Shown here: positions 1 to 64,000 of the stretch, piece after piece
How positions within the stretch are numbered: position 1 is the first letter of the stretch
Layout of the letters: every line of letters begins with the position of its first letter
Assembly: GCA_009926305.1 (NCBI GenBank)
Contig: RFPC01000003.1
Location: 17,992-81,991, forward strand
Reading direction: 5' to 3'
Source: a bacterium
GTDB lineage: Bacteria; Bdellovibrionota_C; UBA2361; RFPC01
Length of the DNA: 64,000 nt
The notes under the pieces: generated by a model
What the model was told of the DNA's origin: nothing
What the model saw: the letters and a program-made list of their open reading frames with translations, nothing else
Databases searched by the model: none
Position numbers and translations under genes: made by a program

Positions 1-289
1 TGATAATAGTATTCATTCTCTGAAGTGAGAGAATAATCTCTCCATTCGTTGCAGTCGCACCTCCACATAGACCAGTTCGACCTCCTGAGGGCACAACGCC
101 TATTTTGTTTTCAGCACACTGCCTAATGATTTGTTGAATCTGTTCTGTTGAGGATGGGAGTAGCACGAGAGAAGGTGACCCCCTAAAGTTCTTGCAGGTA
201 TCGACTCCATAGCTCTGTAGATCAAAGCTGTCTGAGAGAATAGCCTCGGACGGCAAAATATTATCGAAAAGATTGGAAAGAGGTCGCAT
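1..289 (-). CDS. FAD-linked oxidase (GlcD/D-lactate dehydrogenase-like), N-terminal part, runs off window start
   Basis: Reverse-strand translation from the ATG at 289-287 gives MRPLSNLF...LVLLPSSTEQIQQIIRQCAENKIGVVPSGGRTGLCGGATATNGEIILSLQRMN, a typical FAD_binding_4 N-terminus with the GGxTG loop. It has no stop in the window, so it is absent from the ORF track. Confidence 0.5.
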   Translation of the reverse strand, partial: MRPLSNLFDNILPSEAILSDSFDLQSYGVDTCKNFRGSPSLVLLPSSTEQIQQIIRQCAENKIGVVPSGGRTGLCGGATATNGEIILSLQRMNTII

Positions 290-422
290 GCCCAGACTTT
301 ACAATGAATTCAAAGCGAGGTGAAGCCATAGAGAAGATTTGGGGGTTTGAGCTTCAAGGGTAAAAGTTTTTAGCTCTTCTCTTGAGAATATAAGAGGGAA
401 AAATTACCATTGGACCTAGTTA

Positions 423-839
423 TTGGGGGCTATCATGACTATCAGCGATGTTTTAGCGCAGGAGCTCGCTCAGTTAGCATCTCTCTTGCAGGAAAGTAAG
501 CCTGATTGGCGAGATGAGATGGAGGATTTATCTCTTCCAAGTCTATTACTGAGAATTAAACAAAAGCGGCTAACGCCAGAAGGGAACAGCGTACATGATG
601 CGTCTTCTGCCATTTTAATCGAGGCTGGTAGGCCACCAAATTTGCACTTCACTGGGGTATCAGAGGGCTTGGAGGGACTCGTCACCATCACGTTTAACTC
701 CGAAGATGTTATAGCCGGAATACGGGCTGGAGATGATACGCTACAAAGTGCTCATCATAGAGGAGATCTCAGTATTGTCGGAGAACTTCGAAGTTGTTGG
801 TTTATTTCTCAGCTTTTGAGTGATGTTTGGAGTGGATAG
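423..839 (+). CDS. hypothetical protein (138 aa)
   Basis: Complete ORF divergent from the FAD oxidase gene. No recognisable motif. Confidence 0.3.
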   Translation: MGAIMTISDVLAQELAQLASLLQESKPDWRDEMEDLSLPSLLLRIKQKRLTPEGNSVHDASSAILIEAGRPPNLHFTGVSEGLEGLVTITFNSEDVIAGIRAGDDTLQSAHHRGDLSIVGELRSCWFISQLLSDVWSG

Positions 840-842
840 ACA

Positions 843-1133
843 GTGAGCATTCATCTGTTAGAGATTCAATCTCATCAAGAGGTTCGAGAAGTGGAAAAGC
901 AGGCTCGAAAATTGGCTATGACTGGAGGATATGAGGTTTCTCTTTCCTCTGATATGTCATCCGCTGATATCGATATAATACTTGAGGTGTGGTCGAAACA
1001 GCTTGATAAATACACGTTCGGGACGAAAGCTCGTGAGGTAGGTTTGGCAGGCAGAATTTTAGGACTTCTGAGGGAACATCCTCATGTAAGTGAGTCGCAA
1101 AAGAGCCAAATTAGTGCTATTTTGGGGAAATAG
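843..1133 (+). CDS. hypothetical protein (96 aa), GTG start
   Basis: ORF lying between the upstream hypothetical gene and the SufU-like gene. Tight spacing suggests an operon. Confidence 0.3.
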   Translation: MSIHLLEIQSHQEVREVEKQARKLAMTGGYEVSLSSDMSSADIDIILEVWSKQLDKYTFGTKAREVGLAGRILGLLREHPHVSESQKSQISAILGK

Positions 1134-1170
1134 AGAAGAAGCGAGGGAATGGAATAAACTTTCGGAAAAG

Positions 1171-1647
1171 ATGATGGAAGAATTAGAAAGCCTATATCAA
1201 GATCTCATTATTGATCATTATAAAAATCCTCGTTGTCGCGGTATCATAGAGAGTCCAGATGCATCAAGTCGGTTATTGAATCCTTTATGCGGAGATGAGA
1301 TCGAAGTCTTTCTTGCTCTCAATGCTGGCCGTTGTTGCGATGTAAAAAATGAGGGGAAGGGATGTTCAATTAGTCAAGCATCTGCGTCAATGATGTCAGA
1401 GCTGTGTAGTGGTCTTTCTATTGAACAGCTGAGGGAGAAAGCAGCTCTTTTTGTTCGAATGATGAAGGAATCATTGGAGGATGAGCAGTGTGATGAGCTA
1501 GGAGATTGTGCTGCACTTCAGGGAGTTCGCCGTTTTTCTGCCCGCATTCGATGTGCAATGTTGCCGTGGGAGGCTCTTTCCAAGTGTCTGGACCAGTTAG
1601 AGCCTGGTGACAACACTGGTGAGAACAAAGTTCTTGGCTACTCGTAA
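1171..1647 (+). CDS. SufU/IscU-like Fe-S cluster scaffold (NifU N-terminal domain family)
   Basis: Motifs HYKNPRCRG, NPLCGDEIEV and GKGCSISQASASMMSEL are the three conserved Cys regions of IscU/SufU. The internal ATG at 1171 (MMEELESLYQ) is preferred over 1090 because 1090 overlaps the upstream ORF. Confidence 0.65.
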   Translation: MMEELESLYQDLIIDHYKNPRCRGIIESPDASSRLLNPLCGDEIEVFLALNAGRCCDVKNEGKGCSISQASASMMSELCSGLSIEQLREKAALFVRMMKESLEDEQCDELGDCAALQGVRRFSARIRCAMLPWEALSKCLDQLEPGDNTGENKVLGYS

Positions 1648-1724
1648 AAGCGAAGAACGATCAATTGATGAGCTGAATGGTCGTTAAGTTGCGGGCGTTC
1701 TCTGATGCAAAGAGAACTCAGCTC

Positions 1725-2450
1725 TTATTCACTTTTCAGCGCCCGCCAGCAGCTATCAGCGATAATATCTGCCACTAATTTCGGTGATTCCTCGTTATAT
1801 CCGTCTAACCAGTCTCGGACATATCCAACTGGGATACCAAATAGAATACTCCAGATAATGTTTGCTTTCAGCGGCCGAATCTTGCCCTCTTGAATTCCTC
1901 TTCGAATAGTCTTCGTCAGTTTTCTACCGAGAGGGTCAAAACCAACTCTCGTCGGATGGCGAATAATACCCGTCATAAACTCATTATGACGACACAGCCA
2001 AAGATATTTTGAGAGTTGATGGTTGGCCTCTGAAAAATGAAGAAAAGATATGATTATCTTTTTCGTAAACTCCTCAACATCGTCTACTTGAGCGAGTGCT
2101 TGATACAAGGCTGCTCTAAAAGCGGTAATCCCCTCAGTATACAGGGCACGGGCAACTTCCTCTTTGTTTTTGAAATTATGGTAGATGGAACCCACACTAC
2201 ATTTGCTGTCCCGACTGAGGTCAGGAACATTGGTTCTAAAATATCCCTGTTCTACAAACAGCTTAAGAGCCGCAGCGAGTATCCGTTGTTTCGGAGTAAA
2301 CTCCGACAAGGCTCTTTTTTGAAGGGCATCCTCTTTGAGTGCTTCGGCGGTATTTACGGAGGATGATTGGATGGAATCGGTGTCATTTGCCATAGATACG
2401 TTTTTACCCTGTAGTGAGGGAGTGGGGCAAGCGTTCTCCTCATAAAGCAT
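1725..2450 (-). CDS. TetR/AcrR-family transcriptional regulator
   Basis: N-terminal HTH RILAAALKLFVEQGYFRTNVPDLSRDSKCSVGSIYHNFKNKEEV is typical of TetR_N. The true start may be the internal Met (MANDTDS). Confidence 0.65.
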   Translation of the reverse strand: MLYEENACPTPSLQGKNVSMANDTDSIQSSSVNTAEALKEDALQKRALSEFTPKQRILAAALKLFVEQGYFRTNVPDLSRDSKCSVGSIYHNFKNKEEVARALYTEGITAFRAALYQALAQVDDVEEFTKKIIISFLHFSEANHQLSKYLWLCRHNEFMTGIIRHPTRVGFDPLGRKLTKTIRRGIQEGKIRPLKANIIWSILFGIPVGYVRDWLDGYNEESPKLVADIIADSCWRALKSE

Positions 2451-2538
2451 GACATCTCAGCCGCTTTATGAAGCATTGGGGGGAAGGTTCAGTAGTTAAG
2501 CGCTGAAGGGGCTCTGTGAGAGATTAGGTAGTATTGAG

Positions 2539-2577
2539 CCGTCAGGAGAGTTCGTTCGTTCGCATCTCTCCTGACGG
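2539..2577. terminator. perfect 12-bp inverted repeat (ccgtcaggagag / ctctcctgacgg) with a 15-nt loop, located 22 nt after the stop of the response-regulator gene
   Basis: Read directly from the sequence. No U-tract follows on either strand, so it could be a factor-dependent terminator or a protein-binding palindrome. Confidence 0.4.
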
Positions 2578-2598
2578 ACTAATCCCTTAAAGACAAAC

Positions 2599-3243
2599 CT
2601 AGATTGAAATCAGGTTTTGGGCGATGGCCAGTTTTACTAGCTCCGCATTTGTCCTCACTTTAAGTTTCTTGAGAATATTACTTCGGTGGGTATCTACTGT
2701 ACGAGTACTAATGTGTAGAAGTTTCCCAATTTCCCGATTTGGTTTGCCATCTGCTAAGTGCGCCATAATTTCAATCTCTCTCTTTGTGAGAACGGAAAGA
2801 GGGTTTTCAAGAGGCGAATCAGTAGGCGAATTATCCATAAGAGGAGCTGTTATAGATGGGCTCAAATACGTTTTGCCGTCAAGAATAGAGGTGATAGCGA
2901 ATTCGAGTTCATCAAGGCTTGCATTTTTAGGCAGATAGCCTTTAGCGCCTGCCTTTAGCATCGCTCTTATCTTCGTTTGAGCTTCATTAGCGGACAAAAC
3001 AAGTACAGGGGGAACTCGTCCCTCTGCTGCCAACGTTTCAAGCGCTGCAAGTCCATCAACTTTCGGCATGGTAACATCGAGAATAACAAGATGTGGATTT
3101 GAGGCTCTGGAGTTAAGAATATTCACGAGCTCATCACCGTTGGAGGCTTGAGCAACGACGTTATATTTTCCTCGAGTCTCCAGGAGTTCGCAAAGCGCCT
3201 CCCTCAAGACGACGTGGTCATCAGCGATTACGAGATCAATCAT
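2599..3243 (-). CDS. NarL/FixJ-family response regulator (REC + LuxR-type HTH)
   Basis: MIDLVIADDHVVLREAL, ILDVTMPKVDG and a C-terminal REIEIMAHLADGKPNREIGKLLHISTRTVDTHRSNILKKL. No cognate kinase gene is adjacent. Confidence 0.85.
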   Translation of the reverse strand: MIDLVIADDHVVLREALCELLETRGKYNVVAQASNGDELVNILNSRASNPHLVILDVTMPKVDGLAALETLAAEGRVPPVLVLSANEAQTKIRAMLKAGAKGYLPKNASLDELEFAITSILDGKTYLSPSITAPLMDNSPTDSPLENPLSVLTKREIEIMAHLADGKPNREIGKLLHISTRTVDTHRSNILKKLKVRTNAELVKLAIAQNLISI

Positions 3244-3461
3244 GGTTTCCTTCCTTAGTTAAAGAGAAGTGAGTAAAACGACCTCGTCTTCCCGTGTTTC
3301 ATCCTTGATAGTTAGGCGGTATTTCCTCTAGCGCTCAATCTTTGAGTGCCTTGCCTCACAGGAGTATTACGACGTTCTCGTAGTAAAACTTTAGAGTTTC
3401 GTATGCAAATTACATAGAACACGGTAATTTTCGTAAGTAGTTGAAACTGCTAGCTGCACGA

Positions 3462-4049
3462 CTAATCAGTCGCCTTTCCAGCTTGAGCAGAAGACTTTTT
3501 CGAAAGCATCAAGCGGATATTTTCTATTACGTTGGCAAGCTGTAAGGGTGCTCTTACTCCCGATAGCACAAGTTCGCTAATATCTTCAGCGGCAGTATTT
3601 AGCTCAATAGAACCATAGCCAAAGATTCGCCCATAGATGCTCTGATTTACGGAGACTGCTCGAATGTCGATATAGCGAATAGAAGGAACGGTCAACTGAA
3701 GAGAAAGTCTGCCACCTTTGTGAACAATTCGTTCACGTTCAAAGATATACAGGTCGTCATGATATCGCCTGACTGCTTCTACGCAAAACGCAATCGGGAT
3801 AAGGTAGAATAGAAGAATGAACTTTGATTCAATGAGACTGGATAGGCTTGAGCCGTCTTCGTTTGGCAGAAAGAGAATCAGGGTAATCACTACAGTAGAG
3901 ATTATAGCGCAAGAGATAAGCCCAAGCATCGAGCGCGGAGTCCGTTTTATCTCCATTAAAGTATTGCCTTCAACCTTCAGAAGTTCTTCGGCGGACTTAT
4001 AGAATGGCATACGTATTCCTACTCCTGATTTATAACCTGTTGTATACAC
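3462..4049 (-). CDS. membrane protein (two TM helices + soluble domain; bacterial PH-domain-like)
   Basis: Hydrophobic segments ISCAIISTVVITLILFL and FILLFYLIPIAFCV. Its start overlaps the aminotransferase gene by 31 nt. Confidence 0.4.
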   Translation of the reverse strand: MYTTGYKSGVGIRMPFYKSAEELLKVEGNTLMEIKRTPRSMLGLISCAIISTVVITLILFLPNEDGSSLSSLIESKFILLFYLIPIAFCVEAVRRYHDDLYIFERERIVHKGGRLSLQLTVPSIRYIDIRAVSVNQSIYGRIFGYGSIELNTAAEDISELVLSGVRAPLQLANVIENIRLMLSKKSSAQAGKATD

Positions 4050-5104
4050 AAAAAGCAGCGATCAATATCTTCAGAAGATATTATCCCCATGTGACCGATA
4101 CGAACAACTTCTCCTTTCCATTCATCCTGTCCTCCAGCCACCTGAATCTGAAATCTCGACTTCAATGTAGAACGTAATTTTTCTGCGTTTATAGAGAGCG
4201 GTGGTCGTGCTCCAGAAACACTATGAGCGCCATGGGAGACATTTATGGGTGAAAATCCAAGCTCTGAAAACCAAAACAGCGCTCTATTGCGGCAGTTTTT
4301 ATGACGGGTATATACATTTTCCCATCCCTCCCTTTCAAAAAGTGAAAGAGCAGCCTTGAGACCAGCGATTAATGAGATAGCGGGGGTCCATGCTGCATTG
4401 CCACTCGTTTGTTGGCGGTATTCATTTTTCAGATCGAAGTAAAGAGTTCTTGGCTTTATGTCCGCACTGGAGTCCCAATACTTCGGACTGAGGAAGAGCA
4501 TAGTCAATCCTGGTGGTACCATAAATGATTTCTGAGATGCAGTGATAACAGCATCCCAGTGCTGTGCATTAAGATCCCACTTGACCGTAGCAGCAGAGGA
4601 AATGGCATCAATGATTAATATTATATGTGGAAATCTCTCTTTAATAGATTGAGATATTGAAGTTACATCATGTTCTACCGTCGTTGATGTCTCACAGAAT
4701 TGAAGAGCAAAGTGGGTAATTTCGGGAGATTGTTCAAGAAAAGAAATAACGTTTTCTGTAGTTGCAGATTCTCCCCAAGGTAATTGTAGTCTTTTTGACC
4801 TTAACTGAGCAGATTCTGCAATCTGACCCCAACGTTCTCCGAACTTGCCAGCATCGAGATAACCCAATGTATCACTCGGCCCGACGCTATTAAGAACTAC
4901 AGCCTCCATTCCACCTGTTCCTGAGCAGCTGAGAAATAGGGGAAGAACCGGTGAATGCATAGCCTGAGCAAGCTGTTCACGTGTGTCCTGAAAGAGCCGT
5001 CTAAATTCTGGGGTTCGATGATGAAGCTCGTGCGAATGCATTGCTCGGAGGATTTCATCTGGAATATGGGTTGGACCTGGGGTGAACAGTGATATCTGAG
5101 GCAT
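4019..5104 (-). CDS. class V aminotransferase (serine-glyoxylate/alanine-glyoxylate/phosphoserine aminotransferase-like)
   Basis: 361 aa with the overall architecture and length of the AGXT/SerC class V fold. The specific pyridoxal-lysine motif was not pinpointed. Confidence 0.7.
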   Translation of the reverse strand: MPQISLFTPGPTHIPDEILRAMHSHELHHRTPEFRRLFQDTREQLAQAMHSPVLPLFLSCSGTGGMEAVVLNSVGPSDTLGYLDAGKFGERWGQIAESAQLRSKRLQLPWGESATTENVISFLEQSPEITHFALQFCETSTTVEHDVTSISQSIKERFPHIILIIDAISSAATVKWDLNAQHWDAVITASQKSFMVPPGLTMLFLSPKYWDSSADIKPRTLYFDLKNEYRQQTSGNAAWTPAISLIAGLKAALSLFEREGWENVYTRHKNCRNRALFWFSELGFSPINVSHGAHSVSGARPPLSINAEKLRSTLKSRFQIQVAGGQDEWKGEVVRIGHMGIISSEDIDRCFLCIQQVINQE

Positions 5105-5147
5105 ACGATTTTGTTACTTCTCCATTGAGAAATTAGACTCAAAAAAT

Positions 5148-5163
5148 GGGCAAGCTCCTTGCA
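5148..5163 (+). promoter_or_regulatory. sigma-54-type promoter (GGCAAG-N4-TTGCA)
   Basis: tGGGCAAGctccTTGCAa matches the TGGCACG-N4-TTGCW consensus with GG-N10-GC spacing. It lies about 130 nt upstream of the ORF that heads the flgF operon. Confidence 0.45.
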
Positions 5164-5289
5164 ACTCCTCTATCAGAATAACCAGTTCTGAAAAGATGTA
5201 TTTGATAACTTATCAGAATTATTAGGCTCTTCGCGAGTGAATTGTCGGAAGTCTGACAGCAAAAGTGCAGTTCATGACGTTTCTCTGAC

Positions 5290-6210
5290 GTGAAACTTGA
5301 GCCGAATTGGAGTGAAAAGATGATCGAATCTCTACCCATTGTAAGCCTTGTCATTGATATTGCGCTCTCTTGCACTATCTTCTACCTAGCCGTACGAGTC
5401 GGAAGAGGACGAGGGCCGTCAGCAGCAAAGCTACAAGCGCTTGAGGCTCTAGAGGAAAGCCTTTCACGGCTTCTGAAAGAGGCGAGTGGAGCCAACGGAG
5501 AGCTGCAAAGAGCTTTGCAGCAAGAGCAAAAGAAGCTCGAAGAGCTCCTCTTTGATATTGAGACCGTCGAGCAGCGTTTGAATAAAGGATTTGATGATGC
5601 CCGATCTGCTTACCGCTCCTTAAAGAAGATTTTAGAACACTCTGCTGGAATCGAGAAAAGACTCCAGACGCTTCATCAAAGCTCAGAGAGGAGCGTAGAC
5701 TCACCAGCACCGAATACAACCCAAGACCGCAGTAGAAGTTCTCTGTCTGCTCAGGTGGAAAGCATCGAATATGATAGGGCTCATCAGCCTCGTCACCGAC
5801 AAGGAGTGACCCAGAAGCGAACATCAAAAGTGAATACGCAACCAATGGCGAGTTCGAGTCGCAGGCCACTTCGTGAAAGAATCACGAAAGAGTCTGTTGT
5901 GCCAGGTCAACGAACACACTTACCAAGTGCTCAGCAATCACTAGAGGATATCTATGCAACCTGTGAGGAGCTACTTCGAGCTGGTCAGTCGATGCAAGAG
6001 GTAGCAGCACGCGTTAACCTTTCCATTGATGAGGTGGAGAGACTCCAGAGTCTCATGATTCTGGAGGAAGGGGCACCTGAGATACCTTCGGAGAACTCCT
6101 CAGCACACGAAGCTTCTGCAATTAAGAGCCATCCCACGTTAGGTGCTCTCAGTCAAAGGAGAACACAAGAGACAAATCCGATCGCGAGATCGCGACAGGT
6201 GATTTCATAG
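5290..6210 (+). CDS. hypothetical membrane-anchored coiled-coil protein with C-terminal HTH-like motif, first gene of the flgF operon
   Basis: N-terminal TM (LPIVSLVIDIALSCTIFYLAV), a long coiled coil, and a C-terminal SMQEVAARVNLSIDEVERL. The antisense ORF 5375..5869 is judged a shadow ORF. Confidence 0.5.
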   Translation: MKLEPNWSEKMIESLPIVSLVIDIALSCTIFYLAVRVGRGRGPSAAKLQALEALEESLSRLLKEASGANGELQRALQQEQKKLEELLFDIETVEQRLNKGFDDARSAYRSLKKILEHSAGIEKRLQTLHQSSERSVDSPAPNTTQDRSRSSLSAQVESIEYDRAHQPRHRQGVTQKRTSKVNTQPMASSSRRPLRERITKESVVPGQRTHLPSAQQSLEDIYATCEELLRAGQSMQEVAARVNLSIDEVERLQSLMILEEGAPEIPSENSSAHEASAIKSHPTLGALSQRRTQETNPIARSRQVIS

Positions 6211-6225
6211 TAGGAGAAAAACAGA

Positions 6226-7011
6226 ATGGACCGCGGAACGTACTCATCAGCTGCAGCGGGAATGCTTCAGCTCTCAAAACTCGAGATTATCAACAATAAT
6301 CTTGCCAATCTGAATACTCCTGGTTTTAAAGGACAGGTTGTTGTCTCTCGTGAGGGCGAGTTCAAGGATACTCTTGCGAGCACTATGAAAAGAAGAACGC
6401 CCTATGCGAAAGAAGATTATGATAGAACTCCTGGGGTAAGGGAAGTTGAGGCGATTACTGATTTCCGTTTAGGGCCAATTGAACAGACTGGTCAGCCACT
6501 TCATGCAGCACTACGAGATCCGAATGAGTTCTTCGTAGTAAGATCTGCCGATGGACCCGTTTATACCCGCGCCGGAAATTTTACACTCGATAGCGGAGGG
6601 CGTTTGGTGACCCCTGATGGGATGCCTGTTCTTGCAGATGGGGGAGAGATAGTAGTGAATCAGGGTATTCCTACTATGACTTCAGGGGGATTTGTTCAAG
6701 TTACGGGCTTGCCTGGAGGGTTAACGCAAAACGCTGGAAGAGTCCAAATAGTTCGCTTTGATGACCTCTCGCAATTACAACGAGTTGGGGCGAGTAAGTT
6801 TCGTGTTCCTGACGGTACCGCACAACCTGAGCCAGTGGCCAATCCGAGCGTTGTTCCAAAAGCTATCGAGACATCAAACATATCTGCAATCCAAGCTATT
6901 GTAGATTTGATTGCAACCAATCGAGGCTTTGAGCTGTATACAAAGACTGCTCGGTCAATTGATTCAATGAATCAGACAGCAATTCAACGTGTCGGAAGAA
7001 GATCTGCGTAG
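6226..7011 (+). CDS. flgF: flagellar basal-body rod protein FlgF
   Basis: N-terminal AAGMLQLSKLEIINNNLANLNTPGFK plus the flagellar rod C-terminal domain. Positioned immediately before flgG. Confidence 0.8.
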   Translation: MDRGTYSSAAAGMLQLSKLEIINNNLANLNTPGFKGQVVVSREGEFKDTLASTMKRRTPYAKEDYDRTPGVREVEAITDFRLGPIEQTGQPLHAALRDPNEFFVVRSADGPVYTRAGNFTLDSGGRLVTPDGMPVLADGGEIVVNQGIPTMTSGGFVQVTGLPGGLTQNAGRVQIVRFDDLSQLQRVGASKFRVPDGTAQPEPVANPSVVPKAIETSNISAIQAIVDLIATNRGFELYTKTARSIDSMNQTAIQRVGRRSA

Positions 7012-7020
7012 GAGGAAAAT

Positions 7021-7809
7021 ATGTTACGAGCTTTATATACTGCTGCAACAGGTATGAATGCCCAAGAAACGAATATTGATGTTATTTCGAATAACTTGGC
7101 GAATATCAACACCACATCTTTTAAGAAAAGTAGAGCAGAGTTTCAGGATCTCATGTACCAGAATCTCTTGGACCCAGGGGCGCAAACATCCGAGTCTACT
7201 CGGAACTCCACAGGAATGCAGATTGGACTTGGTGTTGAAACAGTATCTGTTCAGAAAGTTCATACTCAAGGAGACCTAAAGAATACGGGCCGTAATCTTG
7301 ATATTGCAATTGAAGGGGAGGGAATGCTTCAGGTTACTCTTCCGAATGGACAGTTTGCCTACACTCGGGCGGGTGCTCTCCAACTTGATCAATTAGGAAA
7401 TCTCGTTACTTCAGAAGGATATACAGTTGACTCTGGACTTAATGTTCCAACGGATGCGCTTGCTGTTGTATTTGCTCAAGATGGAACTATTAGTGCAAGA
7501 ACCTCAGGGAGTGCTACGCCAGTTAATGTGGGACAGCTTCAGGCATATCGGTTTCCAAATAGTTCTGGGCTACGAGCGATTGGAATGAATCTCTATGAGC
7601 CGACTGAGTCTTCAGGGGTAGTTCAGACAGGGAACTTTAATCAGAACGGTTTCGGTAGAATTAATCAAGGATTTCTGGAGACGAGCAATGTAAGCGTTGT
7701 TGAACAAGTAGTAAATATGATTACCGCTCAACGCGCGTATGAAGCCTCTTCGAAAGGGGTTCGTGCAGCTGAAGAAATGCTTACCCAGGCTATAAACTTG
7801 AAGAGATAA
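7021..7809 (+). CDS. flgG: flagellar distal rod protein FlgG
   Basis: MLRALYTAATGMNAQETNIDVISNNLANINTTSFK and the C-terminal VVNMITAQRAYEASSKGV. Confidence 0.9.
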   Translation: MLRALYTAATGMNAQETNIDVISNNLANINTTSFKKSRAEFQDLMYQNLLDPGAQTSESTRNSTGMQIGLGVETVSVQKVHTQGDLKNTGRNLDIAIEGEGMLQVTLPNGQFAYTRAGALQLDQLGNLVTSEGYTVDSGLNVPTDALAVVFAQDGTISARTSGSATPVNVGQLQAYRFPNSSGLRAIGMNLYEPTESSGVVQTGNFNQNGFGRINQGFLETSNVSVVEQVVNMITAQRAYEASSKGVRAAEEMLTQAINLKR

Positions 7810-8783
7810 TGATGCGTTTATTGTTTGTCATATTTATTGGATTCTTCTTGTTTGCTTTTCAAGTAAGTGCAGAGGTGCATGAAAAACACACCTCAGACAT
7901 ACGTATTTTTGGAAAGCAAAACAGCACAGTTATAAATCAAGAGTTTACTCTGGGAGATTTAGCGGGAGTAGAGTCTAAATTTATTAGCGATGATGAGGCT
8001 ATCATCGCCCTGCAGGCAATAGTCTTAGGGAAAAGTCCAAGAGCTGGTAAAAAGAAAACGATTTCGGCGGCACAGGTCTTAGCAACGCTTCGCGAGGCTG
8101 GAGTTGAACTCGATAGTTTGCGATATGCGTTTCCACGAGTAATGACCGTTGAGCGAGCTTCTCGTCTCCTCAGTATTCAAGAAGTTGAAAGCCTTGTCAG
8201 GGAGGGACTTCCAGCCGATGGGGAGATTGAATTGGTTCGCGTGAAATACGACGGAAATATTCACGTTTTGCCCGGCCCTCTTGCCTTTAGTAGTGAAGTG
8301 ATACCATCAAATAGGAAATCTCAGTATCTTGCAAAAATATCGATAACACCAGAAAGCGGAGAGCTAATGACTCTTAATATTCCGCTTGAGGTTCGCGAAT
8401 ATGTCCAGGTTCCTATAGCAAAGCATGCTCTTCCTAAGGGAGCCATTATTTCATCTGGAGATGTGAAAATGGCACGGGCCCGTTTATCAGATATTCCGAC
8501 TGATTCAGCAATGGACTCCAGAGAGATTGTGGGACAAGCGATTAAATATCCGATATCGCATGGTGAAGTATTTAGCCGCAGAAAGCTGTCTCTCCCTGCC
8601 ATGGTCACTCGCGGAGCACGAGTGACCTTACGATATCGCTCTTCGCTGCTAGAAGCGACTGCCAGCGGTATCGCGCTTGAGGAAGGTGCTTTGGGTCAAC
8701 GGATACAGGTAAGAAACGATAGTTCGAAAAAAATGATTACTGGAGAGGTGATAAGTCCAGGTCTGATAGAGGTGACGCGATGA
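7809..8783 (+). CDS. flgA: flagellar P-ring assembly chaperone FlgA (SAF domain), signal peptide
   Basis: Signal peptide LFVIFIGFFLFAFQVSA. Sits between flgG and flgH and shares TAATG/ATGA overlaps with both. Confidence 0.7.
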   Translation: MMRLLFVIFIGFFLFAFQVSAEVHEKHTSDIRIFGKQNSTVINQEFTLGDLAGVESKFISDDEAIIALQAIVLGKSPRAGKKKTISAAQVLATLREAGVELDSLRYAFPRVMTVERASRLLSIQEVESLVREGLPADGEIELVRVKYDGNIHVLPGPLAFSSEVIPSNRKSQYLAKISITPESGELMTLNIPLEVREYVQVPIAKHALPKGAIISSGDVKMARARLSDIPTDSAMDSREIVGQAIKYPISHGEVFSRRKLSLPAMVTRGARVTLRYRSSLLEATASGIALEEGALGQRIQVRNDSSKKMITGEVISPGLIEVTR

Positions 8784-9772
8784 AATATAAATTATGTTGT
8801 CTCATAATGGCATCTTTAATGCTCTGGGGATGTATTGCTCCAGGAGAGTTGATACGTCCAGAGCTTCCATCTTTATCTTACAGTCGAAATATTCATTCAG
8901 GTAATCAAGATGGTAGTTCAAGCTCTACGACACAGACTGCGGTCGTTGCAGAGAGTGCTCAGAGAGTTAGCTCTCGTGCAGAGGCGGCAATTCAAGGAGC
9001 CAAAAGAAGTCTTCGTATAGCTGATGTAAATGATGCACGCGCATCTGTGCACTTTGTGAATACTCAAAATGGAGCGGTGCCGGGGGAAAGTGAGATGGTC
9101 TCCAATATGGATGCTTCGATGCAGGCTGCACCCTCCTATACCGTTACACATTCAAGAAATAGTAATGTTCGGCCATATCAGGGACCTCTTCATGTTGGAG
9201 AACCAGGTGCGAGCTCGTCACTTTGGAGGATGCATGGGCCTGGAAGCCAGCTGTTTCGTGATCACAGAGCATTTCAACCGATGGACCTTATTACGGTGGT
9301 TGTTTCCGAAACTGCACAAGGTTCTAAAGAAGCTGATACTGAAACAAAGCGAGAGTCTTCATTTCTGGCTGGAATAACCGAGTTATTTAACTTTACTGAT
9401 TCAGTCGTAGCAGCAAATCCAGGACTCGATACTGCAACTATGATTGATGCAGATTTTCAGTCTGAGTTTACGGGAGAAGGGGAAACTACACGTAAGGGAA
9501 GCTTACAAGCTCGAATTGCTGCTATGGTGGTTGAAGTTCTCCCGAATGGTCTGATGAGAATAGAGGGCGAAAAGATTATAGCAGTAAATAATGAAGAGCA
9601 GGTGCTCGTTATCTCTGGACTTGTTCGTCCAAGAGATGTGAATTCGAGCAATGAAGTCATGTCCACAAAAATCGCTCATCTGCGTGTTGACTATTACGGT
9701 CAAGGGCTTATTGGAGATGTACAGTATGTCGGGTGGTTTGGAAGGCTCATTAATAAAATCTGGCCATTCTAA
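8780..9772 (+). CDS. flgH: flagellar L-ring lipoprotein FlgH
   Basis: Lipobox LMLWGC and the FlgH motifs MDLITVVVSETAQGSK and LVISGLVRPRDV. Confidence 0.85.
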   Translation: MKYKLCCLIMASLMLWGCIAPGELIRPELPSLSYSRNIHSGNQDGSSSSTTQTAVVAESAQRVSSRAEAAIQGAKRSLRIADVNDARASVHFVNTQNGAVPGESEMVSNMDASMQAAPSYTVTHSRNSNVRPYQGPLHVGEPGASSSLWRMHGPGSQLFRDHRAFQPMDLITVVVSETAQGSKEADTETKRESSFLAGITELFNFTDSVVAANPGLDTATMIDADFQSEFTGEGETTRKGSLQARIAAMVVEVLPNGLMRIEGEKIIAVNNEEQVLVISGLVRPRDVNSSNEVMSTKIAHLRVDYYGQGLIGDVQYVGWFGRLINKIWPF

Positions 9773-9783
9773 AGTGAGTTGAT

Positions 9784-10899
9784 ATGAAGGAATTAACGAA
9801 AAATATTATATCGCATCTAGCACTGGTTTTCCTCGTATTAGGAATGAGCACCCCTGTAATGGCTGCTCGAGTGAAAGATATTGCTGACGTTGAGGGAGTT
9901 CGGGGTAACCAACTATACGGTTATGGAATCGTTATTGGATTAAACGGAACTGGCGACGGTATCATGGTAAACTTTACCACAAAGACGATTTCCAACCTCT
10001 TAGAGCGAGAGGGATTAAGCGTTGACGCACAGGGTCTGATGCTTCGCAATGTAGCCAGTGTCATGGTTACTGCGACTCTTCCAGCATTTGCTCGTCCTGG
10101 TAGCCGACTTGACGTTACGATCTCCTCTGTCGGGGATGCAAAAAGTCTTCAGGGCGGCACGTTGCTGATGACCCCCCTGAAGGGAGCAGATGGTAATGTT
10201 TATGCCGCTGCACAAGGAGCTGTAACCGTCGGTGGATATTCGATTGAGGCAGGCGGTGATGCAGCCATAAAAAACCATCCTACGGTAGGAAACATTTCCC
10301 TAGGAGCAACGGTAGAGCGCTCGATCCCATTTGATTTATTCCAGAGTCAGCGTATCCGAGTTGTTCTTCGTTCCGCCGATTTTACCACGATGACCCGGTT
10401 AGTAGATCGAATTAATAGCGAACTGGGTCGGCCTATTGCAGTAGCAGTTGATAGTGCGAGCGTAGAGATACCACTGATTGATGAGTATCGAGTGGATCCT
10501 ATTGGATTCGTGGCAAAGATAGAACAGTTGGCTATTGATACTGACATTCCAGCAAGAGTGGTGATTAATGAGAAGACGGGGACAATAGTCATGGGAGAAA
10601 GTGTGACAGTAAGTACGGTAGCCTTAGCCCATGGGAATTTAAGTATTGCTATTCGCGCTGAGAATCAGGTGTCCCAGCCAGGAGCGCTTGCTGAAGCTGG
10701 TGAAACTGAAGTGGTGACAAATACAGATATAACAGTGGGAGAAGAACAATCTGGATTGAGTATAGTAGGAGGAGAGGTCACGTTAGGGGAATTAGTGAAT
10801 GCCCTCAATTCATTAGGGGCTACGCCTAGAGACCTGATCTCGATTTTTACGGCTCTACAGCGCTCTGGGGCATTAAGGGCCGATCTTGTGATTATGTAA
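9784..10899 (+). CDS. flgI: flagellar P-ring protein FlgI
   Basis: Signal peptide, then VRGNQLYGYGIVIGLNGTGD and a C-terminal LNSLGATPRDLISIF. Confidence 0.9.
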   Translation: MKELTKNIISHLALVFLVLGMSTPVMAARVKDIADVEGVRGNQLYGYGIVIGLNGTGDGIMVNFTTKTISNLLEREGLSVDAQGLMLRNVASVMVTATLPAFARPGSRLDVTISSVGDAKSLQGGTLLMTPLKGADGNVYAAAQGAVTVGGYSIEAGGDAAIKNHPTVGNISLGATVERSIPFDLFQSQRIRVVLRSADFTTMTRLVDRINSELGRPIAVAVDSASVEIPLIDEYRVDPIGFVAKIEQLAIDTDIPARVVINEKTGTIVMGESVTVSTVALAHGNLSIAIRAENQVSQPGALAEAGETEVVTNTDITVGEEQSGLSIVGGEVTLGELVNALNSLGATPRDLISIFTALQRSGALRADLVIM

Positions 10900-10927
10900 T
10901 CTGTGGTCGTGGCAAAGAGGAGTAAAC

Positions 10928-11272
10928 ATGTCAGATAGTAAAATTGGATTGAATACGAACCTTCTTGGTAGCGTTGCTGATAGGGCTCAGTGGCAGAATA
11001 CAGAGGCTAAGGTCAAAAATGCCAAGAATCTTGGGGCTACCCAAAGTGAGGCTCAAGAGGCAGCTGCACAGTTTGAATCAATTCTGGTGGGACAGATGCT
11101 GAAATCCATGTGGAACTCGGTACCAAATAATGGTTTATTATCAGGTAGTTCTGAAGAAAGGCTTTACCAGGAGCTCCTCCAAGAGCAGATAGCAAGCGAT
11201 ATTGCGAGTGGAGACGGGCTAGGAATCAAAAATATGGTGTTAGAGGAATTGAGAAAGCGGGGGGGCGAGTGA
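10928..11272 (+). CDS. flgJ: FlgJ N-terminal (rod-binding) domain protein, no muramidase domain
   Basis: AAQFESILVGQMLKSMW is the rod-binding/FlgJ_N signature. Its 114-aa length fits single-domain FlgJ of non-enteric bacteria. Confidence 0.6.
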   Translation: MSDSKIGLNTNLLGSVADRAQWQNTEAKVKNAKNLGATQSEAQEAAAQFESILVGQMLKSMWNSVPNNGLLSGSSEERLYQELLQEQIASDIASGDGLGIKNMVLEELRKRGGE

Positions 11273-11377
11273 GTCGTTTCCTAGGTATCCCGCATCTTAA
11301 TCTTAAGGACTCCAACTCGTATTGCATAAGAATACAGAGGTAAGGTCCTAGGAAGGTGTACCCTCAAGGATGGGAAT

Positions 11378-11719
11378 ATGAAGATTGGCAAAAGTGGCTT
11401 AGCAGCAGACACACTGACTGATGTAACGCGTCGAGTAGAAAAAGAGGCGAATAAAGGCGAGTTATCAGACCGACTACAAGGTGGATATCCTAGCAAAGAC
11501 TCTCGCGTTGATGTTTCACTCAGTAGATTGATACAAGATGAGTTGGGAGCCGATCAGATTGAAGCAGAGCGTCAGGCACGTGTTGAAGCGTTAAAGAGCC
11601 AGGTGCAGTCAGGACAGTATAGACCATCTTCAGAGGCAGTAGCGCAGGCATTCGTTCGAGAGGTAGGCGCAGAGCTTCTTTATGCTCAATCACGATCTTC
11701 TGGCAACGAAGATGAGTAG
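11378..11719 (+). CDS. flgM: anti-sigma-28 factor FlgM
   Basis: The C-terminal half VDVSLSRLIQDELGADQIEAERQARVEALKSQVQSGQYRPSSEAVAQAF fits the FlgM family. 113 aa. Confidence 0.7.
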   Translation: MKIGKSGLAADTLTDVTRRVEKEANKGELSDRLQGGYPSKDSRVDVSLSRLIQDELGADQIEAERQARVEALKSQVQSGQYRPSSEAVAQAFVREVGAELLYAQSRSSGNEDE

Positions 11720-11808
11720 TCTGCTTGCAATTCAACCGAGATAGTTTTGGTAACTAGGATTTTTCAAGGCGAGCTAAAATAGAATATTAGAATTCGGAAT
11801 CGCTTTTT

Positions 11809-12321
11809 ATGTCTACAAACAAACCGATATTTGGGAACCTCGAGTCTCTACTCAAGCGTGAGATTAACACTTATGAGCGCTACTTATCGGTTATCTCTGA
11901 GCAACGTAAATGTATTACTCGTTTTCATGCTGAGAGGCTGCAAGAGCTCGATAAGAAGCGTAAGGAGCTCATAAAAATAATAGAGAAATTCCATGAAGAA
12001 CGAGTAGCTTTTCTCGCCTTTCCTGACTTCGACGGAGAGCAGAGACTCTCTGTGCTTATCAAACAGCACGGAACTCCAGAGGAACAAAAGCGCTTATTGC
12101 CACTCACAGAGAAACTTCGAGAAGTAATTGAAATAGCTCGCAATGAAACGGGCGAATTTCGTGGAGTGCAAAGCTTTGCTTTGAATGTAGTCAACGGAAC
12201 GCTCTCTATGCTCATGCGTGCTACGAAGAGTGTATCGAAACAGTACGGAAAAGAAGGTAAGCTCAATGAAAGCTATTTACCAGCTTCATCGCGTAAAGAA
12301 GGTGTAATCAAGCAAGCCTGA
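11809..12321 (+). CDS. flgN: FlgN-like flagellar export chaperone
   Basis: Helical 170-aa protein located between flgM and flgK. A weak FlgN-family resemblance supports the call. Confidence 0.5.
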   Translation: MSTNKPIFGNLESLLKREINTYERYLSVISEQRKCITRFHAERLQELDKKRKELIKIIEKFHEERVAFLAFPDFDGEQRLSVLIKQHGTPEEQKRLLPLTEKLREVIEIARNETGEFRGVQSFALNVVNGTLSMLMRATKSVSKQYGKEGKLNESYLPASSRKEGVIKQA

Positions 12322-12373
12322 GCGAACTCTTGTACTCGCTTTCCTGAAGCTGGGAAGCGTCCTCCCCTATTAG

Positions 12374-12389
12374 TGGCATCCATATTGCA
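12374..12389 (+). promoter_or_regulatory. sigma-54-type promoter (TGGCATC-N4-TTGCA) upstream of flgK
   Basis: gTGGCATCcataTTGCAc has exact GG-N10-GC spacing. It lies 44 nt upstream of the flgK ATG. Confidence 0.5.
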
Positions 12390-12432
12390 CAATTCCCTTT
12401 TGCGTTACGAGCTTTATTGCTAAAGGGCTAGA

Positions 12433-14103
12433 ATGACGAACTATAGTGCAAAAATATTCAACAATGCGGTAAGTGCTTTATCTGCTCAGCAGGCAATAAT
12501 TGCCGCGACGGCAAATAATATTGCCAATGTGAATACAGAGGGATATGCACGACGCGTTGTTGGTCTTGAGACTCGCTATGGCTCGGGTAGTTCAACAGGG
12601 AGTATTCAGATTGGAAATGGGGTTGCAGTTACGGATATTACCCGTATGGCAGACCAGTTTCTAGAGGGATTGACGCGTGAGGCTATCTCTACTTCCACAT
12701 ATTATCAAACTGAAAAAGATTTCATGGCGAGAATTCAGCCGATATTCAGTCTTACCGAGGATGTGAACTCGATAGGACCAGCAATGACCAAGTTTTTCAG
12801 TTCTTTGGAGGATTTAAGCGTAAATCCTTCAAGTATGGAGTTGCGTAGTGAAGTTCTGGAAAGGGCCCAGGATGTTGTTACTTCAATTCGCTCTGCCTAT
12901 GGAACGGTATCAGCATTACAAGCGGAGGCTGAAGAGCGGTTAACCGCAGAGATTGAATCAGTAAACTCGTTGACGGCGTCAATCGCGGAGCTAAATGGGT
13001 TTATCTCGGTGCAAGAAGCCACAGGTCAGGTAGCTGCTGATGAGCGAGACCAAAGGACGAAGCTTTTAGAGCAACTCTCAGAGAGAATATCATATCAGAT
13101 GTCTGAGCGTGCAGATGGAAGCGTGACCTTGACGCTTAATAATGGCTTCCCACTTGTTAATGGAATGGAGAGTCGCGCTTTAGAATTAACAGCAGCTCCA
13201 AGCTTTTCCACTGGGACGTATCCTCCAAAGTTGGATGGTACGAATATGAAGTTTATTGTTTTTGACTATGACGCAAGCAGTAGCTCCTCTGCTCACCTTA
13301 ACTTGACAGACGAGTTTGCAGGTGGCCAGGGTGCCGTTGGGGCTTTGCTTGCAATGCGAGGTTCAGCCAGTATTTCGGATACGAATCCATTTCAAGCAAC
13401 CGGAACTCTTCCAGAGCTAGCAGGGCGCATCGAGGCTATCGCCCGAGATCTCATGACTCGCTTTAATGAGACATATCGAGGGCCTGAAGCAACCGCGAAT
13501 CCAACTGCTAATTTTGATCCATCTGCTGTTGATCTCAACGGGAATAATCCAGGGCTTTTTGGGTTTTTTAACGCAGGTGCCATTACGATATCCGACAGTG
13601 ATGCCGATGGAATTCCTGATAATGCGGACCTCAATGCAGCTGTCGCAGCGGGCTCTTTGATTAGCTTTGCTGCAGAGCTTACTCTTGCGATTACTGCTCC
13701 TGAAGAGATTGCTGCAGGAAGAGACGCCGTGAATGGAAGTACAATTTCTGGCGGAAATGCGCAAAACCTTATTGCAAGCGATGGACTCCTTGCCTTAAAA
13801 ACGGCCACTGCGACCTTCTCATCTGACTCTTCTAATACGTTCCAACGCTCCAATGTAACCTATGATCAGCTCTATAATGAGACAGTAGGACGTGCAGGTC
13901 ACTTACATGCTCGTGCTGCTACAAACGCACAAGTTTCAGCTGATAACAAGTTGTCGGCTGAAACGAAGAGAGATCAAATATCTGGCGTGAGTCTGGATGA
14001 AGAATTTACAAACCTGGTGAAGTTTCAAAAGGCATTTGAGGCAAATGCCCGAGTGCTACGCTCGGCCCAGGATATACTCGACACGATAATAGGACTTGTA
14101 TGA
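12433..14103 (+). CDS. flgK: flagellar hook-associated protein 1 FlgK
   Basis: N-terminal ALSAQQAIIAATANNIANVNTEGYARR and a C-terminal LVKFQKAFEANARVLRSAQDILDTIIGLV. Confidence 0.85.
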   Translation: MTNYSAKIFNNAVSALSAQQAIIAATANNIANVNTEGYARRVVGLETRYGSGSSTGSIQIGNGVAVTDITRMADQFLEGLTREAISTSTYYQTEKDFMARIQPIFSLTEDVNSIGPAMTKFFSSLEDLSVNPSSMELRSEVLERAQDVVTSIRSAYGTVSALQAEAEERLTAEIESVNSLTASIAELNGFISVQEATGQVAADERDQRTKLLEQLSERISYQMSERADGSVTLTLNNGFPLVNGMESRALELTAAPSFSTGTYPPKLDGTNMKFIVFDYDASSSSSAHLNLTDEFAGGQGAVGALLAMRGSASISDTNPFQATGTLPELAGRIEAIARDLMTRFNETYRGPEATANPTANFDPSAVDLNGNNPGLFGFFNAGAITISDSDADGIPDNADLNAAVAAGSLISFAAELTLAITAPEEIAAGRDAVNGSTISGGNAQNLIASDGLLALKTATATFSSDSSNTFQRSNVTYDQLYNETVGRAGHLHARAATNAQVSADNKLSAETKRDQISGVSLDEEFTNLVKFQKAFEANARVLRSAQDILDTIIGLV

Positions 14104-15110
14104 CTAGAATTCCTGAAAATTTTATCTCAACATCACTTTTAGCAGATATGCTGAAAAATAAGGCACAAGTTGCCAAATATAGTAGCGAGCTGTCAACGGG
14201 ATATAAAGTCTCTGAGCCAGGAGACAGTAGTTATGCAAGCACTATCAGTCAGATGCGCGGGACGTTGGTTGAGATTGAGGGGCAGAAAAGCCGAGTGTCT
14301 ACTGCTACGGGATATCTTGAGAGACAAGAAGCAATTTTTGAACAGTTTAATGACATTCTGATTCGAGCGAATGAGATTGCCGCACAGGCAGCAAATGAAA
14401 CGAACTCTGAAGTTGAACGTTCACAACTTGCGCAAGAGGTTTATGAAATCCGTAATCAGGTGGTAGGTCTAGCGAACTCAACATATCTCGGTAAGTATGT
14501 TTTTGCTGGTGGTGCTGATGATACTCCAGCCTATGATACTGGATATGCCGCAAGCCAATTTACTACTCCTAGTAGTGGACAAGAGAATGCAGTGATTGCG
14601 TATAGTACTAATACCGACAGTAGTTTGGTTCGTTCAGTGCCCGTCACAAACGATTTGTCGGTACAGGTCAACGCGACAGGTCCAGCGATATTTGATGATG
14701 CAATCCGTGGTCTGACACAGTTAGGAAGAGCGCTCTCGGGCTTTAAGACCGAATGGACGAGCACGAATCCACCAGTGCCAAACAATACCACGAGTGTCGC
14801 ATATACATTTCCCACCGAGTATACTCAGCAGACCCAAGATATTCAGACTGCGATGGACTTGATCGAGCGTGCACGTGAGCAGGATGTAATACCAGCTCAA
14901 ACAGCAGTTGCAGGAAGAATGCGACGGCTTCAGGCCGCGAGCTCCCTTCTCGAACTCAGTGAGGCTTCAGCCAAAGGAGTTTTATCAAACTTACAAGAGG
15001 CGGATGTTATAGAGTCAGCCACTCGATTATCCGAGGCCCAGACCGCTCTCAATGCCTCGCTGACTGTTACCACTCAGCTGCTCAACCAATCGATACTCGA
15101 TTATCTCTAG
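14100..15110 (+). CDS. flgL: flagellar hook-associated protein 3 FlgL
   Basis: Flagellin-like N- and C-terminal helices. ATGA overlap with flgK. Confidence 0.75.
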   Translation: MTRIPENFISTSLLADMLKNKAQVAKYSSELSTGYKVSEPGDSSYASTISQMRGTLVEIEGQKSRVSTATGYLERQEAIFEQFNDILIRANEIAAQAANETNSEVERSQLAQEVYEIRNQVVGLANSTYLGKYVFAGGADDTPAYDTGYAASQFTTPSSGQENAVIAYSTNTDSSLVRSVPVTNDLSVQVNATGPAIFDDAIRGLTQLGRALSGFKTEWTSTNPPVPNNTTSVAYTFPTEYTQQTQDIQTAMDLIERAREQDVIPAQTAVAGRMRRLQAASSLLELSEASAKGVLSNLQEADVIESATRLSEAQTALNASLTVTTQLLNQSILDYL

Positions 15111-15112
15111 CA

Positions 15113-15562
15113 TTAGAGAGAGATGTTCCAAGTTGAGGGAGTTGTAACTTCAAGGCTATTTCCAGCAGGGTCTCGAAAATAGAGTGAATAACCGCCCGAA
15201 GGCCACGCCTGTTCCTTTTCAATCTTCACTCCTGCTTCCCCGAGATGTTTTCGCCAAAGCTCGAGCTCGTCCTCAGCTATTGCAAATGCAAGATGGGTAT
15301 TGCTCTTTGTGCCATGGCTGGGAAGGGTTCCCATTGTGGAACTCGTTACCGATGCATTAAAAAGCAATAACATGCCCTTGCCGCATCGAAGAAACAGATG
15401 TCTTTCTGGCTTATGTGAATGAATCTGGAGTCCCAGCACCTGAGTATAAAAGTCCTCAGCCAGTTGCAGATTATCAACATAAAGGCAGGTTTCTATGATG
15501 GCGAGTGGTTTCATAAGTGCAATGTAGTCTTCGGTGGCTTTTCTGACCAGCTGAATAGGCAA
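15113..15562 (-). CDS. VOC-family (glyoxalase/bleomycin-resistance/dioxygenase) protein
   Basis: ETCLYVDNLQLAEDFYTQVLGLQ plus a second beta-alpha-beta-beta-beta half. Convergent with flgL. Confidence 0.65.
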   Translation of the reverse strand: MPIQLVRKATEDYIALMKPLAIIETCLYVDNLQLAEDFYTQVLGLQIHSHKPERHLFLRCGKGMLLLFNASVTSSTMGTLPSHGTKSNTHLAFAIAEDELELWRKHLGEAGVKIEKEQAWPSGGYSLYFRDPAGNSLEVTTPSTWNISL

Positions 15563-15745
15563 TGTGGGGGGAATCTTTCATGCGAACGACGTTCTATCCT
15601 TGGACTATTCGATCAGGGATATTTTTTTCAAAAAAAGGTAAAACTTCTTCGTAGTTAAGCATCTTAAACTGTGAGAATGTACATAGAGTTATCTGGGTTC
15701 ATGAACGAGCAAAAGAGATTCAGATAGGCCAAGGAAGGCGAAGTT

Positions 15746-16117
15746 ATGCTGATTTTAACGCGAAAACCAGGAGAAAGTGTCTATCTTGGAGACGACGTAA
15801 AGATTACGATCGTGGAAATAAAAGGGCACCAAATTCGTTTGGGAATTGATGCTCCAAGAGACCTTCGAATTTACCGCGAAGAAATCTATGAACAGATTCG
15901 TGAGGAGAATAGGCAAGCTGCTGAAACGGGAGCGACAAGCCAAGGGCTTGAGGAACTTTCATCAACATGGAAGTCCAAAACGGGAGGAGAGAGGAAGACG
16001 GGCAAGCTGTCTGCTTCAGTTCCAAAGTCAAAGGGAGATCGGGATGATCAAGGCTCATCCAAATCTTCGCTAGATAAGTCGGATATAGTGGTGAGGCGTA
16101 AAAAACGGTCTGAGTGA
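15746..16117 (+). CDS. csrA: carbon storage regulator CsrA with ~50-aa basic/Ser-rich C-terminal extension
   Basis: MLILTRKPGESVYLGDDVKITIVEIKGHQIRLGIDAPRDLRIYREEIYEQI is a canonical CsrA core. The total length is 123 aa, against the usual 61-75. Confidence 0.9.
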   Translation: MLILTRKPGESVYLGDDVKITIVEIKGHQIRLGIDAPRDLRIYREEIYEQIREENRQAAETGATSQGLEELSSTWKSKTGGERKTGKLSASVPKSKGDRDDQGSSKSSLDKSDIVVRRKKRSE

Positions 16118-16635
16118 TGAGTGAAGAGCAGTCTGACAAGCCAACTATCATGGTAAAGAGTTCGAGATTCGGCGACCTATCCGTTCCTGCGGACTCTGTT
16201 ATTGAGCTACCTTCCGGACTCATCGGTTTCTCCAAAACTCAGCGATTCGTTATGCTTGAGCACAAACCACCGTTTTCTTGGCTGCAGTCAGTGGATGAAC
16301 CTGAACTTGCGTTTGTGATTGTGGATGGCGGTGAATTTGGTGAAGAGTACCGCATTGACGCGCCTTATGGGGATAAAGATATCGATTTGCTTGAGAGCGA
16401 TGACTTCGCCGTCTTGGTCATTGTAACCGTGAGGCCTGATCCAAAAGACACAACAGCGAATTTGAAGGCTCCGGTATTTGTGAACTTGCGGAATAGAAAG
16501 GGAGTACAAATCATTTTTGATAATCCAGCGTTCTCAACGCGCTTTCCCTTATGGGTTCAGGAAAATGCTTCAGAGAACGATGGCTCGTCAGAAGAAGAAC
16601 CCCAAGAAACCAAATCCTCTTCAGACGATGAGTAA
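16114..16635 (+). CDS. fliW: flagellar assembly factor FliW (CsrA antagonist) with acidic C-terminal tail
   Basis: The N-terminal LSVPADSVIELPSGLIGF...RFVML matches the FliW fold. ATGA overlap with csrA. Confidence 0.85.
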   Translation: MMSEEQSDKPTIMVKSSRFGDLSVPADSVIELPSGLIGFSKTQRFVMLEHKPPFSWLQSVDEPELAFVIVDGGEFGEEYRIDAPYGDKDIDLLESDDFAVLVIVTVRPDPKDTTANLKAPVFVNLRNRKGVQIIFDNPAFSTRFPLWVQENASENDGSSEEEPQETKSSSDDE

Positions 16636-16759
16636 GAGGTCTGTAGACTCTGTCGATACATTCGTGACGGTATCTCTCCTTTAGCCCAGCTGATACTTTC
16701 TATCAGAATACAGAGATGGCAATTATATGAACTGGATGGTGAATGGGCTCACTAGCCTA

Positions 16760-17662
16760 TCACCCCAAAAACATGCCGCCATCCTCGAATTGCTCAAGGG
16801 TGTCTTCTCTGATTTTTCGAATGAAGTCTTCTGAGTTCCCTGAAAATTGCAGGAACGCCAGACATCGCTTGATATTTGATTGCTGCTCTCCATAGCCTTG
16901 GGGAGATCCAATACCTGCGTCATGAACGATTGAATCAGCCAAAGAGACAATAGCAATTTTCTCCTCGATTGAATTACTGGCAGTTGATGCGGTAAAGTTA
17001 TCAGTATAGTGGAGAATTACCTGGCAAATCTCAGGAGAAAAGTTCCATTTCTTTGCAACCAGAGCGCCTATAAGCGGGTGAGAAAACCCCAAAACAGATT
17101 CTTCCGCTTTTACGTAAGTTCCTCCCTGTTCTTTTATCGTAAGAATAACTTTTTGAAACCGCTGATATGTATCTTCCTGAGCAAGAAGTACGATCTGTCC
17201 TAGCGAGTGTAGTAATCCTAATAAGAATATTTCCTCTACGAATGGTTTCTGTAGTTTTTTTGCAATCAGAGTAGCAGCAAACGCAGTGGCAATAGAATTT
17301 TCCCAGACCTGTTTTTCAGCTGTACCAAATCTTTTGTTTATTTGTCGCAGCGTAGCGGCGACAATGATTCCCTTAAGCGCTTTAAAGCCAATAACCATTA
17401 CTGCTTGATTGAGCGTTGTAATGTCTCTTTGTCTTGAAAACATAGCTGAGTTGGCAATTTTGAGCACCCGGGCTGCGAGGGCAGCATCTTTCGAGAGAGC
17501 GCTTGTTAGCCTTTCTGCTGTTGATTCAGGATCTTCTATGATTTGCAACACCTGTGCTGCCACTTGTGGAATAGGCGGCAGATCTCCCACCCATGCAACA
17601 ATTTCTCGCCAATTACATTCTTCAGAGATACGACCATGAAATTCTCTTGGAGGTGCATCCAT
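16760..17662 (-). CDS. HDOD-domain signalling protein
   Basis: LSKDAALAARVLKIANSAMFSRQRDITTLNQAVMVIGFKALKGIIVAATL matches the HDOD signature. Confidence 0.7.
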   Translation of the reverse strand: MDAPPREFHGRISEECNWREIVAWVGDLPPIPQVAAQVLQIIEDPESTAERLTSALSKDAALAARVLKIANSAMFSRQRDITTLNQAVMVIGFKALKGIIVAATLRQINKRFGTAEKQVWENSIATAFAATLIAKKLQKPFVEEIFLLGLLHSLGQIVLLAQEDTYQRFQKVILTIKEQGGTYVKAEESVLGFSHPLIGALVAKKWNFSPEICQVILHYTDNFTASTASNSIEEKIAIVSLADSIVHDAGIGSPQGYGEQQSNIKRCLAFLQFSGNSEDFIRKIREDTLEQFEDGGMFLG

Positions 17663-18042
17663 ACCTTACTCCCGCGTGTTTCGTGTTTTTTATGTAATCT
17701 CAGTTATAGTCGAGAGTCGAACCAAAATCGATACTCAATAGAGGTTCATGCACAACTCTCGTTTTAGTCATATCCGCTCAGCAAAATTCGTAGGTCGCGA
17801 GCTATCGCGCACTGACAATTAGCCGAGAGGATCGTCTTATCACTGAGTATTGTAGTATTCCGCGCTAAGGGGATATCGGAAGATTCTCGCTATGAGTAAA
17901 GGATATTCTCAGGAGATTTGTCAGTTTGATTATTGGGTTTTAGGAAAGTTTGAACTTTTTCTTTAGCAATCCAGAGTAATAGACGAATGAATTAATATTG
18001 ATGGTGTGCAGCTATATATTTTTGGTTACGTGAGAGGAGTAA

Positions 18043-18357
18043 ATGCAGGAATTTCCAACAGAAATTAAGGGTGATAGGGGCTTCGTGAAGATAACGAGTG
18101 ATCTGGATTCTGAGCAATCTGGTGAAGCTCTTCGAAAGGCGTTTAATCAATTGTTTGAACAAGGACAAAGGACGGTAGTGCTTGATCTCAGCGACGTTCA
18201 GATAATCAATAGTTACGGCATCGGGAAGGTACTGATGTGTTACAAGCGTCTGAAAGCTGAGGATGGAGTTTTGATGGTCAAGCCGTTGGATGGCTTTGTT
18301 AAAGAGACATTTGAACTTCTGATGCTTGATAAGCTACTTCCGGTCGACGAGAGCTAA
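18043..18357 (+). CDS. STAS-domain anti-sigma-factor antagonist (RsbV/SpoIIAA-like)
   Basis: 104 aa with VVLDLSDVQIINSYGIGKVLM, typical of STAS antagonists. Confidence 0.75.
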   Translation: MQEFPTEIKGDRGFVKITSDLDSEQSGEALRKAFNQLFEQGQRTVVLDLSDVQIINSYGIGKVLMCYKRLKAEDGVLMVKPLDGFVKETFELLMLDKLLPVDES

Positions 18358-18377
18358 GCGAATATCAGGCATGAGTC

Positions 18378-19307
18378 ATGTCACATATACCTCAAAACGC
18401 TTCTGAAAGTAAGCGAGCCATTTTTTTTAACATGGAAGGGTGGAAAACAACCCCGTTATCGCAGTGTCTGTCAGATAATGGATGGCAGGTTTCCGGGCTA
18501 AAAGAGGAATACCAGCGGAGTGTTCAGGTTTCTCCCTCGACGTTACTTATCTTTCGGGAAGAAGATCTTATTATGCCCAAGGAATTCGTAGAAACATTGA
18601 TCAATAAAAATGGAGAAGAGCCAAGGATTCTTGTGTTACATCCCTCTAAAGACACATCAAACGGCTACTCATACACTCGAATTGATAAGCTTTTTCCTTC
18701 CGCTCATCATGTAACGTTGCCTATCCAGGAGGACGAGCTCAAAGAGATCTTGAGGGAAGTGGATGGAATGAGGATATCTCATAGTGAGAACTGGATACAT
18801 GTTCCTGATTTTGATGAAGAATATAGACTGACGACGTTAGAGCATCATGAAGCACCATGTTCTCCAAAATTATTTAACTATCTACGACGGCAGGGAATCG
18901 ATGAAAGTAATTTCTTGTTATTAAAGCTCGAGCTGGTATTCCAAGAGGCGATTGCAAATGCCTTTGAACATGGGAATTTAGAGCTCAGGTCGGAATGGAG
19001 GGAATTAATAGGGAGTGATGGGATAGACTATTTCAGCCGAAGAAAAATAGAGCGTTTATCTAGTCGTCGTTATTCGAAGAGGGAGATTTTTGCCTCTCTC
19101 TCACTAAAGAAAGGCAAATTGACCATCGCAATTGAGGACCAGGGGCCAGGATTTGATGTGGATGCAAAGATGATCCCAGATGCGGACGGAGTTGTTCGCT
19201 GTTACGGTCGAGGGCTTTCTCTTATGAATCTTGTCATGGATACCGTAACTTTTAGTAAGGGTGGTCGAAGAGTGGACTTAACGAAGGATTTAAGCAGCGG
19301 AGAATAA
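18378..19307 (+). CDS. anti-sigma regulatory Ser kinase (GHKL HATPase_c, RsbW/SpoIIAB-like) fused to an N-terminal pseudo-receiver-like domain
   Basis: C-terminal FQEAIANAFEHGNLEL ... IAIEDQGPGFD ... GRGLSLM are the GHKL N, G1 and G2 boxes. The N-terminal ~140 aa have a receiver-like alpha/beta pattern (RILVLHPSKD) without an obvious phospho-Asp. Confidence 0.6.
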   Translation: MSHIPQNASESKRAIFFNMEGWKTTPLSQCLSDNGWQVSGLKEEYQRSVQVSPSTLLIFREEDLIMPKEFVETLINKNGEEPRILVLHPSKDTSNGYSYTRIDKLFPSAHHVTLPIQEDELKEILREVDGMRISHSENWIHVPDFDEEYRLTTLEHHEAPCSPKLFNYLRRQGIDESNFLLLKLELVFQEAIANAFEHGNLELRSEWRELIGSDGIDYFSRRKIERLSSRRYSKREIFASLSLKKGKLTIAIEDQGPGFDVDAKMIPDADGVVRCYGRGLSLMNLVMDTVTFSKGGRRVDLTKDLSSGE

Positions 19308-19311
19308 AGAG

Positions 19312-19647
19312 ATGGGGTTAAAGTTTAGGTTAAAGGGACTAGCAGAAACTTTTGTTGACTCGGTTACGTGTCCAGCCTGTGGACGACATGGAACTGATGA
19401 TGATGACTTTATTACTGAGGAAACTCGGGTCACCTTCAGTGGGATTGTCGTCGTGGCTAGCTGTCCGAGTTGTGGAGAGGTTTTTGTCCCCACGTCTCAG
19501 CGTCTTGGGATAGTGAATTCTGTTGCACTTCGCTCTGCTGTCATACAAGACAGCCATGAGACTGGAGAACCTGTTCTATCAGATCTGCAGTCTGTAAAGG
19601 AGGTTATCGAACGAGAGAACGCCGATCGAAAAGGCGATCTGCATTAG
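19312..19647 (+). CDS. zinc-ribbon protein (2x CPxCG), third gene of the partner-switching operon
   Basis: CPACGRHG and CPSCGEVF separated by ~30 aa. It starts 5 nt after the kinase gene. Confidence 0.45.
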   Translation: MGLKFRLKGLAETFVDSVTCPACGRHGTDDDDFITEETRVTFSGIVVVASCPSCGEVFVPTSQRLGIVNSVALRSAVIQDSHETGEPVLSDLQSVKEVIERENADRKGDLH

Positions 19648-19910
19648 CGCTAAAGAGTTGCAGCCATTTCCTCTGCGAAGCTGTAAAAATTGAAAGATAA
19701 TGGTAGCCCTTCGCGTATTAATCAATTCACCACATGTCTGACCGTGACATCAAAAAACCGCACATCACAGAAGCTGGATAGAGCTAACCAGAGGGGTACT
19801 TCTATTACTGTATGATATGTTTCAGGCCGTACATTTTCGTATTGCGATGAAATGCGCTCCCACCCACCTTATTTGTGAGAAGCGATTATGTGCCTTAACA
19901 GAGAAAACGC

Positions 19911-20243
19911 TTAATCCTCCGCGTCGAGCTGTTCATCGATAGGCTGTCCATTTATGGCCTTTCGTAAGAGCTGGCTAGGCTTAAACTTCACTACTCTTCG
20001 AGCTCTTAAGATAATTGATTCGCCTGTTTGAGGATTTCTCCCACGTCTTGGTGGTTTGTATTTCACTTCGTAAGAGCCAAAGCCCGAAAGCATGACTTTG
20101 CTCTCTTTTTCCAGAGCGGCCTTGATTAACTCAATGTAATCTTCAACGATTTGTGTCGCCTTCTGCTTATCAACTGGCATTGTGGCGTAAATAGCATCCG
20201 CAAGATCTGCTTTCGTAAGGCAATATTTATTGTTTCCCATCAC
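19911..20243 (-). CDS. HU/IHF-family DNA-binding protein
   Basis: Beta-arm motif RRGRNPQTGESI and an overall HU/IHF-like fold, with a ~20-aa N-terminal extension (MMGNNKYC...). Confidence 0.8.
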   Translation of the reverse strand: MMGNNKYCLTKADLADAIYATMPVDKQKATQIVEDYIELIKAALEKESKVMLSGFGSYEVKYKPPRRGRNPQTGESIILRARRVVKFKPSQLLRKAINGQPIDEQLDAED

Positions 20244-20696
20244 ATCATCCCCGTACCAGCCCCTTTTAAGGCTGTAGACAGTTAGCTAAAAGAGTCTCTT
20301 TCCTGGCGTAATGAAACAGACGGTGAAGAGCTTCGTGAATCAGAGAAGAGTACTTCCCGCGAACTTCTCAAAATTTGAGTCACTTCAGTAAGTTTCAATC
20401 ACCCAGAACCAAAAACTTTCCACAACTATATGATGCGGAGTTTCTAGCTATAGTTTGGAAAAAATTATGTTTTTCCCGTAAATTACGTGTAACAGATGAC
20501 TTGCTTGGTGGCTATTCTTAAAACGAGGAGGCTTCTCCAGAGCAATACAATGTTTTATAATTGTTCATAGTAAGTCAATTTATGGTCCTTAGTCTCGATA
20601 AGAGATTATGGGTTAGCGGTTCTTTATAAGACTGAGTCGTTCAGGAACCAATGAGTTTCGCGAGTGTACTCAATTTAAAGCGGGATGATTTGAGGA

Positions 20697-21581
20697 GTGT
20701 TTATGAGACATCACTTCGGTGCCCCTTTAAACGAAAAATATCTGTATCTCTTGAGAGTATTAGCTGTGCTCGCAACCGCTTTTCTATTCTCATTGCTTGG
20801 GCTCATAGCCTATCTTTACGTTTCTAGTGGTTCACTAGAGAGTTCGGTAGAACAAACACTTCGAGCAGAGGTAGTTGAGTCGTTTCCTGCTGCTAAAATG
20901 GTCACTGTCTTGGTGCCAATTCAAGAGATTGAAGCGGGAGCCAAGCTTCATCCGTTTATGTTCCGTCAGGAGTCGAGGCCAGAGGTGGGAGTTCCAGATG
21001 GAGCCGTGGATGATTTTAATTTGCTTGAGTCTCGATATGCTCGGGGAATTCTTTTTCCCGGTATGCCCATTGTGCTTTCTCATACTGCAATCGATAAGTC
21101 ACCTAACGAGGTCGTTGAGAGAATTCCTCCTGGTTTTCGAGCAATAACAATTCCACATGATTCAACGCGCGGAAGTCTCTTCATCGGACCAGGTGTCCAA
21201 GTTGATATTAACTGGATCACTCGCCGTAATGATGAGCTCGTTGCAATCTCACTCGTTCAAAATGTAAAAGTTCTTGCGGCCGATGCTCGTACTGAAATAG
21301 CAGAAGAGTCTACGGATTCGGCTCCGTCGACTGTTACTCTCCTTTTACAGACAGAGGATGCGAATAAAGTACAACTTGCTCGTAGCAGTGGTACGATATA
21401 TCTGTCTCTACGTGGAGATGAGGACCCAGAGGAAGTCCCTCAAGCGCCGACGAAGCTGCCAGGGAGCAAAAATACGCCAGAAAAATCACATGATACCGTC
21501 ATTATGGATGGTGTACGTTACTTCTACGTGAACGGAAAACTGGTGAGAGCAGATCAGTTTCAAGATGATATGAATTTCTAG
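20697..21581 (+). CDS. CpaB/RcpC-like (SAF-domain) protein, orphan
   Basis: N-terminal TM, then MVTVLVPIQEIEAGAKLHPFMF (SAF-like) and a VQNVKVLAADART beta-clip region. No other tad/cpa genes are nearby. Confidence 0.45.
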   Translation: MFMRHHFGAPLNEKYLYLLRVLAVLATAFLFSLLGLIAYLYVSSGSLESSVEQTLRAEVVESFPAAKMVTVLVPIQEIEAGAKLHPFMFRQESRPEVGVPDGAVDDFNLLESRYARGILFPGMPIVLSHTAIDKSPNEVVERIPPGFRAITIPHDSTRGSLFIGPGVQVDINWITRRNDELVAISLVQNVKVLAADARTEIAEESTDSAPSTVTLLLQTEDANKVQLARSSGTIYLSLRGDEDPEEVPQAPTKLPGSKNTPEKSHDTVIMDGVRYFYVNGKLVRADQFQDDMNF

Positions 21582-21582
21582 C

Positions 21583-22935
21583 TCATCTTGCTCTACGCCT
21601 CAGAGCCGTTATTACAAATGGATTGTCAATAAATCCCCATAGATATCTATTGCTATCTCGCTGTTTAGTTGGTGTAGGCTGGTCTGAGCGGTTAGGGTGA
21701 CGCTCGAAAAGCTGGGCTAGCCTTTCGTTATCTTCAGCTTCTTTTTTAAACACATGATCCAAGAAGTCCGGCTCTTGTATATTCGGTGCGATCTTCTCGA
21801 GAAATCCCTTCCAGTCATCAAATTCTGAAAACTCAACATAAAGATGACCTGCCTCCTCTACAATTCTTTTCTTCTCGCGCAGTCGCTCAAAATACTTTGC
21901 ATCATGTATAAATTCATCCATAGCAGATGTGATTTCTATGCAAAGCAAGCGGTGCGACTCGGTAGGTTTCAGAATTGATTCTTCGGAAGAACGTGTTTCA
22001 AGGATCTCTAATAAAAAATCGGAACGGAATCGTCTCTTTGTTTCGGTAAATTCTGAATAGGAGACTTGTCGACGATATGATATTTCAAGCCGATCCATTG
22101 TTTCTGCGAAGATATTTTCAAAAGCAGAACTACTTACATTGCTGTTGATGCCGCGAAAGTCCTTAAATCCCATCTCGAGTCTCGCAACCATTTTTTCAGC
22201 AATACGCGGTCGAATTCTCCAATCTGATAGGTATTGAAGGGCAGCATCCGTGCCAGCTTCAACATAGGTTCGATAGCATTCTCGCCTCAGACTCGTCATA
22301 TCGATCTTCACTGGATCAAGAGCTTTCACCGCCCAATCAACCCTTCTATAGAGTTCCCGAGCAAGTGAATAGGTATGTGGGGAGGAATCCTTCATAATTT
22401 TCGGGTGTAGCTTCTCTTTTTCCGTGAGAAGGGCGAGTCCTACCAAGAGTTCAGACCGTTTTTCACCGAGAATCGAGCCAATTGGATCCTCATCAGGGAG
22501 ACTTTTTTCTATGACGGCGAGTCCAAACCGTTGAACCAGTGGTGGAAACTCATGAGGTAGGATGCAAGTTGCATTGAAATAATCTTCTCGTCCCAGTTCA
22601 AGAGACTCCATGGCATTTGCAAGAGTGATCGTTGCTACAAGACCTTGTCGCCATCGCTCAATGACGCCCTTACTTTGTAAGAGCTCGAATCTGATTCTAT
22701 CTTCAATATTCTCGAAGTCGGATACGCTCCATTCATCCGGATTAAATTGACGTTTTCGAATCTCAGCTTCTGAGCGTTGGATGTGCTCAACAAGCATGGT
22801 TTCACACAGTGTTTTTAGTCCATCAGAGTGCTGTTTTTTAACTCCTATGGCCATTTCCTCTGAGCTGAGAGGCAAGTCTTTAGGGCAACGAAATGGCTCA
22901 TGAAGATCGAACTTCCAAGATAGCCAGTGAAGCAT
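21583..22935 (-). CDS. hypothetical protein (450 aa), downstream partner of the SWIM-SNF2 helicase
   Basis: Long ORF co-oriented with the helicase and 122 nt downstream of it. No recognisable motif. Confidence 0.5.
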   Translation of the reverse strand: MLHWLSWKFDLHEPFRCPKDLPLSSEEMAIGVKKQHSDGLKTLCETMLVEHIQRSEAEIRKRQFNPDEWSVSDFENIEDRIRFELLQSKGVIERWRQGLVATITLANAMESLELGREDYFNATCILPHEFPPLVQRFGLAVIEKSLPDEDPIGSILGEKRSELLVGLALLTEKEKLHPKIMKDSSPHTYSLARELYRRVDWAVKALDPVKIDMTSLRRECYRTYVEAGTDAALQYLSDWRIRPRIAEKMVARLEMGFKDFRGINSNVSSSAFENIFAETMDRLEISYRRQVSYSEFTETKRRFRSDFLLEILETRSSEESILKPTESHRLLCIEITSAMDEFIHDAKYFERLREKKRIVEEAGHLYVEFSEFDDWKGFLEKIAPNIQEPDFLDHVFKKEAEDNERLAQLFERHPNRSDQPTPTKQRDSNRYLWGFIDNPFVITALRRRAR

Positions 22936-23057
22936 TTCTTTTGATTCTTCCGTTACTTCCGTAAAAAGACTTGGATCTTGGCACTTGAGCGTCTGTAAGT
23001 CGGAGAGTTTTTGTATTGAGTGAAATTGAATGGCGAAGCCCTCTTGAATATGTCAGC

Positions 23058-26000
23058 TCAGTTCTCTTCCATTGCTGGGAGTTTGAAGAGTTCTTCAAGC
23101 TCTGACTTTGTGAGGTTCAGAGGTGAGGCTGAAGCTTCTTCCTGAATTAGAGATTCAGTGATTCTTTTCTTCTTTGCTTTGAGTTGCATGATTTTCTGTT
23201 CTATCGAGTCTTCAGTAACCAGTCTATAAACTGTCACAGATTTCTTCTGTCCAATTCTATGGGCTCGATCTACTGCCTGTGATTCTACGGCTGGATTCCA
23301 CCATGGATCATAAATGATGACCGTATCCGCTGCAGTGAGGTTTAGACCAGTTCCTCCTGCTTTAAGACTGATCAGGAAAGCACGAACTGACTCGTCTTCA
23401 TTGAAGCGATCAACGAGAGTCTGCCTGTTTTTCGTGCGACCATCGAGATACAAAAACGGGGTCTCAAGTTCTTCTAAGAACTCTCGCATCAAACGTAACA
23501 TCTCTCTGAACTGACTGAAGATCAGAATTTTTCTCCCTGAATTGATGGCCTCAGTGACAACCTCCTTAAACAGCTCGAACTTTCCAGAATCAAGACCTTC
23601 AATCGATTGCAAGTCAGGAATGCTGTGGGGATGGTTACATACCTGTCGAAGCCTCAACAAGGCTGCTAAGATTGAAACGCCTGCCCCCTTTATGCCGCGT
23701 TCTTCGACTGCTTCTAAAACCTGAGGACGGACCTCTTCAACGATCTGTCGATAAATCTCTATTTGCTGAGGCGTCATAGTAACATGAAGCTCTGTTTCTG
23801 TTTTGGGTGGAAGCTCTTTTTCGACTTGATGTTTTAATCGTCTCAGAATGAAGGGAGCAGTTTTCTTACTGAGCAACTCAGCAGAGCGCTCTCCACCCGG
23901 AGTGCCTTCTAGAATTGGCTTCTCCAATTGATTGCGGAAGAATTCAGCCGAGCCGAGATAGCCTGGCATAAGAAAATCAAAGATGCTCCATAGTTCAAGA
24001 GGACGATTCTCAGTAGGTGTTCCTGTTAGCGCAAGGCGGTGATGAGCCTTGAGTGATTTTGCAGCTCGAGTCGTGGCAGCGGTTGGATTTTTGATATTCT
24101 GGGCTTCATCGAGGACGATATATGAAAACTGCATCTCTTGTAGAGCGAGTTTATCAATTCGTAGGAGAGCATAAGAGGTGACTACTATATCGTGCTCTGG
24201 AATAGAGTGAAAAAGCTCTCTCCTTTTGTGACCGTGCAGCAGAAGAGTGCTAAGTCCTGGCGTAAACCTCTCAGCTTCGTACATCCAGTTTACAATAACA
24301 GAGGTGGGCGCAACGATCAGCGCAGGGTGTTTTAATTCCCGTAAGGCGGAGCGACCCTCCTTCAGGTATTGCAAAAATGCCAATGTTTGTACGGTTTTTC
24401 CAAGACCCATTTCATCTGCAAGAATTCCTCCGAGTTCGTATCGATGGAGAAAGTTCATCCAGCTTGTCCCATCGTTCTGATAGGTTCTCAATTTTCCGCG
24501 AAAGTTTTTTGCAATTCTTATCGTTTCGATTTGAGAAAAGTTTTTGAGTCGTCGCGACAGTTGTTCGAAGCTTCTGTCGGCAGAGATCATTACTCTCGAA
24601 TCTTCTGAATGGATGAGTCCCAATGCCTGCGATGGCTGAAGTTTTGTTTTTATTGTATTCGAGAGACGGAAATTCGGCTCTAGAAATCCAAGTGTTGCTT
24701 GCAGGCGACTCAGTCCGCCGGCAGGCACTTGCGCATATGCTCCGCCATCGAGGCGAATCCATCTATCACCAGTATTGTTCCGTAGTTTAAAAAGAGTACT
24801 TAACGGGATATTTGCATTATTTTGAGATAGAGAGATTTTGCAGTGAAACCAGTCAATCGGGCCGCTTTCTTCCTCTGTTTTTGCTACCGAGACATTTAAC
24901 TTAAGGTCTGCAAATTTGATCTGTTTTTGAATATTTTCCAGACCTGATACTTTCCACGGAGCAGGAAAGAGTGATTTCCCCTGCTGTAGCAAATCAAGAG
25001 CAGCATCTCCAGACATTCGGTAACGCCTTCGATCTTTTTGATATGAGAATCCCATTGATTCGAGGGTCTTTCGGTACTTATCCTCTTCTTCTCGGTGGGG
25101 TAGGTATACCAGATCTGGTTCTACGGCTGGATACTGAAAATCAAGAGTCCCTTCAATAACGAGTTCATTTGCTGGGCTCAGGGTCTGGCCGTCCTCTTCA
25201 TTAGACCAGAGCTCTATAGAGGGCTTTGGTGCTTTGATTTTCGTTTTTGGCGTCAGCTCCGGGTTCGTAATATGAACAAACTGTCGACTTTCTTCTTTAA
25301 GAAGTGCTTCTAGAATCGGACCACTCTTCCCTTTTGCCACGGTTATACGTGGTCCATGAGGGAAGAGCGCGGCAAGTTTTGAGGCTGTTGATGATACTCG
25401 AAATAGGGTGTTATCGATGAGTGTCCAGTATGGTCCGGTCCCAACCAGTTCCCCTTCAGCTTCTTTTGAGCTTCCATCTGGCAATTTCCAAATGAAAGAG
25501 ATTTCAGCTGCCGTATCGGTCCAGGTAAGGGATAGGCATCCTTCTAATGCGACATCTTCGGTGGTTAATGGTTTTCGAGAAAGCCCATTGAGAATGGTCT
25601 TAAATTCTTGCAGAAGACCTAAAAGCGAATCGATATGATGGCTTGAATTGACGAACCACTGTTTCCCTTCTTCATCCCATGAGCCTGAGTCCTCAAGCAG
25701 TTGTATGAGAATATTGTCTATCGTTCGGGATGAGCGGGGAGAGAAGCTTTCGAAAAAGTGTGGTTCTTGTTGGTCTCCATCGAAATATACTTGTATTCCG
25801 AGGCGGTCTCCATTGGGTGCGATGCAGACTTCTACGCTTGGGTCGGTATAGGTGTGAACATGGGAGTTCTCTGGCAGGGGGGATGCTTCAGCAACCCGGT
25901 CAAGGACCTCTGCGATTTCAATTGGTCCGCTGGTGTTGACGCGAAAAGCAGACTCTGAGGCAGCGAAGCCGCTATGTGCTTCAAAGAATCCAAGGTCTGA

Positions 26001-26294
26001 TGCGCGCCACAGTGCGGCCACCGAATGAGGGCACCACTGTTCTTCCATTTCTTCACGGGTTGAACACCTGCAGTATGCTTCAACTCGACTCGATGAAACG
26101 ATTTGAAGCGTTACACTAAAGTCCTCTGAGTCTGTTGATCTGACAACTGCGGTAATCGTTGAGTTCACTTTGCTGCATTCAACTACTCGACCATCAATTG
26201 CATAGCCAATCCCCTTATCGACGATAGAGAAGGGGGCTAATCGCTTAAGATACTGGAGTAACTTTGGCTTATTTTCAGAGCTTACTACTGACAT
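23058..26294 (-). CDS. SNF2-family helicase/ATPase with N-terminal SWIM zinc finger
   Basis: SWIM-like CRCSTREEMEEQWCPHSVAALW; helicase motifs LADEMGLGKT (I), LDEAQNIKN (II), a helicase-C region and QKKSVTVYRLVTEDSIEQKI. Confidence 0.85.
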   Translation of the reverse strand: MSVVSSENKPKLLQYLKRLAPFSIVDKGIGYAIDGRVVECSKVNSTITAVVRSTDSEDFSVTLQIVSSSRVEAYCRCSTREEMEEQWCPHSVAALWRASDLGFFEAHSGFAASESAFRVNTSGPIEIAEVLDRVAEASPLPENSHVHTYTDPSVEVCIAPNGDRLGIQVYFDGDQQEPHFFESFSPRSSRTIDNILIQLLEDSGSWDEEGKQWFVNSSHHIDSLLGLLQEFKTILNGLSRKPLTTEDVALEGCLSLTWTDTAAEISFIWKLPDGSSKEAEGELVGTGPYWTLIDNTLFRVSSTASKLAALFPHGPRITVAKGKSGPILEALLKEESRQFVHITNPELTPKTKIKAPKPSIELWSNEEDGQTLSPANELVIEGTLDFQYPAVEPDLVYLPHREEEDKYRKTLESMGFSYQKDRRRYRMSGDAALDLLQQGKSLFPAPWKVSGLENIQKQIKFADLKLNVSVAKTEEESGPIDWFHCKISLSQNNANIPLSTLFKLRNNTGDRWIRLDGGAYAQVPAGGLSRLQATLGFLEPNFRLSNTIKTKLQPSQALGLIHSEDSRVMISADRSFEQLSRRLKNFSQIETIRIAKNFRGKLRTYQNDGTSWMNFLHRYELGGILADEMGLGKTVQTLAFLQYLKEGRSALRELKHPALIVAPTSVIVNWMYEAERFTPGLSTLLLHGHKRRELFHSIPEHDIVVTSYALLRIDKLALQEMQFSYIVLDEAQNIKNPTAATTRAAKSLKAHHRLALTGTPTENRPLELWSIFDFLMPGYLGSAEFFRNQLEKPILEGTPGGERSAELLSKKTAPFILRRLKHQVEKELPPKTETELHVTMTPQQIEIYRQIVEEVRPQVLEAVEERGIKGAGVSILAALLRLRQVCNHPHSIPDLQSIEGLDSGKFELFKEVVTEAINSGRKILIFSQFREMLRLMREFLEELETPFLYLDGRTKNRQTLVDRFNEDESVRAFLISLKAGGTGLNLTAADTVIIYDPWWNPAVESQAVDRAHRIGQKKSVTVYRLVTEDSIEQKIMQLKAKKKRITESLIQEEASASPLNLTKSELEELFKLPAMEEN

Positions 26295-26722
26295 CCGAGG
26301 TAGTGTAGCACGAGTTTCTTATTTACGGGAGCCTCTCAGGGAATGGTGTGGAAGCCAGGGAAAAAGATTGAATTTGGTATTTTGCCAGGGCTTGAAGCAT
26401 GGGCGGAGACAAAAGACTCTCCAAACCATCATGAGTGATGCAGGCTCGGTCATGTGGTGAGTGTGAGGTATGATTGTACGGATTGGATTGGTTTGGTGGT
26501 CACACTGGACCTCGATAGTCTGGACCTCAGGAAACGAGACCTTAGTGGTTTTGGGCAGGAAAACGAGCCCAGAGCAATTGTATTTAAAAAGAGATGAATA
26601 AAAAGAGATGAAAATTAGGGGATAGCGGCAAGGAATTAGCCCAAGTGCACGTCAGTGAGCTTCTTAGCAGGCTCCTTTAGCCAAACCCAGTTAGGCCAGC
26701 CTACTTAGGCCAGCCGAGGAAG

Positions 26723-26938
26723 TTAGCTCAGCGACTCTTCCAGCTGACTTATGCGAGCTGCACCAGCCTCACTTGGTCTTGCTTGTGGCCCTTGGCTAGC
26801 GACTAAACCTTCAATAAGTTTACCGAAGGTCTCCTCGCTGAGCACTACTTGTGGCTCTACCTGCGGCTGCGGCTGTAAGTTCGGCTGCGGCTGTAAGTTT
26901 TCTGTTCCTATTCTGGGATCTTGAGTAACTGCTAACAC
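26723..26938 (-). CDS. possible small repeat-containing protein (71 aa, PQ-rich NLQPQPNLQPQPQVEPQV)
   Basis: An ORF that spans the tandem DNA repeat. Coding status is uncertain. Confidence 0.2.
   Translation of the reverse strand: MLAVTQDPRIGTENLQPQPNLQPQPQVEPQVVLSEETFGKLIEGLVASQGPQARPSEAGAARISQLEESLS
26861..26899. repeat. tandem direct repeat, 2 copies of (c)ggctgcggctgtaagtt
   Basis: ctgcggctgcggctgtaagtt followed by cggctgcggctgtaagtt, read directly from the sequence. Confidence 0.6.
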
Positions 26939-27198
26939 AAATCACCTATTACTTTATGGCACTAAAGTGCGTTATACCGAGAAACAATCTTCGCCTCAAG
27001 ATATCTTTACGAATCTTAGGCCTATAACTTTCCGATGCTCTACCAATAAAATCGATAAACGAAACTAGAGCGAATCAGAATGATTGTTCTCTGCCTAAGT
27101 AAGAGCCCTCTTACCATATGGCATCTCCCATATTAAAACCCCTTTATAAATCTTAGTCAAACAATATTGCTGTTAGTATAAATACCTAATTTTTAATG

Positions 27199-27624
27199 CT
27201 ATTTACCCTTCATCGCGATAATGTCCCACTTTATGGAATGGGATTTTGGTCTTGTTCCGACATATGAGAAAAGAACGCCGTTTGGCTCGTTGTCCAGGCG
27301 GATTCGCCCTATCAGCCTCTTTTGAAGGAGGCGATTATCTTTGAAAAAACGGAGAATGAGAGTCGTAGGACCAGTGCCATGCACCCGTCCGCGCCAGTGA
27401 CCAGTACTTTTCCCCTCTGCCCTAAACTGAACGGCACTGACTTTCGGATACTGATAAGATTCAACTGCTTGATTTAATGCTTCTTTTTGCCTCGGTGATG
27501 CCCATACTGCAGTGTCTAGAAACGTAAAGGGAATTGCGAGAACAATTATACCGAATGCATTGGTGATCAGACTACGTCGGGGGCGAGAGATGGAACGGAA
27601 AGTCCAGTGATCATTTTTTCTCAT
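27199..27624 (-). CDS. hypothetical signal-anchored protein (141 aa)
   Basis: N-terminal TM/signal ITNAFGIIVLAIPFTFL. No known motif. Confidence 0.4.
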   Translation of the reverse strand: MRKNDHWTFRSISRPRRSLITNAFGIIVLAIPFTFLDTAVWASPRQKEALNQAVESYQYPKVSAVQFRAEGKSTGHWRGRVHGTGPTTLILRFFKDNRLLQKRLIGRIRLDNEPNGVLFSYVGTRPKSHSIKWDIIAMKGK

Positions 27625-27779
27625 TCTGAAAGGACTCCCTTAAAACACGCCTGAGAATAACTGTGTCAGAATTTATTCCTTAAGCCCAGAGAACTCTTTT
27701 ATTTCGTTCTATTGATGCCTGATAGCTGAGTGGGTATATCTCAGAAGGCATAACCTATGAACATCAAGGACAATCTCCG

Positions 27780-29015
27780 TTGGTCAGTATGTTACAAACG
27801 TCTTATCCCCGAGAAAAGGTGAGGATCCTTCTGCTTGAAGGGATTCATGAAAGTGCAGTCACTCTGCTCTCCGAAAAGGGCTATGGGGTAGAACGGATCA
27901 CGTCAGCCCTCACCGAGGAGGAGCTGAGCGAGAAAATTTCAGATGTGCATCTCCTTGGTATCCGTTCCAAGACTGAGGTGAGCCAAGCTGTACTCGAACG
28001 AGCGGTGAGTCTACTGGGTATCGGCTGCTTCTGCATCGGAACGAATCAAGTAGACATTGAGTGCGCTGCTAGACGTGCGGTGCCAGTATTCAATGCACCA
28101 TTTTCTAATACGCGCAGTGTTGCTGAATTAACGGTAGCGGAAATAGTAATGCTTGCTCGCCGAGCGTGTTGGCGGAGCCAGCAGATGCATGCGGGAGTAT
28201 GGGAAAAATCTGCGGGGGGCTCGAGTGAAGTACGAGGCAAAAGGCTTGGGATTGTCGGATATGGTCACATTGGTCCGCAAGTAGGTCTACTCGCAGAGTC
28301 ACTTGGTATGGAGGTTTTATTCTTTGATATAAGTAAGAAACTGCCTCTTGGAAACGCACGAGCTATTGATTCATTAGAAGGAATGCTTCCCCAAGTAGAC
28401 TTTCTTTCGTTGCACGTTCCTGAGACGCCGGACACAAAAAACATGATCGGGGCAAAAGAACTTGGTCTGATGAAGCAAGGGAGTGCCCTGCTTAACTTGA
28501 GTCGAGGTAGTGTGGTAGTGCTTGATGATCTTGCAGCCGCATTAAAAAATAACCATTTGAGCGGTGCCGCTGTGGATGTGTTTCCGTCAGAGCCCGCTGC
28601 AAATGGAGAAGGATTCAAGAGTCTTCTTCAAGGGCTTCCGAATGTAATTCTCACGCCGCATGTTGGTGGGAGTACCGTAGAGGCCCAGGAGTCAATCGGT
28701 CGAGAGGTCGCCGAATCTCTATTGCGGTTTCTTGAAACTGGAAGCTCAGTAGGTGCGGTGAACTTTCCTCATGTTGATCTTCCGTACGTGGAAGACTCGC
28801 ATCGAGTTCTCAATATCCACAGGAATGAGCCTGGTGTTCTGAGCAGGATTAATGCGGTCATTGCGGATACGGGTGCTAATATTACCCGTCAATATTTAGC
28901 TACGCATACAGAAATTGGATATCTCATAATGGACGTTGAAAGAGAGCTATCGTATGAGATTAAAAAGAAGTTAGAAGAGATAGATGCAAATATAAAAACA
29001 AGGTTACTCTTTTAA
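27780..29015 (+). CDS. serA: D-3-phosphoglycerate dehydrogenase (2-hydroxyacid dehydrogenase + C-terminal ACT domain)
   Basis: NAD-binding GIVGYGHIGPQVG, catalytic region LTPHVGGST, and a C-terminal ACT-like VLNIHRNEPGVLSRINAVIAD. Confidence 0.85.
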   Translation: MVSMLQTSYPREKVRILLLEGIHESAVTLLSEKGYGVERITSALTEEELSEKISDVHLLGIRSKTEVSQAVLERAVSLLGIGCFCIGTNQVDIECAARRAVPVFNAPFSNTRSVAELTVAEIVMLARRACWRSQQMHAGVWEKSAGGSSEVRGKRLGIVGYGHIGPQVGLLAESLGMEVLFFDISKKLPLGNARAIDSLEGMLPQVDFLSLHVPETPDTKNMIGAKELGLMKQGSALLNLSRGSVVVLDDLAAALKNNHLSGAAVDVFPSEPAANGEGFKSLLQGLPNVILTPHVGGSTVEAQESIGREVAESLLRFLETGSSVGAVNFPHVDLPYVEDSHRVLNIHRNEPGVLSRINAVIADTGANITRQYLATHTEIGYLIMDVERELSYEIKKKLEEIDANIKTRLLF

Positions 29016-29039
29016 AACGCGATAGAGAGGGAAAAGAGG

Positions 29040-30116
29040 ATGAGTCAGAGGGAGGATACAAGCGGTGCAGCTACAGCCGGGGGAAGGTCGCTCGCTACTC
29101 TGTGCACTTCCCGTTCTTTCCATTCTTTCCTCGGCATTGTTTTTAGTGGCGGACTGCTTTGGTTCATACTTTCCGACATTAACTTCAAGGATGTACGAGA
29201 GCCGTTACTATCAGCACATTATTGGATCATAATTCCAGCACTTCCTTTAACGTTTCTCCATGTGTTGATCAGAGCATGGAGATGGTACTATTTACTTCCA
29301 AGTCGGGATAAAACGTCTCTCAGAGAGCGCCATGACAGTATCATGGTCGGTAACTTCGCAAATTTTGTCCTTCCTCTTAGAGCGGGTGAGTTCGTTCGAC
29401 CGTTTCTCCTCTCGCGGGTAACGAGAGTCTCCTTCGCAGAAGGATTTGCTTCAATAGTAACAGAGCGCTTTTTCGACCTTGCTGCGGCTATTATTTCTCT
29501 GGCAATTCTTATTCCCTTCTTGCCAGCTCTACCAGAATGGGTATCGCTGAGTGCTTATATTTTGGGGGGCGTTGCGGTTGGCATCCTATTTTTTATTTTG
29601 TTTGTTATATTTCTCCCGGATGTCACCAGGCAGGCATTTAGTTTTTTATTGAAAAAAGTAGCGCATACCTCATTGGCTCATAAGGCAGAGAACTTTCTCG
29701 ATGACTTTATCGCAAGTTCGCATGTATTAGCCTGTCCAAAGAATCTCTTCATGGTGCTATGGCTGACGGTATTAGTTTGGGTTTCAAACTACCTCCTATT
29801 TTATTTATTTCTTTTCCTGCTGGATGTCCCAGCGACCTTCCTATTGGGTACTACCGTTGCGGTTATGGTAGCGCTCGCTGTGGCTGCTCCTAGTGCGCCT
29901 GGTTTTATTGGAGTGTATCAGATCGCATGCCAAGTCGGTTTCGAGTTGTTTTATTTATCAAAAGAGGATGCACTTGTTTATTCTCTTGTAACGCATCTCT
30001 TTCAGTTCATCGTATTTGTTCTTTATGGCCTTTATGTTCTCTCGCTTTTTGGAGTTCGGCTGACTGAGCTCAGGCAAGAGTCGCAAATATCCCTAGAGCA
30101 GATTGAAAATCGGTAA
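29040..30116 (+). CDS. polytopic membrane protein, UPF0104/MprF-flippase-like
   Basis: About 8 predicted TM helices and a size and topology like the lysyl-PG synthase TM domain. The family assignment is tentative. Confidence 0.45.
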   Translation: MSQREDTSGAATAGGRSLATLCTSRSFHSFLGIVFSGGLLWFILSDINFKDVREPLLSAHYWIIIPALPLTFLHVLIRAWRWYYLLPSRDKTSLRERHDSIMVGNFANFVLPLRAGEFVRPFLLSRVTRVSFAEGFASIVTERFFDLAAAIISLAILIPFLPALPEWVSLSAYILGGVAVGILFFILFVIFLPDVTRQAFSFLLKKVAHTSLAHKAENFLDDFIASSHVLACPKNLFMVLWLTVLVWVSNYLLFYLFLFLLDVPATFLLGTTVAVMVALAVAAPSAPGFIGVYQIACQVGFELFYLSKEDALVYSLVTHLFQFIVFVLYGLYVLSLFGVRLTELRQESQISLEQIENR

Positions 30117-30163
30117 ACATTCCAATCAATAGCCATCGGTGGCTGTAGACCATAGAGAAGAAT

Positions 30164-30179
30164 TGGTCTGGCCCTTGCT
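30164..30179 (+). promoter_or_regulatory. sigma-54-type promoter candidate (TGGTCTG-N4-TTGCT) upstream of flgE
   Basis: aatTGGTCTGgcccTTGCTa has GG-N10-GC spacing. It lies ~150 nt upstream of the flgE ATG. Confidence 0.4.
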
Positions 30180-30330
30180 ACTACAATGCGAGAAGGCAAA
30201 TAGAGGGTATATTTTGCCTGTTTAAGCGCTATTGCATGCCATAGGAAGAAGGAAATTCCTAGTAAAGTTTGCCGCTATCGGAAGGGGTAGGAAAATAGGG
30301 GCAGGCAGAAATGAGGAGAGGGATCTACAC

Positions 30331-31596
30331 ATGAGACTTGAATCAGCACTTTTTTCAAGTAGCTCTGGTCTAGAAGCACACGGGTCTGCGATGGCCGTTA
30401 TCGGTGATAATGTTTCTAATGCTAATACCACTGCCTATAAAGCCGGAATTGTTCAGTTCTCAGACCTGTTGAGTGAAGGAGCTGACGGACGGAATTCATC
30501 AGCACTTCCTGTTTCAGGAAGTGGGGTAGAGGTTGATCAGGTGCGACAAGACCATACCTCAGGAGGGGTGGAGATTACGGGACGTCCCCTTGACGTGACT
30601 ATAGAAGGGGAGGGGTTTTTCGTGGTGGGCGATACCACGAATCCTCAGTACACTCGGGCTGGAAGTTTCATCATAGATGAGAACGGGCTCCTCTCAACCG
30701 CAGGAGGCCAGAATGTCTTAGGCTTCACGGGAGATACTACTACCCTACAGACAATCGATATGCTTGGGGTTGACCTTTCGGGTAGTCCTACCTCGACCGT
30801 GACTATTAAAGGAAACGTGAGTTCACAATCTGGAGTTGTAGCCCAGCCAGCCGCGCCGGCTACATTTCAAGAGATAGGTGAGAACGCTGCGTTTGTTAAT
30901 ACCGTTACTGTTTTTGATAGTTTGGGTGAATCTCATGATATCACTTTAGGTTTTTTCAAAGAGGGTCCAAATCGCTGGTCAGTTGGTGCTTTCATTGATG
31001 GTGGTGATGTGAATGGAGGAACTGCAGGAACTCCAGTGAGACTCGGTCAGATTACTCCCTTAAACTTTGACTTGAATGGAGAGATTTCTGAGGCCGATGT
31101 GGCTACGGCACAAATTGTAGCAGCTCCAGCCTATGCCAATGGTGCAGCTGCTGGAAATATTACCATGAACTTGGCGCAGTTTTCTCAGTACGCATCTAAC
31201 TCGACGATCAGTTCGATTGTTCAAGATGGTCAAGCATCAGGTGATATCGAAGGATATGAAATTTCTGCCACGGGCCAAATATCAGCTCGCCTCAGTTCTG
31301 GTGGAACAACAGTGCTTTCAACTCTCGGGATAGCAAATTTTAATAACGAAGAAGGGCTGACCAGGGTTGGGGGCTCGCTTTTTGATGCAACACAACGTTC
31401 AGGCGAGGCAAGTGTGTCTGCAGCTGGACAAGGTGGGGTTGGAGATCTTCAATCGGGGGCATTGGAGCTTTCGAATGTAGACCTTGCCGACCAGTTTGTT
31501 GACCTCGTGATTTATCAGCGTGGATATTCAGCAAGTTCTCAAGTCTTCAGTAGCGCTGGTGATATGCTCCGAGACACTATTGCACTGATTCGCTAG
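30331..31596 (+). CDS. flgE: flagellar hook protein FlgE
   Basis: MRLESALFSSSSGLEAHGSAMAVIGDNVSNANTTAYK and a C-terminal DLVIYQRGYSASSQVFSSAGDMLRDTIALIR. The start was moved to 30331 because of the GAGGAGAGG Shine-Dalgarno 10 nt upstream. Confidence 0.9.
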   Translation: MRLESALFSSSSGLEAHGSAMAVIGDNVSNANTTAYKAGIVQFSDLLSEGADGRNSSALPVSGSGVEVDQVRQDHTSGGVEITGRPLDVTIEGEGFFVVGDTTNPQYTRAGSFIIDENGLLSTAGGQNVLGFTGDTTTLQTIDMLGVDLSGSPTSTVTIKGNVSSQSGVVAQPAAPATFQEIGENAAFVNTVTVFDSLGESHDITLGFFKEGPNRWSVGAFIDGGDVNGGTAGTPVRLGQITPLNFDLNGEISEADVATAQIVAAPAYANGAAAGNITMNLAQFSQYASNSTISSIVQDGQASGDIEGYEISATGQISARLSSGGTTVLSTLGIANFNNEEGLTRVGGSLFDATQRSGEASVSAAGQGGVGDLQSGALELSNVDLADQFVDLVIYQRGYSASSQVFSSAGDMLRDTIALIR

Positions 31597-31658
31597 CCAT
31601 AGCTCATCTTCTAAGATTGAGTTGGCCGTTTTTACTGGCAAGAATTAGCTTTGCATCT

Positions 31659-32984
31659 CTATACAATCCTCTGATAAAGGTCATGAAGGGATCTTATGTA
31701 CTCCTCATCAGCATGGCTCAACGGTTTTTCTATGCTTGTCCCATGATGAAGAAAGCGAAGAAGTTCATTTTCATGTTCTAGGCAAAATGTTAGTTTTGCA
31801 TCTGGAGTACCGCCAAGTTGAATCAATTCTTTTTCATTTTTTAGACGGCAGAGAATATCTCGAATCGTATGAATGTGTTTCAAGCGCTCCTGAGAGCAGA
31901 GCTGTGAAGTGAGTCTTGATATAGAGCTCGTAAGATCGATGGCAGGAAAGTATCCCCGGTGCGCGAGTTCTTTGTCGAGGACGATATGGCCATCAAGGAG
32001 GCTCTTGATTTCCTCACTTAAAACATCCTGGGCTTCTAAAGCCTCAGAGAGAATGGTGTAGATTGCAGTAATACTGCCTGTAGAGGCAGTGCCACTTCGT
32101 TCAAGAATTCTGGGGAGTTCTTCGAAAACAGAGGCGGTATACCCCTGTCTTACAGGCAGTTCTCCAGTACTTAAACTGACGTCACGAATTGCTCTTGCAG
32201 CCCTAGTTAGTGAATCGATTAAGAGAAGAACATTTTCTCCTCTATCACGATAATGCTCTGCGATTCTTGTAGCACTAATTGCAGCATGCTTTCGTCTAAT
32301 AGGCTGCTCATCACTTGTGCTCACGATAACGATAGACCTTTTTAGTCCATCTTCACCAAGTGCTTCCTCTAAAAATTCGTTTACTTCTCGCCCCCGCTCC
32401 CCAACAAGACTTATAATTATGCGATCGACAGAAGCACCTTTTGCAATCATTCCTAATAAAGTCGACTTTCCTACGCCAGGGCCGGCGAATAGTCCAATCC
32501 GTTGACCAAGTCCAATTGGACAGCAGATATCAATAGCACGTATTCCCGTTTTCATCTGCGTTCTGATTAATGGGCGAGATAATGGATTCGGGACTGGAGT
32601 TTCTATCTCCATCACGGTCGTGGAATGGCATTTTGACTTGCTGGTTGAATCCAGTGGATGAGCGAGACAGTCATAGACGCGCCCACTCGGCTCGTATGGG
32701 AGTGTAAGCAGAGGCAATGAGCCAGTTTTGGTAATGATATCGCCCGGAGAAACTCCCGTGAGAGGTTCAAAAGGAGCAAGGTAGCATTTGCTCTCTGAAA
32801 AACCGACTACCTGAGTTGGAATTCGACGTTTCTTCTGAGTATGAATGTAACACAGTTCTCCCAGTTGAATCGCAGTTAATCGCGAGCGGACTATTCCGCC
32901 GGAGATCGATTCAATAGAACCAACTTCTTGTGAGGAGCTAGTAACGTGATTTTCTGGAAGCAGGTTAGTGAGATTGATGCTCAT
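31659..32984 (-). CDS. fliI: flagellum-specific ATPase FliI
   Basis: Walker A GLFAGPGVGKSTLLGMI, Walker B VLLLIDSLTR, and overall T3SS-ATPase architecture. Confidence 0.9.
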   Translation of the reverse strand: MSINLTNLLPENHVTSSSQEVGSIESISGGIVRSRLTAIQLGELCYIHTQKKRRIPTQVVGFSESKCYLAPFEPLTGVSPGDIITKTGSLPLLTLPYEPSGRVYDCLAHPLDSTSKSKCHSTTVMEIETPVPNPLSRPLIRTQMKTGIRAIDICCPIGLGQRIGLFAGPGVGKSTLLGMIAKGASVDRIIISLVGERGREVNEFLEEALGEDGLKRSIVIVSTSDEQPIRRKHAAISATRIAEHYRDRGENVLLLIDSLTRAARAIRDVSLSTGELPVRQGYTASVFEELPRILERSGTASTGSITAIYTILSEALEAQDVLSEEIKSLLDGHIVLDKELAHRGYFPAIDLTSSISRLTSQLCSQERLKHIHTIRDILCRLKNEKELIQLGGTPDAKLTFCLEHENELLRFLHHGTSIEKPLSHADEEYIRSLHDLYQRIV

Positions 32985-33597
32985 GGTGCGTGCTCTTTGC
33001 GGAATATTCTAGGAGGATATCTCGTGAGATGCGCTCGAATTGCTCCTCCCAGTCGATTACAAACCGTCTTTTCCCTGCTATGATCTTTGCCTTTCCTTGT
33101 TGCATCTCTGGATCAGCTAAAAGCTTGTACTCTGAATTGCCAGATGCAGTAATCAGATTTTGGAGATGCTCGCGGTCGCTTGGATGGAAAGCGATCTGTA
33201 TATTCGTCTCCTCTTGAGCTTCCTCAAAAGCTGAACGCAATCCCTTTTGTAATAGTCTTTTATCTGAGGTTGCTAACTTCCCAATAAAGCGCTCAGTAAT
33301 CTGAAGAGCTAGCCCAAGACATTCTTGTTCGAGTTCAGCTCTGATAGAGCTGCGAAAGCGAGATAAGCAGATTCCCAGATTGTTTTTCAAAGCTTGAATG
33401 GCATCTTCTTTGATTTGCTTACGTTTGTTTTGAAGTCCGTTTCGTATCTTTTTTGCATTGTTTGCTAGTACTTTTCTTGCAGCTTTATTTTTTGTTTCAT
33501 GCTCAAGTAGCAAGCTTTCCTGAAGATTTCTGACAGCGATAGGAGAAAACGCCTCCTCAGACGGCTGGTCCCTGAGTCCAGCGATAAATTGCGCCAT
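32965..33597 (-). CDS. fliH: flagellar assembly protein FliH
   Basis: A coiled-coil N-terminus and a C-terminal KIIAGKRRFVIDWEEQFERI in a FliH/YscL-like domain. It lies immediately upstream of fliI and overlaps it by 20 nt. Confidence 0.6.
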   Translation of the reverse strand: MAQFIAGLRDQPSEEAFSPIAVRNLQESLLLEHETKNKAARKVLANNAKKIRNGLQNKRKQIKEDAIQALKNNLGICLSRFRSSIRAELEQECLGLALQITERFIGKLATSDKRLLQKGLRSAFEEAQEETNIQIAFHPSDREHLQNLITASGNSEYKLLADPEMQQGKAKIIAGKRRFVIDWEEQFERISRDILLEYSAKSTHHEHQSH

Positions 33598-33609
33598 GCT
33601 TACGTCTCC

Positions 33610-35295
33610 TCACAATTCTTTGCGACTGAGGTATCGACGTAATACAGCAAAAGTTTCCTCTTGCTCCTTACATTTTGATATTTTAGCGATGATAACAAAT
33701 ACTGCGACACTCACTGGGAGGATAATGAGTATATGGAGATAGTTAGGTAGCTTGAATTGATTAAGGAATAAGCAAAGACTGCCTACCAATAGAGCAGCAG
33801 GAATAACTCGCAGGCTCTGCAGGATGCTTTCGATAACAGTCCGACGCTCATCTTTTGAGAGCGCTACGAGACTCAGAATGAGGCTTGTAGCAGCTGCAAC
33901 GGCTGAGGAAATAGCGAGCCCTTCATGCCCAAGATTGAGCGACCATGGCAGAAGACCCTGTAGAGCAGAAATAATATCACTAAGGCGAGAGTCCTTGACG
34001 GGCTCTATGGGTCCCATCATTGCTAAAGACACACAGAGAGAGATAGCAAGGACAGCTATTCCAATACATGCAGGTATAATAGCCTGTTTCCTCGCTATGA
34101 AGAGTCTACTGATCACTGCATAAAGTGAGAGAGGGGTAAGCCCAAGAGCATACCATCGAAGAGCTTTTGCAGATTCCCATGAATCAGCAGCGGAAAATTT
34201 TCCGCGCTCAAAGAGAAGACCGATTACTGGTTCAGCCGTGAGAGAAATACCGATAGAAATTGGCAGAAGAAAGAAAATGGAATATCTGACTGCCTCACTG
34301 AGTCGTTGTATAGTCTCTTCTCGAGAACCGTCCGCGTGAGTCCGAGCTAAGTGTGGTAGCAGTACAGAGCTCAGTGCCACAGTAAAGATTCCAATCGGGA
34401 GTTGTGCGATGCGATCAGCATAAAATAGCCAAGAGATACTTCCCACCCGCAGAAAGGAGGCAAGTACCGTATTAAGCAAAATTGTGCATTGGTAGACCGC
34501 AGCACCCAGTATCGCTGGGATCATAAGCCAGAACATTTTTCCAAGCGCAGCATCCCATCTTGGCCATAAAGGTAGCGGAGGGAATCCAACTTTCTGTGAT
34601 AGCGGGAAAAGTGCGCCATACTGAATCATCGCGGCGATAAAAACCGACCAAGCAAGAACCCGCCCACGGTCGTTTGGTTCCCAAAATGCGGCAGCTAGTG
34701 CTCCGCTAATCAGACAAAGATTGACTAATATCTGCGCTATCGAACCAGCGCCATATTTATGCAGGGTGGTAAGTAGACCATTGATGAGTACTACGATCAT
34801 TATGCTGGGAAGGTAGGGCAGCATTATTCGCAATAAAGCTGCAGTCTCATGGATGGTAGCGGAATCACGAGCAAAGCCTCCAGCGAAGAGGAGTACCACC
34901 TCCTCTGAGAAGATGAACATAATCAAAATGCAAAGCAAAACGATACAGAGCATTGCGCCAATTGCTTTTCTATAAAAGTCGACTGCACCTTTCTGCTCTT
35001 TTTGCATTTCCTCAGCAAGCACAGGAATAAATGCTGAGCTTAGGGCACCTTCAGCGAAGAAGGCACGCATGGTATTTGGGATACGGAAAGCAACCAAAAA
35101 TATATCCGCAGATAATCCAGCTCCGAGGATGCGTGCAAAGAGTAAGTCACGGACAAACCCCAAGACTCTACTCATGGCAGTAAGGCTTCCGACAATCGCG
35201 GTGCCACGCGCAAGTGATTTTCCAGATGGGGAAGATTTTTTGGTTGTCATTGGTCTCACTATAGCAATCTCAAATGTGAAGTTACCAATCCCCAA
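33610..35295 (-). CDS. murJ: lipid II flippase MurJ (MviN)
   Basis: LARGTAIVGSLTAMSRVLGFVRDLLFARILGAGLSADIFLVAFRIPNTMRAFFAEGALSSAFIPVLAEE and ~14 TM helices. Confidence 0.85.
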   Translation of the reverse strand: MGIGNFTFEIAIVRPMTTKKSSPSGKSLARGTAIVGSLTAMSRVLGFVRDLLFARILGAGLSADIFLVAFRIPNTMRAFFAEGALSSAFIPVLAEEMQKEQKGAVDFYRKAIGAMLCIVLLCILIMFIFSEEVVLLFAGGFARDSATIHETAALLRIMLPYLPSIMIVVLINGLLTTLHKYGAGSIAQILVNLCLISGALAAAFWEPNDRGRVLAWSVFIAAMIQYGALFPLSQKVGFPPLPLWPRWDAALGKMFWLMIPAILGAAVYQCTILLNTVLASFLRVGSISWLFYADRIAQLPIGIFTVALSSVLLPHLARTHADGSREETIQRLSEAVRYSIFFLLPISIGISLTAEPVIGLLFERGKFSAADSWESAKALRWYALGLTPLSLYAVISRLFIARKQAIIPACIGIAVLAISLCVSLAMMGPIEPVKDSRLSDIISALQGLLPWSLNLGHEGLAISSAVAAATSLILSLVALSKDERRTVIESILQSLRVIPAALLVGSLCLFLNQFKLPNYLHILIILPVSVAVFVIIAKISKCKEQEETFAVLRRYLSRKEL

Positions 35296-35468
35296 AATGT
35301 CATTTCATTGACTGGGGAAGCCGCGACATGGACAATAAAAGCAGTAAAGACGATGGGTTAAGGGATTGCTACCGCTATTTGCGTTCTGAGCGCTTGAGGC
35401 TATCCAGTCACTCCTTCCCGAAGCCAGGCTCGCCAAGTAGACTGAACGTGAGATGGAAAGTGATATAT

Positions 35469-36185
35469 ATGTCTTTTAGTCGACCCTTGAGAGCTATCAT
35501 TGCTGCTGGAGTGAGTGCAGGTCTTTCAGCTCTTCTATTTCTTTCCTCCTATAACAATCTCCATCGGATGCAGTTCTCTCAGATGCCTACCGTTTCAATG
35601 CGCAGCGGTACCCAAAACTTTCTATTGAAAAATACCGACTCAGATGGATGTGTTGGATGGTTTCGCTATCAGTTGATTCGAGAGGACGGGTTTCAACTTT
35701 CATCGGCATTACAGATCAACGCGCAGATTGGAGAAATATTCATCCCTAATCATTTACAAGTGTCTCTGACCTTTAATTCTTTAAAACAACTGGCTGGTGG
35801 AATTATAAAAGCTCGTATAGCGAAGAATACCTTTGATGTGCATATTCAGGGAGTTGAGTTAGTGCATCTTGCGGTCTCTGCGATATTGTTGGGAGAGGAA
35901 TTGACGCGAGATGTATCATTACAAGGGCCAATTGAATTGCGGCAGACTGGCAAAGATAGCTGGGCGCTCTATTTTCGAAACTGGAAAGAGTGGGATAATG
36001 TCATTCGTCCTTTGTCAAAGAAGCTTTCTTTACAGCAGGATCCGTCTCTCGTTCAGATTGACTCAATCGGTGAACAAGATGCCGATGCTCTTCGTCAAGA
36101 GTGCGAAGAAGTCGGGATAGAGCCAGTTATACTTGATGATTTCCTTGAAAAAATCTTTATGTTCATTCAGAAGGGCAGATTGTGA
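35469..36185 (+). CDS. hypothetical secreted/membrane-anchored protein
   Basis: Signal-anchor MSFSRPLRAIIAAGVSAGLSALLFL. The ORF is open from 35328, but the upstream 47 aa are hydrophilic, so 35469 is preferred. GTGA overlap with the next gene. Confidence 0.4.
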   Translation: MSFSRPLRAIIAAGVSAGLSALLFLSSYNNLHRMQFSQMPTVSMRSGTQNFLLKNTDSDGCVGWFRYQLIREDGFQLSSALQINAQIGEIFIPNHLQVSLTFNSLKQLAGGIIKARIAKNTFDVHIQGVELVHLAVSAILLGEELTRDVSLQGPIELRQTGKDSWALYFRNWKEWDNVIRPLSKKLSLQQDPSLVQIDSIGEQDADALRQECEEVGIEPVILDDFLEKIFMFIQKGRL

Positions 36186-37882
36186 ACTATCCTCGTTGCT
36201 TCTTACTCTTTCGACCGAAAAGGTTGAGTATGCAGAATCACTGGGCCTATCGGAGTAAGGAAGTTGCTTCACGGATCAGAATCATCGTCCTACTCCTTGT
36301 GATGCTTGTCACGGTGGCAGGAATTTATATCGGTACCTCTTTGGTGTTGCAAAAATTGGAGGAGTATTCATCTCTTGTATATTTATCTCCTGTTCTGCCC
36401 CTTTCAGCTATGTTCCTATTTCTCTTCGGCATGTTGTTGCTCTCTGCTACCGTCAGCGCAATCGGGGTTTTCTTCATGTCCAACGACAATGAATTACTTC
36501 TTGCTTCGCCCATTTCTCGTTATACGTTTTTTATCTCAAAGTTTCTCACAATACTTGTGAGTACGAGCTGGATGCCAATAGGGTTCATGATTCCTCTTCT
36601 TCTTGCGTTCGGCATCCATTACCAGGTGGATCCATGGATGTATGTAACTGCCCCATTCCTTTTGTTGCCATTTTTTGCAATCTCGAGCAGCTTAGCGACT
36701 ATTCTGGCGCATATTATAACGATCTTGATTCCTCCATCACGATTAAAGTGGCTCATATATTTGGCAGCTATTCTTTTCTTCTTCCTGATCTTCAAGCTTG
36801 CTAGGCTTGCAGCCTTGGGAGTTCAGGCAGATGCGGGTTTTGAATATCTTGTCGGTCTTGTTTCTCAACTTACCGTTCCGAGTATGCTCTGGTTGCCTTC
36901 CCGATGGATTGCGTTGGGTTTTGGGGACTTCCTGCTCTCTGAACAGCGCTACTTAAAAGATTCGATTATCTTACTTTGGTCTGCTGCTGTTTTTTCATGT
37001 AGCGGTGCATTTGTTGTTTTCAGTCTGTTATTCTCCTTCGGTATTCGTGGCAATACAATCCTGAAGCTCAAGAGCTCTTGGCTTTCTCCTGTTGCAGCTC
37101 GACTCCTTAAGCCACTCTCATCTGTTTACTCAGCTCAATTTTTGTTGAAAGACTTTCGATTATTATGCCGTGACACCTCACAGATTTTGCAGCTGGTTCT
37201 TCTGCTGATTATTTATGCTGTATATCTTTCGCATATTCAGATCTTTGGCATAGCAGATAGTGTTCCATATGGTCAGTTTGAATCTTCGCAGGTATTTTTT
37301 TTCATAATGAATGCATCGATAGGTGCGTTCATAACAACTGCTGCTACGGCACGGTTGGTCTTTCCTGCTTTATCATTAGAAGGTCAAGCCTTTTGGATTT
37401 TGCAGACAGCACCGATCTCCATGAAGCAGGTGCTTAAAAAAAAGTTCTGGTTGTGGTACCCAATGCTTGGGTCCATTTCATGCTTTACATTTGTCTCAGG
37501 AGGTCTAGCGCTCGGGGCTGCGAAAGAGACCATTATCTCAACGTTTTTGGTGAGTTGGATAATGAGTGGCTCGATAATTTCTCTTGGATTGGCGCTGGGT
37601 GCATATTTTGCAAAGTTCGATTGGGAGCATAGCGCCGAACTTGTTGCAAGTTTTGGTAGTTTTGTTTTTATGATACTCAGCATTCTTACGATTTTCCTCA
37701 CGATGGGATTGCTCGGGCTTGCTCTTTTCGGGCGGGATCAGGGTATGATTGGTTATCCGATGAGTGAACATGAGTGGAACGTTTTCGTGGGAACCTGTAT
37801 CGGATTTTTACTTCTGCTCAATGGGAGTATTATCCGTTTCTCGTTTACATTAGGCGAGAAGTCTTTAATGGCTCGTATGTGA
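36182..37882 (+). CDS. polytopic membrane protein (>=12 TM helices), possible ABC-2/permease-like
   Basis: Hydrophobic throughout. The likely true start is the ATG at 36230 (MQNHWAYR...). Confidence 0.5.
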   Translation: MNYPRCFLLFRPKRLSMQNHWAYRSKEVASRIRIIVLLLVMLVTVAGIYIGTSLVLQKLEEYSSLVYLSPVLPLSAMFLFLFGMLLLSATVSAIGVFFMSNDNELLLASPISRYTFFISKFLTILVSTSWMPIGFMIPLLLAFGIHYQVDPWMYVTAPFLLLPFFAISSSLATILAHIITILIPPSRLKWLIYLAAILFFFLIFKLARLAALGVQADAGFEYLVGLVSQLTVPSMLWLPSRWIALGFGDFLLSEQRYLKDSIILLWSAAVFSCSGAFVVFSLLFSFGIRGNTILKLKSSWLSPVAARLLKPLSSVYSAQFLLKDFRLLCRDTSQILQLVLLLIIYAVYLSHIQIFGIADSVPYGQFESSQVFFFIMNASIGAFITTAATARLVFPALSLEGQAFWILQTAPISMKQVLKKKFWLWYPMLGSISCFTFVSGGLALGAAKETIISTFLVSWIMSGSIISLGLALGAYFAKFDWEHSAELVASFGSFVFMILSILTIFLTMGLLGLALFGRDQGMIGYPMSEHEWNVFVGTCIGFLLLLNGSIIRFSFTLGEKSLMARM

Positions 37883-37982
37883 TAGGGAACAGAGAAAGTT
37901 CCACGATCAGTGTAATAGAAGACCGTGTTGTGCCTTGATTTTAAATGCCTGAAGGCTAGGGTCTTCTGAAAAAGGAAAGGAA

Positions 37983-39098
37983 ATGAGAAAGCTGACGGAA
38001 CTTTCTGTTGATGAAATAGCGAATTTTCATTCGACCTTAAATCAATTCTCTCTCGGCGGAGAAGTGAAAAGAATGTTTCGACTCTATCAGGGACATTTGC
38101 ATGAAACGTATGTCAGTGAAGTCCGCGTGGGTGAAAATACGAAGAAATATCTCCATCAAAAGATCAATACCACAGCGTTTGAGAATCCTGAACTCATGTT
38201 ATCCAACATCCAACGAATTTCTAAAGTGCTTAAAATGCATCCAGAACGAGAGTTTTCTGATTCTCTTACTTTGATTCCGACTGTTGATGATGAGCCCTAT
38301 CACTCTGATGGAAAGTTGTATTGGAGAACCTACAACTTTGTAGAAGATAGTATTTCCTATGACATCTGCCCCAATGATTCAAAGGGGTATGCTTTGGGGA
38401 ATGCGACAGGGGAGTTTTTGTATCTTCTCTCTGAGATGCCGTGCTCTGAAATCTATGATTACTCCCCAGATTTTCAGGACACATTCCGTAGATGGAGCGA
38501 GTTGCAAGAGGCTCTCAGTCAGGGGGTCCCCGAAAGGCTACAAACATCGAAATGTCTGTATGAGGAGATGCGGTCATTTGAGGAAGACGCACTTCAAATT
38601 CATAAGGCAGTCAAGGGGGGCAAACTGCGACAGCAAATTATCCACGGGGATACAAAAACAAATAACTTTCTCTTTCGGGAGAACTCTGACGAGGTGTTGT
38701 GTCTTGTTGATATAGATCTCTGTATGCCAGCAACACCACTATATGATATTGGAGATCTCCTGCGCAGTGCCTCGGCAGTCGGTCGTGAAGATGAGAGAGA
38801 CCTCTCACAGGTTGGGGTTGATAGCGGTATTATGGAGGCGGTGTTACGGGGGTTTTTATCCTCTCGTTTCGAGTTAACAGATGCCGAGAAATCACTCCTC
38901 TCATTTGCAGGCTTTACGGTTAGCTTTAATTTGACTGCCCGATTTTTGGCGGATTACTTGCGGGGCGATGTCTACTTTCCAGTGACTCGGCCAAATCATA
39001 ATCTTGAGCGGGCCCTTGCTCAATGGCGGGTAACAACCTGTCTGCACTCTTTTCGGTATGTTATTGAGGATCTTGTTGCATCCGCCCCACATTGTTGA
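37983..39098 (+). CDS. aminoglycoside-phosphotransferase-fold kinase (APH/choline-kinase/HSK-II-like)
   Basis: Brenner motif IHGDTKTNNFLF and LVDIDLCMP (DxD) in the catalytic and activation loops. Confidence 0.55.
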   Translation: MRKLTELSVDEIANFHSTLNQFSLGGEVKRMFRLYQGHLHETYVSEVRVGENTKKYLHQKINTTAFENPELMLSNIQRISKVLKMHPEREFSDSLTLIPTVDDEPYHSDGKLYWRTYNFVEDSISYDICPNDSKGYALGNATGEFLYLLSEMPCSEIYDYSPDFQDTFRRWSELQEALSQGVPERLQTSKCLYEEMRSFEEDALQIHKAVKGGKLRQQIIHGDTKTNNFLFRENSDEVLCLVDIDLCMPATPLYDIGDLLRSASAVGREDERDLSQVGVDSGIMEAVLRGFLSSRFELTDAEKSLLSFAGFTVSFNLTARFLADYLRGDVYFPVTRPNHNLERALAQWRVTTCLHSFRYVIEDLVASAPHC

Positions 39099-39205
39099 GT
39101 TTTTCATACTCAAAATGCCCTGCTTTGTTGTTCCTAGCCCCAAGGGGTGCTAGCCTTCGGGAGTAAATAGTCGTTTCATTTTCGACCAGGTAGGATAAGG
39201 ATACT

Positions 39206-40267
39206 ATGTTTGCCCTCCAATTTAAGAATGTTGCTCTAGATGCGCACGCGATTCAGTTGCCGGAATACGAGGTCACGTCAGCTGAAATTGAAGATCGGCT
39301 CGCTCCTCTCTATGAACGGCTGAACATCCCATTTGGAACGCTTGAGAAATTAAGCGGAGTGAAGACCAGAAGATTCTGGGATACGTCGGTTCTCCCCAGC
39401 CAAGCCGCAATCCCTGCAGTCAGGGAGGTATTAGAATCAATGACAGTGCCGCGGGAGAGTATCGGTGCAATCGTAAACTGTTCTGTAACGAGAGACTTCT
39501 TTGAACCTGGCACATCAACCATCATTCATAGAGAGCTGGAGCTGGGTGAGACCGTCCAAGCCTTTGATATTACCAATGCGTGTATCGGCTTTTCGAATGG
39601 GATTCAGATGCTTGGGCTCATGATCGAGCAGGGAGCTATTGAAGCCGGAATAGTTGTCTCTGCTGAAAATATTGCGTGTATCATTGAGTCCAGTATTCGT
39701 TACCTGCTTGAAAATGAACAACTGTCTCGGGAGGAAGTGATTAAGCTGCTTCCGACATTTACTCTTGGATGTGGAGCTGCAGCGGCAATAGTCACGAGAA
39801 GTGATCTTAGTGCTCACCCACACAAGATAGTTGGCTGTACCTCACGGAGCGCCTCCCAGCATAGTAATCTTTGTCAGGGGAATGCTGACTTCCACCTGGC
39901 GAGAGAAAACGGTTTAAATCCCATCATGCATACCGAATCTGGAGACTTAATAGTTGAGGCATCTAGACTGGGGAAAAGAATGTGGAGCGACTTCCATCAG
40001 ACTTTTCACTGGAATCGCGAAGAGATAAATCATATTTTTTGTCATCAGGTGGGCAAGCAAGTAAATAGAGCATTCTACGCTGAGATGGGATTAGATATGG
40101 AAAAGGAATTTACCACCTACCAACGCTATGGAAATCTCGTCTCTGCCTCTTTGCCGGCAGCCTTTTTTACTGGAGTAAAAGAAAAGGGAATAAATGCCAA
40201 AGAAAAGGTGTTGTTGACGGCGTTCGGTAGCGGATTAAATTCAATTTTTATGGGAATAGAGTGGTAA
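39206..40267 (+). CDS. oleA: FabH-like thiolase-superfamily condensing enzyme (OleA-type)
   Basis: 353 aa with the active-site Cys in ITNACIGFSNG and a C-terminal His/Asn region. Sits immediately upstream of the OleBC/OleD genes. Confidence 0.65.
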   Translation: MFALQFKNVALDAHAIQLPEYEVTSAEIEDRLAPLYERLNIPFGTLEKLSGVKTRRFWDTSVLPSQAAIPAVREVLESMTVPRESIGAIVNCSVTRDFFEPGTSTIIHRELELGETVQAFDITNACIGFSNGIQMLGLMIEQGAIEAGIVVSAENIACIIESSIRYLLENEQLSREEVIKLLPTFTLGCGAAAAIVTRSDLSAHPHKIVGCTSRSASQHSNLCQGNADFHLARENGLNPIMHTESGDLIVEASRLGKRMWSDFHQTFHWNREEINHIFCHQVGKQVNRAFYAEMGLDMEKEFTTYQRYGNLVSASLPAAFFTGVKEKGINAKEKVLLTAFGSGLNSIFMGIEW

Positions 40268-40465
40268 GTAAGACTTTCCTCCTTCCCTAGCTGTTATGGT
40301 TCCCTTTTTGTGTGCAGAGTGTGATGGCTTCATTTCGATTTTAGAGTTGAGGAGCTGTTACTCTTAGTCGTCAGTCGGAGTGCGTACTGGCATCTCCCCA
40401 ATATGGGGGCAGAGCATGATCGGTTCGAGTATTAATTGTTAGTAAAGTAGTTAAAGAGGCATACC

Positions 40466-43087
40466 TTGGAGCGGCACGTAACAAATTTTCCACCAGAACT
40501 CAGAGGGCTATTTCCGTTTGCATCGAAGTTTCTCACTGTAGCTGGTCACCGTATGCACTATGTGGATGAAGGTGAGGGGCCTGTGATTGTCCTTTTGCAT
40601 GGTAATCCCACGTGGTCTTTTTACTATCGTGAATTGATAGATTTGTTGCGAGGGAGTTTTAGAGTGATTGCCCCTGATTTCATTGGATTAGGGCTTTCTG
40701 ATAGGACGCCAGGAACTCGTTATCGGGCTAAAGATCGGATTGATCAGTTGGAGGAGTTCCTTAAGAAGTTAGAGGTCGAACAGTTCTCTCTTGTGATGCA
40801 TGACTGGGGTGGTTCAATTGGCACAGGGCTAGCCGTTCGCTACCCAGAGCGAGTTCAGCGAATAGTATATCTCAATACTACGTTGACAGAGACTGAAGCC
40901 TTACCGCCGTTGATTAAAATCGCGGCAACGCCCTTTATCGGGAAGTTCCTCACTCAGATAACCCGACAGTTTCTTCGCTTTACGACGGTTTTGGGCGTAT
41001 TTCACAAGTTGCCGAAGAATGTGAGAGCAGGATATTACGCTCCCTATAAATCTGTCGCACATAGGCGAGCTATCTGGGATTTCGTTGATGATATCCCCTT
41101 TGATTCAAGACATCCAAGTTACAAGACCATGATGGAGCTGGCAGAGAATATACATCTACTCGCTAATCATGAGGTTCAGATAATATGGGGATTAGCGGAT
41201 CCATGTTTTCATCGTGAAATGCTTACAAAAGTTGCTCGACATTTTCCGAGCGCAGAGATTATTGAGCTGGCGGAAGCCTCACACCTTGTGCTTGAAGATG
41301 CAAGAGAGGTTGCATTGCCGGCAATTAAAGGTTTTCTTGAATTCGGACGTGGTCGTTCCCAGATTCTCGAATCGACAAGTCATGATACAGAGCCAACAGA
41401 AGCAGGAAGCGTCCTTCGTGAAAGCTTTCATAGGCACTGTGAGGAGTTGGGTAACAAGCCAGCCGTTATAGAGCCTCTTTTTATAGGGGATCAAGTTCGT
41501 TATGGCCAAACCTCATTCCGTGAAATGAGAGATAGAATTTACAAGTATGAACGAGGGTTGACGGAGTTAGGACTCGAGCCCGGAGACAGAGTGCTAATGC
41601 TAGTACCGCCAGGAGCTGACTTTTTGGCTCTTACGTATGCCGTTATCGGTAGGGCTGCAATCCCTGTTTTCCTAGACCCTGGAATGGGAAAAGAGAATCT
41701 CTTCAAAGCCATTCGTGATATTAACCCCCATGTGCTGATTGGTTCTCCGAGAGCACAGCTTTTACGTCTTAAGCGGCGCGAGATTATGCCGCAGCTGAAG
41801 TTTCATGTAACTGCAAGTGATTGGATTTATACAGGTGGACCGAAGCTGAGTTACCTCAAGCGCTTTTCTGCCAAGCCCCTATCAGCACCAAGCCGGAGTT
41901 CGGATACTGTTTTTGTCGCATTTACCTCTGGCGCAACAGGTCGACCAAAAGGAGTGATATATACCAATACGATGCTAACTGCTCAGCTGAGAATACTTCG
42001 AGAGCACTTTGGAATCGAGCAGGGAAGACGGGACCTTCCCCTTTTACCAGTGTTTTCGTTATTCCATCTTGCCAATGGCGTGTGTAGTGTTTTTCCAAAC
42101 GTCGATCCCTCTCGGCCTATATCCCTTTCACCAGAGCGAATAGTAAAGATTGTCAACGATCTTGAAGTGAATTACTCGTTTGGCTCACCAACGTTATGGA
42201 AAAAGATAGCGGACTACGCTTTGAGAGCGAAACAAGACTTCCCATCACTTGAAAAGATTTTTATGGCTGGTGCGCCTGTCTCTGAAGAAGTTTCAGCCCG
42301 TGTATCTGAGCTACTACCACAGGGCAGGGTATACACTCCCTACGGCGCGACTGAGGCTCTTCCCGTAACCTTGGCGCCTGTGTCTGAGCTGCCGAGACCT
42401 ACGTCGCTTTACGACACTTCAGAGGAGTCTGACCGTACATCGTGTAACACTATTCAATTACATCATCCCGGATTATGCGTCGGTAAGCCTTTAACGGGAG
42501 TAGATGTCATAATTGTAGATCGACATCAGATGCGTGACTTAGGGGTTGTACAGCCCCTTCCGCCTCATGTTATCGGAGAGATATTAGTTAGCGGAGAAAA
42601 TGTAAGTGAGGAATATTTCGAGAATGCCGAGGCGAACTCTTCTTCGAAGTTCGTGTATGATAATAAGCGATGGCATCGGATTGGAGACGTAGGTTGCGTT
42701 GATAACGAAGGGTATCTTTTTTACAGTGGTCGCGTTGCGCATCTTGTAGAGACTCCAGATCAGACGTATTACAGTGTTCCAACGGAGATGATTTTCAACA
42801 CGATGACGAAAGTTCGCCGCAGTGCTCTTGTATCGTTGGGAGCGAGTGAAGAGCCGGGTATTGTGATTGAGCCGAATCCCGAGTTCTGGCCAGAGAGTGA
42901 TGAGGCTCGAAGGATTTTCTTGTCAGAGCTTGAGGATGTGGCTCAGAGCCATGCACTGACCAAGAAAATTAAATGGTTCTTCTTCCACCCAAACTTTCCC
43001 GTAGATGGTCGTCACAATGCAAAGATTTTTCGGGATCAACTCAGTTTATGGGCTCGTCAGTATACTGTGAAGCAAGAAGCGGCATGA
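40466..43087 (+). CDS. oleBC: fused alpha/beta-hydrolase (OleB-like, haloalkane-dehalogenase fold) + AMP-dependent synthetase/ligase (OleC-like beta-lactone synthetase)
   Basis: N-terminal VVLLHGNPTWSFYYR and the nucleophile elbow VMHDWGGSIG. C-terminal AMP-binding VAFTSGATGRPKGVIYTN and YTPYGATEA. Single 873-aa ORF. Confidence 0.75.
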   Translation: MERHVTNFPPELRGLFPFASKFLTVAGHRMHYVDEGEGPVIVLLHGNPTWSFYYRELIDLLRGSFRVIAPDFIGLGLSDRTPGTRYRAKDRIDQLEEFLKKLEVEQFSLVMHDWGGSIGTGLAVRYPERVQRIVYLNTTLTETEALPPLIKIAATPFIGKFLTQITRQFLRFTTVLGVFHKLPKNVRAGYYAPYKSVAHRRAIWDFVDDIPFDSRHPSYKTMMELAENIHLLANHEVQIIWGLADPCFHREMLTKVARHFPSAEIIELAEASHLVLEDAREVALPAIKGFLEFGRGRSQILESTSHDTEPTEAGSVLRESFHRHCEELGNKPAVIEPLFIGDQVRYGQTSFREMRDRIYKYERGLTELGLEPGDRVLMLVPPGADFLALTYAVIGRAAIPVFLDPGMGKENLFKAIRDINPHVLIGSPRAQLLRLKRREIMPQLKFHVTASDWIYTGGPKLSYLKRFSAKPLSAPSRSSDTVFVAFTSGATGRPKGVIYTNTMLTAQLRILREHFGIEQGRRDLPLLPVFSLFHLANGVCSVFPNVDPSRPISLSPERIVKIVNDLEVNYSFGSPTLWKKIADYALRAKQDFPSLEKIFMAGAPVSEEVSARVSELLPQGRVYTPYGATEALPVTLAPVSELPRPTSLYDTSEESDRTSCNTIQLHHPGLCVGKPLTGVDVIIVDRHQMRDLGVVQPLPPHVIGEILVSGENVSEEYFENAEANSSSKFVYDNKRWHRIGDVGCVDNEGYLFYSGRVAHLVETPDQTYYSVPTEMIFNTMTKVRRSALVSLGASEEPGIVIEPNPEFWPESDEARRIFLSELEDVAQSHALTKKIKWFFFHPNFPVDGRHNAKIFRDQLSLWARQYTVKQEAA

Positions 43088-44154
43088 GTGAAAAGAAAGA
43101 GGATTTTAAGGGAAAAACATTCCTCGTAACTGGAGGAGGTGGATTTCTCGGTAAAGCAATTGTTAAAGCGTTACTCGCTCGTGGTGCTGATGTTCGTAGC
43201 TTATCTCGTTCAACCTATGATGAGTTGGCGGACTTAGATGTAGTCCAATTTAATCATGATCTTGGTTCATCTGCCTCGTTGCCGAGTGAAGCTCTTTGTG
43301 GAGTGTCGGGTATTTTCCATACAGCGGCTTACGTTAAGATGTGGGGGAAGTATCAAGATTTTAGAGCAACCAATATCGAGGGAACGCGCAAATTAATAGA
43401 CTCGGCTCAAGAGGCTGGGGTAAAACGACTTGTATTTACGAGCTCACCTAGTGTAATTGCACGAGGTGCTTCTCTTTGCGGAGTAAATGAAAGCATCGCG
43501 TATCCAGATCATTACGAAGCATTTTATCCAGAGACGAAGGCTGAGGCTGAACGACTCGTTCTTGAATCTGATCAAGATAAACTTATGACGTGCTCTCTTC
43601 GTCCTCATTTAATCTTTGGACCGGGAGATACAAGCCTTACAAAGATGGTCGTGGCGAAAGGAAGAAGCGGTAGCCTCCGTCGAATTGGTAGTGGGAACAA
43701 CCTGGTAGATTTCTCCTACATTGAAGATTGTACTGAAGCGCATCTTCTTGCTATGACAGCTCTAGAGGAGAATCCGGCAAGCAGAGGGAGATCCTTTTTT
43801 ATCAGTCAGGGAGATCCATATCCGCTATGGAAGTGGATTGATCAAGTCTTAGAATATCACGACGTAAAAAGAGTCTCTCGTTCGGTCCCGTATCAACTTG
43901 CTCGTCGTTTGGCGGTATTCATGGAGTTTCTCAGCAAGACATTTCCAGTCTTAGGAGAGCCACGCCTAACACGTTTTCTTGTTGATGAGATGTATACAGA
44001 CCACTACTTTGATATAACAGCAGCTCAAGAGATTCTTGGATACAAACCAAGGTATACCGTTGATGAAGCTCTTATAAAGACCTTTGAGCAATCGAAAGAC
44101 AAACAGAGCTATTCAAATATCACCTCGGAGTTTATCAATACTCCGGTCGTATAG
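43084..44154 (+). CDS. oleD: NAD(P)-dependent short-chain reductase/3beta-HSD-family (OleD-like)
   Basis: Rossmann motif LVTGGGGFLGKAIVKALLARG and a YxxxK-type catalytic region. Its ATG at 43084 overlaps the oleBC stop (ATGA). Confidence 0.7.
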   Translation: MSEKKEDFKGKTFLVTGGGGFLGKAIVKALLARGADVRSLSRSTYDELADLDVVQFNHDLGSSASLPSEALCGVSGIFHTAAYVKMWGKYQDFRATNIEGTRKLIDSAQEAGVKRLVFTSSPSVIARGASLCGVNESIAYPDHYEAFYPETKAEAERLVLESDQDKLMTCSLRPHLIFGPGDTSLTKMVVAKGRSGSLRRIGSGNNLVDFSYIEDCTEAHLLAMTALEENPASRGRSFFISQGDPYPLWKWIDQVLEYHDVKRVSRSVPYQLARRLAVFMEFLSKTFPVLGEPRLTRFLVDEMYTDHYFDITAAQEILGYKPRYTVDEALIKTFEQSKDKQSYSNITSEFINTPVV

Positions 44155-44193
44155 AGCCTTATGCTATATGTGGAGCGGTTCATTGCTCAGGAG

Positions 44194-44559
44194 CTAGAAG
44201 TTAAGCCCACCTTGCAGGCTATCCCAAGCAAATACCTTTCCGGTTCCTTTGGGGTGAAAGGCACTGCCAGTAAACCCTGTGTCACCGGCAAGGATTTCGA
44301 TGTTGACTCCTTGTGAGAGACTAGAGACGCCAGGAAGGTTAGCGCAGGTTTCGTTTGAGCATGAAAGATACTGCTCTTCATCGAGAAAATATACTTCTTC
44401 GGCTATAGCGACGTTTCTAAGGTCACTCATCGCCCGCAAATCAAAACCCCGCGCCCGATAGTCGTTAAACTGAGGCACTGCAATAGCACTGAGAATTGCA
44501 ACGATTGTCATGGTGATCATAAGCTCTAGCAGCGTAAAACCGGAAGTTCTAGAATTCAT
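44194..44559 (-). CDS. prepilin-type N-terminal cleavage/methylation domain protein (type IV pilin/pseudopilin-like)
   Basis: MNSRTSGFTLLELMITMTIVAILSAIAVPQF is a class III signal peptide. 121 aa. Confidence 0.75.
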   Translation of the reverse strand: MNSRTSGFTLLELMITMTIVAILSAIAVPQFNDYRARGFDLRAMSDLRNVAIAEEVYFLDEEQYLSCSNETCANLPGVSSLSQGVNIEILAGDTGFTGSAFHPKGTGKVFAWDSLQGGLNF

Positions 44560-44947
44560 AGGATATGCCTTAGAAAATGAATGATTCTTTCTTTATTCGG
44601 CAGTAGGGGCAGTTGTGTTGCCTAATTCCTTAAATTGATAGCCATTCTGAGTTGCAGGCTGTCGCCTTATCTCCTTCAGTTGACGCTTTACATTTATAGT
44701 TTCTGCGCCGCTTTTCCTTGGAGTCACAGCATCGAAGGAAATATTTATTGGTATTAGCCATTGTTGATATGTTTTATCTCATGGATACATATTATGTTGT
44801 TATCTTGAAGTCGTTATACGGTAGCTATTGGAGGCTGGAAGAGCTCATAATAACTGCCTCGCATTGATATATATTCACTATGGTCCTCGTTCTTTTCGTG
44901 ATGAAAGATCGAAATGGAAAAGATAGCTGAGCTGGGGGAGGGAAGAA

Positions 44948-45466
44948 ATGACTGATATGATCGAGCCAATGGATGCCTATGAAATAATGAAGAATGATAC
45001 GAGTTGTCAGATTATTGATGTTCGAGAACCAGCTGAATTCCGGAGTTGCCATATTATAGGTGCTCGTAATATTCCACTGAGTAAACTTGAAAGTGGAGAC
45101 GAAGTTCTTGCAGGAGAAGGAAAACTCCTAATTTGTTGTCAACGAGGAATGCGAGCTGAACGAGCGTGTCAGATAGTTCGTGGAACAGCTGCTGAGACTG
45201 AAATGAGTGTCATAAGAGGCGGCCTGAACGAGTGGAAACAGAATGGCCTTCCTGTAGAAGAGGATTCCTCCGCGCCTATCGCTATGGAACGACAGGTGCA
45301 AATTGTTGCAGGTTCTTTAGTTGTCTTGGGTATTCTTCTTGGGGTTTTTGTCAATCAGTGGTTTCTCGCTCTTTCTGCATTTGTGGGATGTGGATTGGTT
45401 TTTGCTGGCGTAACAAACACGTGCGGAATGGCTATGCTCTTAAGGCGACTGCCTTATAACCATTAA
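44948..45466 (+). CDS. rhodanese-domain protein with C-terminal membrane anchor (YgaP-like)
   Basis: Rhodanese active-site loop LLICCQRGMRAE and a C-terminal hydrophobic DUF2892-like segment. Confidence 0.65.
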   Translation: MTDMIEPMDAYEIMKNDTSCQIIDVREPAEFRSCHIIGARNIPLSKLESGDEVLAGEGKLLICCQRGMRAERACQIVRGTAAETEMSVIRGGLNEWKQNGLPVEEDSSAPIAMERQVQIVAGSLVVLGILLGVFVNQWFLALSAFVGCGLVFAGVTNTCGMAMLLRRLPYNH

Positions 45467-45560
45467 CGTATGATAAGGGTCGCTTTCGCTCCCATCCTAT
45501 ACAGTCCGGCTCGGCAGTATTGAGTTTCAAGGACTGTGCATCATTAAATGTAGAATGCTC

Positions 45561-46172
45561 TTAAAGGTCTGGTGCACTGAGGGGTATCCAGCCCTCATCT
45601 TTGGCGTTATGAGCCATAATGGAGCTACTTTCAATGTCGTATATCCAGCCATGAAGGCAGAGCTCTTTACTTTCAATGCGCCCGCTAATGAAGTCGTATT
45701 GATTCAGGTGGTTGAGCTGATTGATTACATTTTGCCGGATGTGAGCTTCAAGACTGCCATCCTCATCAATATCAAAGTCTGATGAAGATTGGACAATCCA
45801 ATCATGAAGATGAGGAAGAGACTCTAATTTCTCAGGATTCAGCATCCCTTTCACTGCACCGCAATCAGAGTGTCCACAAACAATAATATGTTTAACACCG
45901 AGAACACTCACGGCAAATTCTATGGTGCCAATATCCCCGAGGTTGGCGTTGCTGCAACAGGGAACGATATTTCCCGCATTACGGATAGTGAAGACTTCAC
46001 CTGGCTTGTGCTGCAGGAATAGCTCAGGACTCACTCTTGAATCGGAACAGGTAATCAATAAAATCTCAGGCGCTTGCCCTTTCGCTAGTTCAACAAATTC
46101 TTCTTTCAGTTTTGGGTGCTCGTTTTCCAAGAAAGCGTGATGTCCTTTTACCAATTTTTTCATTGAATCCAT
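45561..46172 (-). CDS. beta-class carbonic anhydrase
   Basis: Zn ligands in ITCSDSRVSPE and HSDCGAVKG. Confidence 0.85.
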   Translation of the reverse strand: MDSMKKLVKGHHAFLENEHPKLKEEFVELAKGQAPEILLITCSDSRVSPELFLQHKPGEVFTIRNAGNIVPCCSNANLGDIGTIEFAVSVLGVKHIIVCGHSDCGAVKGMLNPEKLESLPHLHDWIVQSSSDFDIDEDGSLEAHIRQNVINQLNHLNQYDFISGRIESKELCLHGWIYDIESSSIMAHNAKDEGWIPLSAPDL

Positions 46173-46211
46173 CTGTTATATTCCTTTTTCAATAACGGTT
46201 CTTAACACATA

Positions 46212-47795
46212 TTATGCCGTGTGAAGCTCTATACTTGAATTTTGTCTATCCACTTCGCTGTTTAGGCTTTTGCGGGAAATTGGTTTCGACGAATTGGCAT
46301 AGTGATGCAGTTGATCCCACTCGAGATAAACTTTGCCCCCGGACTTCTCGTGTTGGTCTCCCCACTGCGTGAGTAGCTCCAAGCATGCGTGATCGATATA
46401 AGCGAGGTGGTGAAGGTGAACATGTAGTATCGCATCTGAAGGGATTTTTTCGAGAGTCTTTGCTAACGATGGGATACTGAGAAATGTTGCTGCTCCAACG
46501 AGTTCTAGGTTCAGTTCACTTCCCCCCTCTTCTGAAGTAAATACCTCAGCCTCAAGATGGGTCAGGCGGTAGAGAAGTTGGAACAGAGTAGCAGAGAAAC
46601 CGATGACTATACCCGTCAGGAGGTCGAAGGTGACAATTGATGCCACGGTCAAAACGAAAATCAAGACCTCCTCGCGCCCTTTTTCTCTCAGCTCTTCAAT
46701 AATTGCGATGTTAATCAGCTTCCATCCAATTACTACAAGGAGAGCAGCGAGGCTGGAGGTTGGTATAAAATTGAGGAGATTTGGAAGAAGCAATATGAAA
46801 GCGAGCAACCAGACACCGTGTAGGGTTGCTGACCATCTCGTCTTTGCACCCGCCCGTACGTTGGCAGAGCTTCTGACAATAACTCCCGTCATCGGAAGTG
46901 CTCCAAGGATCCCGCATAAGGTGTTCCCTATTCCCTGTGCGAGGAGTTCTCGATTATAGTCTGTGCGTACACCAGAATGAAGTTTATCAACGGCGGCAGC
47001 ACAAAGCAGGGTCTCGGCACTGGCAACAATTGCGATGCTAATTGCAAGAACCAGTAAACCGGGAGTCAGCAGTAATTCTAATGCTTGTTCTGTTGGAAGG
47101 ATCTCTACACTTCCAAGGAGGGAGTCTGGAATTTCTACGAACTTAACGCGGAGTGATGCTACTGATGCTAAGAGAGAGCCTCCGAAAACACCAATTAAGG
47201 CTCCTGGCACAAATTCAAAAGGTGGCTTTTTGATGCGGTCCCAGCCGGCTACAAGAAGAATGGTTACTATTCCGACCAGTGCCGCATCTGAAACTCCCCC
47301 TGTGCTAGGCCAGACGACTTTCCAAAAGGCCTCTGGAATGCCACTCAAATTATCAAGACCGCTTGCCCGAGGAGTAGCATCGAGCATGACATGAAATTGC
47401 GAACCAAAAATAAGAACTCCGATGCCAGACAGCATTCCATAGATAACGGTTGGGGACACCGCCCGAAAGATTTGCCCGCCGCCAAGCAGTCCAGCACCAA
47501 ACTGAAGTAGACCCGCCAACGCAACAGCAATTCCCAGTCCGAAAACTCCGAACTGTTCTACTACTTGCCAAACGATCACCACCAATCCCGCAGCTGGTCC
47601 GCTGACTTGCAATGGGCTTCCGGCAATCGGTCCAAGGATGATACCACCAATAATGCCAGTGATGAGACCCTTCTCTGGTGAGAGTCCAGAAGCGATGGCT
47701 ATTCCCATGCAGAGCGGTAAAGCGACAAGGAAGACGACGAAAGACGCCATGATTTCATTGATTGAAGAGATTTTATTGGGGGAAGATTTTTGCAT
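46212..47795 (-). CDS. SulP-family anion (sulfate/bicarbonate) transporter with C-terminal STAS domain
   Basis: A multi-TM core plus a C-terminal STAS domain. Co-oriented with and immediately upstream of the beta-CA gene. Confidence 0.8.
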   Translation of the reverse strand: MQKSSPNKISSINEIMASFVVFLVALPLCMGIAIASGLSPEKGLITGIIGGIILGPIAGSPLQVSGPAAGLVVIVWQVVEQFGVFGLGIAVALAGLLQFGAGLLGGGQIFRAVSPTVIYGMLSGIGVLIFGSQFHVMLDATPRASGLDNLSGIPEAFWKVVWPSTGGVSDAALVGIVTILLVAGWDRIKKPPFEFVPGALIGVFGGSLLASVASLRVKFVEIPDSLLGSVEILPTEQALELLLTPGLLVLAISIAIVASAETLLCAAAVDKLHSGVRTDYNRELLAQGIGNTLCGILGALPMTGVIVRSSANVRAGAKTRWSATLHGVWLLAFILLLPNLLNFIPTSSLAALLVVIGWKLINIAIIEELREKGREEVLIFVLTVASIVTFDLLTGIVIGFSATLFQLLYRLTHLEAEVFTSEEGGSELNLELVGAATFLSIPSLAKTLEKIPSDAILHVHLHHLAYIDHACLELLTQWGDQHEKSGGKVYLEWDQLHHYANSSKPISRKSLNSEVDRQNSSIELHTA

Positions 47796-47947
47796 GTATC
47801 TCAGTCTCCTGTTTCCGAATCATTCCGCATAAAGGACGTGTTGACGCCCGTAATCCTAACACAAATAATAATATGCATATATGCGAATATATGCAAATGA
47901 ATTAAGAAAAAATAGGCAACATATTGTAATACCTATCTTATTTCTCT

Positions 47948-48340
47948 TTATTCGTCGTTTTTACCCCATACTTTAAGAGCCTGTTCTACCGCTTTATCAA
48001 AAGTTGGTGAACCAATTACTCCAAGTTCCGTAAATCGCAATCCCTCTAAAATCCAATTTGCAACGTTTGGTTCCACGAGGCTGTAAAAGTGGTGTTTTCC
48101 TTCTCTGCGCTCGTGAACAATTCGGAGGCTTCTAAACAACGCGAGATGCTGCGATACGCGAGAGGATGAAATTTCTAACGTCTCAGAAAGCCCCTGAACA
48201 TCACATTCCGCACGACCAAGTTCTTCAACCATCCGAATTCTATCAGGATGAGAAAATGCATTAAACAACTTAGCGAGCTCTTGGGCTACTACCTTACGGT
48301 CTCCCATACACCAATCCCATACGATTATCTTCCCCTCCAC
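47948..48340 (-). CDS. ArsR/SmtB-family transcriptional regulator
   Basis: ELAKLFNAFSHPDRIRMVEELGRAECDVQGLSETLEISSSRVSQHLALFRSLRIV. Confidence 0.7.
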   Translation of the reverse strand: MEGKIIVWDWCMGDRKVVAQELAKLFNAFSHPDRIRMVEELGRAECDVQGLSETLEISSSRVSQHLALFRSLRIVHERREGKHHFYSLVEPNVANWILEGLRFTELGVIGSPTFDKAVEQALKVWGKNDE

Positions 48341-48454
48341 TATAGAAACTCAGTAGAACTTATGAAAACCTTAAAAGTACTTTTCTCGCAAATTAACTCA
48401 CAAATCAGAGATTGAGCTATTTGAAGCTGGACTTTGTAAGGGGAAGTTGATATC

Positions 48455-48552
48455 ACCTCCCAGACTCTGGGGAGGCGTTATTGCCTGAGAATCCAATGCT
48501 CTATTGGTAAACCCGTAGAACCTGATTCGGCTAGTACCGACGTAGGGAGGCA
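48455..48552 (+). promoter_or_regulatory. TPP (THI-box) riboswitch
   Basis: ggggaggcg...CTGAGA...ACCCGTAGAACCTGATTCGGCTAGTACCGACGTAGGGAgg matches the THI-element core (CUGAGA, ACCUGAUCUGGNUAAUACCAGCGUAGGGA). The 3' P1 strand contains GGGAGG, which is the Shine-Dalgarno for the ATG at 48555. Confidence 0.75.
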
Positions 48553-48554
48553 AG

Positions 48555-50897
48555 ATGTCGCAGTGTAATTCAAAGATCTGTAAGTCAAAAGCAGCGCAAG
48601 AATTTCTAATCCGAGAGACTACGCCCTGTATCGACGGTTCTTCTCACGGATTTCGAAGCAGCCAGTTCGGAACGCTCGATAGAACCCGATTGCTTGCCGT
48701 GGGATCTTTCAAGAAGACGCTATCGCTCAGAACGTATCATCATTTTGCGTTCCTTTCCGCCTATTTTGTCTGCCTTGCCGTCGTTTTATTCGCAGCTGAA
48801 GTCTACGCTGCAGACCAAGGCAGTAAATCTCAAAGCAGTGAATCTTCGGAGCAGAGGGATAATAGCCCTTCGGTTTCAGGTTTAGAATCACTCAATGCGA
48901 TAACTGAGCGAGCGATAATCGTTAAGGGGACCCCGCTGAGTGAATCACTCCAAACCTACTCTGGGAGTGTTAGTTTGATTCAAGCAGATCGGCTCCAAGA
49001 GACTGGCATTGATTTTCTTCAAAACCAGATTCTTGACCTTCCTAATGTAAATTTTGCAGGAGGGAGCTCGCGACCTCGGTTTTTTCAGATACGAGGAGTT
49101 GGTGACCTAGAGCAGTATGAAGGTTTTCCGAATTCCTCTGTTGCGGTAATTGTCGATGATATTGATTTGTCAGGGGTAGGAGCTGCTCTGACTCTTTTTG
49201 ATATTGAGCAGCTTGAGGTTCATAGAGGCCCACAGCCCACACGATTTGGCTCTAGTGCTATGGCTGGTGCGATCAGTGTAACAAGTCAAGAATCAACAGA
49301 CAAACTCAATGGCACAACAGTGCTCTCTAGTGGTAGTGATCAGCTCATCTCGTTTGGATCGGCTTTGAGTGGAGCAATTACGCCTGGGGTCTCAACCCGA
49401 ATAGCGGTGTTTGGTCATCAACAAAACGGGTTCCGCCATAATGAATTTTTGTCATCAGATAGTACGAATGAACGACAAGAGTTTACAGGACGAGCAAAAT
49501 TACAAATCTCCCCGTCTGATAATGCATCCTTTACGCTGCAGGTATTGAATGTTGATTTACAGAACGGATATGACGCCTTTTCGATTTTCAATGGATTCGA
49601 GACGCAATCCGATCGACCGGGGCGTGATGAAGAAACGCTACAACTTATGTCATTGAAGGGAGAGTTGAACCTGAATTCTACCCTTAATCTTGAATTGAAC
49701 ACGAGTTACTACCGTTCTGCCCAAGAGTATTCATTTGATGGAGATTGGGGAAGCAATACATTTTGGGCACCCTTTGATCCTTATGACTACTTTTCAGATA
49801 CAGATAGGAATCGAGATGCTGCTGCTCAGCTTATTCGTCTTCGAGGAGAACAGTTTTTGGGAGGAGAGGCACTTCGATACGTGCTAGGGCTCTACTGGCA
49901 CCATCTCTCTGAGAGGACAACTACTTCAGAATTTGCTGATAATCAGCAGTATGACTACCTCAGGTCCCGTTATGCTGCTGATACATATGCAACTTTTGCT
50001 GCTATCGAGTATCCGCTTTCCGACGTCCTTCTCCTCAATTCTGGGGTGCGGTTTGAGCGCCGTGACTCTGATTTTATTGATTCGAGGGGAGCCACTTTTA
50101 CGCCTGACGATGTGATGTGGGGAGGAGATATATCACTTCGGTATACAGCGAATGAGGACTTAGTCCCTTTCATTCGAGTTGCACGAGGATTTCGAGGCGG
50201 AGGATTTAATGCAAGTCCGAGCTTGCCGAGCAATTCGATTGAATTCAAACCAGAATCGCTTATAAATTTTGAAATGGGAGCTCGTTTCAGCTTGTTTGAC
50301 GATCGTTTTACGGGAGTAGTTTCTTCATTCGTCAACTATCGAGATGACCAGCAATTAAAGCTTGCCTTACAGGTTGATCCAAGCGATCCCCTGTCTTTTA
50401 GCTATGTGACTGATAACGCTGCTAAGGGCTATAGCTATGGGGCGGAGCTTGAATCAGCTTTTCGAATTACAGATAGCCTCTCTCTACAAACCCAAATCGC
50501 CTTGCTAGATACTCGCGCAGAAGTCAATGAGGGTGTATTAAATAGCCTTGATGGACGACAGCAGTCGCATGCACCCTCGTGGCAATATGCAGCTCAGGTA
50601 GAGAAGTTTTTACGAGACACTCTTTCGGTTCAGGTTGGAATTGCTGGGCGAGATTCCTTCTATTTTGATGATAGCCATGATGCTCAATCAAAGCCATATC
50701 ACCTGCTTCACGCTTCACTCTTTTATTTTTCAGATCGATGGCGACTTCAGTTCTGGGGCAGAAATCTCACAGATGAGCATTATGCGGTGCGTGGATTTTT
50801 CTTTGGAAATGAGCCACCAGATTTCCCCAATAAAAAATATGTCCAGTTAGGTGATCCGAGAAGTTTTGGATTCACTTGGACGTACTTCTTAAGCTAA
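48555..50897 (+). CDS. TonB-dependent outer-membrane receptor (thiamine/thiamine-precursor uptake inferred)
   Basis: Plug domain (IVKGTPLSESLQTYSGSVSLIQADRLQETG) and a ~22-strand barrel. A cleavable signal peptide lies about 50 aa inside the annotated N-terminus (alternative GTG at 48699). Confidence 0.8.
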   Translation: MSQCNSKICKSKAAQEFLIRETTPCIDGSSHGFRSSQFGTLDRTRLLAVGSFKKTLSLRTYHHFAFLSAYFVCLAVVLFAAEVYAADQGSKSQSSESSEQRDNSPSVSGLESLNAITERAIIVKGTPLSESLQTYSGSVSLIQADRLQETGIDFLQNQILDLPNVNFAGGSSRPRFFQIRGVGDLEQYEGFPNSSVAVIVDDIDLSGVGAALTLFDIEQLEVHRGPQPTRFGSSAMAGAISVTSQESTDKLNGTTVLSSGSDQLISFGSALSGAITPGVSTRIAVFGHQQNGFRHNEFLSSDSTNERQEFTGRAKLQISPSDNASFTLQVLNVDLQNGYDAFSIFNGFETQSDRPGRDEETLQLMSLKGELNLNSTLNLELNTSYYRSAQEYSFDGDWGSNTFWAPFDPYDYFSDTDRNRDAAAQLIRLRGEQFLGGEALRYVLGLYWHHLSERTTTSEFADNQQYDYLRSRYAADTYATFAAIEYPLSDVLLLNSGVRFERRDSDFIDSRGATFTPDDVMWGGDISLRYTANEDLVPFIRVARGFRGGGFNASPSLPSNSIEFKPESLINFEMGARFSLFDDRFTGVVSSFVNYRDDQQLKLALQVDPSDPLSFSYVTDNAAKGYSYGAELESAFRITDSLSLQTQIALLDTRAEVNEGVLNSLDGRQQSHAPSWQYAAQVEKFLRDTLSVQVGIAGRDSFYFDDSHDAQSKPYHLLHASLFYFSDRWRLQFWGRNLTDEHYAVRGFFFGNEPPDFPNKKYVQLGDPRSFGFTWTYFLS

Positions 50898-51460
50898 TGA
50901 ATACTAGTTCTCTGATAGAGTTCGTTGCAGTCATCACAGCACTTTTTTATGTATTGCTGGCTATGCAAGAGCGACCATGGTGTTGGTTCTTCGCGATAGT
51001 AAGCAGTGTGTGTTATATCTTCGTTTTTATGGCCGCTGAGTTGTTTACCGAGGCGATGCTTCAATTTTTCTTTATCGGAATATCGATACAGGGATTCTTC
51101 TTATGGCAAGGAGGGCAGAAGCAACAGGCTCCGTCTATTCACTTTGGATCGAGAATCAGGAACATACAAGGAGTTCTGCTATGTCTAGTATTGACGGTCT
51201 CTTTGGGAGAGTTTACACGGCGGTATACCGGCGCATCGCTGGCGTATCCAGATGCAGCAATTACAATTTTTAGTATTTATGCCACTTTCCTGGCAAAGGA
51301 TAAGCGAATTGAGAACTGGCTGTATTGGGTTATTATTGATAGCGGAGCTGTTGTTCTCTACGGGGTTAAGGAATTATATCTTACCGCAGTGCTCTTTGGT
51401 TTGTATGTGTTTTTGGCCCTTTTGGGATTCTATCAATGGAAAAAAAAGTTAACGATATAA
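50876..51460 (+). CDS. PnuC-family vitamin transporter (PnuT-like)
   Basis: 194 aa with 6-7 TM helices and aromatic-rich loops typical of PnuC. Overlaps the 3' end of the TonB-dependent receptor gene (in a different frame). Confidence 0.6.
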   Translation: MDVLLKLMNTSSLIEFVAVITALFYVLLAMQERPWCWFFAIVSSVCYIFVFMAAELFTEAMLQFFFIGISIQGFFLWQGGQKQQAPSIHFGSRIRNIQGVLLCLVLTVSLGEFTRRYTGASLAYPDAAITIFSIYATFLAKDKRIENWLYWVIIDSGAVVLYGVKELYLTAVLFGLYVFLALLGFYQWKKKLTI

Positions 51461-52149
51461 CCCGTCGGCACTCCGCACTGCTGGTGTTAAATGGAGAATT
51501 CCCAGATAGTGCGCTATTCGACGCGCTTCTTGAGCATCATTCTCTCATTATCTGCGCAGACGGAGCTGCGAATATCCTATTGAATATGGGATTTTGGCCA
51601 GAAGTCATTATTGGAGACCTTGACTCAGTCGAAATTCCTGCTGGCAAAGAGATAGCTCGTGGGACAATAGTCATAGAGAATGGCGATCAGTATAGTACTG
51701 ATTTTGAAAAAGCACTTTTATATCTCTCTGACAAAGGTTTTAAGGAAATTTCTATTGTAGGCCTGAAAGGGGGGCGATTCGATCACCAAATTACAAACCT
51801 AAGTATTCTTTGTCAGTTCAGTTCTGAGTTTAACTTTAGGCTCTTCGATAATGATGGTATCGGTTATGTGCTGACTGATAGCAAGAGCTCTATGACGACT
51901 AACATGCCAGCGAATACAGTGATTTCTCTTCTTCCACTGACAAAAGTAACTGGTATTCAGACGAGACGACTAAAATATCCACTCGATAACGAAGCGCTAC
52001 AGTTCGGAGATAGGAATGGACAGAGTAATGCTAGTCTTGGTGGGGAAATCTCTATTTCACTCAAAAGTGGAAGTTTGATTTGTTATATTCTGATGCCCTC
52101 CTGGTGGACTCAACGAGAGATGTATTCAAAGCTCATAAATTGTTACTGA
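51436..52149 (+). CDS. thiamine pyrophosphokinase
   Basis: LVLNGEFPD...IICADGAANILL...IIGDLDS match the TPK catalytic-domain motifs. A thiamine-binding C-terminal domain follows. Confidence 0.7.
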   Translation: MEKKVNDITRRHSALLVLNGEFPDSALFDALLEHHSLIICADGAANILLNMGFWPEVIIGDLDSVEIPAGKEIARGTIVIENGDQYSTDFEKALLYLSDKGFKEISIVGLKGGRFDHQITNLSILCQFSSEFNFRLFDNDGIGYVLTDSKSSMTTNMPANTVISLLPLTKVTGIQTRRLKYPLDNEALQFGDRNGQSNASLGGEISISLKSGSLICYILMPSWWTQREMYSKLINCY

Positions 52150-52274
52150 AGCTTTGGGAACGAAAAGAGCATACTTCCCGTCTTCCCCGTCGCCTGTCAT
52201 TATGTAGTTGGATTTGCTGCATGCCGTAGAAGCAGTAGTTCATCAGTCATTGAAAAGAAGGATGGGGAACTTCT

Positions 52275-52922
52275 ATGAGGATCGTGTTCATAGGTTTTAG
52301 CAATGTCGGGAAATCATATTGGTCTAAAAAGTTGGAAGATGAATTGGGCTATACTCGAGTGTGTTGTGATGATCTTATAGAGCAAGGCTTGGTTGGAGCG
52401 CTTCCTCAAGATGCTCAAGGGGTAGGGGCAGTTGCTCAGTGGCTTGGCCATCCTCACCAGGTTGGCTATACGAAAAGAGAAGCGCTGTATCTTCAGCAGG
52501 AGGAGCAGGTACTGGAGTCTTTTCTGAACAGCGACTTTCACTTGTTAGACGAGAATTTTGTGTTCGATACAACTGGAAGTGTTGTCTATTGTTCGAAAGA
52601 GATGCAAGACCGTCTACATGAAATAGGTATCATAGTATATGTACGGGCTGATACCGTGATGCGACAAGAGTTGCTGAGTCGTTTTTTCGTCGAGCCGAAG
52701 CCCCTTATCTGGGGTAATATTTTTAGCCAAGAAGTGCTGAATCAAGGAAAAAATGAAGGTGAAATCCTCGAGCGTCTTAAGGAGGCATTTCCAGAGCTGA
52801 TTCGCTTTCGAGAGGAAAAATATGAAGAGCTGGCTGATGTAATAGTAAATGCCTCTGATATTCGTCGCACGTGCATGAGTGCGGAGGAGCTGCTTCTAAA
52901 AATTAGAGAGGCGCAATCATAA
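52275..52922 (+). CDS. P-loop NTPase / small-molecule kinase (shikimate-kinase-like fold)
   Basis: Walker A IVFIGFSNVGKSYWSKKL followed by DDLIE. Confidence 0.45.
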   Translation: MRIVFIGFSNVGKSYWSKKLEDELGYTRVCCDDLIEQGLVGALPQDAQGVGAVAQWLGHPHQVGYTKREALYLQQEEQVLESFLNSDFHLLDENFVFDTTGSVVYCSKEMQDRLHEIGIIVYVRADTVMRQELLSRFFVEPKPLIWGNIFSQEVLNQGKNEGEILERLKEAFPELIRFREEKYEELADVIVNASDIRRTCMSAEELLLKIREAQS

Positions 52923-52932
52923 GAGCCTGATT

Positions 52933-53277
52933 TCAGGCTTTCAGGCTTGTGTACTTATCTTTAGATCCTGTTGCTTGGTCCAAGGGATATTTAGCAGCGT
53001 TTTTTTTCATCTTTTTACGAAATGCGTCTTCAATGTCAACTTCAAGGTCATTAGAGAGAAGCAGTATCCAATAGAGGATATCGGAAAGTTCTTCACCTAC
53101 TTTCTTTTTGTCCATCTCTTGAATCTCACGCGCACTCTTCCACTGAAAATGCTCACAGAGCTCAGATACCTCGAGGTTCAGAGAGAGTAGCATATCTTTA
53201 TATGTGTGAAATTGTTTCCAATCGCGTGCATCTCGAAACTGGACCACTTCTTTCTGTAATGTATTGAGGTTCGCCAC
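52933..53277 (-). CDS. MazG-like nucleotide pyrophosphohydrolase
   Basis: EVSELCEHFQW ... EELSDILYWILLLSNDLEVD is the MazG/EE-type helical motif. Confidence 0.6.
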   Translation of the reverse strand: MANLNTLQKEVVQFRDARDWKQFHTYKDMLLSLNLEVSELCEHFQWKSAREIQEMDKKKVGEELSDILYWILLLSNDLEVDIEDAFRKKMKKNAAKYPLDQATGSKDKYTSLKA

Positions 53278-53497
53278 GGGCTCCTCCCTAAAGAAAAGTA
53301 TTCAGTGTAAAACGTTAGTCTGCCGTGCTCCTCAGTAAGAGTCCAGTTTATTGGGGACAAAATCTAGTGGCTCTAGAATCGCAGCCGTATATCAAATCTG
53401 GTAATCATATTTTATGGCAAATTGGACCCATTTGTATTGCTATCTTTTCAATAGAGGTCTCTTTCCGCTTTCATAAAAAGTTTCTAGACTAGCGTAC

Positions 53498-54538
53498 ATG
53501 GATAGTGGATACCTCCTAGCTTTTGACCCCTTCGCGATACAGTTTACCGAGTCGTTTGGTATTCGTTGGTACGGTCTCGGCTATCTTGGCGGATTTTTAT
53601 CAGGGTACTTTTTTACGGCGTGGCTTCTCGCCAAGCCAGGAATGCTCCTATCTCGACATCTTTTAGAAGATTTTGTTTTTTCGGTAGCGGTTGGATGTAT
53701 TGTCGGAGGAAGACTGGGATACTGCCTGTTTTACTCGCCAAGTCTCTTGACTGATTTTCGAGATAGCTTCCCTTTTTGGGGTGTGCTTGCTGTGAATGAA
53801 GGCGGAATGGCGAGTCATGGAGGAATAGTCGGAATGGTCATTGCAGTTCTAATATTCAGTCGACGTCATCAGATATCATTCTGGCATCTGGGTGATCTGG
53901 TAATCTATGGCTCTACACTTGGCATTACCTTTGGAAGATTAGCAAATTTTATTAATGGTGAGCTCGTTGGTAGAGCTTGCAATAGCTCATGTATATTCCC
54001 TGTAAAATTTCCCCAAGATATTCTTACATGGCCTTTCTACTCTCCAGAGAAGTTGCCATCGCTTCAAGGAGTGGTTGAGAAGCTTGGGATTGAAGCGAGC
54101 AGTTGGCAGAATATGGTTAACTATGGGGGGAAATCTCAGATATTGGATGTTATGCACCAGATTGTACGGAGTGTTCAATCTGGGAATAAGGAAATTCAAG
54201 AGGCGCTCAAAGAGGTTCTGATCGCTCGCCATCCTTCGCAACTCTATGCGGCTTTCTTTGAGGGACTTTTTCTTTTTTTGGTTTTATTCTGGGTCTGGCG
54301 AAAACCGCAGCGGCCAGGAGTTATTGCAGCACTCTTTCTCTTTTTGTATCCCATTATGAGAATGTTCACGGAGTTTTTTCGAGAGCCCGACCTCCACGTC
54401 GGATTTCAGCTTTTTGGTTTAACTCGGGGCCAGTGGCTGAGTATTATTATGTTAGCGGTTACATCCGTTTTCCTCATTAAGATTTTGCGTTCGTCTGCAC
54501 CAAAAATAGGAGGATGGTCGAAAAAGCCTTCTAAGTAA
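53498..54538 (+). CDS. lgt: prolipoprotein diacylglyceryl transferase
   Basis: Lgt signature GRLANFINGELVGR and HPSQLYAAFFEG. It carries a ~70-aa insertion relative to the minimal Lgt. Confidence 0.8.
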   Translation: MDSGYLLAFDPFAIQFTESFGIRWYGLGYLGGFLSGYFFTAWLLAKPGMLLSRHLLEDFVFSVAVGCIVGGRLGYCLFYSPSLLTDFRDSFPFWGVLAVNEGGMASHGGIVGMVIAVLIFSRRHQISFWHLGDLVIYGSTLGITFGRLANFINGELVGRACNSSCIFPVKFPQDILTWPFYSPEKLPSLQGVVEKLGIEASSWQNMVNYGGKSQILDVMHQIVRSVQSGNKEIQEALKEVLIARHPSQLYAAFFEGLFLFLVLFWVWRKPQRPGVIAALFLFLYPIMRMFTEFFREPDLHVGFQLFGLTRGQWLSIIMLAVTSVFLIKILRSSAPKIGGWSKKPSK

Positions 54539-54574
54539 CTATTGATGAAAACCGAGTATTGAAGGAGATATCCA

Positions 54575-55489
54575 ATGTCCCGTGGCATGGCATGTTGTCT
54601 TACTGTAGTCCTACTGTGGGGGCTTCAGCCATTTTTTATGAAGGCAGCTCTTATTGAATTCGATGCATACACTATTTCTTGGTTTCGTCTGACTGGGGCG
54701 TGCGTACTCCTACTTTGCATGAGCCGAGCGTGTTGGAAGGAGTATCTTTATGCGATGAGGCCCAATCTTCTGCCACTTTTTGCTACTGGACTCTGTTTGG
54801 CAGTGAATTACTTTACCTTCATTAAAGGAATTGATCTCGGAGGTCCGATTACTGCTGGCGTTACAATTCAGGTGGGCCCAGTACTTTTGGCTTTAGTTGG
54901 AGTTGTATGGTTTCGTGAACGATTAGCGCGGCTTCAAATATTGGGGGTCATTGTTGCTAGTCTCGGCTTCTTTTTATTTTTCAAGGAAAGATTGGGAGTT
55001 GCGAGCATCACAGAGTTTCAGGCTGATGCTGTTGGGGTAGTCATTATTTCTGCCATATTTTGGGTCGGTTATTGTATAGGACAGAAAATGTTAGGCTCTC
55101 GAGTAGGAGTAAATATTGTCAATCTCGCGGCATATCTCTTTTCTGCATTGCTACTATCCCCGTTTATAACGCTTCCTGAAAGCCATCAGATTCTTACCGC
55201 GAGCTTTGCAGCCATGATATATTTAAGTATATCAACTACAGTAGCATACTGGGCACTGGGTGAAGCCATTCGACTTGTGCCTGTCTCGATTGTCAGTCTT
55301 TGTATTGTAACTAATCCAATAGTCACTATTGTGGTAGTCGAGATTCTTTTGTTTTTCGGTAATATCTTTTTCGAGCCTTATCCACTAACAGGTATTGGAT
55401 ATCTTGGAACGTGTATAGCTCTTGTGGGAGTTGCAATAGCAGTAGCAAAGAGGACCCCTCGTATTTCAAGACTCGAGATTGTAGAGTAA
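54575..55489 (+). CDS. EamA/DMT-family transporter (paralog 1)
   Basis: 10 TM helices and duplicated EamA halves. About 50% identical to the downstream paralog. Confidence 0.75.
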   Translation: MSRGMACCLTVVLLWGLQPFFMKAALIEFDAYTISWFRLTGACVLLLCMSRACWKEYLYAMRPNLLPLFATGLCLAVNYFTFIKGIDLGGPITAGVTIQVGPVLLALVGVVWFRERLARLQILGVIVASLGFFLFFKERLGVASITEFQADAVGVVIISAIFWVGYCIGQKMLGSRVGVNIVNLAAYLFSALLLSPFITLPESHQILTASFAAMIYLSISTTVAYWALGEAIRLVPVSIVSLCIVTNPIVTIVVVEILLFFGNIFFEPYPLTGIGYLGTCIALVGVAIAVAKRTPRISRLEIVE

Positions 55490-55704
55490 AAGAATTAGTT
55501 GAATTGGGCTCTGTTTTCTCTTTTTGATATTCATCAATATTATCTTTGGGTATCTTAGCCCTTTCTGAGTGTGTTATTATTCAGCGAAGAAATCTTCAGG
55601 TCGTTCAACGCAGGAATATGACACTTGGATTTATAGATTGATGGACTTATGTCGGTATCGTAATTCCTTGCCATTTTGACTTCTTACTATTTTGACTTCT
55701 TACT

Positions 55705-56613
55705 ATGACCGCATCTAACCGTTCCGCTTCTGTATATGGGTCTCTCTGTTGCCTCGCTGTTATAGCGTTATGGGGCATAGAGCCCCTTTTTATGAAAGTA
55801 GCGTTGATTGAGTTTGACTCATATACCATCACGTGGTTTCGAGTAGCAGGCGCTTTTCTTTTGATGTTTGTCGCGAGAGCAAATTTATGGGCCTCAGCCC
55901 CCCGAGCATTTTTAAGGCATTTTTGGGGAGTGATTTTATCAGGCTGTTTTTTAGCGGTTTATTTCTATGCGTTTGTAAAAGGCATTGAAGTGGGTGGGCC
56001 GATGACTGCTGCAATCACTATTCAGATAGGGCCGATAGCTCTAGCTCTTATCGGATTTGTTTTTTTTCACGAGAAACTCATTCGTGTTCAGATAGTAGGC
56101 GCATTCATTGCGATCCTCGGATTTGTTGTCTTCTTTTATTCTCGTCTTTCTGGGGTTGAGGAGGCGCAATTTCAATTAGAGGCCGTAATTATAGTGAGCA
56201 TCGCTGCGATTTCATGGGCTGGCTTTTGTGTCGGTCAAAAAATAATCGGGGCAACTATAGGAGCGAATTTACTCAATTTTATCACATTTCTTTTTGCCGC
56301 TCTTTTACTGTTTCCAATTATTACCTATCCAAGGGGAGAGCAGCTAGCCACTTGGTCTTTTGCCGCTATCGTATATCTGAGCGTCTCTACTTTTATTGCA
56401 TATTGGGCGCTGGGTGAGGCTATTCGTTTGTTGCCAGTATCGATAGTGAGCTTTTTTATTACACTTAATCCGTTTGTTACCATTATTTGCGTTCAAATAC
56501 TTTTGTGGCTTGGAAATGACTTTTTTGAACCTCAGCCGCTTACGTTCTATGGATATATTGGTTCGTGTATGGCGCTCCTCGGTGTGGCAGGGGCAACTCT
56601 TCGTAGGCGTTGA
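55705..56613 (+). CDS. EamA/DMT-family transporter (paralog 2)
   Basis: Collinear similarity with paralog 1 (e.g. LWGIEPLFMKVALIEFDSYTITWFR vs LWGLQPFFMKAALIEFDAYTISWFR). Confidence 0.75.
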   Translation: MTASNRSASVYGSLCCLAVIALWGIEPLFMKVALIEFDSYTITWFRVAGAFLLMFVARANLWASAPRAFLRHFWGVILSGCFLAVYFYAFVKGIEVGGPMTAAITIQIGPIALALIGFVFFHEKLIRVQIVGAFIAILGFVVFFYSRLSGVEEAQFQLEAVIIVSIAAISWAGFCVGQKIIGATIGANLLNFITFLFAALLLFPIITYPRGEQLATWSFAAIVYLSVSTFIAYWALGEAIRLLPVSIVSFFITLNPFVTIICVQILLWLGNDFFEPQPLTFYGYIGSCMALLGVAGATLRRR

Positions 56614-56693
56614 TAAGCGACTGATATCGCCTCCGCCTGACAAAAAAATGACGTTCTTCACTCGCCCAAGGACTGATTTCATTAGAGAAAACT

Positions 56694-56709
56694 TGGCATC
56701 TGGCTTGCG
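56694..56709 (+). promoter_or_regulatory. sigma-54-type promoter (TGGCATC-N4-TTGCG) upstream of motA
   Basis: acTTGGCATCtggcTTGCGa has GG-N10-GC spacing. It lies 33 nt upstream of the GTG start, which is preceded by a GAGGAGGAG Shine-Dalgarno. Confidence 0.5.
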
Positions 56710-56741
56710 ACAACTCAGTTTTACTTTGGTGAGGAGGAGCT

Positions 56742-57530
56742 GTGCTGAAACGTCATCGGAAAAAATATGATCAACACTTTCTGGGAGGAATACTTCTTGG
56801 TTTTTCATTTCTGGGAATCGCCGCCTTTCTATCGGGCGGGGTGCTCAATTTTTTCAGCATTTCTGCGTTCTTTGTCGTAATTGGCGGAACACTTGCTGCG
56901 GCTATAGTGCAATATCCAGCCGTAGTTTTTGAGAGTGCTGGCAAAGAGATTAAGAGCATGCTTTATGCTAAGTCAGAGCATTCCCTGGAGGAGCGATATG
57001 GCTATCTTCAAAAGCTCTCGCGACTTGTTAAAGAGAAGGGATTAGTTGTTTTAGACCGTGAATCACAGCGCTGTAGTGATTCTTTCCTACGACTGGCTCT
57101 AGAGTTAAGTTCAGATCGAACCTCTCCAAAACAAATTCAACGAATTATGAGTCATGAGATCGCCAGTTCATATCAACGAGGGATGCAGGTCGTTTCGTTG
57201 TTAGAAACTATGGCTTCCATTGCTCCCGCCATGGGACTGATTGGAACCGTTATTGGTCTCATTAATATGTTTCAAACGATTACAGATATCTCAAGTGTTA
57301 GTACGGGGCTGTCTGTTGCGCTTTTGACGACACTTTATGGCGCGGTGGTGGCGAATCTCATTTTTGCACCGCTTGCTGGTAAATTGTCTGAAAAAGAAGA
57401 AGAAAGGGCTCGAATAAAGCGAATTACACTCGAAGGGATACTGAGTTTGTCACAGGAAGAAAGCCCAATTCTCTTTGAGCAGAGATTGAGAAGTTTTCGA
57501 ATGACTGAATTGACAGGAACGACAAATTGA
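56742..57530 (+). CDS. motA: flagellar motor stator protein MotA (MotA/TolQ/ExbB family), GTG start
   Basis: C-terminal ALLTTLYGAVVANLIFAPLAGKL and four TM helices. Confidence 0.8.
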   Translation: MLKRHRKKYDQHFLGGILLGFSFLGIAAFLSGGVLNFFSISAFFVVIGGTLAAAIVQYPAVVFESAGKEIKSMLYAKSEHSLEERYGYLQKLSRLVKEKGLVVLDRESQRCSDSFLRLALELSSDRTSPKQIQRIMSHEIASSYQRGMQVVSLLETMASIAPAMGLIGTVIGLINMFQTITDISSVSTGLSVALLTTLYGAVVANLIFAPLAGKLSEKEEERARIKRITLEGILSLSQEESPILFEQRLRSFRMTELTGTTN

Positions 57531-58057
57531 CATCTTTTCCAAATAGACATCGAGATGTTGTGCGACGGAAGAAAGTAAAAGGTGAGAGATTTCTCTACCT
57601 ATATCTCTCTGTAATGCTCGCAGTATTTTCTGTTTTATTTGTGGCCGATATATGTTCAAAAATTGGTGTAACGACCTTTCCTAAATCCGAGCTAGCCACG
57701 TATCGTTCCCCAAATTATGAAGAGCTCGATAAGTATTTACGTTCAACATCGAAAGTCTTATTCAAAGACACTATTGAAATCTTTGATGCGAAAAGTACTC
57801 ATTTTAGAGAGGGGGGATTAGAAGCGCTCAATTTCATCCTTCAATCTCATGATATGCATGCACGCATACTTGTCATTGGAGATCTAGAGGATTATGAGCT
57901 GTATTACGGAAGAGCTTTACTGCTTCAATCAGCATTGGAAGAGTTCTCTCTCGATGTTCAGGATGTTCGCATTGAGCTGGAGTTTGCTCCTAACAGTCGC
58001 GAGCAGATAGTTGTTACCCTCTATGAAGGGGCTTCGCCCAGTGGAGAGACTATATGA
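57527..58057 (+). CDS. short membrane-anchored protein with degenerate OmpA/MotB-like C-terminal region
   Basis: TM RFLYLYLSVMLAVFSVLFVA, then ARILVIGDLED ... VQDVRIELEF reminiscent of the OmpA-like fold. ATGA overlaps with both neighbouring genes. Confidence 0.35.
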   Translation: MTSFPNRHRDVVRRKKVKGERFLYLYLSVMLAVFSVLFVADICSKIGVTTFPKSELATYRSPNYEELDKYLRSTSKVLFKDTIEIFDAKSTHFREGGLEALNFILQSHDMHARILVIGDLEDYELYYGRALLLQSALEEFSLDVQDVRIELEFAPNSREQIVVTLYEGASPSGETI

Positions 58058-58596
58058 ATTCAAGTACTTGGCTGATTTCGCTGGCCGATCTTTTAACCCT
58101 TCTTCTTGCGGCTGTGATTATGGGATGGTGCCTTCAGGGAGAAGTCCCTGCAATCACACAAGTATCTGAAATCGCTGATAAATTACAATCTGAAGGAGTT
58201 GGTACCCATATTGCAAGGTCTTTTCCCGAAACCTCTACGAAGATGTTGCTTCTATATGAAGAGCATTTTCAGGAGGGAGGTAGGGAACTTGCGGAATTAT
58301 TAAAAAGTCTACGTGCGAGTTCAGATAAGTGTTTGGAATCGTGCACTTTGCTGATTGAGGTTTCGGCTTGTGCCGAAGATTCTGGAGGGCATGTTACAGA
58401 AGTAAGACATGCGGCCCTTGAGAGGTTACTGATTATTCACCGTCACTTGTTTGACGGCAATGGTGTCAGAAATGAAAGGGTGAGGCTGGCGTCTATGGGA
58501 ACGGAGTGCAGGGCTCTGAGATTCTCAGAGGGTGGTCAGCCAGCTAATTCTCCAGTAGCCATAATCCGTCTTCGAAAGGTTGAAGAGAAGGGCTGA
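58054..58596 (+). CDS. motB: MotB-like stator protein, short form
   Basis: N-terminal WLISLADLLTLLLAAVIM is the MotB plug/TM signature. C-terminal HAALERLLIIHRHLFDGNGVRNERVRLASMG resembles the LSxxRAxxV...G...RI...G core of the OmpA-like PG-binding domain. At 180 aa it is shorter than typical MotB. Confidence 0.55.
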   Translation: MNSSTWLISLADLLTLLLAAVIMGWCLQGEVPAITQVSEIADKLQSEGVGTHIARSFPETSTKMLLLYEEHFQEGGRELAELLKSLRASSDKCLESCTLLIEVSACAEDSGGHVTEVRHAALERLLIIHRHLFDGNGVRNERVRLASMGTECRALRFSEGGQPANSPVAIIRLRKVEEKG

Positions 58597-58611
58597 AATT
58601 AGAGGTTAACT

Positions 58612-59199
58612 ATGGCAGACGAAGAACAAGAAACTGAAGAGCAGGAGAATGGGGAAGCCCAGGAAGGAAAATCCGATTCAGGTAAGAAGCGGTTCGTTCC
58701 ATCTCGAAAAGTTCTCCTGATTGCTCTTGGAGTAGTAGTCGTGGTTGCGGCAATAGGGACTCCACTCGCCTTCTTTCTTTTGCGAGATAGTGAAGAAACT
58801 GAGATTACTGACCTTGATAAGGATGCTGCTAAAGATGAGCCGGAGACCATTCTCTACATAGAAGGCTTTGATGATCTTAAAGACGGCTCTGAGAATGAAC
58901 AGCCTTTAGGAGCCTTTTATCCATTTGAGACTTTTATTGTCAATTTGGATGGAGGGGGCTATCTCCGATGTCAGCTACATGCCGAGTTTGTGAAGCGAGA
59001 CATACCGAATCGCTTTTTCGCAAAACTCATCATTATTCGAGATTCGATTATTAGTACTCTTTCGAATAAGTCACGAGAAGATTTAGCAGATAAGACCGGA
59101 AGAGATAATCTCAAGAGCGAGCTGAAGATGATTATCAATAGCGAATTGAGGCGAGAAGAAGTTGAGGCGGTGTATTTTAATCAATTCGTGGTCCAGTAG
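58612..59199 (+). CDS. fliL: flagellar basal-body-associated protein FliL
   Basis: Single TM (VLLIALGVVVVVAAIG) and a C-terminal FliL domain. Located between the stator genes and fliM. Confidence 0.7.
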   Translation: MADEEQETEEQENGEAQEGKSDSGKKRFVPSRKVLLIALGVVVVVAAIGTPLAFFLLRDSEETEITDLDKDAAKDEPETILYIEGFDDLKDGSENEQPLGAFYPFETFIVNLDGGGYLRCQLHAEFVKRDIPNRFFAKLIIIRDSIISTLSNKSREDLADKTGRDNLKSELKMIINSELRREEVEAVYFNQFVVQ

Positions 59200-59208
59200 G
59201 AAGTCATT

Positions 59209-60234
59209 ATGAATCAGGTACTTTCACAAGACGAAATTAATTCCCTCCTAAAAGGACTCTCGGACGGGGACGTTGAAGAGGACAGTGTAGAGCAGGAGGA
59301 CTCTCAATCCGCAAAGAGATTTGATCTTGCGAATCAGGAGAGAATTATTCGTGGTCGGATGCCGACCATGGAGCTTATACACGATCGCTTCTCACGACAA
59401 TTCCGGAGTCAGTTAGGAAATTTTCTGGGGCGTACGTGTTTTGCAAATGTTGCTGGAATAGAGATGGTAAAGTTTGGGCTTTTCATGAAAAAGCTTCCAC
59501 TTCCATCTTCGCTTCATATTTTTCGAATGCCCCCACTCAGTGGTTATGCTCTTATGGTCGCATCATCACCACTCGTATTTGGAATTGTGGATGCTCTATT
59601 TGGTGGAGGCTCGCAAGGAAGAGTAAAAATTGAGGGGAGAGAGTATACGCCAATTGAATCAAGATTGATCGGTAAGGTCGTTATGATGGCTCTTGATACC
59701 CTAAAAGATGCATGGGCGCCGATTCATCCTGTAGACTTTGTTTATGTTCGCTCTGAGTTTAACCCGCTTGCGATCGCTATTGTTCCTCCTACTGATGCTG
59801 TAATTATCGTGACGATAGAAGTTGAGTTTGAGCAAGAGAATACAACACTCACGATATGCATGCCCTATTCTACTATCGAGCCGCTAAGAGGAAAGCTTGC
59901 TACGGGATTCCAAAGCACGCGCCTTGAGGCAGATTCGGGTGTGGCTCGTCGTATGGAGATGAATGTAAAACAAACTCAAACGAACCTCAGCGTTGAGTTG
60001 GCTCGTGGCTCCATCTCGGCAGGAGAGTTTCTTGGGCTGACGCCAGGTGACATCATATCCCTTGACACCGTGCCATCAGAAGAGGCCCTGATTAAGATTG
60101 AGGGGGAGCCAAAGTATTACGCATATGTTGGAAGCTATAGGGGAAATCGAGCCTGTCGTATTAGTAGGCAGATTCCCCAACATGATTTGATTAACTATCG
60201 GAATAAAGAGGAGCTATTGAAATATGGCAGATGA
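59209..60234 (+). CDS. fliM: flagellar motor switch protein FliM
   Basis: N-terminal LSQDEINSLL (CheY-P binding), a middle CheC-like domain and a C-terminal FliN-like domain. Confidence 0.9.
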   Translation: MNQVLSQDEINSLLKGLSDGDVEEDSVEQEDSQSAKRFDLANQERIIRGRMPTMELIHDRFSRQFRSQLGNFLGRTCFANVAGIEMVKFGLFMKKLPLPSSLHIFRMPPLSGYALMVASSPLVFGIVDALFGGGSQGRVKIEGREYTPIESRLIGKVVMMALDTLKDAWAPIHPVDFVYVRSEFNPLAIAIVPPTDAVIIVTIEVEFEQENTTLTICMPYSTIEPLRGKLATGFQSTRLEADSGVARRMEMNVKQTQTNLSVELARGSISAGEFLGLTPGDIISLDTVPSEEALIKIEGEPKYYAYVGSYRGNRACRISRQIPQHDLINYRNKEELLKYGR

Positions 60235-60643
60235 GGAAACAACACCAGAAGAGGAAGTAGCCTCAAGTGAGGGTTCTTCTGAAAACGATGAAGCCTTAAA
60301 GGAAAATTTAGAGGAGGTAGCAGATGCGGCTGAAGAAGTAACTCAGGCGGCAGGGGAAGCTTTAAGTGAGAATCCAAATGCGAACAGAACTATTGACTTC
60401 ATTAAGGAGGTACCTCTAGCAGTAACGATTGAAGTTGGAAGATCTCGAATGACAATCCAGGATCTTTTGCAGCTGGGTCAAGGCTCAGTAGTTGAGCTTA
60501 CTAAGCTCGCGGGGGATCCTCTGGATGTATATATCAATGGATACTGCGTAGCTCGCGGTGAGGCCGTAATCGTAAATGAAAAGTTTGGTCTACGGGTTGT
60601 TGAGATTATCGACCCAAAGGATCGCATTCAAGCATTAGGGTAG
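60224..60643 (+). CDS. fliN: flagellar motor switch protein FliN
   Basis: C-terminal SpoA/FliN domain VPLAVTIEVGRSRMTIQDLLQLGQGSVVELTKLAGDPLDVYINGYCVARGEAV. Confidence 0.85.
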   Translation: MADEETTPEEEVASSEGSSENDEALKENLEEVADAAEEVTQAAGEALSENPNANRTIDFIKEVPLAVTIEVGRSRMTIQDLLQLGQGSVVELTKLAGDPLDVYINGYCVARGEAVIVNEKFGLRVVEIIDPKDRIQALG

Positions 60644-60645
60644 TT

Positions 60646-61185
60646 ATGCGTTTTATTTTGTGGGGACTCTTTCTAATCATTACGCCATTCTCCGTGCAGC
60701 ACGGTTTGGCAGATACCGGCATAGAGAAGCTTCGGCGCATTAAGGCGCAGGTCGAAGCTCCATCCCCTGCTTCGATAGATGCTGAGAATGATGCGCTGTT
60801 GCAGGCCAGATATGCCTCGAGTGGGTCACTAGAATTAGATGAAGAGGAAGAAAGTCTACTCGTTCGAGCGATAAAAGGTCTTTCCTTATGTCTGGGAGTC
60901 TTCTTTGTGTTTATTTACTTCTTGAAGAAGAAACACGGCATAAAGACGACAAGTCGAGAACGTCGATTGCTTTTAAAAGAACAAATGAGTCTTGGAGGAA
61001 AAAATAGTGTGGCGCTCATCGCTCTTGATGGTCGCGAGATGATTATAGGAATTTCAGAGAATAGCGTGCAACTGTTGCAGGCACAGAGATCTCAAGCAAA
61101 GAGAGCCGATGCACAGAGAACTGCCATATCTCCACAAAGTATTCCAGTGAAACATGCGAAGGTCGCGTCATGTATAAACGAGTAA
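60646..61185 (+). CDS. fliO: flagellar biosynthesis protein FliO (single-TM)
   Basis: Positioned between fliN and fliP, with a TM helix LCLGVFFVFIYFL. Confidence 0.45.
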   Translation: MRFILWGLFLIITPFSVQHGLADTGIEKLRRIKAQVEAPSPASIDAENDALLQARYASSGSLELDEEEESLLVRAIKGLSLCLGVFFVFIYFLKKKHGIKTTSRERRLLLKEQMSLGGKNSVALIALDGREMIIGISENSVQLLQAQRSQAKRADAQRTAISPQSIPVKHAKVASCINE

Positions 61186-61940
61186 TACCGCTTTTCTTTC
61201 TCATCTCCACGCTGACGTGTGATCCGCAAGGAGCGTTAGCTCAAGCCAACATGGTTCCAGACCTCAATATTGCAGTTGGAGGAGAGTCCCTGACAGGATC
61301 AGCGAATGGGGTTTCATCTGCGATCAAAATCGTATTACTTCTCTCGATTTTCTCTTTTGTTCCAGCGCTCATTCTGACTACAACCTGTTTTACTCGTATT
61401 GTAGTAGTCCTCGGAATGACAAGAACTGCACTTGGAACGCAACAAGCGCCACCAAATATGGTACTTACGGGGCTGGCTCTATTCCTTACTGCATCAATTA
61501 TGCAGCCTATTTTTCATGATGTGTATACTAACGGAGTATCACCATATCTTGAAGGTGCTATGACTGCAGAAGAAGCATGGAGAGAAGGGTCTGAACCTTT
61601 AAGAAAATTTTTAGTGCGTCATTCGCGTGAAAAAGACCTGGCCTTGTTTTTGGAAATAAGCAAAACAGATTTTCCAGAGTCTCCAGATGATGTTCCGTTC
61701 TTGGTCGCAGTTCCAGCGTTTGTGCTAAGCGAGTTGAACATCGCCTTTCAAATTGGCTTTCTTCTCGCTCTACCATTTCTTGTGCTCGATATGGTCGTAT
61801 CATCAGTGCTCACCTCGATGAGTATGATTACTCTTCCACCAGTTGTAATTTCCCTCCCGTTAAAGTTGATGTTATTCGTCGTCGTTGATGGGTGGCATTT
61901 GTTGATAAGCTCGCTAGTGCAAACCTATCAAATTACGTAG
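61170..61940 (+). CDS. fliP: flagellar export apparatus protein FliP
   Basis: Signal peptide plus the conserved FliP core ALILTTTCFTRIVVVLGMTRTALGTQQAPPN. Confidence 0.9.
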   Translation: MYKRVIPLFFLISTLTCDPQGALAQANMVPDLNIAVGGESLTGSANGVSSAIKIVLLLSIFSFVPALILTTTCFTRIVVVLGMTRTALGTQQAPPNMVLTGLALFLTASIMQPIFHDVYTNGVSPYLEGAMTAEEAWREGSEPLRKFLVRHSREKDLALFLEISKTDFPESPDDVPFLVAVPAFVLSELNIAFQIGFLLALPFLVLDMVVSSVLTSMSMITLPPVVISLPLKLMLFVVVDGWHLLISSLVQTYQIT

Positions 61941-61947
61941 AGGGATT

Positions 61948-62223
61948 ATGGGAATAGATGACTTTCTGCTCTTAGGACAAAATGCGATCATAACAGCGAC
62001 ACTCGTTTCGGCACCCATCCTCATACTGGGATTAGTGGCTGGTCTGGCCGTTAGTATATTTCAGGCTGCTACGCAGATAAATGATGCGGCGCTGGCTTTC
62101 ATTCCTAAGATTTTGTCTGCCGTCGTTGGGCTGATTTTCTTTGGTCATTTTATGATCACAAGAATTTCGTCATTCACAGCGGAAGCCTTCGAGCTAATTA
62201 GTAATCTGGGAGTTTCAATGTGA
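61948..62223 (+). CDS. fliQ: flagellar export apparatus protein FliQ
   Basis: 91 aa with two TM helices and a FliQ/YscS-like sequence. Confidence 0.85.
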   Translation: MGIDDFLLLGQNAIITATLVSAPILILGLVAGLAVSIFQAATQINDAALAFIPKILSAVVGLIFFGHFMITRISSFTAEAFELISNLGVSM

Positions 62224-62268
62224 CGACCTTGTCCCAGAAAATTGGAAACTACTGAGAAGTGAGAGTTT

Positions 62269-63081
62269 GTGAACTATGAGCATTTAAATATAGGAGCCTA
62301 CGCCCTTGAGCATATCGATTGGATATGGACATTTCTTTTGTTAGCTGTGCGTTATGGAATTCTAATGACCGTTCTTCCTGGATTTGTAGTAAGTCCAGTC
62401 GGAAAGATGCTCCGAACACCAGGCATCCTCGCTCTTGCTCTGATCAGTACTGTCTCCTCTCCTGCAGCGGTACTTTCGGACAATATGGGTGTGCTGCTTA
62501 TTCAGGTCATCAGTGAAGCTTTATTTGGTCTAACGTTGGGGATAATTCCTTTGCTTATTGTTTCAGGTGTTCAGATGGCAGGAGGGCTCTCCTCTACAAC
62601 TATGGGACTTGGCGCTAGTCAGCTCGTTGATCCAACAATGGGAGGCTCACTTCCTTCTTTAGGGAAGTTAATGGGAGATCTTGTTATATTAATTTTTCTT
62701 CTTTCGAATGGTCACCATGCCATTATATATAGTGCTGCTGGTCTGGGAGGAGCAATTGTTCCTGGCACCTATACTCCAGATATCGGTTCAGTAGAGTTAG
62801 TTGTTTCTCGAGTCGCAGATGTTTTCAGACTGGGTGTTCTCATATCAGCTCCAGTGATCGTAGCATTACTGCTTACAAATTTTGTAATGGGATTGATCTC
62901 TAAAGCTATTCCGCAAGTTAATATCTTTATCGTCAGCTTCCCATTAACCATTGGAATCGGTTTGGTCCTAACCGGTCTATCGTTACCAGAGCTTTCAGCA
63001 TTCGTGCAGCGAGAATTAATGGATGTGGAGTCTGGATTACTCGTCATTCTCAATGATGTTCAGACTCTGCCAGATAATTGA
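62269..63081 (+). CDS. fliR: flagellar export apparatus protein FliR
   Basis: 270 aa with 6-8 TM helices and FliR/YscT-like features. Follows fliQ. Confidence 0.8.
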   Translation: MNYEHLNIGAYALEHIDWIWTFLLLAVRYGILMTVLPGFVVSPVGKMLRTPGILALALISTVSSPAAVLSDNMGVLLIQVISEALFGLTLGIIPLLIVSGVQMAGGLSSTTMGLGASQLVDPTMGGSLPSLGKLMGDLVILIFLLSNGHHAIIYSAAGLGGAIVPGTYTPDIGSVELVVSRVADVFRLGVLISAPVIVALLLTNFVMGLISKAIPQVNIFIVSFPLTIGIGLVLTGLSLPELSAFVQRELMDVESGLLVILNDVQTLPDN

Positions 63082-63176
63082 CGATACAGTAGATAAATGT
63101 CCTGAAATCAACATCTTATGATGGGCACGTTCCTTGCTGCTTCCTCTGAGTACAATCGGCCGACTGTGAGAGGAGC

Positions 63177-64000
63177 ATGTCAGAATTTTCAACCCCTGAA
63201 GAACGTACCGAAGACCCTACCGACAAACGGATGGGGCAGTTGCGAGATGATGGCTCTATGCACATGTCGATGGACATTGTGCAAGTAGGGAGTATGTTTG
63301 CGGCTATTCTTACACTCGGTATTTTGTCTCGTTACATGTTCCATGATTTTCGCACCTATATGGAATCGACGTTTCGACTTATAGGAGAAAATAGACAGTT
63401 TACAGAATATACCATCTTTGAGTTTTTTTTAGGGGCTTTTCGGGAGTTTGCTCCCGAGGTTGCGGTGCTTGCCATTATAATTTCTATCATTGCTATTCTC
63501 TCCGTTGGTTTGCAGACAAAGTGGAATATTAAAAAAAAGCCAATAGAGTTTAAATTCAGTATGTTGAATCCAGTGAATGGCTTGAAGCGGATGTTCTCCC
63601 CCAAAAATCTTGTAAAGACAGGGGCATCAATTCTTAAGCTCTGTATCATTCTTCCGATCTCATACTTTGCTCTCGAAAAGTTTGCTCCGCAAATGATTAC
63701 CCTTATGCATTACAGTGTTGATCAGATATTTGCTGTAACAGCGGATGCGCTATTTTATGTCTTCTGGAAGATTCTTTATGTTTTAATGGCGTTCGCTATC
63801 TTCGATTATTTTTATACGAAGTGGCAGTGGCTTCGGCAGAATCGAATGACCAAGCAGGAAGTCAAAGATGAGAGAAAGTCGGTAGAGGGGGATGAAGAGA
63901 CAAAGAGGAAGATTCAAGCAAAGGGATTACAGCGCATTATGGAGAGAATTCAGAATAGCGTACCTCAGGCCGATGTTGTCGTAACCAATCCAACCCATTT
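63177..64000 (+). CDS. flhB: flagellar export switch protein FlhB, N-terminal ~274 aa (continues past window end)
   Basis: MSEFSTPEERTEDPTDKRMGQLRDDG start, four TM helices and the NPTH autocleavage motif in the last codons of the window. Shine-Dalgarno GAGAGGAG upstream. Missing from the ORF track because no stop falls within the window. Confidence 0.85.
   Translation, partial: MSEFSTPEERTEDPTDKRMGQLRDDGSMHMSMDIVQVGSMFAAILTLGILSRYMFHDFRTYMESTFRLIGENRQFTEYTIFEFFLGAFREFAPEVAVLAIIISIIAILSVGLQTKWNIKKKPIEFKFSMLNPVNGLKRMFSPKNLVKTGASILKLCIILPISYFALEKFAPQMITLMHYSVDQIFAVTADALFYVFWKILYVLMAFAIFDYFYTKWQWLRQNRMTKQEVKDERKSVEGDEETKRKIQAKGLQRIMERIQNSVPQADVVVTNPTH

Follow-up and report, generated by a model that had tools for sequence, protein, structure and literature searches.

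Gene content of the locus

The analyzed window is a 64-kb stretch of DNA from an uncultured bacterium related to the predatory Bdellovibrio, in which an operon for a STAS protein, a kinase, and a zinc-ribbon protein sits within a flagellar gene block. The genes flgF/G/A/H/I, a rod-binding flgJ-like gene, flgM, flgN, flgK, and flgL precede the csrA-fliW pair (15746-16635, plus strand; csrA 15746-16117, fliW 16114-16635), which is identified by Pfam matches to CsrA (2e-25) and FliW (4e-32) and lies directly upstream of the region of interest. This region consists of an HDOD gene on the minus strand (16760-17662), a gap of 380 bp between divergent genes (17663-18042), and the genes for the STAS protein (18043-18357), the kinase (18378-19307), and the zinc-ribbon protein (19312-19647), all three on the plus strand. 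The sequence-only reading had described the same arrangement, and all four ORFs were confirmed at these coordinates. The STAS and kinase genes are separated by 20 nt; the zinc-ribbon ORF follows the kinase after 4 nt (from 19307 to 19312), and GGAG is located within the final kinase codons, ahead of the zinc-ribbon start. The three genes form one tightly packed operon. No intrinsic terminator was seen downstream of the zinc-ribbon gene; an Rfam scan of positions 17500-20000 and a PADLOC search for defence systems gave no match.

The HDOD protein (300 aa) consists of a single domain that matches the Pfam HDOD profile with E=5.5e-50 (170 bits, against a cut-off of 22.9). The nearest chains of known structure are 3m1t, 3hc1, and Cj0248 (1vqr). 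There is a precedent for HDOD proteins with an effect on motility (PMC11004494). Of 67 species-level loci, 39 have an HDOD orthologue beside the cassette (median identity 57%), and the gene is part of the conserved neighbourhood, more than a landmark.

The STAS protein (104 aa) is a single-domain anti-sigma-factor antagonist with matches to Pfam STAS (2.1e-10) and TIGR00377 (2.5e-11). The phosphorylatable Ser57 stands at the start of helix 2 in the motif IINSYGIGK and is aligned (INSYGIG) to Ser58 of SpoIIAA, whose structure 1auz is matched at 2e-7. This motif is invariant in all 78 STAS sequences examined. The idea that Ser57 is kept only beside an adjacent kinase gene was rejected, as the residue is just as invariant in 18 loci without the kinase and the test is non-discriminating; therefore, conservation of Ser57 alone is no proof of phosphorylation by this kinase.

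The kinase ORF encodes 309 aa. Its C-terminal part (residues ~145-309; 18810-19307) is a GHKL Ser kinase domain of the RsbW/SpoIIAB type, as recognized in the sequence-only reading: HATPase_c_2 matches residues 167-303 (5.2e-13), and Foldseek places the domain with SpoIIAB (1th8, 4e-7) and RsbW (6m37). The N, G1, and G2 boxes are intact: E190, N194, H198, D254xGxG258, and G277RG279 show no variation across A1, A3, and 62 clade orthologues. A Pfam search of residues 1-150 gave no match. In the AlphaFold2 (AF2) model of the kinase (pLDDT 83.5), the N-terminal part (residues 1 to ~132; 18378-18773) adopts a (beta-alpha)5 fold ahead of the Bergerat domain, and Foldseek matches it to receivers and to LvrC. 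For the whole kinase, LvrC is the best PDB match (9qih, E=3.6e-14, full length), followed by SpoIIAB and RsbW, and it is also the sole PDB sequence match (3.3e-5).

The N-terminal domain had been described as receiver-like and apparently Asp-less. The fold bears out the first part of this description, but the second does not hold: D63 aligns with the phospho-acceptor Asp of CheY (D57). D63 alone is kept of the five pocket residues; the acidic pair is replaced by N/M, the Thr/Ser by H, and the Lys by L, and with this set (N/M, D63, H, L) no functional phospho-acceptor pocket was found in the window kinase. The N-terminal half is a degenerate receiver. The receivers of the orthologues span the range from canonical through decayed to absent, and the full canonical pocket is retained in orthologues L016, L021, L032, L038, and L074. 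The kinase is the fastest-evolving member of the neighbourhood, with a median identity of 42% in the C-terminal domain and an N-terminal domain that is essentially unalignable.

The combination of a receiver with an RsbW-type kinase had been regarded as uncharacterized. This view had to be abandoned: a profile search found the REC plus HATPase_c_2 architecture in more than 4000 protein clusters, and the structure of LvrC has been solved. The architecture is already known; it is the zinc-ribbon protein that is new. In the distant receiver-GHKL relatives examined (Riflebacteria and others), STAS or zinc-ribbon genes are not adjacent, and therefore the receiver-GHKL family as a whole does not share the cassette.

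The zinc-ribbon protein (111 aa) is a C4 protein with the two CPxCG motifs noticed in the sequence-only reading (C20-P-A-C23-G and C51-P-S-C54-G). The four cysteines are invariant in 43 sequences, as is the N-terminal motif. Named Pfam and NCBIfam zinc-ribbon families gave sub-threshold matches only, none at cut-off. The AF2 model (pLDDT 85) places two CxxC knuckles on beta-hairpins; a search of the PDB with the modelled fold returned nothing below E=0.25, and a profile search of PDB sequences yielded generic zinc ribbons only (Pol alpha C-terminal domain, 0.075, and RPA12). The family numbers 43 clusters among 5.8 billion proteins and 23 matches among 1.84 billion representatives. Its carriers are ~100 species-level genomes, every one of them an uncultured metagenome-assembled genome and most labelled Bdellovibrionota or Bdellovibrionales. 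In these searches, the protein represents a new, tiny orphan family found only in this lineage. The family is acidic (median pI 5.3), which favours protein binding over nucleic-acid binding.

Several usual components of a partner switch were sought near the operon. Neither a sigma-70-family sigma factor gene, whose absence beside the operon the sequence-only reading had already noted, nor a PP2C/SpoIIE phosphatase was found among the scanned ORFs of at least 110 aa in the window or in the flanks of relatives. Hence, the switch is locally incomplete, which counts against the main model proposed below. The window scans revealed no Hpt gene, and Pfam detected no PP2C domain in the 309-aa kinase; an HsbR-type REC-PP2C-kinase with Hpt was thus not found.

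Conservation of the cassette and its promoters

The synteny survey covered 80 species-level loci. The STAS gene adjoins the zinc-ribbon gene in 74 of 76 loci; for the kinase gene, the count is 59. STAS and zinc-ribbon genes occur without the kinase in 16 loci, and the zinc-ribbon gene occurs alone in five; the kinase is absent in 21 of the 80 species. The zinc-ribbon gene thus outlasts its partners in the cassette: it stays when the kinase, or the kinase and STAS, are missing. This persistence would fit a role as target or adaptor. Because the gene also occurs alone, its product can function without the switch, which counts against the main model. Where the kinase is present, the median gap between its stop and the zinc-ribbon start is 4 nt, with an overlap in 19 of 60 loci and an overlap or abutment in 50; the two genes are translationally coupled. 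Genes that stay so tightly coupled usually encode proteins with a joint function.

The wider neighbourhood is also recurrent. The csrA-fliW pair is found in the 6 kb upstream of the cassette in 27 of 67 loci, rearranged versions (L020, for example) among them, and 47 of the 67 have csrA-fliW or an orthologous HDOD gene next to the cassette. Neither is nearby in the other 20 loci, which again counts against the main model. In two loci (L011 and L012) the FlgM gene abuts the HDOD and zinc-ribbon pair.

We searched for promoters of the sigma-28 (FliA) type, TAAA-N15-GCCGATAA, at a suitable distance upstream. Of 75 related loci, 68 have such a promoter ahead of the STAS gene (4.3 expected from random windows, maximum 10), and 47 have the strict form of the motif (0.9 expected). 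The conserved motif reads TNNAG-N16-CCGATA. Most loci with the zinc-ribbon gene alone carry a promoter of this type or a near-match. A flagellar link had been suggested from the location of the operon; this promoter, together with the recurrent csrA-fliW neighbourhood, makes the link stronger than foreseen.

The window itself carries only a degenerate sigma-28-like candidate, TTTAG-N16-ACGAAT (17962-17988, plus strand), ~55 nt 5' of the STAS start codon, which deviates from the pattern found in the 68 orthologous loci. Its block TTTTTCTTTAGC...CGA is shared with L003, and similar variants (TAAAG-N16-ACGATT or TCGAAT) stand ahead of the zinc-ribbon gene in L011 and L070. A better motif, TTTAC-N16-CCGATA (17874-17900, minus strand), faces the HDOD gene, where any such motif is unusual (just 12 of 47 loci). 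The degenerate state of the operon-facing copy beside a better one towards HDOD is a further point against the main model. A sigma-70-like hexamer pair, TTAATA-17-TATATT (17992-18020, plus strand; 9/12 matches in a consensus scan), is weak, since shuffling predicts at least as many such sites. Upstream of the flagellar genes of the window, the loose sigma-28 pattern had no match at any gene, and three of these upstream regions carry sigma-54-type motifs. A candidate CsrA-binding GGA hairpin in the operon leader (GAGUA-AAGGA-UAUUC) was dropped, as neither L003 nor the 68 inspected leaders conserve it.

Possible outputs of the switch

Partner-switching modules are usually understood via the sigma factor under their control. 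Here, a conserved orphan zinc-ribbon protein takes the place of the sigma factor in the operon, related loci have a late-flagellar promoter, and csrA-fliW lies alongside. We tentatively propose, giving the explanation as a whole a little less than an even chance, that the operon is part of the late (sigma-28) flagellar regulon in this uncultured Bdellovibrionota lineage and is a partner-switching operon with the zinc-ribbon protein as its dedicated non-sigma output. The RsbW/SpoIIAB-type kinase, with its LvrC-like receiver-plus-Bergerat architecture, would phosphorylate the STAS protein on Ser57, and the phosphorylation state of the latter would set the choice of binding partner. With the receiver half reduced to a pseudo-receiver, phosphotransfer input from a histidine kinase would probably have been lost or replaced. 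The zinc-ribbon protein, encoded in the position of sigF or sigB and coupled to the kinase, would be sequestered or released by the switch; that it is the regulated target is suggested by the gene order. The output would act on late flagellar gene expression or assembly, via the FlgM/sigma-28 or FliW/CsrA/flagellin checkpoints, and the divergent HDOD protein may be a further member of the circuit.

A more specific version of this proposal is rather improbable. In that version, the zinc-ribbon protein is a novel type of output for a partner switch, a non-sigma, non-enzyme adaptor, released or captured by STAS phosphorylation, that couples the switch to FliW-CsrA-flagellin or FlgM/sigma-28, and the two partner switches together with the HDOD protein form one late-flagellar decision circuit specific to this uncultured lineage of predatory bacteria.

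Another scenario, which we consider unlikely, is that the unphosphorylated STAS protein is the real output, binding FlgM and thereby freeing sigma-28, and that the zinc-ribbon protein, an accessory transcribed from the same operon, has a role of its own. This mechanism has been demonstrated for HsbA in Pseudomonas (PMC6482189), and the flgM gene of the window (11378-11719, plus strand; Pfam FlgM 9.4e-9), which encodes the anti-sigma-28 factor, is located in the same block, 6.3 kb upstream of the operon, making FlgM a candidate alternative partner of STAS. No other protein of the neighbourhood is nearly as conserved as STAS (median identity 76.5%), as expected of a hub, and control of STAS by sigma-28 would give positive feedback. 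The FlgM gene next to the HDOD and zinc-ribbon pair in L011 and L012 points in the same direction, but flgM is adjacent in few loci. Moreover, a PP2C domain like that of HsbR is missing from the window kinase, an Hpt gene was not found nearby, and this scenario accounts neither for the coupling of the zinc-ribbon gene with the kinase gene nor for the persistence of the zinc-ribbon gene in loci that lack both STAS and kinase.

A classical anti-sigma mechanism, as proposed for LvrC, seems less probable still. The kinase would sequester a sigma factor encoded elsewhere, the unphosphorylated STAS protein would release it, and the zinc-ribbon protein would be unrelated to the switch. Similarity of fold and motifs to SpoIIAB, RsbW, and LvrC agrees with such a mechanism, as does the order of antagonist and then kinase, known from spoIIAA-spoIIAB and rsbV-rsbW. 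On the other hand, a sigma factor gene is present neither in the window nor consistently in relatives, and the rapid evolution and frequent absence of the kinase would be odd for the central sigma-binding component. Finally, the zinc-ribbon protein could be an independent late flagellar protein, such as a chaperone or a factor associated with export or the motor, whose gene just happens to share its transcript with a STAS/kinase pair inserted upstream; this would agree with the lone occurrence of the gene behind sigma-28-like motifs beside csrA-fliW or HDOD (L069, L070, L011, L081) and with the larger gap of 11-210 nt between the STAS and zinc-ribbon genes in kinase-less loci, but is doubtful given the near-constant adjacency of STAS and the close contact of the kinase and zinc-ribbon genes.

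If the zinc-ribbon protein is the output of the switch, as in the preferred explanation, it would constitute a new target class for STAS/RsbW signalling. The circuit would then also offer a first handle on the role of HDOD proteins in motility and would demonstrate stepwise receiver decay, from canonical receiver to pseudo-receiver to loss, in a single orthologous group. Because all carriers found are uncultured metagenome-assembled genomes, any test must be heterologous.

Comparison with known systems

LvrC, a Rec-controlled RsbW-like putative anti-sigma factor (PDB 9qih, 2026 crystal structure), combines a receiver with a Bergerat/GHKL domain in ~300 aa, as does the window kinase with its CheY-like (beta-alpha)5 fold and RsbW-like domain (AF2, Foldseek), and an insertion between the N box and G1 is common to both. 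The receiver is canonical in LvrC, whereas the window kinase keeps just the Asp. According to the available text of PMC13269768, LvrC of Leptospira interrogans (LIC11110) has a canonical receiver with D53 and a Y-T switch and is phosphorylated by LvrB; that text makes no mention of an adjacent STAS or zinc-ribbon gene.

The HptB-HsbR-HsbA-FlgM system of Pseudomonas aeruginosa, in which unphosphorylated HsbA (STAS, Ser56) binds FlgM and thus controls sigma-28 (PMC6482189), shares with the window a partner switch in a flagellar region, with a receiver-containing RsbW-type kinase and a STAS protein; the same holds for CrsR-CrsA of Shewanella. HsbR has a PP2C domain between receiver and kinase and receives its input from an Hpt protein, both of which are absent in the window, and the Pseudomonas operon has no zinc-ribbon gene.

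The Bacillus systems SpoIIAA-SpoIIAB-SigF and RsbV-RsbW-SigB have the same gene order of antagonist, kinase, and third gene. The third gene encodes a sigma factor in Bacillus and a 111-aa acidic zinc-ribbon protein in the window. In comparison with the Bacillus kinases, the window kinase has an additional pseudo-receiver, and a phosphatase of the SpoIIE/RsbU type is not nearby.

The Hag-FliW-CsrA checkpoint of Bacillus subtilis and Campylobacter jejuni works without any STAS, kinase, HDOD, or zinc-ribbon protein. The csrA-fliW genes are the immediate and recurrent neighbours of the window operon. Flagellar assembly is controlled by this checkpoint at its late, sigma-28 stage (PMC4894983), the stage at which the window operon is also proposed to act. 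The shared gene neighbourhood suggests that the operon may be functionally linked to the FliW-CsrA checkpoint.

Operon anatomy and the kinase

Three plus-strand genes form the operon: a STAS protein of 104 aa (18043-18357; STAS, 2.1e-10; TIGR00377 anti-sigma antagonist, 2.5e-11), a kinase of 309 aa (18378-19307; HATPase_c_2, 5.2e-13 over residues 167-303), and a protein of 111 aa with CPACG and CPSCG motifs (19312-19647), for which zinc-ribbon matches are sub-threshold only. The gaps are 20 nt between STAS and kinase and 4 nt between kinase and zinc-ribbon gene, the GGAG of the latter lying within the final kinase codons. A 380-bp intergenic gap (17663-18042) separates the operon from the minus-strand gene of a 300-aa HDOD protein (16760-17662; Pfam HDOD, 5.5e-50). 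The sequence-only reading had described this gap and three-gene block correctly, and its coordinates are exact. Upstream are flgF, flgG, flgA, flgH, flgI, a rod-binding flgJ-like gene, flgM, flgN, flgK, and flgL, followed by a minus-strand glyoxalase gene, csrA, and fliW; more flagellar genes are found at 30-33 kb and 57-63 kb. Neither a sigma factor nor a PP2C phosphatase gene was detected among the scanned window ORFs of at least 110 aa, in agreement with the earlier remark that no sigma factor gene is adjacent.

The assignment of the kinase to the RsbW/SpoIIAB type holds. Its GHKL ATP-binding motifs are complete (N box E190/N194/H198, G1 D254xGxG258, G2 G277RG279), and these residues are invariant in alignments and in 62 orthologues of related genomes. 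Residues 1-150 match no Pfam family. In the AF2 model (pLDDT 83.5), the N-terminal half consists of five beta-alpha units and is predicted to be a CheY-like receiver fold. Foldseek against PDB aligned the whole kinase over its full length with 9qih (E=3.6e-14), the N-terminal half with numerous receiver domains, and the C-terminal half with SpoIIAB and RsbW; 9qih was also the sole match in a PDB sequence search. This structure is the Leptospira response regulator LvrC, a receiver fused to an RsbW-like Bergerat domain, published in April 2026 (PMC13269768). A profile search yielded more than 4000 clusters of REC+HATPase_c_2 proteins of ~300 aa, from Sorangium, planctomycetes, Riflebacteria, and others. 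Thus, the domain combination, initially not recognised as a characterised one, is widespread and has a structural prototype. On a distant metagenomic contig, L004, two such genes (8001-8906 and 16263-16906) are separated by a TonB receptor gene, a DUF4154 gene, and a gene for a 1343-aa CHASE8-GAF-PAS sensor, an arrangement suggesting that elsewhere large hybrid sensors, rather than STAS proteins, are the partners of LvrC-type regulators.

Alignment of the clade's kinase orthologues with CheY shows a receiver domain decaying in graded steps within one orthologous group. The full pocket (acidic pair, Asp, Thr/Ser, Lys) is kept in five loci (L016, L021, L032, L038, and L074), and many orthologues have a partial pocket (D-G, D, S, R). 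In the window kinase and its closest relative, from locus L003, the only pocket residue left is the Asp, D63, which follows an insertion of three residues; the other positions are N/M, H, L and H/S, H, S, respectively. Hence, the sequence-only reading was right about a pseudo-receiver and slightly off in calling it apparently Asp-less. In ten species the kinase is short, at 92-233 aa (mostly 167-202 aa), and lacks the N-terminal domain altogether. Across the clade the N-domain is essentially unalignable; the C-domain has a median identity of 42%.

The zinc-ribbon family and its neighbourhood

The zinc-ribbon ORF encodes a genuine protein under strong constraint. The family comprises 43 clusters among 5.8 billion proteins, nearly all of 111-114 aa, with identities of 46-100%. 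Little or no variation is seen in the N-terminus M.LKFRLKGLAETF, the four Cys, and FVP..QR.G. Only 23 proteins were recovered when 1.84 billion representatives were searched exhaustively by HMM, and the distant ones retain the same motifs. In the AF2 model (pLDDT 85, pTM 0.75), a small beta-sheet bears the two zinc knuckles and precedes two helices; neither by fold nor by sequence profile is there a significant PDB match. The family is acidic (median pI 5.3), which speaks for protein binding over nucleic-acid binding. When one genome per species was scanned, ~100 carriers were identified, all of them metagenome-assembled genomes and mostly labelled Bdellovibrionota, Bdellovibrionales, or Oligoflexia. 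No named cultured genus is among them, which limits the interest of the find.

The window proteins were used as queries to tally 80 species-level loci. The synteny of the zinc-ribbon ORF, on which the sequence-only reading depended, is conserved: STAS adjoins this gene in 74/76 loci. The kinase lies between the two in 59 loci (49 long, 10 short) and is absent from 16 loci that have both. Kinase stop and zinc-ribbon start are a median 4 nt apart and overlap in 19/60 loci. In five loci the zinc-ribbon gene occurs without STAS or kinase, beside csrA-fliW (L069, L070) or HDOD (L081, L092). Thus, the zinc-ribbon gene is the cassette core, STAS a near-constant companion, and the kinase a fast-evolving accessory. 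Upstream sequence was sufficient in 67 loci; of these, 39 have an orthologous HDOD gene, 27 have csrA-fliW, and 47 have either of them. This linkage outlasts rearrangement, as in L020, where HDOD, csrA, and fliW share the minus strand. The relative L003, 54% identical, shows the same gene order throughout, from flgA as far as the SNF2 helicase. Neither STAS nor the zinc-ribbon gene was found beside the distant receiver-GHKL relatives checked outside the clade.

STAS has the highest median identity of the neighbourhood (76.5%; HDOD, zinc-ribbon protein, FliW, and CsrA are each ~57%). Its Ser57, in the motif IINSYGIGK (invariant in 78/78 sequences examined), corresponds in alignment to Ser58 of SpoIIAA, which is phosphorylated. 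Because Ser57 is equally invariant in 18 loci without an adjacent kinase, its conservation alone is no proof that this kinase is the only modifier.

The glyoxalase/bleomycin-resistance family gene (15113-15562, minus) between flgL and csrA has the same place in L003. CsrA (15746-16117, plus) has 123 aa, a 53-aa CsrA domain followed by a Lys/Ser/Glu-rich tail of ~70 aa; related loci likewise have long-tailed CsrA (89-155 aa). The fliW start (GTG at 16114) overlaps the csrA stop codon by 4 nt. Conserved in L003 is a solitary CpaB/RcpC (Flp pilus assembly) gene (20697-21581, plus), with no other tad/cpa genes around; it is flanked by an IHF-like gene (19911-20243, minus) and a 450-aa ORF (21583-22935, minus) with no match in Pfam, NCBIfam, or PADLOC. 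The latter adjoins the gene of a 1078-aa SNF2-family helicase (23058-26294, minus), a pair kept in L001 and L003.

Promoters and further features of the window

The motif T[ATC][ACT]A[GA]-N15-17-[CT]CGA[TC][ATC] occurs within 300 nt upstream of STAS in 68/75 loci, and its strict form TNNAG-N16-17-CCGATA in 47/75. In random windows of the same loci, the corresponding averages were 4.3 (at most 10) and 0.9 (at most 5). Leaders downstream of the motif have a median length of ~65 nt. The motif has the form of the classical sigma-28 (FliA) promoter, TAAA-N15-GCCGATAA. It is rare towards HDOD (12/47 loci), and it or a near-match also precedes lone zinc-ribbon genes. Its frequency upstream of STAS and its presence before lone zinc-ribbon genes indicate that throughout the clade the cassette belongs to the late class of flagellar operons. 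The window departs from this pattern: only TTTAG-N16-ACGAAT (17962-17988) faces STAS, and the block that contains it is shared with L003. A better motif, TTTAC-N16-CCGATA (17874-17900, minus), is a near-perfect match to the sigma-28 type and is directed towards HDOD, whose start codon lies ~210 nt downstream. Such a motif faces STAS in the majority of related genomes; L023 shares the reversed orientation.

The window's flagellar genes have no upstream match to the sigma-28 pattern. Sigma-54-type motifs TGGNNN-N5-TTGC (TGGCAT-N5-TTGC, TGGTCT-N5-TTGC) are located at 12374-12388, 30164-30178, and 56694-56708 (plus), 30-60 nt upstream of flgK, flgE, and a motA-like gene, and the structural flagellar operons appear to be RpoN-dependent. 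Two overlapping plus-strand ORFs without Pfam matches (57527-58057, 176 aa; 58054-58596, 180 aa) lie between a MotA/ExbB-family gene (56742-57530) and fliL and may encode divergent MotB-like or other motor proteins; the second contains a sigma-54-like motif (58200-58214). A 306-aa ORF (5290-6210, plus), first in the flgF operon, has coiled-coil-like matches and a sub-threshold MCP signalling domain (22 bits vs cut-off 34.6); candidate identities are a soluble chemoreceptor fragment and a flagellar coiled-coil protein. Outside the flagellar genes, a TPP riboswitch (48458-48563, plus; Rfam RF00059, 59.2 bits, above the gathering score) is immediately followed by genes for a TonB-dependent receptor (48555-50897), a PnuC-type NMN/thiamine-family transporter (50876-51460), and thiamine pyrophosphokinase (51436-52149), which looks like a thiamine salvage operon.

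A candidate partner switch and its relation to known systems

The observed anatomy, conservation, synteny, and promoter type are best accommodated by a partner switch that belongs to the late flagellar regulon and has the zinc-ribbon protein as its dedicated output, a reading that we hold tentatively, at somewhat under an even chance. For phosphorylation, binding, and output we infer the following scheme. The kinase would set the phosphorylation state of STAS Ser57, which in turn would make STAS swap partners. Occupying the operon slot of sigF/sigB in Bacillus, the zinc-ribbon protein would carry the output, which may fall on the FlgM/sigma-28 or FliW/CsrA/flagellin checkpoints encoded nearby. 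The main weaknesses of the partner-switch reading are the missing phosphatase, the assignment of the zinc-ribbon protein as output from gene order, and the degenerate promoter in the window genome.

Another scenario is a direct route from STAS to FlgM, as in Pseudomonas, where HsbA alternates between HsbR and FlgM (PMC6482189). We consider this route unlikely. Two loci (L011, L012) that follow the pattern of the lone zinc-ribbon loci have a FlgM gene alongside. A classical anti-sigma role of the kinase, with its SpoIIAB- and RsbW-like C-terminal half and no sigma factor gene nearby, is quite improbable. The same low probability is given to the zinc-ribbon protein being an independent late flagellar protein, merely co-transcribed; it occurs alone in some loci and next to STAS in nearly all.

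Each element of the partner-switch mechanism has a precedent: besides HsbA, FliW/CsrA/flagellin is itself a partner switch (PMC4894983), and effects on motility have been seen repeatedly for HDOD proteins (GsmR, Cj0248, and SadB; PMC11004494). Neither partner switches in flagellar clusters nor receiver-RsbW fusions are new as such. New are the orphan zinc-ribbon family as a persistent third gene, its putative control by sigma-28, its linkage to HDOD and csrA-fliW, and the graded receiver decay within one orthologous group. In the Bacillus sigF and sigB operons the third position belongs to the sigma gene, whereas in the window operon it is taken by the zinc-ribbon gene.

Follow-up and report, generated by a model that had tools for sequence, protein, structure and literature searches.

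A putative head-to-head olefin biosynthesis operon with a fused oleBC gene in an uncultured Bdellovibrionota bacterium

Gene layout and genomic setting

The window analysed here is a stretch of 64,000 nucleotides from an uncultured Bdellovibrionota bacterium (assembly GCA_009926305.1, contig RFPC01000003.1, positions 17,992 to 81,991 of the forward strand). Between positions 39206 and 44154 it carries three adjacent, co-oriented genes, namely oleA, an oleB-oleC fusion (oleBC), and oleD (Table 1), as a preliminary description of this DNA had proposed; each of the corresponding ORFs scores best against Ole families. All four Ole activities, as assigned by family, are contained in 4.95 kb of a single strand, which corresponds to the co-oriented cluster of ~5 kb taken as a criterion in PMC7158056. 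The TTG start codon of oleBC has the sequence AAGAGG 6 nt upstream. The mechanically defined ORF of oleD extends from 42973 to 44154, and its in-frame ATG at 43084 yields the OleD protein retained here; this start overlaps the oleBC stop codon as ATGA (4 nt), an overlap already pointed out in the preliminary description and found again, together with the same three genes and gene lengths, in the independent gene calls of two metagenome contigs that encode an identical fusion protein. We considered a regulatory element in the 198-nt spacer between oleA and oleBC and rejected it, as the spacer lacks conservation in the 80% and 67% relatives, its RNA fold is not significant (z-score of -0.35), an Rfam search of positions 35000-48500 returned no match, and promoter-like and terminator-like sites occur in it at shuffle frequency. 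Neither a promoter nor a terminator could be assigned, and the operon status of the three genes accordingly rests on their orientation, their spacing, and the ATGA overlap.

The window also contains a number of flagellar genes (encoding FlgF/G/A/H/I/K, FlgE, and FliI/H/M/P) and a gene for a flagellin-family protein, likely FlgL, in agreement with the flagellated host of moderate G+C content described earlier (43-47% G+C). An APH-like kinase is encoded upstream of the cluster; it is common only to the closest relatives and has no NCBIfam match.

Table 1. Coordinates in the window, strand, and description of the genes, domains, and intervening segments of the ole cluster
Feature	Position	Strand	Description
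oleA	39206..40267	+	353 aa, ATG start; predicted thiolase-fold acyl-CoA:acyl-CoA alkyltransferase (head-to-head Claisen condensation)
oleA-oleBC spacer	40268..40465	+	198 nt; no element detected
oleBC fusion	40466..43087	+	873 aa, TTG start
OleB domain, residues 1-298	40466..41359	+	haloalkane-dehalogenase-like alpha/beta hydrolase; predicted beta-lactone decarboxylase
Flexible OleB-OleC linker, residues 299-312	41360..41401	+	low pLDDT, no consensus
OleC domain, residues 313-873	41402..43087	+	ANL-superfamily adenylating enzyme; predicted beta-lactone synthetase
oleD	43084..44154	+	356 aa; extended short-chain dehydrogenase, 3beta-HSD type; predicted NAD(P)H-dependent 2-alkyl-3-oxoalkanoate reductase

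Family assignment and catalytic residues

The product of the first gene contains the Pfam domains ACP_syn_III and ACP_syn_III_C, and we therefore checked whether it groups with genuine KAS III enzymes. It groups instead with OleA: it matches the Xanthomonas campestris OleA structures (3ROW and others) with E = 1.9e-54 (188 bits) versus 4e-16 (62 bits) for the best FabH, and it scores 339.9 bits against the NCBIfam model PRK09258, above its cut-off of 285, versus 97 bits against the fabH model TIGR00747 (cut-off 292). Its residues C126, H280, N310, and E100-P101 align with C143, H285, N315, and E117 of the X. campestris enzyme, that is, with the Cys-His-Asn triad and the Glu-Pro pair given as an OleA-specific criterion (PMC7064751), and all of them are invariant in the window OleA and its 120 closest homologues listed. 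The published OleA search pattern EPxx[AS]x(14,18)DxxNACL (PMC7158056), which was derived mainly from Gram-positive sequences as a search heuristic and is no mechanistic requirement, is matched with a single exception, a final Ile for Leu (EPGTS-x16-DITNACI). With the solved X. campestris OleA the window protein shares a moderate identity of roughly 40%, as judged by eye from the alignment, and its residues 229-239 form an 11-residue insertion that the Xanthomonas enzyme lacks.

OleD matches the Pfam domain 3Beta_HSD (3.5e-48), and its two best NCBIfam matches are 2-alkyl-3-oxoalkanoate reductase models (303 and 271 bits, both short of the cut-off of 580), the next family being HpnA with 130 bits. 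It has the conserved motifs GGGGFLG (residues 17-23), T119-S120, and Y148-x3-K152, with Y148 and K152 invariant in 36 OleD homologues. A comparable picture emerges for the OleC domain, which Pfam recognises as AMP-binding at residues 321-718 of the fusion. Taken alone, this domain scores just over the cut-off of PRK09274 (479.3 versus 478 bits), and the OleC equivalogs OlefBLtnSynShew (357 bits, cut-off 850) and OlefBLtnSynXan (339 bits, cut-off 900) come second and third with their cut-offs missed; the next ligase family reaches 155 bits, some 200 below both. Judging from these profile scores, OleC and OleD, which miss the narrow Shewanella/Xanthomonas equivalog cut-offs, are best read as distant orthologues. 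When the fusion was checked for a loss of adenylation residues, all OleC motifs proved to be present (TSGATGRPKG at 487-496, YGATE at 626-630, GDVG at 740-743, GR at 755-756, and K853), and 71 fused homologues show no variation at T487-G496, Y626-E630, G740-D741, G755-R756, and K853. Foldseek confirms the ANL fold, matching ANL enzymes at target-normalised TM-scores of up to 0.85; it returned no two-domain match to the fusion, and PDB searches turned up no solved OleB, OleC, or OleBC structure, only generic ANL enzymes (E ~1e-25).

The N-terminal part of the fusion matches Abhydrolase_1 (residues 39-278), and the best solved relative of this OleB domain is DhmeA (8CKP; E = 1e-34), a dehalogenase of subfamily III (HLD-III), the subfamily in which the X. 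campestris OleB (XcOleB) has also been placed (PMC10503415). The HLD-III catalytic pentad consists of an Asn, an Asp nucleophile, a Trp, an Asp acid, and a His base (PMC10503415). A check for loss of the OleB nucleophile found D113 in place with the whole pentad, since N47, D113, W114, D245, and H273 align with N63, D129, W130, D258, and H286 of DhmeA, and the five residues are invariant in the 71 fused homologues. Generic dehalogenase models score the domain at 162-165 bits, below their cut-offs. Its genomic context is that by which an OleB is recognised, as it is encoded inside an oleA...oleD cluster and fused to oleC.

Conservation of the gene trio and proposed pathway

We found the order oleA-oleBC-oleD again at 22 retrieved loci of other genomes (L003-L024), a recurrence far beyond chance. 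Those that are named belong to metagenome-assembled genomes labelled Bdellovibrionota, Bdellovibrionales, "Deltaproteobacteria", or "Pseudomonadota". Clustering of the ORFs of the 22 loci left oleA, oleBC, and oleD as the only conserved neighbours. It thus gave no additional conserved pathway genes near the cluster, the other ORF "families" being antisense shadow ORFs or subclade-specific genes.

We consider it very likely that the three genes form a functional operon encoding the established head-to-head olefin pathway, the chemistry of which is described in PMC7158056, PMC6463001, and PMC7064751. By analogy with the characterised homologues, OleA would join two fatty acyl thioesters, without decarboxylation, into a 2-alkyl-3-oxo acid, which OleD would reduce to the 3-hydroxy acid; the OleC domain would then adenylate the carboxylate and close the beta-lactone, and the OleB domain, connected to OleC through ~14 disordered linker residues, would decarboxylate the lactone into a long-chain cis-alkene predicted to stay in the membrane. 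An OleBC(D) assembly may be expected on the same grounds, and the argument leading from a gene fusion to an OleBCD assembly is already present in the literature (PMC7064751, PMC6463001, PMC7158056), the assembly itself also being dealt with in PMC10503415. The chain length and unsaturation of the product would have to be inferred: the preliminary description had named C25-C33 polyolefins, a claim for which the window, with no PUFA synthase seen in it, offers no support; nor can chain length be predicted from sequence.

The characterised reference system, X. campestris OleABCD (OleA structures 3ROW, 4KU5, and others), comprises the same four families in the same order, and its OleA aligns end to end with that of the window (E = 2e-54) with E117, C143, H285, and N315 conserved. 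Both OleBs fall in the same dehalogenase subfamily, but Xanthomonas has two polypeptides for OleB and OleC where the window encodes one, and neither PF13784 nor PF03692, present as additional genes in the Xanthomonas region (PMC7064751), was observed at the window locus. Within the same broad group (Oligoflexia/Bdellovibrionota), the OleA of the predator Halobacteriovorax marinus was active in a p-nitrophenyl ester screen (PMC7064751), indicating that Ole enzymes do occur there; this protein is absent from the 120 closest OleA homologues and the 80 best genome loci listed.

An alternative product would be a beta-lactone of the lipstatin or nocardiolactone type, the hydrolase domain being otherwise employed or inactive. 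OleA, OleC, and OleD are common to the olefin and beta-lactone pathways (PMC7064751), and lipstatin/nocardiolactone clusters of the oleACD type share their chemistry up to the beta-lactone; moreover, the OleB domain reaches no curated NCBIfam cut-off, and the profile libraries searched contain no OleB-specific model. However, it is the absence of any homologue of oleB that defines such clusters (PMC7064751, Fig. 6 legend), whereas the window protein joins OleC covalently to an OleB domain that keeps its catalytic residues and whose pentad is invariant across the homologues. No conserved tailoring or resistance genes are found nearby, and all of this makes a beta-lactone end product improbable. 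It is very unlikely that the cluster consists of unrelated housekeeping lipid genes, i.e., a true KAS III (FabH), a dehalogenase-fatty acyl-CoA ligase fusion, and a sugar/sterol epimerase/dehydrogenase. The public labels "3-oxoacyl-ACP synthase III", "fatty acid CoA ligase family protein", and "alpha/beta fold hydrolase" would agree with it, but OleA is ~38 orders of magnitude nearer to OleA structures than to FabH and has the OleA-specific Glu-Pro (PMC7064751), the OleC- and OleD-specific models beat the generic ones by 170-200 bits, and the trio is the sole conserved neighbourhood across the 22 loci.

The large fused ORF reported in the preliminary description holds up, given its two-domain Pfam content, the identical protein on two independent metagenome assemblies, and the recurrence of the gene order. 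A frameshift or misassembly joining separate oleB and oleC genes has a practically negligible probability: some metagenome-assembled genomes do contain obvious frameshifts (oleA of L003, oleC of L021) and distant relatives do have two separate genes, but besides the two independent assemblies we found fused proteins of 825-916 aa in more than 120 clusters, oleBC is a single ORF in 20 related loci, the two exceptions among the 22 being L021 (frameshift-split) and L019 (cut by a contig end), and the linker shows no consensus across the 71 homologues, yet the reading frame is kept. The AlphaFold2 model of the fusion is confident (pLDDT 89.4, pTM 0.88) and made of two folded units and a disordered linker, with pLDDT mostly >85 in the OleB domain and <50 in the linker; a defined arrangement of the two domains is predicted by it. 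The more distant relatives with separate oleB and oleC genes are found in Acidobacteriota, Desulfospira, Nannocystaceae, Pseudobacteriovorax (L058), and some Acidimicrobiia. Candidate fusions in distant phyla (Acidobacteriota, Desulfospira, Hyphomicrobiales, and others) were rejected, their full-length tblastn matches corresponding to separate oleB and oleC genes in different frames.

Origin of the fusion and its significance

OleBC fusions have already been described in Micrococcales and in Granulosicoccus antarcticus, the first case outside Actinobacteria (PMC7064751). The oleA-oleBC-oleD clusters of Micrococcales (Micrococcus luteus, Kytococcus, Brevibacterium, and Mobilicoccus) show exactly the same three-gene layout, OleB preceding OleC in the fused protein, and the OleBC of Kytococcus aerolatus is collinear with the window fusion (28% identity over 866 residues, E = 3e-93). 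In contrast with the window host, which is Gram-negative with ~45% G+C, the hosts of these fusions are high-G+C actinobacteria, and the identity of their OleC domains to that of the window is just 26-31%, below that of many unfused OleCs (32-39% outside the clade and 39-46% inside it). When OleC domains were placed in a neighbour-joining tree with bootstraps, a distance-based analysis of this one domain, the window clade was recovered in 199 of 200 replicates and the actinobacterial fused clade in all 200, with many unfused OleCs between them. The two fused clades were sisters in 0 of the 200 bootstraps, so that the fusion looks independent: the same architecture appears to have had separate origins, the one described here being a probable second, independent origin of the OleB-OleC fusion. 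According to its published description (PMC7064751), Granulosicoccus also has an oleBC fusion in a Gram-negative background; for this organism, the grouping of its OleA with those of Actinobacteria led to the suggestion of horizontal transfer from that group (PMC7064751). A wider reading, with an independent origin of the fusion in a large, nearly entirely uncultured, partly freshwater lineage of Bdellovibrionota and further origins in several scattered lineages, seems to us slightly favoured. Some of the loci that carry this clade bear ME20xx/Rohwer labels and presumably come from Lake Mendota. The 120 closest OleA homologues listed all come from uncultured material, and no cultured close relative figures among the 120 OleA matches, the 120 OleBC matches, and the 80 genome loci listed.

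Both the pathway and the OleBC fusion were already described, and the understanding of the pathway is unchanged. What is modestly new is that a clade with the fused gene is widespread in uncultured Bdellovibrionota, which adds a broad array of Bdellovibrionota genomes to the known range of oleBC, hitherto Micrococcales and Granulosicoccus. In these genomes, the current public labels of metagenome-assembled genomes (KAS III, CoA ligase, hydrolase) hide a hydrocarbon pathway. From a practical point of view, a natural OleBC from a Gram-negative bacterium of moderate G+C content might be better expressed in E. coli than the actinobacterial ones. A second origin of the fusion would add circumstantial support for a functional coupling of OleC and OleB, possibly involving channelling. 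If the fusion did arise independently and repeatedly, the tethering of OleC to OleB would be a recurrent solution for handling a labile beta-lactone intermediate, and long-chain membrane olefins would be a conserved trait of this lineage, with possible consequences for how membranes behave in a phylum known above all for predatory members.

Gene structure and surroundings of the ole cluster

The three ORFs that the preliminary description had assigned to an oleA-oleBC-oleD olefin/beta-lactone cluster at 39206-44154 are present exactly as stated, including the ATGA in which the oleD start overlaps the TGA of oleBC. They form a compact and co-oriented module, translationally coupled between oleBC and oleD, that encodes all four kinds of Ole enzyme, each with an intact active site. 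Independent gene calls on two metagenome contigs with an identical 873-aa protein (L001, Logan SRR30352466; L002, ENA ERZ27275071) match the window in all three genes, their lengths and the 4-nt overlap. For oleD, whose mechanical ORF begins at 42973, the ATG at 43084 was judged the biologically sensible start. The 198-nt spacer between oleA and oleBC shows no conservation between relatives, no structure by an RNA fold test and no match in an Rfam search that included it, and promoter and terminator scans of the cluster region gave no informative signal.

Genes and protein segments of the window discussed in the text
Feature	Position	Strand	Description
306-aa ORF	5290-6210	+	no Pfam match; ahead of flgF-flgI block
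Flagellar block	6226-15110		flgF/G/A/H/I, flgK, flagellin-family gene (likely flgL)
450-aa ORF	21583-22935	-	no Pfam match
SNF2-family helicase	23058-26294	-	1078 aa; adjoins 450-aa ORF
Flagellar block	30232-33597		flgE, fliI, fliH
285-aa ORF	35328-36185	+	no Pfam or NCBIfam match
PF16949 protein (putative ABC-type)	36182-37882	+	566 aa; 4-nt overlap with 285-aa ORF
APH/EcKL-like phosphotransferase	37983-39098	+	107 nt upstream of oleA
oleA	39206-40267	+	353 aa; Pfam ACP_syn_III, ACP_syn_III_C
OleA insertion	39890-39922		residues 229-239
oleBC	40466-43087	+	873 aa; TTG start, AAGAGG 6 nt upstream; Pfam Abhydrolase_1 (residues 39-278), AMP-binding (321-718)
OleC-domain loop	42404-42448		residues 647-661
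oleD	43084-44154	+	356 aa; Pfam 3Beta_HSD
Prepilin-type protein	44194-44559	-	small; N-terminal methylation motif; adjoins oleD downstream
Flagellar block	59209-61940		fliM, fliP

The APH/EcKL-like kinase gene, which has no NCBIfam match, also lies directly upstream of oleA in contig L001 and in loci L003, L004 and L006 of other genomes (51-68% identity); in L023 a 33% identical counterpart is found about 2 kb upstream of oleA. Two further ORFs precede it on the ole strand. Several relatives (L003, L005, L012, L023, L024) have homologues of the prepilin-type protein close to their ole genes. The three flagellar gene blocks confirm that the host is flagellated, as had been proposed, and a G+C content of 43-47% across the window bears out the claim of moderate GC.

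Enzyme assignments and proposed pathway

The first gene product matches twelve distinct Xanthomonas campestris (Xc) OleA sequences in the PDB over its full length (E = 2e-54 to 6e-53; best genuine FabH, E = 4e-16) and passes the NCBIfam model PRK09258 (339.9 bits, curated cut-off 285). As fabH it fails, with 97 bits against a cut-off of 292. Its residues E100-P101, C126, H280 and N310 align with Xc E117-P, C143, H285 and N315 and do not vary between the window protein and its best 120 homologues; the Glu-Pro pair is reported to be near-universal among OleA proteins and indispensable to the Claisen reaction (PMC7064751). Compared with Xc OleA, the window protein has an insertion of ~11 residues, variable in sequence and carried by 120 of the 120 best homologues, in which P239 is nearly invariant; M241, just past it, is invariant. 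The two best NCBIfam models for the third gene product are OleD (2-alkyl-3-oxoalkanoate reductase) equivalogs (303 and 271 bits, missing the narrow cut-off of 580), the next family reaching 130 bits. It contains the Rossmann motif GGGGFLG and the catalytic set T119-S120/Y148-x3-K152, with Y148 and K152 invariant across 36 OleD homologues.

In the fused protein, the OleB domain (N-terminal 298 residues) has as its nearest solved relative DhmeA (8CKP, E = 1e-34), the sole solved member of haloalkane dehalogenase subfamily III, to which Xc OleB is also assigned (PMC10503415), and retains the subfamily pentad (N47, D113, W114, D245, H273). The OleC domain, scanned alone, just passes PRK09274 (479.3 bits, cut-off 478), followed at 357 and 339 bits by two olefin beta-lactone synthetase equivalogs, whose deliberately narrow cut-offs (850 and 900) it misses; the best ordinary acyl-CoA ligase model scores 155 bits. 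Its ANL core motifs and its C-terminal lysine, K853, are invariant in an alignment of 71 fused homologues, as is the OleB pentad, while no consensus emerges over the ~25 residues that separate the domains. An AlphaFold2 model built from this alignment is confident (mean pLDDT 89.4, pTM 0.88), with predicted disorder in the linker 299-312 and the loop 647-661. This Ser/Thr/Glu-rich loop has pLDDT values below 50 and is partly missing in the Kytococcus OleBC alignment. In the PDB, all Foldseek matches to the C-terminal part were ANL enzymes and none showed the two-domain OleB-OleC arrangement, and a PDB sequence search with the OleC domain found generic ligases as nearest.

Ole families as best matches, intact catalytic residues and the recurrence of the module across loci support the olefin-cluster interpretation. 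By analogy with the systems characterised in Xanthomonas, Shewanella and Micrococcus (PMC7158056, PMC6463001, PMC7064751), OleA would carry out a head-to-head condensation of two acyl thioesters, OleD would reduce the 3-oxo acid, OleC would use ATP to form a beta-lactone and OleB would decarboxylate it to a cis-alkene; OleB, OleC and OleD would function as an assembly. Since beta-lactone clusters are told apart by their missing oleB (PMC7064751), the OleB domain favours an olefin over a beta-lactone as end product. The C25-C33 polyolefins initially envisaged were a guess, because chain length and unsaturation are not readable from sequence and the window ORFs that were scanned revealed no PUFA synthase.

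Distribution and origin of the oleBC fusion

A protein database search returned fused proteins of 825-916 aa (49-80% identity) in more than 120 clusters, whose named hosts, all metagenome-assembled, are Bdellovibrionota, Bdellovibrionales, Oligoflexia, "Deltaproteobacteria" or "Pseudomonadota", the others being labelled only "bacterium". A scan of one genome per species yielded 421 relatives, and all translated ORFs of the best 80 loci were compared with the window proteins. In L003-L024, a single stop-to-stop ORF with both domains lies between oleA upstream and oleD downstream; the exceptions are L019, cut by the contig end, and L021, whose oleC is split by an evident frameshift. The oleA of L003 (1254-2453; contig coverage ~3.7x) lies in two ORFs and the oleC of L021 (3087-5692) is split, both probably through assembly or sequencing frameshifts and not as pseudogenes. 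oleA-oleBC-oleD is kept as a unit in many species, and flanking-ORF clustering of 22 fused loci recovered only these three genes as conserved neighbours. The closest genome among the best 80 of 421, a metagenome-assembled Bdellovibrionota (JBMTVV010000014; OleBC 80% identical), shares with the window the APH-like kinase, oleA, oleBC, oleD, pilin, rhodanese, carbonic anhydrase and SulP genes. No cultured close relative appeared among the 120 OleA and 120 OleBC matches listed or the 80 genome loci. Complete oleABCD sets in which oleB and oleC occupy different reading frames occur at more distant loci (Acidobacteriota, Desulfospira, Hyphomicrobiales, Longimicrobiales, Nannocystaceae, Pseudobacteriovorax and some Acidimicrobiia). 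Stand-alone genes resembling OleB (dehalogenase subfamily III-like; 32-36% identical to the OleB domain) were found in Promethearchaeota, Bathyarchaeota and Methanolobus (L060, L062, L067, L071, L073, L081), with no oleA, oleC or oleD nearby.

Fusions of oleB and oleC are known in certain Actinobacteria, typically Micrococcales, and in Granulosicoccus, described as the first case outside Actinobacteria, possibly through horizontal transfer; the OleA of Halobacteriovorax marinus is reported to be active (PMC7064751). Therefore, neither Ole genes in this broad group nor the fusion architecture is new. In a full HMMER search, 1526 of 1.84 billion representatives matched at E <= 1e-30, the fused ones falling into two identity bands, 34-53% and 30-34%, the lower of which includes Kytococcus, Brevibacterium and Acidimicrobiales according to cluster look-ups. 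Kytococcus aerolatus OleBC is collinear with the window protein, at 28% identity. In a neighbour-joining tree of 184 OleC domains, bootstrapped with 200 replicates on 71 of them, the clade around the window protein was recovered in 199/200 replicates and the actinobacterial fused clade in 200/200; the two were never sisters (0/200) and were united with at most 10 other sequences in 5/200. Actinobacterial fused proteins are 26-31% identical to the window OleC domain, less than unfused OleCs of other phyla (32-39%) or four apparently unfused OleCs within the window clade (39-46%). Five more fused representatives (P0131, P0133, P0135, P0137, P0141), one of them with the JGI annotation "olefin beta-lactone synthetase", are scattered among unfused OleCs, suggesting that the fusion recurs in other lineages. 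Read most simply, this distance tree of one domain, most of whose tips have no taxon labels, points to several separate origins of the fusion, which are probable but not established; the origin in the window lineage was probably independent.

The window cluster is well formed and represents a known pathway in a known architectural variant. In the literature searched, the fusion has had no earlier mention in this lineage. The find can help annotation, offers a source of enzymes and is of mild interest for the evolution of enzyme tethering; it would not surprise a specialist.

Follow-up and report, generated by a model that had tools for sequence, protein, structure and literature searches.

Does the gene cluster at 48455-52149 of a 64,000-nucleotide stretch of bacterial DNA (the window) form a thiamine salvage operon, and how might the RNA in front of it control expression? 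A gathering-threshold Rfam scan of the whole 64 kb detected RF00059, the TPP riboswitch, as its sole RNA family, at 59.2 bits, above the gathering score of 54.3 (E = 4.6e-9), and with model positions 1-105 covered full-length (Table 1). The sequence-only reading of this DNA had set this comparison as its check, and orthologous riboswitches in related contigs score 59.2 and 68.1 bits, the latter in contig L002. The THI-box core that it had described is present as well: the pyrimidine-sensor junction CUGAGA lies at 48485-48490 and the core ACCCGUAGAACCUGAUUCGGCUAGUACCGACGUAGGGA at 48512-48548, including the pyrophosphate-sensor arm (ACCUGAU...CG.AGGGA type), which reads AACCUGAUUCGGCUAGUACCGACGUAGGGA at 48519-48548. 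The ligand-contacting columns, CUGAGA and AACCUGAUUCGGCUAGUACCGACGUAGGGA, are invariant across a 70-sequence family alignment. Two compensatory changes separate the window from L002, P2 pair G48475-C48484 becoming A-U and P3 pair A48495-U48505 becoming G-C, so that covariation in this lineage rests on two informative sequences; P1 registers vary among lineages. We conclude that this RNA is a genuine TPP riboswitch.

Table 1. Features of the riboswitch-controlled locus, in window coordinates
Feature	Position	Strand	Basis or detail
Promoter-like region (inferred)	48428..48456	+	TGGACT 48428-33, 17 nt spacer, TGnTATCAC extended -10 48448-56
TPP riboswitch (THI element)	48458..48563	+	Rfam RF00059
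Aptamer core P1-P5	48463-48551	+	Rfam alignment
Shine-Dalgarno GGGAGG, spacer CAAG, start ATG	48545-48550, ATG 48555-48557	+	Rfam pairs, L002 conservation
TonB-dependent outer-membrane receptor, 780 aa, predicted thiamine receptor	48555..50897	+	Pfam, AF2 model, riboswitch linkage
N-terminal pre-sequence of receptor	48555..48809	+	Hydropathy, AF2
PnuT-type Pnu facilitator, 187 aa	50897..51460	+	PF04973, 154 bits
Thiamine diphosphokinase (TPK, Tnr3/THI80 type), 237 aa	51436..52149	+	TIGR01378, PF04263, PF04265

The position of the Shine-Dalgarno sequence points to translation as the level of control. GGGAGG lies within the 3′ end of the riboswitch and is separated from ATG 48555 by a short spacer of 4 nt. 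According to the Rfam alignment, its first two bases are held in P4 (C48522-G48545 and C48521-G48546), and the next three in P1 (C48467-G48547, U48466-A48548 and C48465-G48549), which also contains G48463-C48551. P1 of the window is weak, with 4 pairs and an A-G mismatch, and its helix ends 3 nt before the start codon. The arrangement GGGAGG-N4-ATGTC is kept in L002, where the ATG is likewise in frame with the receptor. Across the receptor family, an in-frame open start occurs 4-14 nt past the aptamer 3′ AGG in 46 of the 73 non-duplicate riboswitch-bearing loci (mode 9-10 nt), against a chance expectation roughly estimated at ~5%. At 9 nt past the AGG, the start codon of the window sits at the modal family distance, in agreement with the earlier assignment of GGGAGG as its Shine-Dalgarno sequence. 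These observations support ATG 48555 as the probable true receptor start, and the family pattern shows what appears to be a platform-free design in most members, with the Shine-Dalgarno sequence embedded in the aptamer. Since start codons lie 4-14 nt after the aptamer in 46/73 loci, direct Shine-Dalgarno occlusion is supported, and occlusion of the receptor start would be ligand-dependent.

Thermodynamic folding adds little to this picture. Enforcing P2-P5 barely altered the mean unpaired probability of the Shine-Dalgarno sequence (0.13 against 0.14), and P1 is so weak that predicting it would require the energy contributed by the ligand. For an RNA beginning at 48462, ViennaRNA forms no P1, and Shine-Dalgarno pairing is similar with or without the enforced aptamer. 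A duplex-energy test of P1 over 65 loci was too noisy to be informative (mean z = -0.29), and structured RNA in 48552-48710 received no support (z = +0.78). Control by Shine-Dalgarno sequestration, as claimed earlier, is supported by family-wide start anchoring; nearest-neighbour folding alone does not predict it.

The probable 5′ end of the transcript bears on the choice of mechanism. Within otherwise diverged upstream DNA, the boxes GCTGGAC and AAGTTGATA are kept in the window and L002, and the -10 box lies 12 nt from the aptamer GGGG, which equals the distance for the clear TATAAT boxes of gammaproteobacterial relatives. The putative promoter at 48428-48456 was absent from the output of a consensus scan. 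This pattern would place the transcription start at about 48462-48464. We considered an upstream anti-Shine-Dalgarno sequence, CCUCCC (48456-61), pairing GGGAGG in P2 or the Shine-Dalgarno sequence itself; a GAUAUC/GAUGUC helix could also cover the AUG and, with CCUCCC pairing, is favoured by the fold model with a 5′ end at 48430. We rejected it as the main mechanism because CCUCCC is missing in L002 and because, with transcription starting near 48462, its bases are probably untranscribed.

The first gene encodes a receptor with a Plug domain (PF07715, 48.5 bits) and a TonB_dep_Rec β-barrel (PF00593, 100.1 bits). Its AF2 model (mean pLDDT 80) has a plug and a strand-rich barrel, and the nearest solved fold identified by Foldseek is FyuA (4EPA; TM 0.88, E = 2.7e-37, 20% identity), in line with the N-terminal plug and 22-strand barrel of a TonB-dependent receptor. 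The segment ERAIIVKG, a candidate TonB box, aligns with EEIVVTA of homologues. No TonB or ExbBD genes occur within the window; a MotA/ExbB-family gene at 56742 was rejected as a Ton energiser, being a flagellar stator. The N terminus is atypical. Hydropathy places the hydrophobic core of the signal peptide at about residues 63-80, behind a pre-sequence of ~60 residues, the longest pre-h-region among 46 family members; in most of the 46 aptamer-anchored loci the signal peptide opens the protein directly. Residues 1-59 have AF2 pLDDT values below 50, indicating an unstructured spacer, a helix is modelled at 56-80, and signal cleavage is likely at VYA|A after residue 85. The leader contains a 15-nt tandem unit at 48564-48593, of which L091 carries an in-frame 15-nt copy variant. 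Of 25 strain differences, 11 lie in 48565-48668 and are distributed 3/4/4 over codon positions, so that the stretch before the signal peptide diverges fast between strains without amino-acid constraint. A diversity-generating retroelement was rejected as the source of this hot spot, as the substitutions are not adenine-specific and Pfam scans of ~60 window ORFs found no reverse-transcriptase family.

Such a leader raises the question of whether translation of the receptor instead begins internally, at TTG 48690 or GTG 48699, with an ordinary signal peptide of 37-40 residues. The stretch 48558-48690 would then be a leader, untranslated or incidentally translated, and the riboswitch would act otherwise, for example by Rho-dependent termination or mRNA decay. 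The non-coding look of the strain differences and the low pLDDT of residues 1-59 fit this reading, as do the annotation of a 74% identical homologue (P0002) with a normal signal peptide, the choice of TTG 48690 in two database versions of the same gene, and a chance of ~8% that a frame stays open over 48 codons. Neither internal codon, however, is preceded by a Shine-Dalgarno sequence. ATG 48555, by contrast, follows a perfect GGGAGG and lies as far from the aptamer as is most common in the family, and the frame is open in three haplotypes, one with the 15-nt insertion, and in L002. Database entries in which the protein is shorter (735 and 740 aa) could have meant that a stop codon interrupts the leader, but they are uninformative: their contigs carry a leader identical to that of the window, so they reflect a gene-caller choice. 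Any use of ATG 48555 would moreover carry ribosomes on into the receptor. We therefore regard an internal start as quite unlikely and retain ATG 48555. With this start anchored inside the aptamer and uncoupled from the signal peptide, the spacer might conceivably serve as a functional element through which the expression platform is tuned, an idea that we hold to be very doubtful; if true, it could delay Sec targeting or, through early-coding RNA structure, set initiation efficiency or the riboswitch threshold. Otherwise the ~60-residue spacer would be tolerated junk.

The second and third genes are tightly joined to the receptor gene. The Pnu start, ATG 50897, overlaps the receptor stop (TAATG). 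It corrects the mechanical ORF list, which had TTG 50876; the limits given earlier for the locus are otherwise accurate. The Pnu and TPK genes share 25 nt. Translational coupling across both overlaps would be expected. The Pnu protein carries W141xxW144xxxD148 and the gate tryptophans W70 and W181, corresponding to the PnuT motif WxxW(x)3D/N with gate tryptophans (PMC5749112). It matches TIGR01528, the nicotinamide riboside transporter PnuC, with 85.5 bits (cutoff 42.45), which, taken at face value, would leave a thiamine role to the receptor and kinase alone. We find this scarcely credible: the solved PnuC (4QTN) is matched at no better than E = 0.0019, while the Pnu protein of a Shewanella canadensis TPP-riboswitch operon, an orthologue rather than the S. 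woodyi PnuT itself, shares 36% identity (E = 5e-39); the same Pnu subfamily follows a TPP riboswitch at about 70 related loci; and its gene overlaps those of both receptor and TPK. The kinase scores 151.1 bits with the equivalog model TIGR01378 (cutoff 76.4), 96.6 bits with PF04263 and 45.3 bits with PF04265. These Pfam and TIGRFAM matches confirm the identities first proposed for the three genes, and the reported lack of thiamine biosynthesis genes also holds, no such family being found in Pfam scans of ~60 ORFs across the window. We rejected the idea that a 215-aa P-loop kinase-like ORF (52275-52922) is the fourth gene of the operon: each of the three contexts inspected has the homologue flanked by thrA/asd and thrC, and the ORF weakly matches a homoserine-kinase model, so it probably encodes a homoserine kinase that does not belong to the thiamine system.

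A survey of the receptor family, which is mostly gammaproteobacterial, showed that it is nearly always linked to this regulator: 79 of 83 loci have a TPP riboswitch directly upstream (76 by THI-box pattern search and 3 more by Rfam), and the Pnu gene lies downstream in about 70 of the 83. When 14 further family loci were tested, the riboswitch passed the Rfam gathering score in 11. Thiamine would accordingly be the receptor substrate. A ligand other than free thiamine, such as TMP or TPP with periplasmic dephosphorylation or a thiamine-related compound, appears unlikely to us. The relevant statement in PMC7193533, citing Rodionov 2002, does tie TonB-dependent transporters to thiamine pyrophosphate import by comparative genomics, doubt has been raised about the physiological role of PnuT for Shewanella in seawater poor in thiamine (PMC5749112), and the receptor family is without a solved structure or binding assay, its closest PDB entry being FyuA. 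Against this, the partner PnuT carries thiamine and its analogues but not TMP or TPP (PMC5749112), the substrate of TPK is free thiamine, and the operon contains no pyrimidine or thiazole salvage enzyme.

We consider it probable that 48555-52149 is a thiamine uptake and salvage operon controlled by the TPP riboswitch and repressed by Shine-Dalgarno occlusion. The transcript would begin at or just 5′ of P1, at ~48462. At high cellular TPP the bound aptamer would stabilize P4/P5 and P1; since the 3′ strands of P4 and P1 are the Shine-Dalgarno sequence itself and the helix ends just before the start codon, 30S subunits would be excluded and the receptor left untranslated. All three products would drop together, because translation of the Pnu and TPK genes would depend on upstream translation. 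At low TPP, P1 would open and the operon would be expressed: the receptor would import thiamine over the outer membrane on TonB energy, thiamine would diffuse through PnuT over the inner membrane, and TPK would trap it by direct conversion to TPP, closing the feedback loop. This route from outer membrane to inner membrane to phosphorylation, proposed from the first, agrees with OMthi-pnuT-tnr3 operons (PMC5613172) and with work on PnuT, characterized in S. woodyi, which facilitates thiamine entry coupled to metabolic trapping (PMC5749112). After translational repression, the long untranslated early coding region might in addition undergo Rho-dependent termination or be attacked by RNase, with control seen mainly in the mRNA level. 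Such dual action would add to Shine-Dalgarno occlusion rather than exclude it, and is in our view a possibility well short of even. According to the summary in bioRxiv 10.1101/867226, it is known for the E. coli TPP and lysC riboswitches; the mRNA of a B. uniformis transport operon responds to thiamine (bioRxiv 10.1101/867226), and no intrinsic terminator was found between the aptamer and the ORF. However, over its first 300 nt the ORF lacks the C-rich, G-poor composition typical of Rho loading, and reporter fusions of start-codon-adjacent TPP riboswitches from B. thetaiotaomicron altered translation only, with the mRNA level unchanged (bioRxiv 10.1101/867226).

The analysis provides functional annotation for three genes; the receptor (NBW39599.1) is labelled ‘hypothetical protein’ at NCBI and the transporter would be labelled ‘PnuC’. 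It also adds a lineage, probably an uncultured Bdellovibrionota-like one, to those with the riboswitch-receptor-PnuT-TPK salvage module, and the survey aids the choice of a tractable receptor for biochemical proof of TonB-dependent thiamine uptake. Both the operon arrangement and start-adjacent translational control are already published for Bacteroides and are known rather than new, the operon arrangement also from marine bacteria, and the finding raises no new question. What is unusual here is the long, fast-diverging spacer before the signal peptide and the presence of a TPK where the four gammaproteobacterial relatives inspected have a ThiK-like kinase.

Among known systems, the TPP riboswitch of E. 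coli thiM represses translation initiation in a ligand-dependent manner. It has the same aptamer class as the window but a separate platform with anti-Shine-Dalgarno and anti-anti-Shine-Dalgarno sequences, whereas in the window the Shine-Dalgarno sequence is formed by aptamer P4/P1 3′ strands, with no platform. The cobalamin riboswitch of btuB likewise represses translation of a TonB-dependent vitamin receptor on sensing the derived coenzyme; aptamer class, vitamin and inner-membrane partner differ, BtuCD-F being an ABC transporter and PnuT a passive facilitator with kinase trapping. A further known group is formed by gammaproteobacterial operons of TPP riboswitch, TonB receptor and PnuT, which Rodionov et al. 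are said to have predicted in 2002. Those of Shewanella, Ferrimonas, Woeseiaceae and Steroidobacteraceae encode receptors with 35-42% and PnuT with about 36% identity to those of the window, and many share the aptamer-embedded Shine-Dalgarno sequence and start codon. Shewanella-type members differ in that their start lies 57-125 nt downstream and a separate hairpin is present, and the four relatives inspected have an extra YkoF/Thiamine_BP-like protein of 80-100 aa and an APH/choline-kinase-family (ThiK-like) kinase instead of TPK. The OMthi-pnuT-tnr3 system of Bacteroidetes (BT2390 and BT2396-BT2397 in B. thetaiotaomicron), a single operon in most gut Bacteroidetes, matches the window in gene order, content and regulator, and deletion of both transporters causes a thiamine-dependent growth defect (PMC5613172). 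There too the riboswitch adjoins the start codon, with translational control established by reporter fusions (PMC5613172; bioRxiv 10.1101/867226). The window differs in phylum, its flagellar ATPase being nearest to Bdellovibrionota (66%), and in its receptor, which belongs to a mostly gammaproteobacterial family and carries a long spacer ahead of its signal peptide.

Scanned over its full 64 kb with Rfam at the gathering threshold, the window yielded a single RNA family, RF00059. The sequence-only reading had placed a TPP riboswitch here, with a THI-box core running into a GGGAGG that doubles as the Shine–Dalgarno sequence (SD) of ATG 48555; the match scored above the gathering score, and both the quoted core and the SD were found (see table). 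Two metagenomic contigs share synteny with the window: L001, whose receptor is 98% identical, and L002, whose receptor is 74% identical. Their riboswitches scored 59.2 and 68.1 bits, and the window and L002 differ by one compensatory pair change in P2 and one in P3. All three share the order ArsR (minus strand), riboswitch, receptor, Pnu, thiamine diphosphokinase (TPK) and a 215-aa open reading frame (ORF).

The three genes downstream of the riboswitch carried the domains attributed to them, with the scores listed in the table. The predicted structure of the receptor (AF2) comprises a plug and a barrel; no thiamine receptor structure has been solved, and the closest solved structure is that of the yersiniabactin receptor FyuA (TM 0.88, 20% identity). 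The Pnu protein shares 36% identity with its counterpart in a Shewanella riboswitch operon and no more than marginal similarity with PnuC, and it carries W141xxW144xxxD148 together with the two gate tryptophans. S. woodyi PnuT depends on the aspartate of this motif to bind thiamine (PMC5749112). The most likely Pnu start is ATG 50897, which gene callers choose on related contigs and which overlaps the receptor TAA as TAATG; the TPK ATG lies inside the Pnu gene, giving an overlap of 25 nt. Through these overlaps, the Pnu and TPK genes would be coupled to upstream translation. In line with the claim, no thiamine biosynthesis family turned up when about 60 non-overlapping ORFs from across the window were scanned with Pfam. 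The observation is confirmed, and the interpretation of the operon as TPP-riboswitch-controlled thiamine salvage is supported. The window contains no TonB or ExbBD genes, so the energising complex of the receptor is encoded elsewhere; a MotA/ExbB-family gene (56742-58596), considered as a candidate ExbB, is a flagellar stator gene of the MotA/PomA type. Flagellar genes dominate the window.

The riboswitch follows the direct-occlusion design originally proposed, which is the majority design in the receptor family. In the Rfam alignment, G48545-46 lie within P4, whereas P1 contains the pairs G48547-C48467, A48548-U48466, G48549-C48465 and C48551-G48463, with G48550 mismatched opposite A48464. 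Because the SD bases sit in P4 and P1, the whole SD is aptamer helix, and the AUG lies 3 nt past it; neither a separate expression platform nor an intrinsic terminator was found. Folding energies are not decisive: in thermodynamic folding of an RNA whose 5′ end is 48462, P1 proves too weak to form, and enforcing the aptamer leaves the accessibility of the SD much the same. Folding with a longer 5′ end gives an alternative helix, GAUAUC-A-CCUC / GAGG-CAA-GAUGUC, that would cover both SD and AUG, and CCUCCC at 48456-61 is complementary to the SD. Against this helix, L002 lacks the CCUCCC, which in the window sits immediately 5′ of the predicted transcription start. Two boxes, GCTGGAC and AAGTTGATA (window 48426-48456), are kept in L002 amid otherwise diverged upstream DNA; we read them as a putative promoter with a −35-like TGGACT, a 17-nt spacer and an extended −10 TGnTATCAC. 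The −10 box is 12 nt from the aptamer GGGG, the same distance as for the clear TATAAT boxes of gammaproteobacterial relatives, and its position would set the transcription start near 48462, leaving the alternative-helix bases outside the RNA.

A receptor-homologue alignment scan yielded 80 loci from species-representative genomes, mostly Gammaproteobacteria (Woeseiaceae, Steroidobacteraceae, Shewanella, Ferrimonas) but also Bdellovibrionota and one Kiritimatiellales; with the window, L001 and L002 the set comprised 83. The THI-box pattern stood directly upstream of the receptor in 76 of the 83, and a Pnu gene downstream in about 70. Of 14 loci tested with Rfam, 11 proved to have the riboswitch, three of which belong to the seven without a pattern match; two of the four remaining pattern-negative loci are contigs cut off upstream. 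On these counts the receptor family is almost always riboswitch-linked. Among 73 non-duplicate loci with a riboswitch, 46 have an in-frame open start codon 4-14 nt past the aptamer 3′ AGG; by a rough estimate, chance would give such a codon in about 5% of cases. The aptamer-to-start distance has its mode at 9-10 nt (24 loci; 9 in the window), and in most of the 46 the signal peptide is at the very N-terminus. Such an aptamer-adjacent start is absent in 27 of 76 loci. Seven loci (L036, L041, L042, L044, L049, L054 and L060) share a conserved hairpin, GCCGGATCTCAAA...TTTGAGGTCC, that ends at the start codon; in this Shewanella type the hairpin lies about 60-100 nt and the start codon 57-125 nt past the aptamer, which points to a different expression platform.

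The start codon of the window receptor has to be weighed against internal candidates. Translation from ATG 48555 would put the start of the signal-peptide core as late as about residue 63, and in-frame TTG 48690 or GTG 48699 would yield an ordinary signal peptide. Neither internal codon is preceded by an SD; ATG 48555 follows a perfect GGGAGG. The arrangement GGGAGG-N4-ATGTC is kept in L002, where the ATG is in frame and open into the receptor, 20 codons before the annotated start. Database versions of 735 and 740 aa, considered as a sign of a stop codon, come from contigs with an identical leader and reflect gene-caller choice. These points, and its place at the modal aptamer distance of the family, favour ATG 48555, which we conclude is probably the functional start shared with the orthologues; the spacer is then probably translated.

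Other features count against this start. Among the 46 loci, the window has the longest pre-core N-terminus (residue 64, against a median of 9 and a next longest of 34), with an AF2 pLDDT below 50. Window and L001 differ by 25 substitutions over 5.6 kb, 11 of which fall in 48565-48668, distributed 3/4/4 over codon positions; the spacer evolves without amino-acid constraint. The stretch just past the start codon (48564-48668) is a hot spot of strain-level divergence. Two tandem copies of a 15-nt unit (48564-48578 and 48579-48593) are joined in one strain (L091) by a further in-frame copy, and a second 15-nt repeat past the signal peptide (48816-48845) is an indel between window and L001. This long, fast-diverging spacer between riboswitch-anchored start and signal peptide is the sole unexplained feature.

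Features of the operon, its surroundings and the related operons inspected (window coordinates unless a locus is named)
Feature	Coordinates	Strand	Remarks
TPP riboswitch RF00059	48458-48563	+	59.2 bits, gathering score 54.3, E 4.6e-9, end-to-end model match
CUGAGA	48485-48490	+	part of quoted core
ACCC...AGGGA arm	48512-48548	+	
GGGAGG	48545-48550	+	followed by CAAG, then ATG 48555
TonB-dependent receptor	48555-50897	+	Plug and barrel domains; NCBI NBW39599.1 'hypothetical protein [bacterium]'
Pnu family transporter	from ATG 50897	+	PF04973, 154 bits
Thiamine diphosphokinase	from ATG 51436	+	TIGR01378, 151 bits, cutoff 76.4; THI80/Tnr3 type
ArsR/BigR-like regulator	47948-48340	-	divergent from riboswitch
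SulP permease	46212-47795	-	
beta-carbonic anhydrase	45561-46172	-	
Rhodanese/YgaP-like protein	44948-45466	+	
Part of inspected operon, L007	6048-7682		
Part of inspected operon, L012	6041-7734		
Part of inspected operon, L025	6012-6254		
Part of inspected operon, L036	6087-8321		

The ArsR/BigR, SulP, carbonic anhydrase and rhodanese neighbourhood is kept in L002; it appears to be a cluster concerned with sulfur or bicarbonate rather than with thiamine. On the other side, the 215-aa ORF (52275-52922) was rejected as an operon member: it lies 126 nt from TPK, and its homologues (L083-L087) are flanked by threonine-pathway genes, between aspartokinase-homoserine dehydrogenase (thrA)/asd and threonine synthase (thrC) in all three other contexts examined. 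It is shikimate-kinase-like, with no firm family assignment and a weak match to NF040667, an NCBIfam atypical 'homoserine kinase' model. It probably encodes a homoserine kinase of non-canonical type; in the window it stands apart from any thr genes. An APH-family phosphotransferase 10 kb upstream of the operon (37983-39098; PF01636, 44.7 bits; no NCBIfam assignment) belongs to the same superfamily as ThiK and has no link to the operon.

In all four gammaproteobacterial operons inspected, an 80-100 aa YkoF/Thiamine_BP-like protein is encoded between receptor and PnuT, and an APH/choline-kinase-family (ThiK-like) kinase follows PnuT in place of TPK; by tblastn, TPK was present in no loci but L001 and L002. 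L007, a Woeseiaceae MAG, also has a c-di-GMP-I-GGC riboswitch (9818-9922; RF03167, 67 bits, gathering score 59) a few kb downstream of its thiamine operon.

The window FliI shares 66% identity with a protein from a Bdellovibrionota MAG, with Bdellovibrionales and Oligoflexia as the next named matches. Across 185,579 species-representative genomes, the receptor has its best match, at only 42% identity, in Bdellovibrionota MAGs as well. We infer that the source bacterium is Bdellovibrionota-like, uncultured and poorly represented. Neither the module nor its regulatory logic is new: thiamine import was predicted for receptors co-localised with pnuT behind THI elements (Rodionov et al. 2002, as cited in PMC2771747 and PMC7193533), and B. 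thetaiotaomicron deleted for both transporters shows a severe growth defect that depends on thiamine (PMC5613172). The window differs from the described systems in its Bdellovibrionota-like lineage, in the long variable spacer that precedes its signal peptide, and in combining TPK with a receptor of a mainly gammaproteobacterial family, whose inspected gammaproteobacterial members instead have the YkoF/Thiamine_BP-like protein and the ThiK-like kinase.
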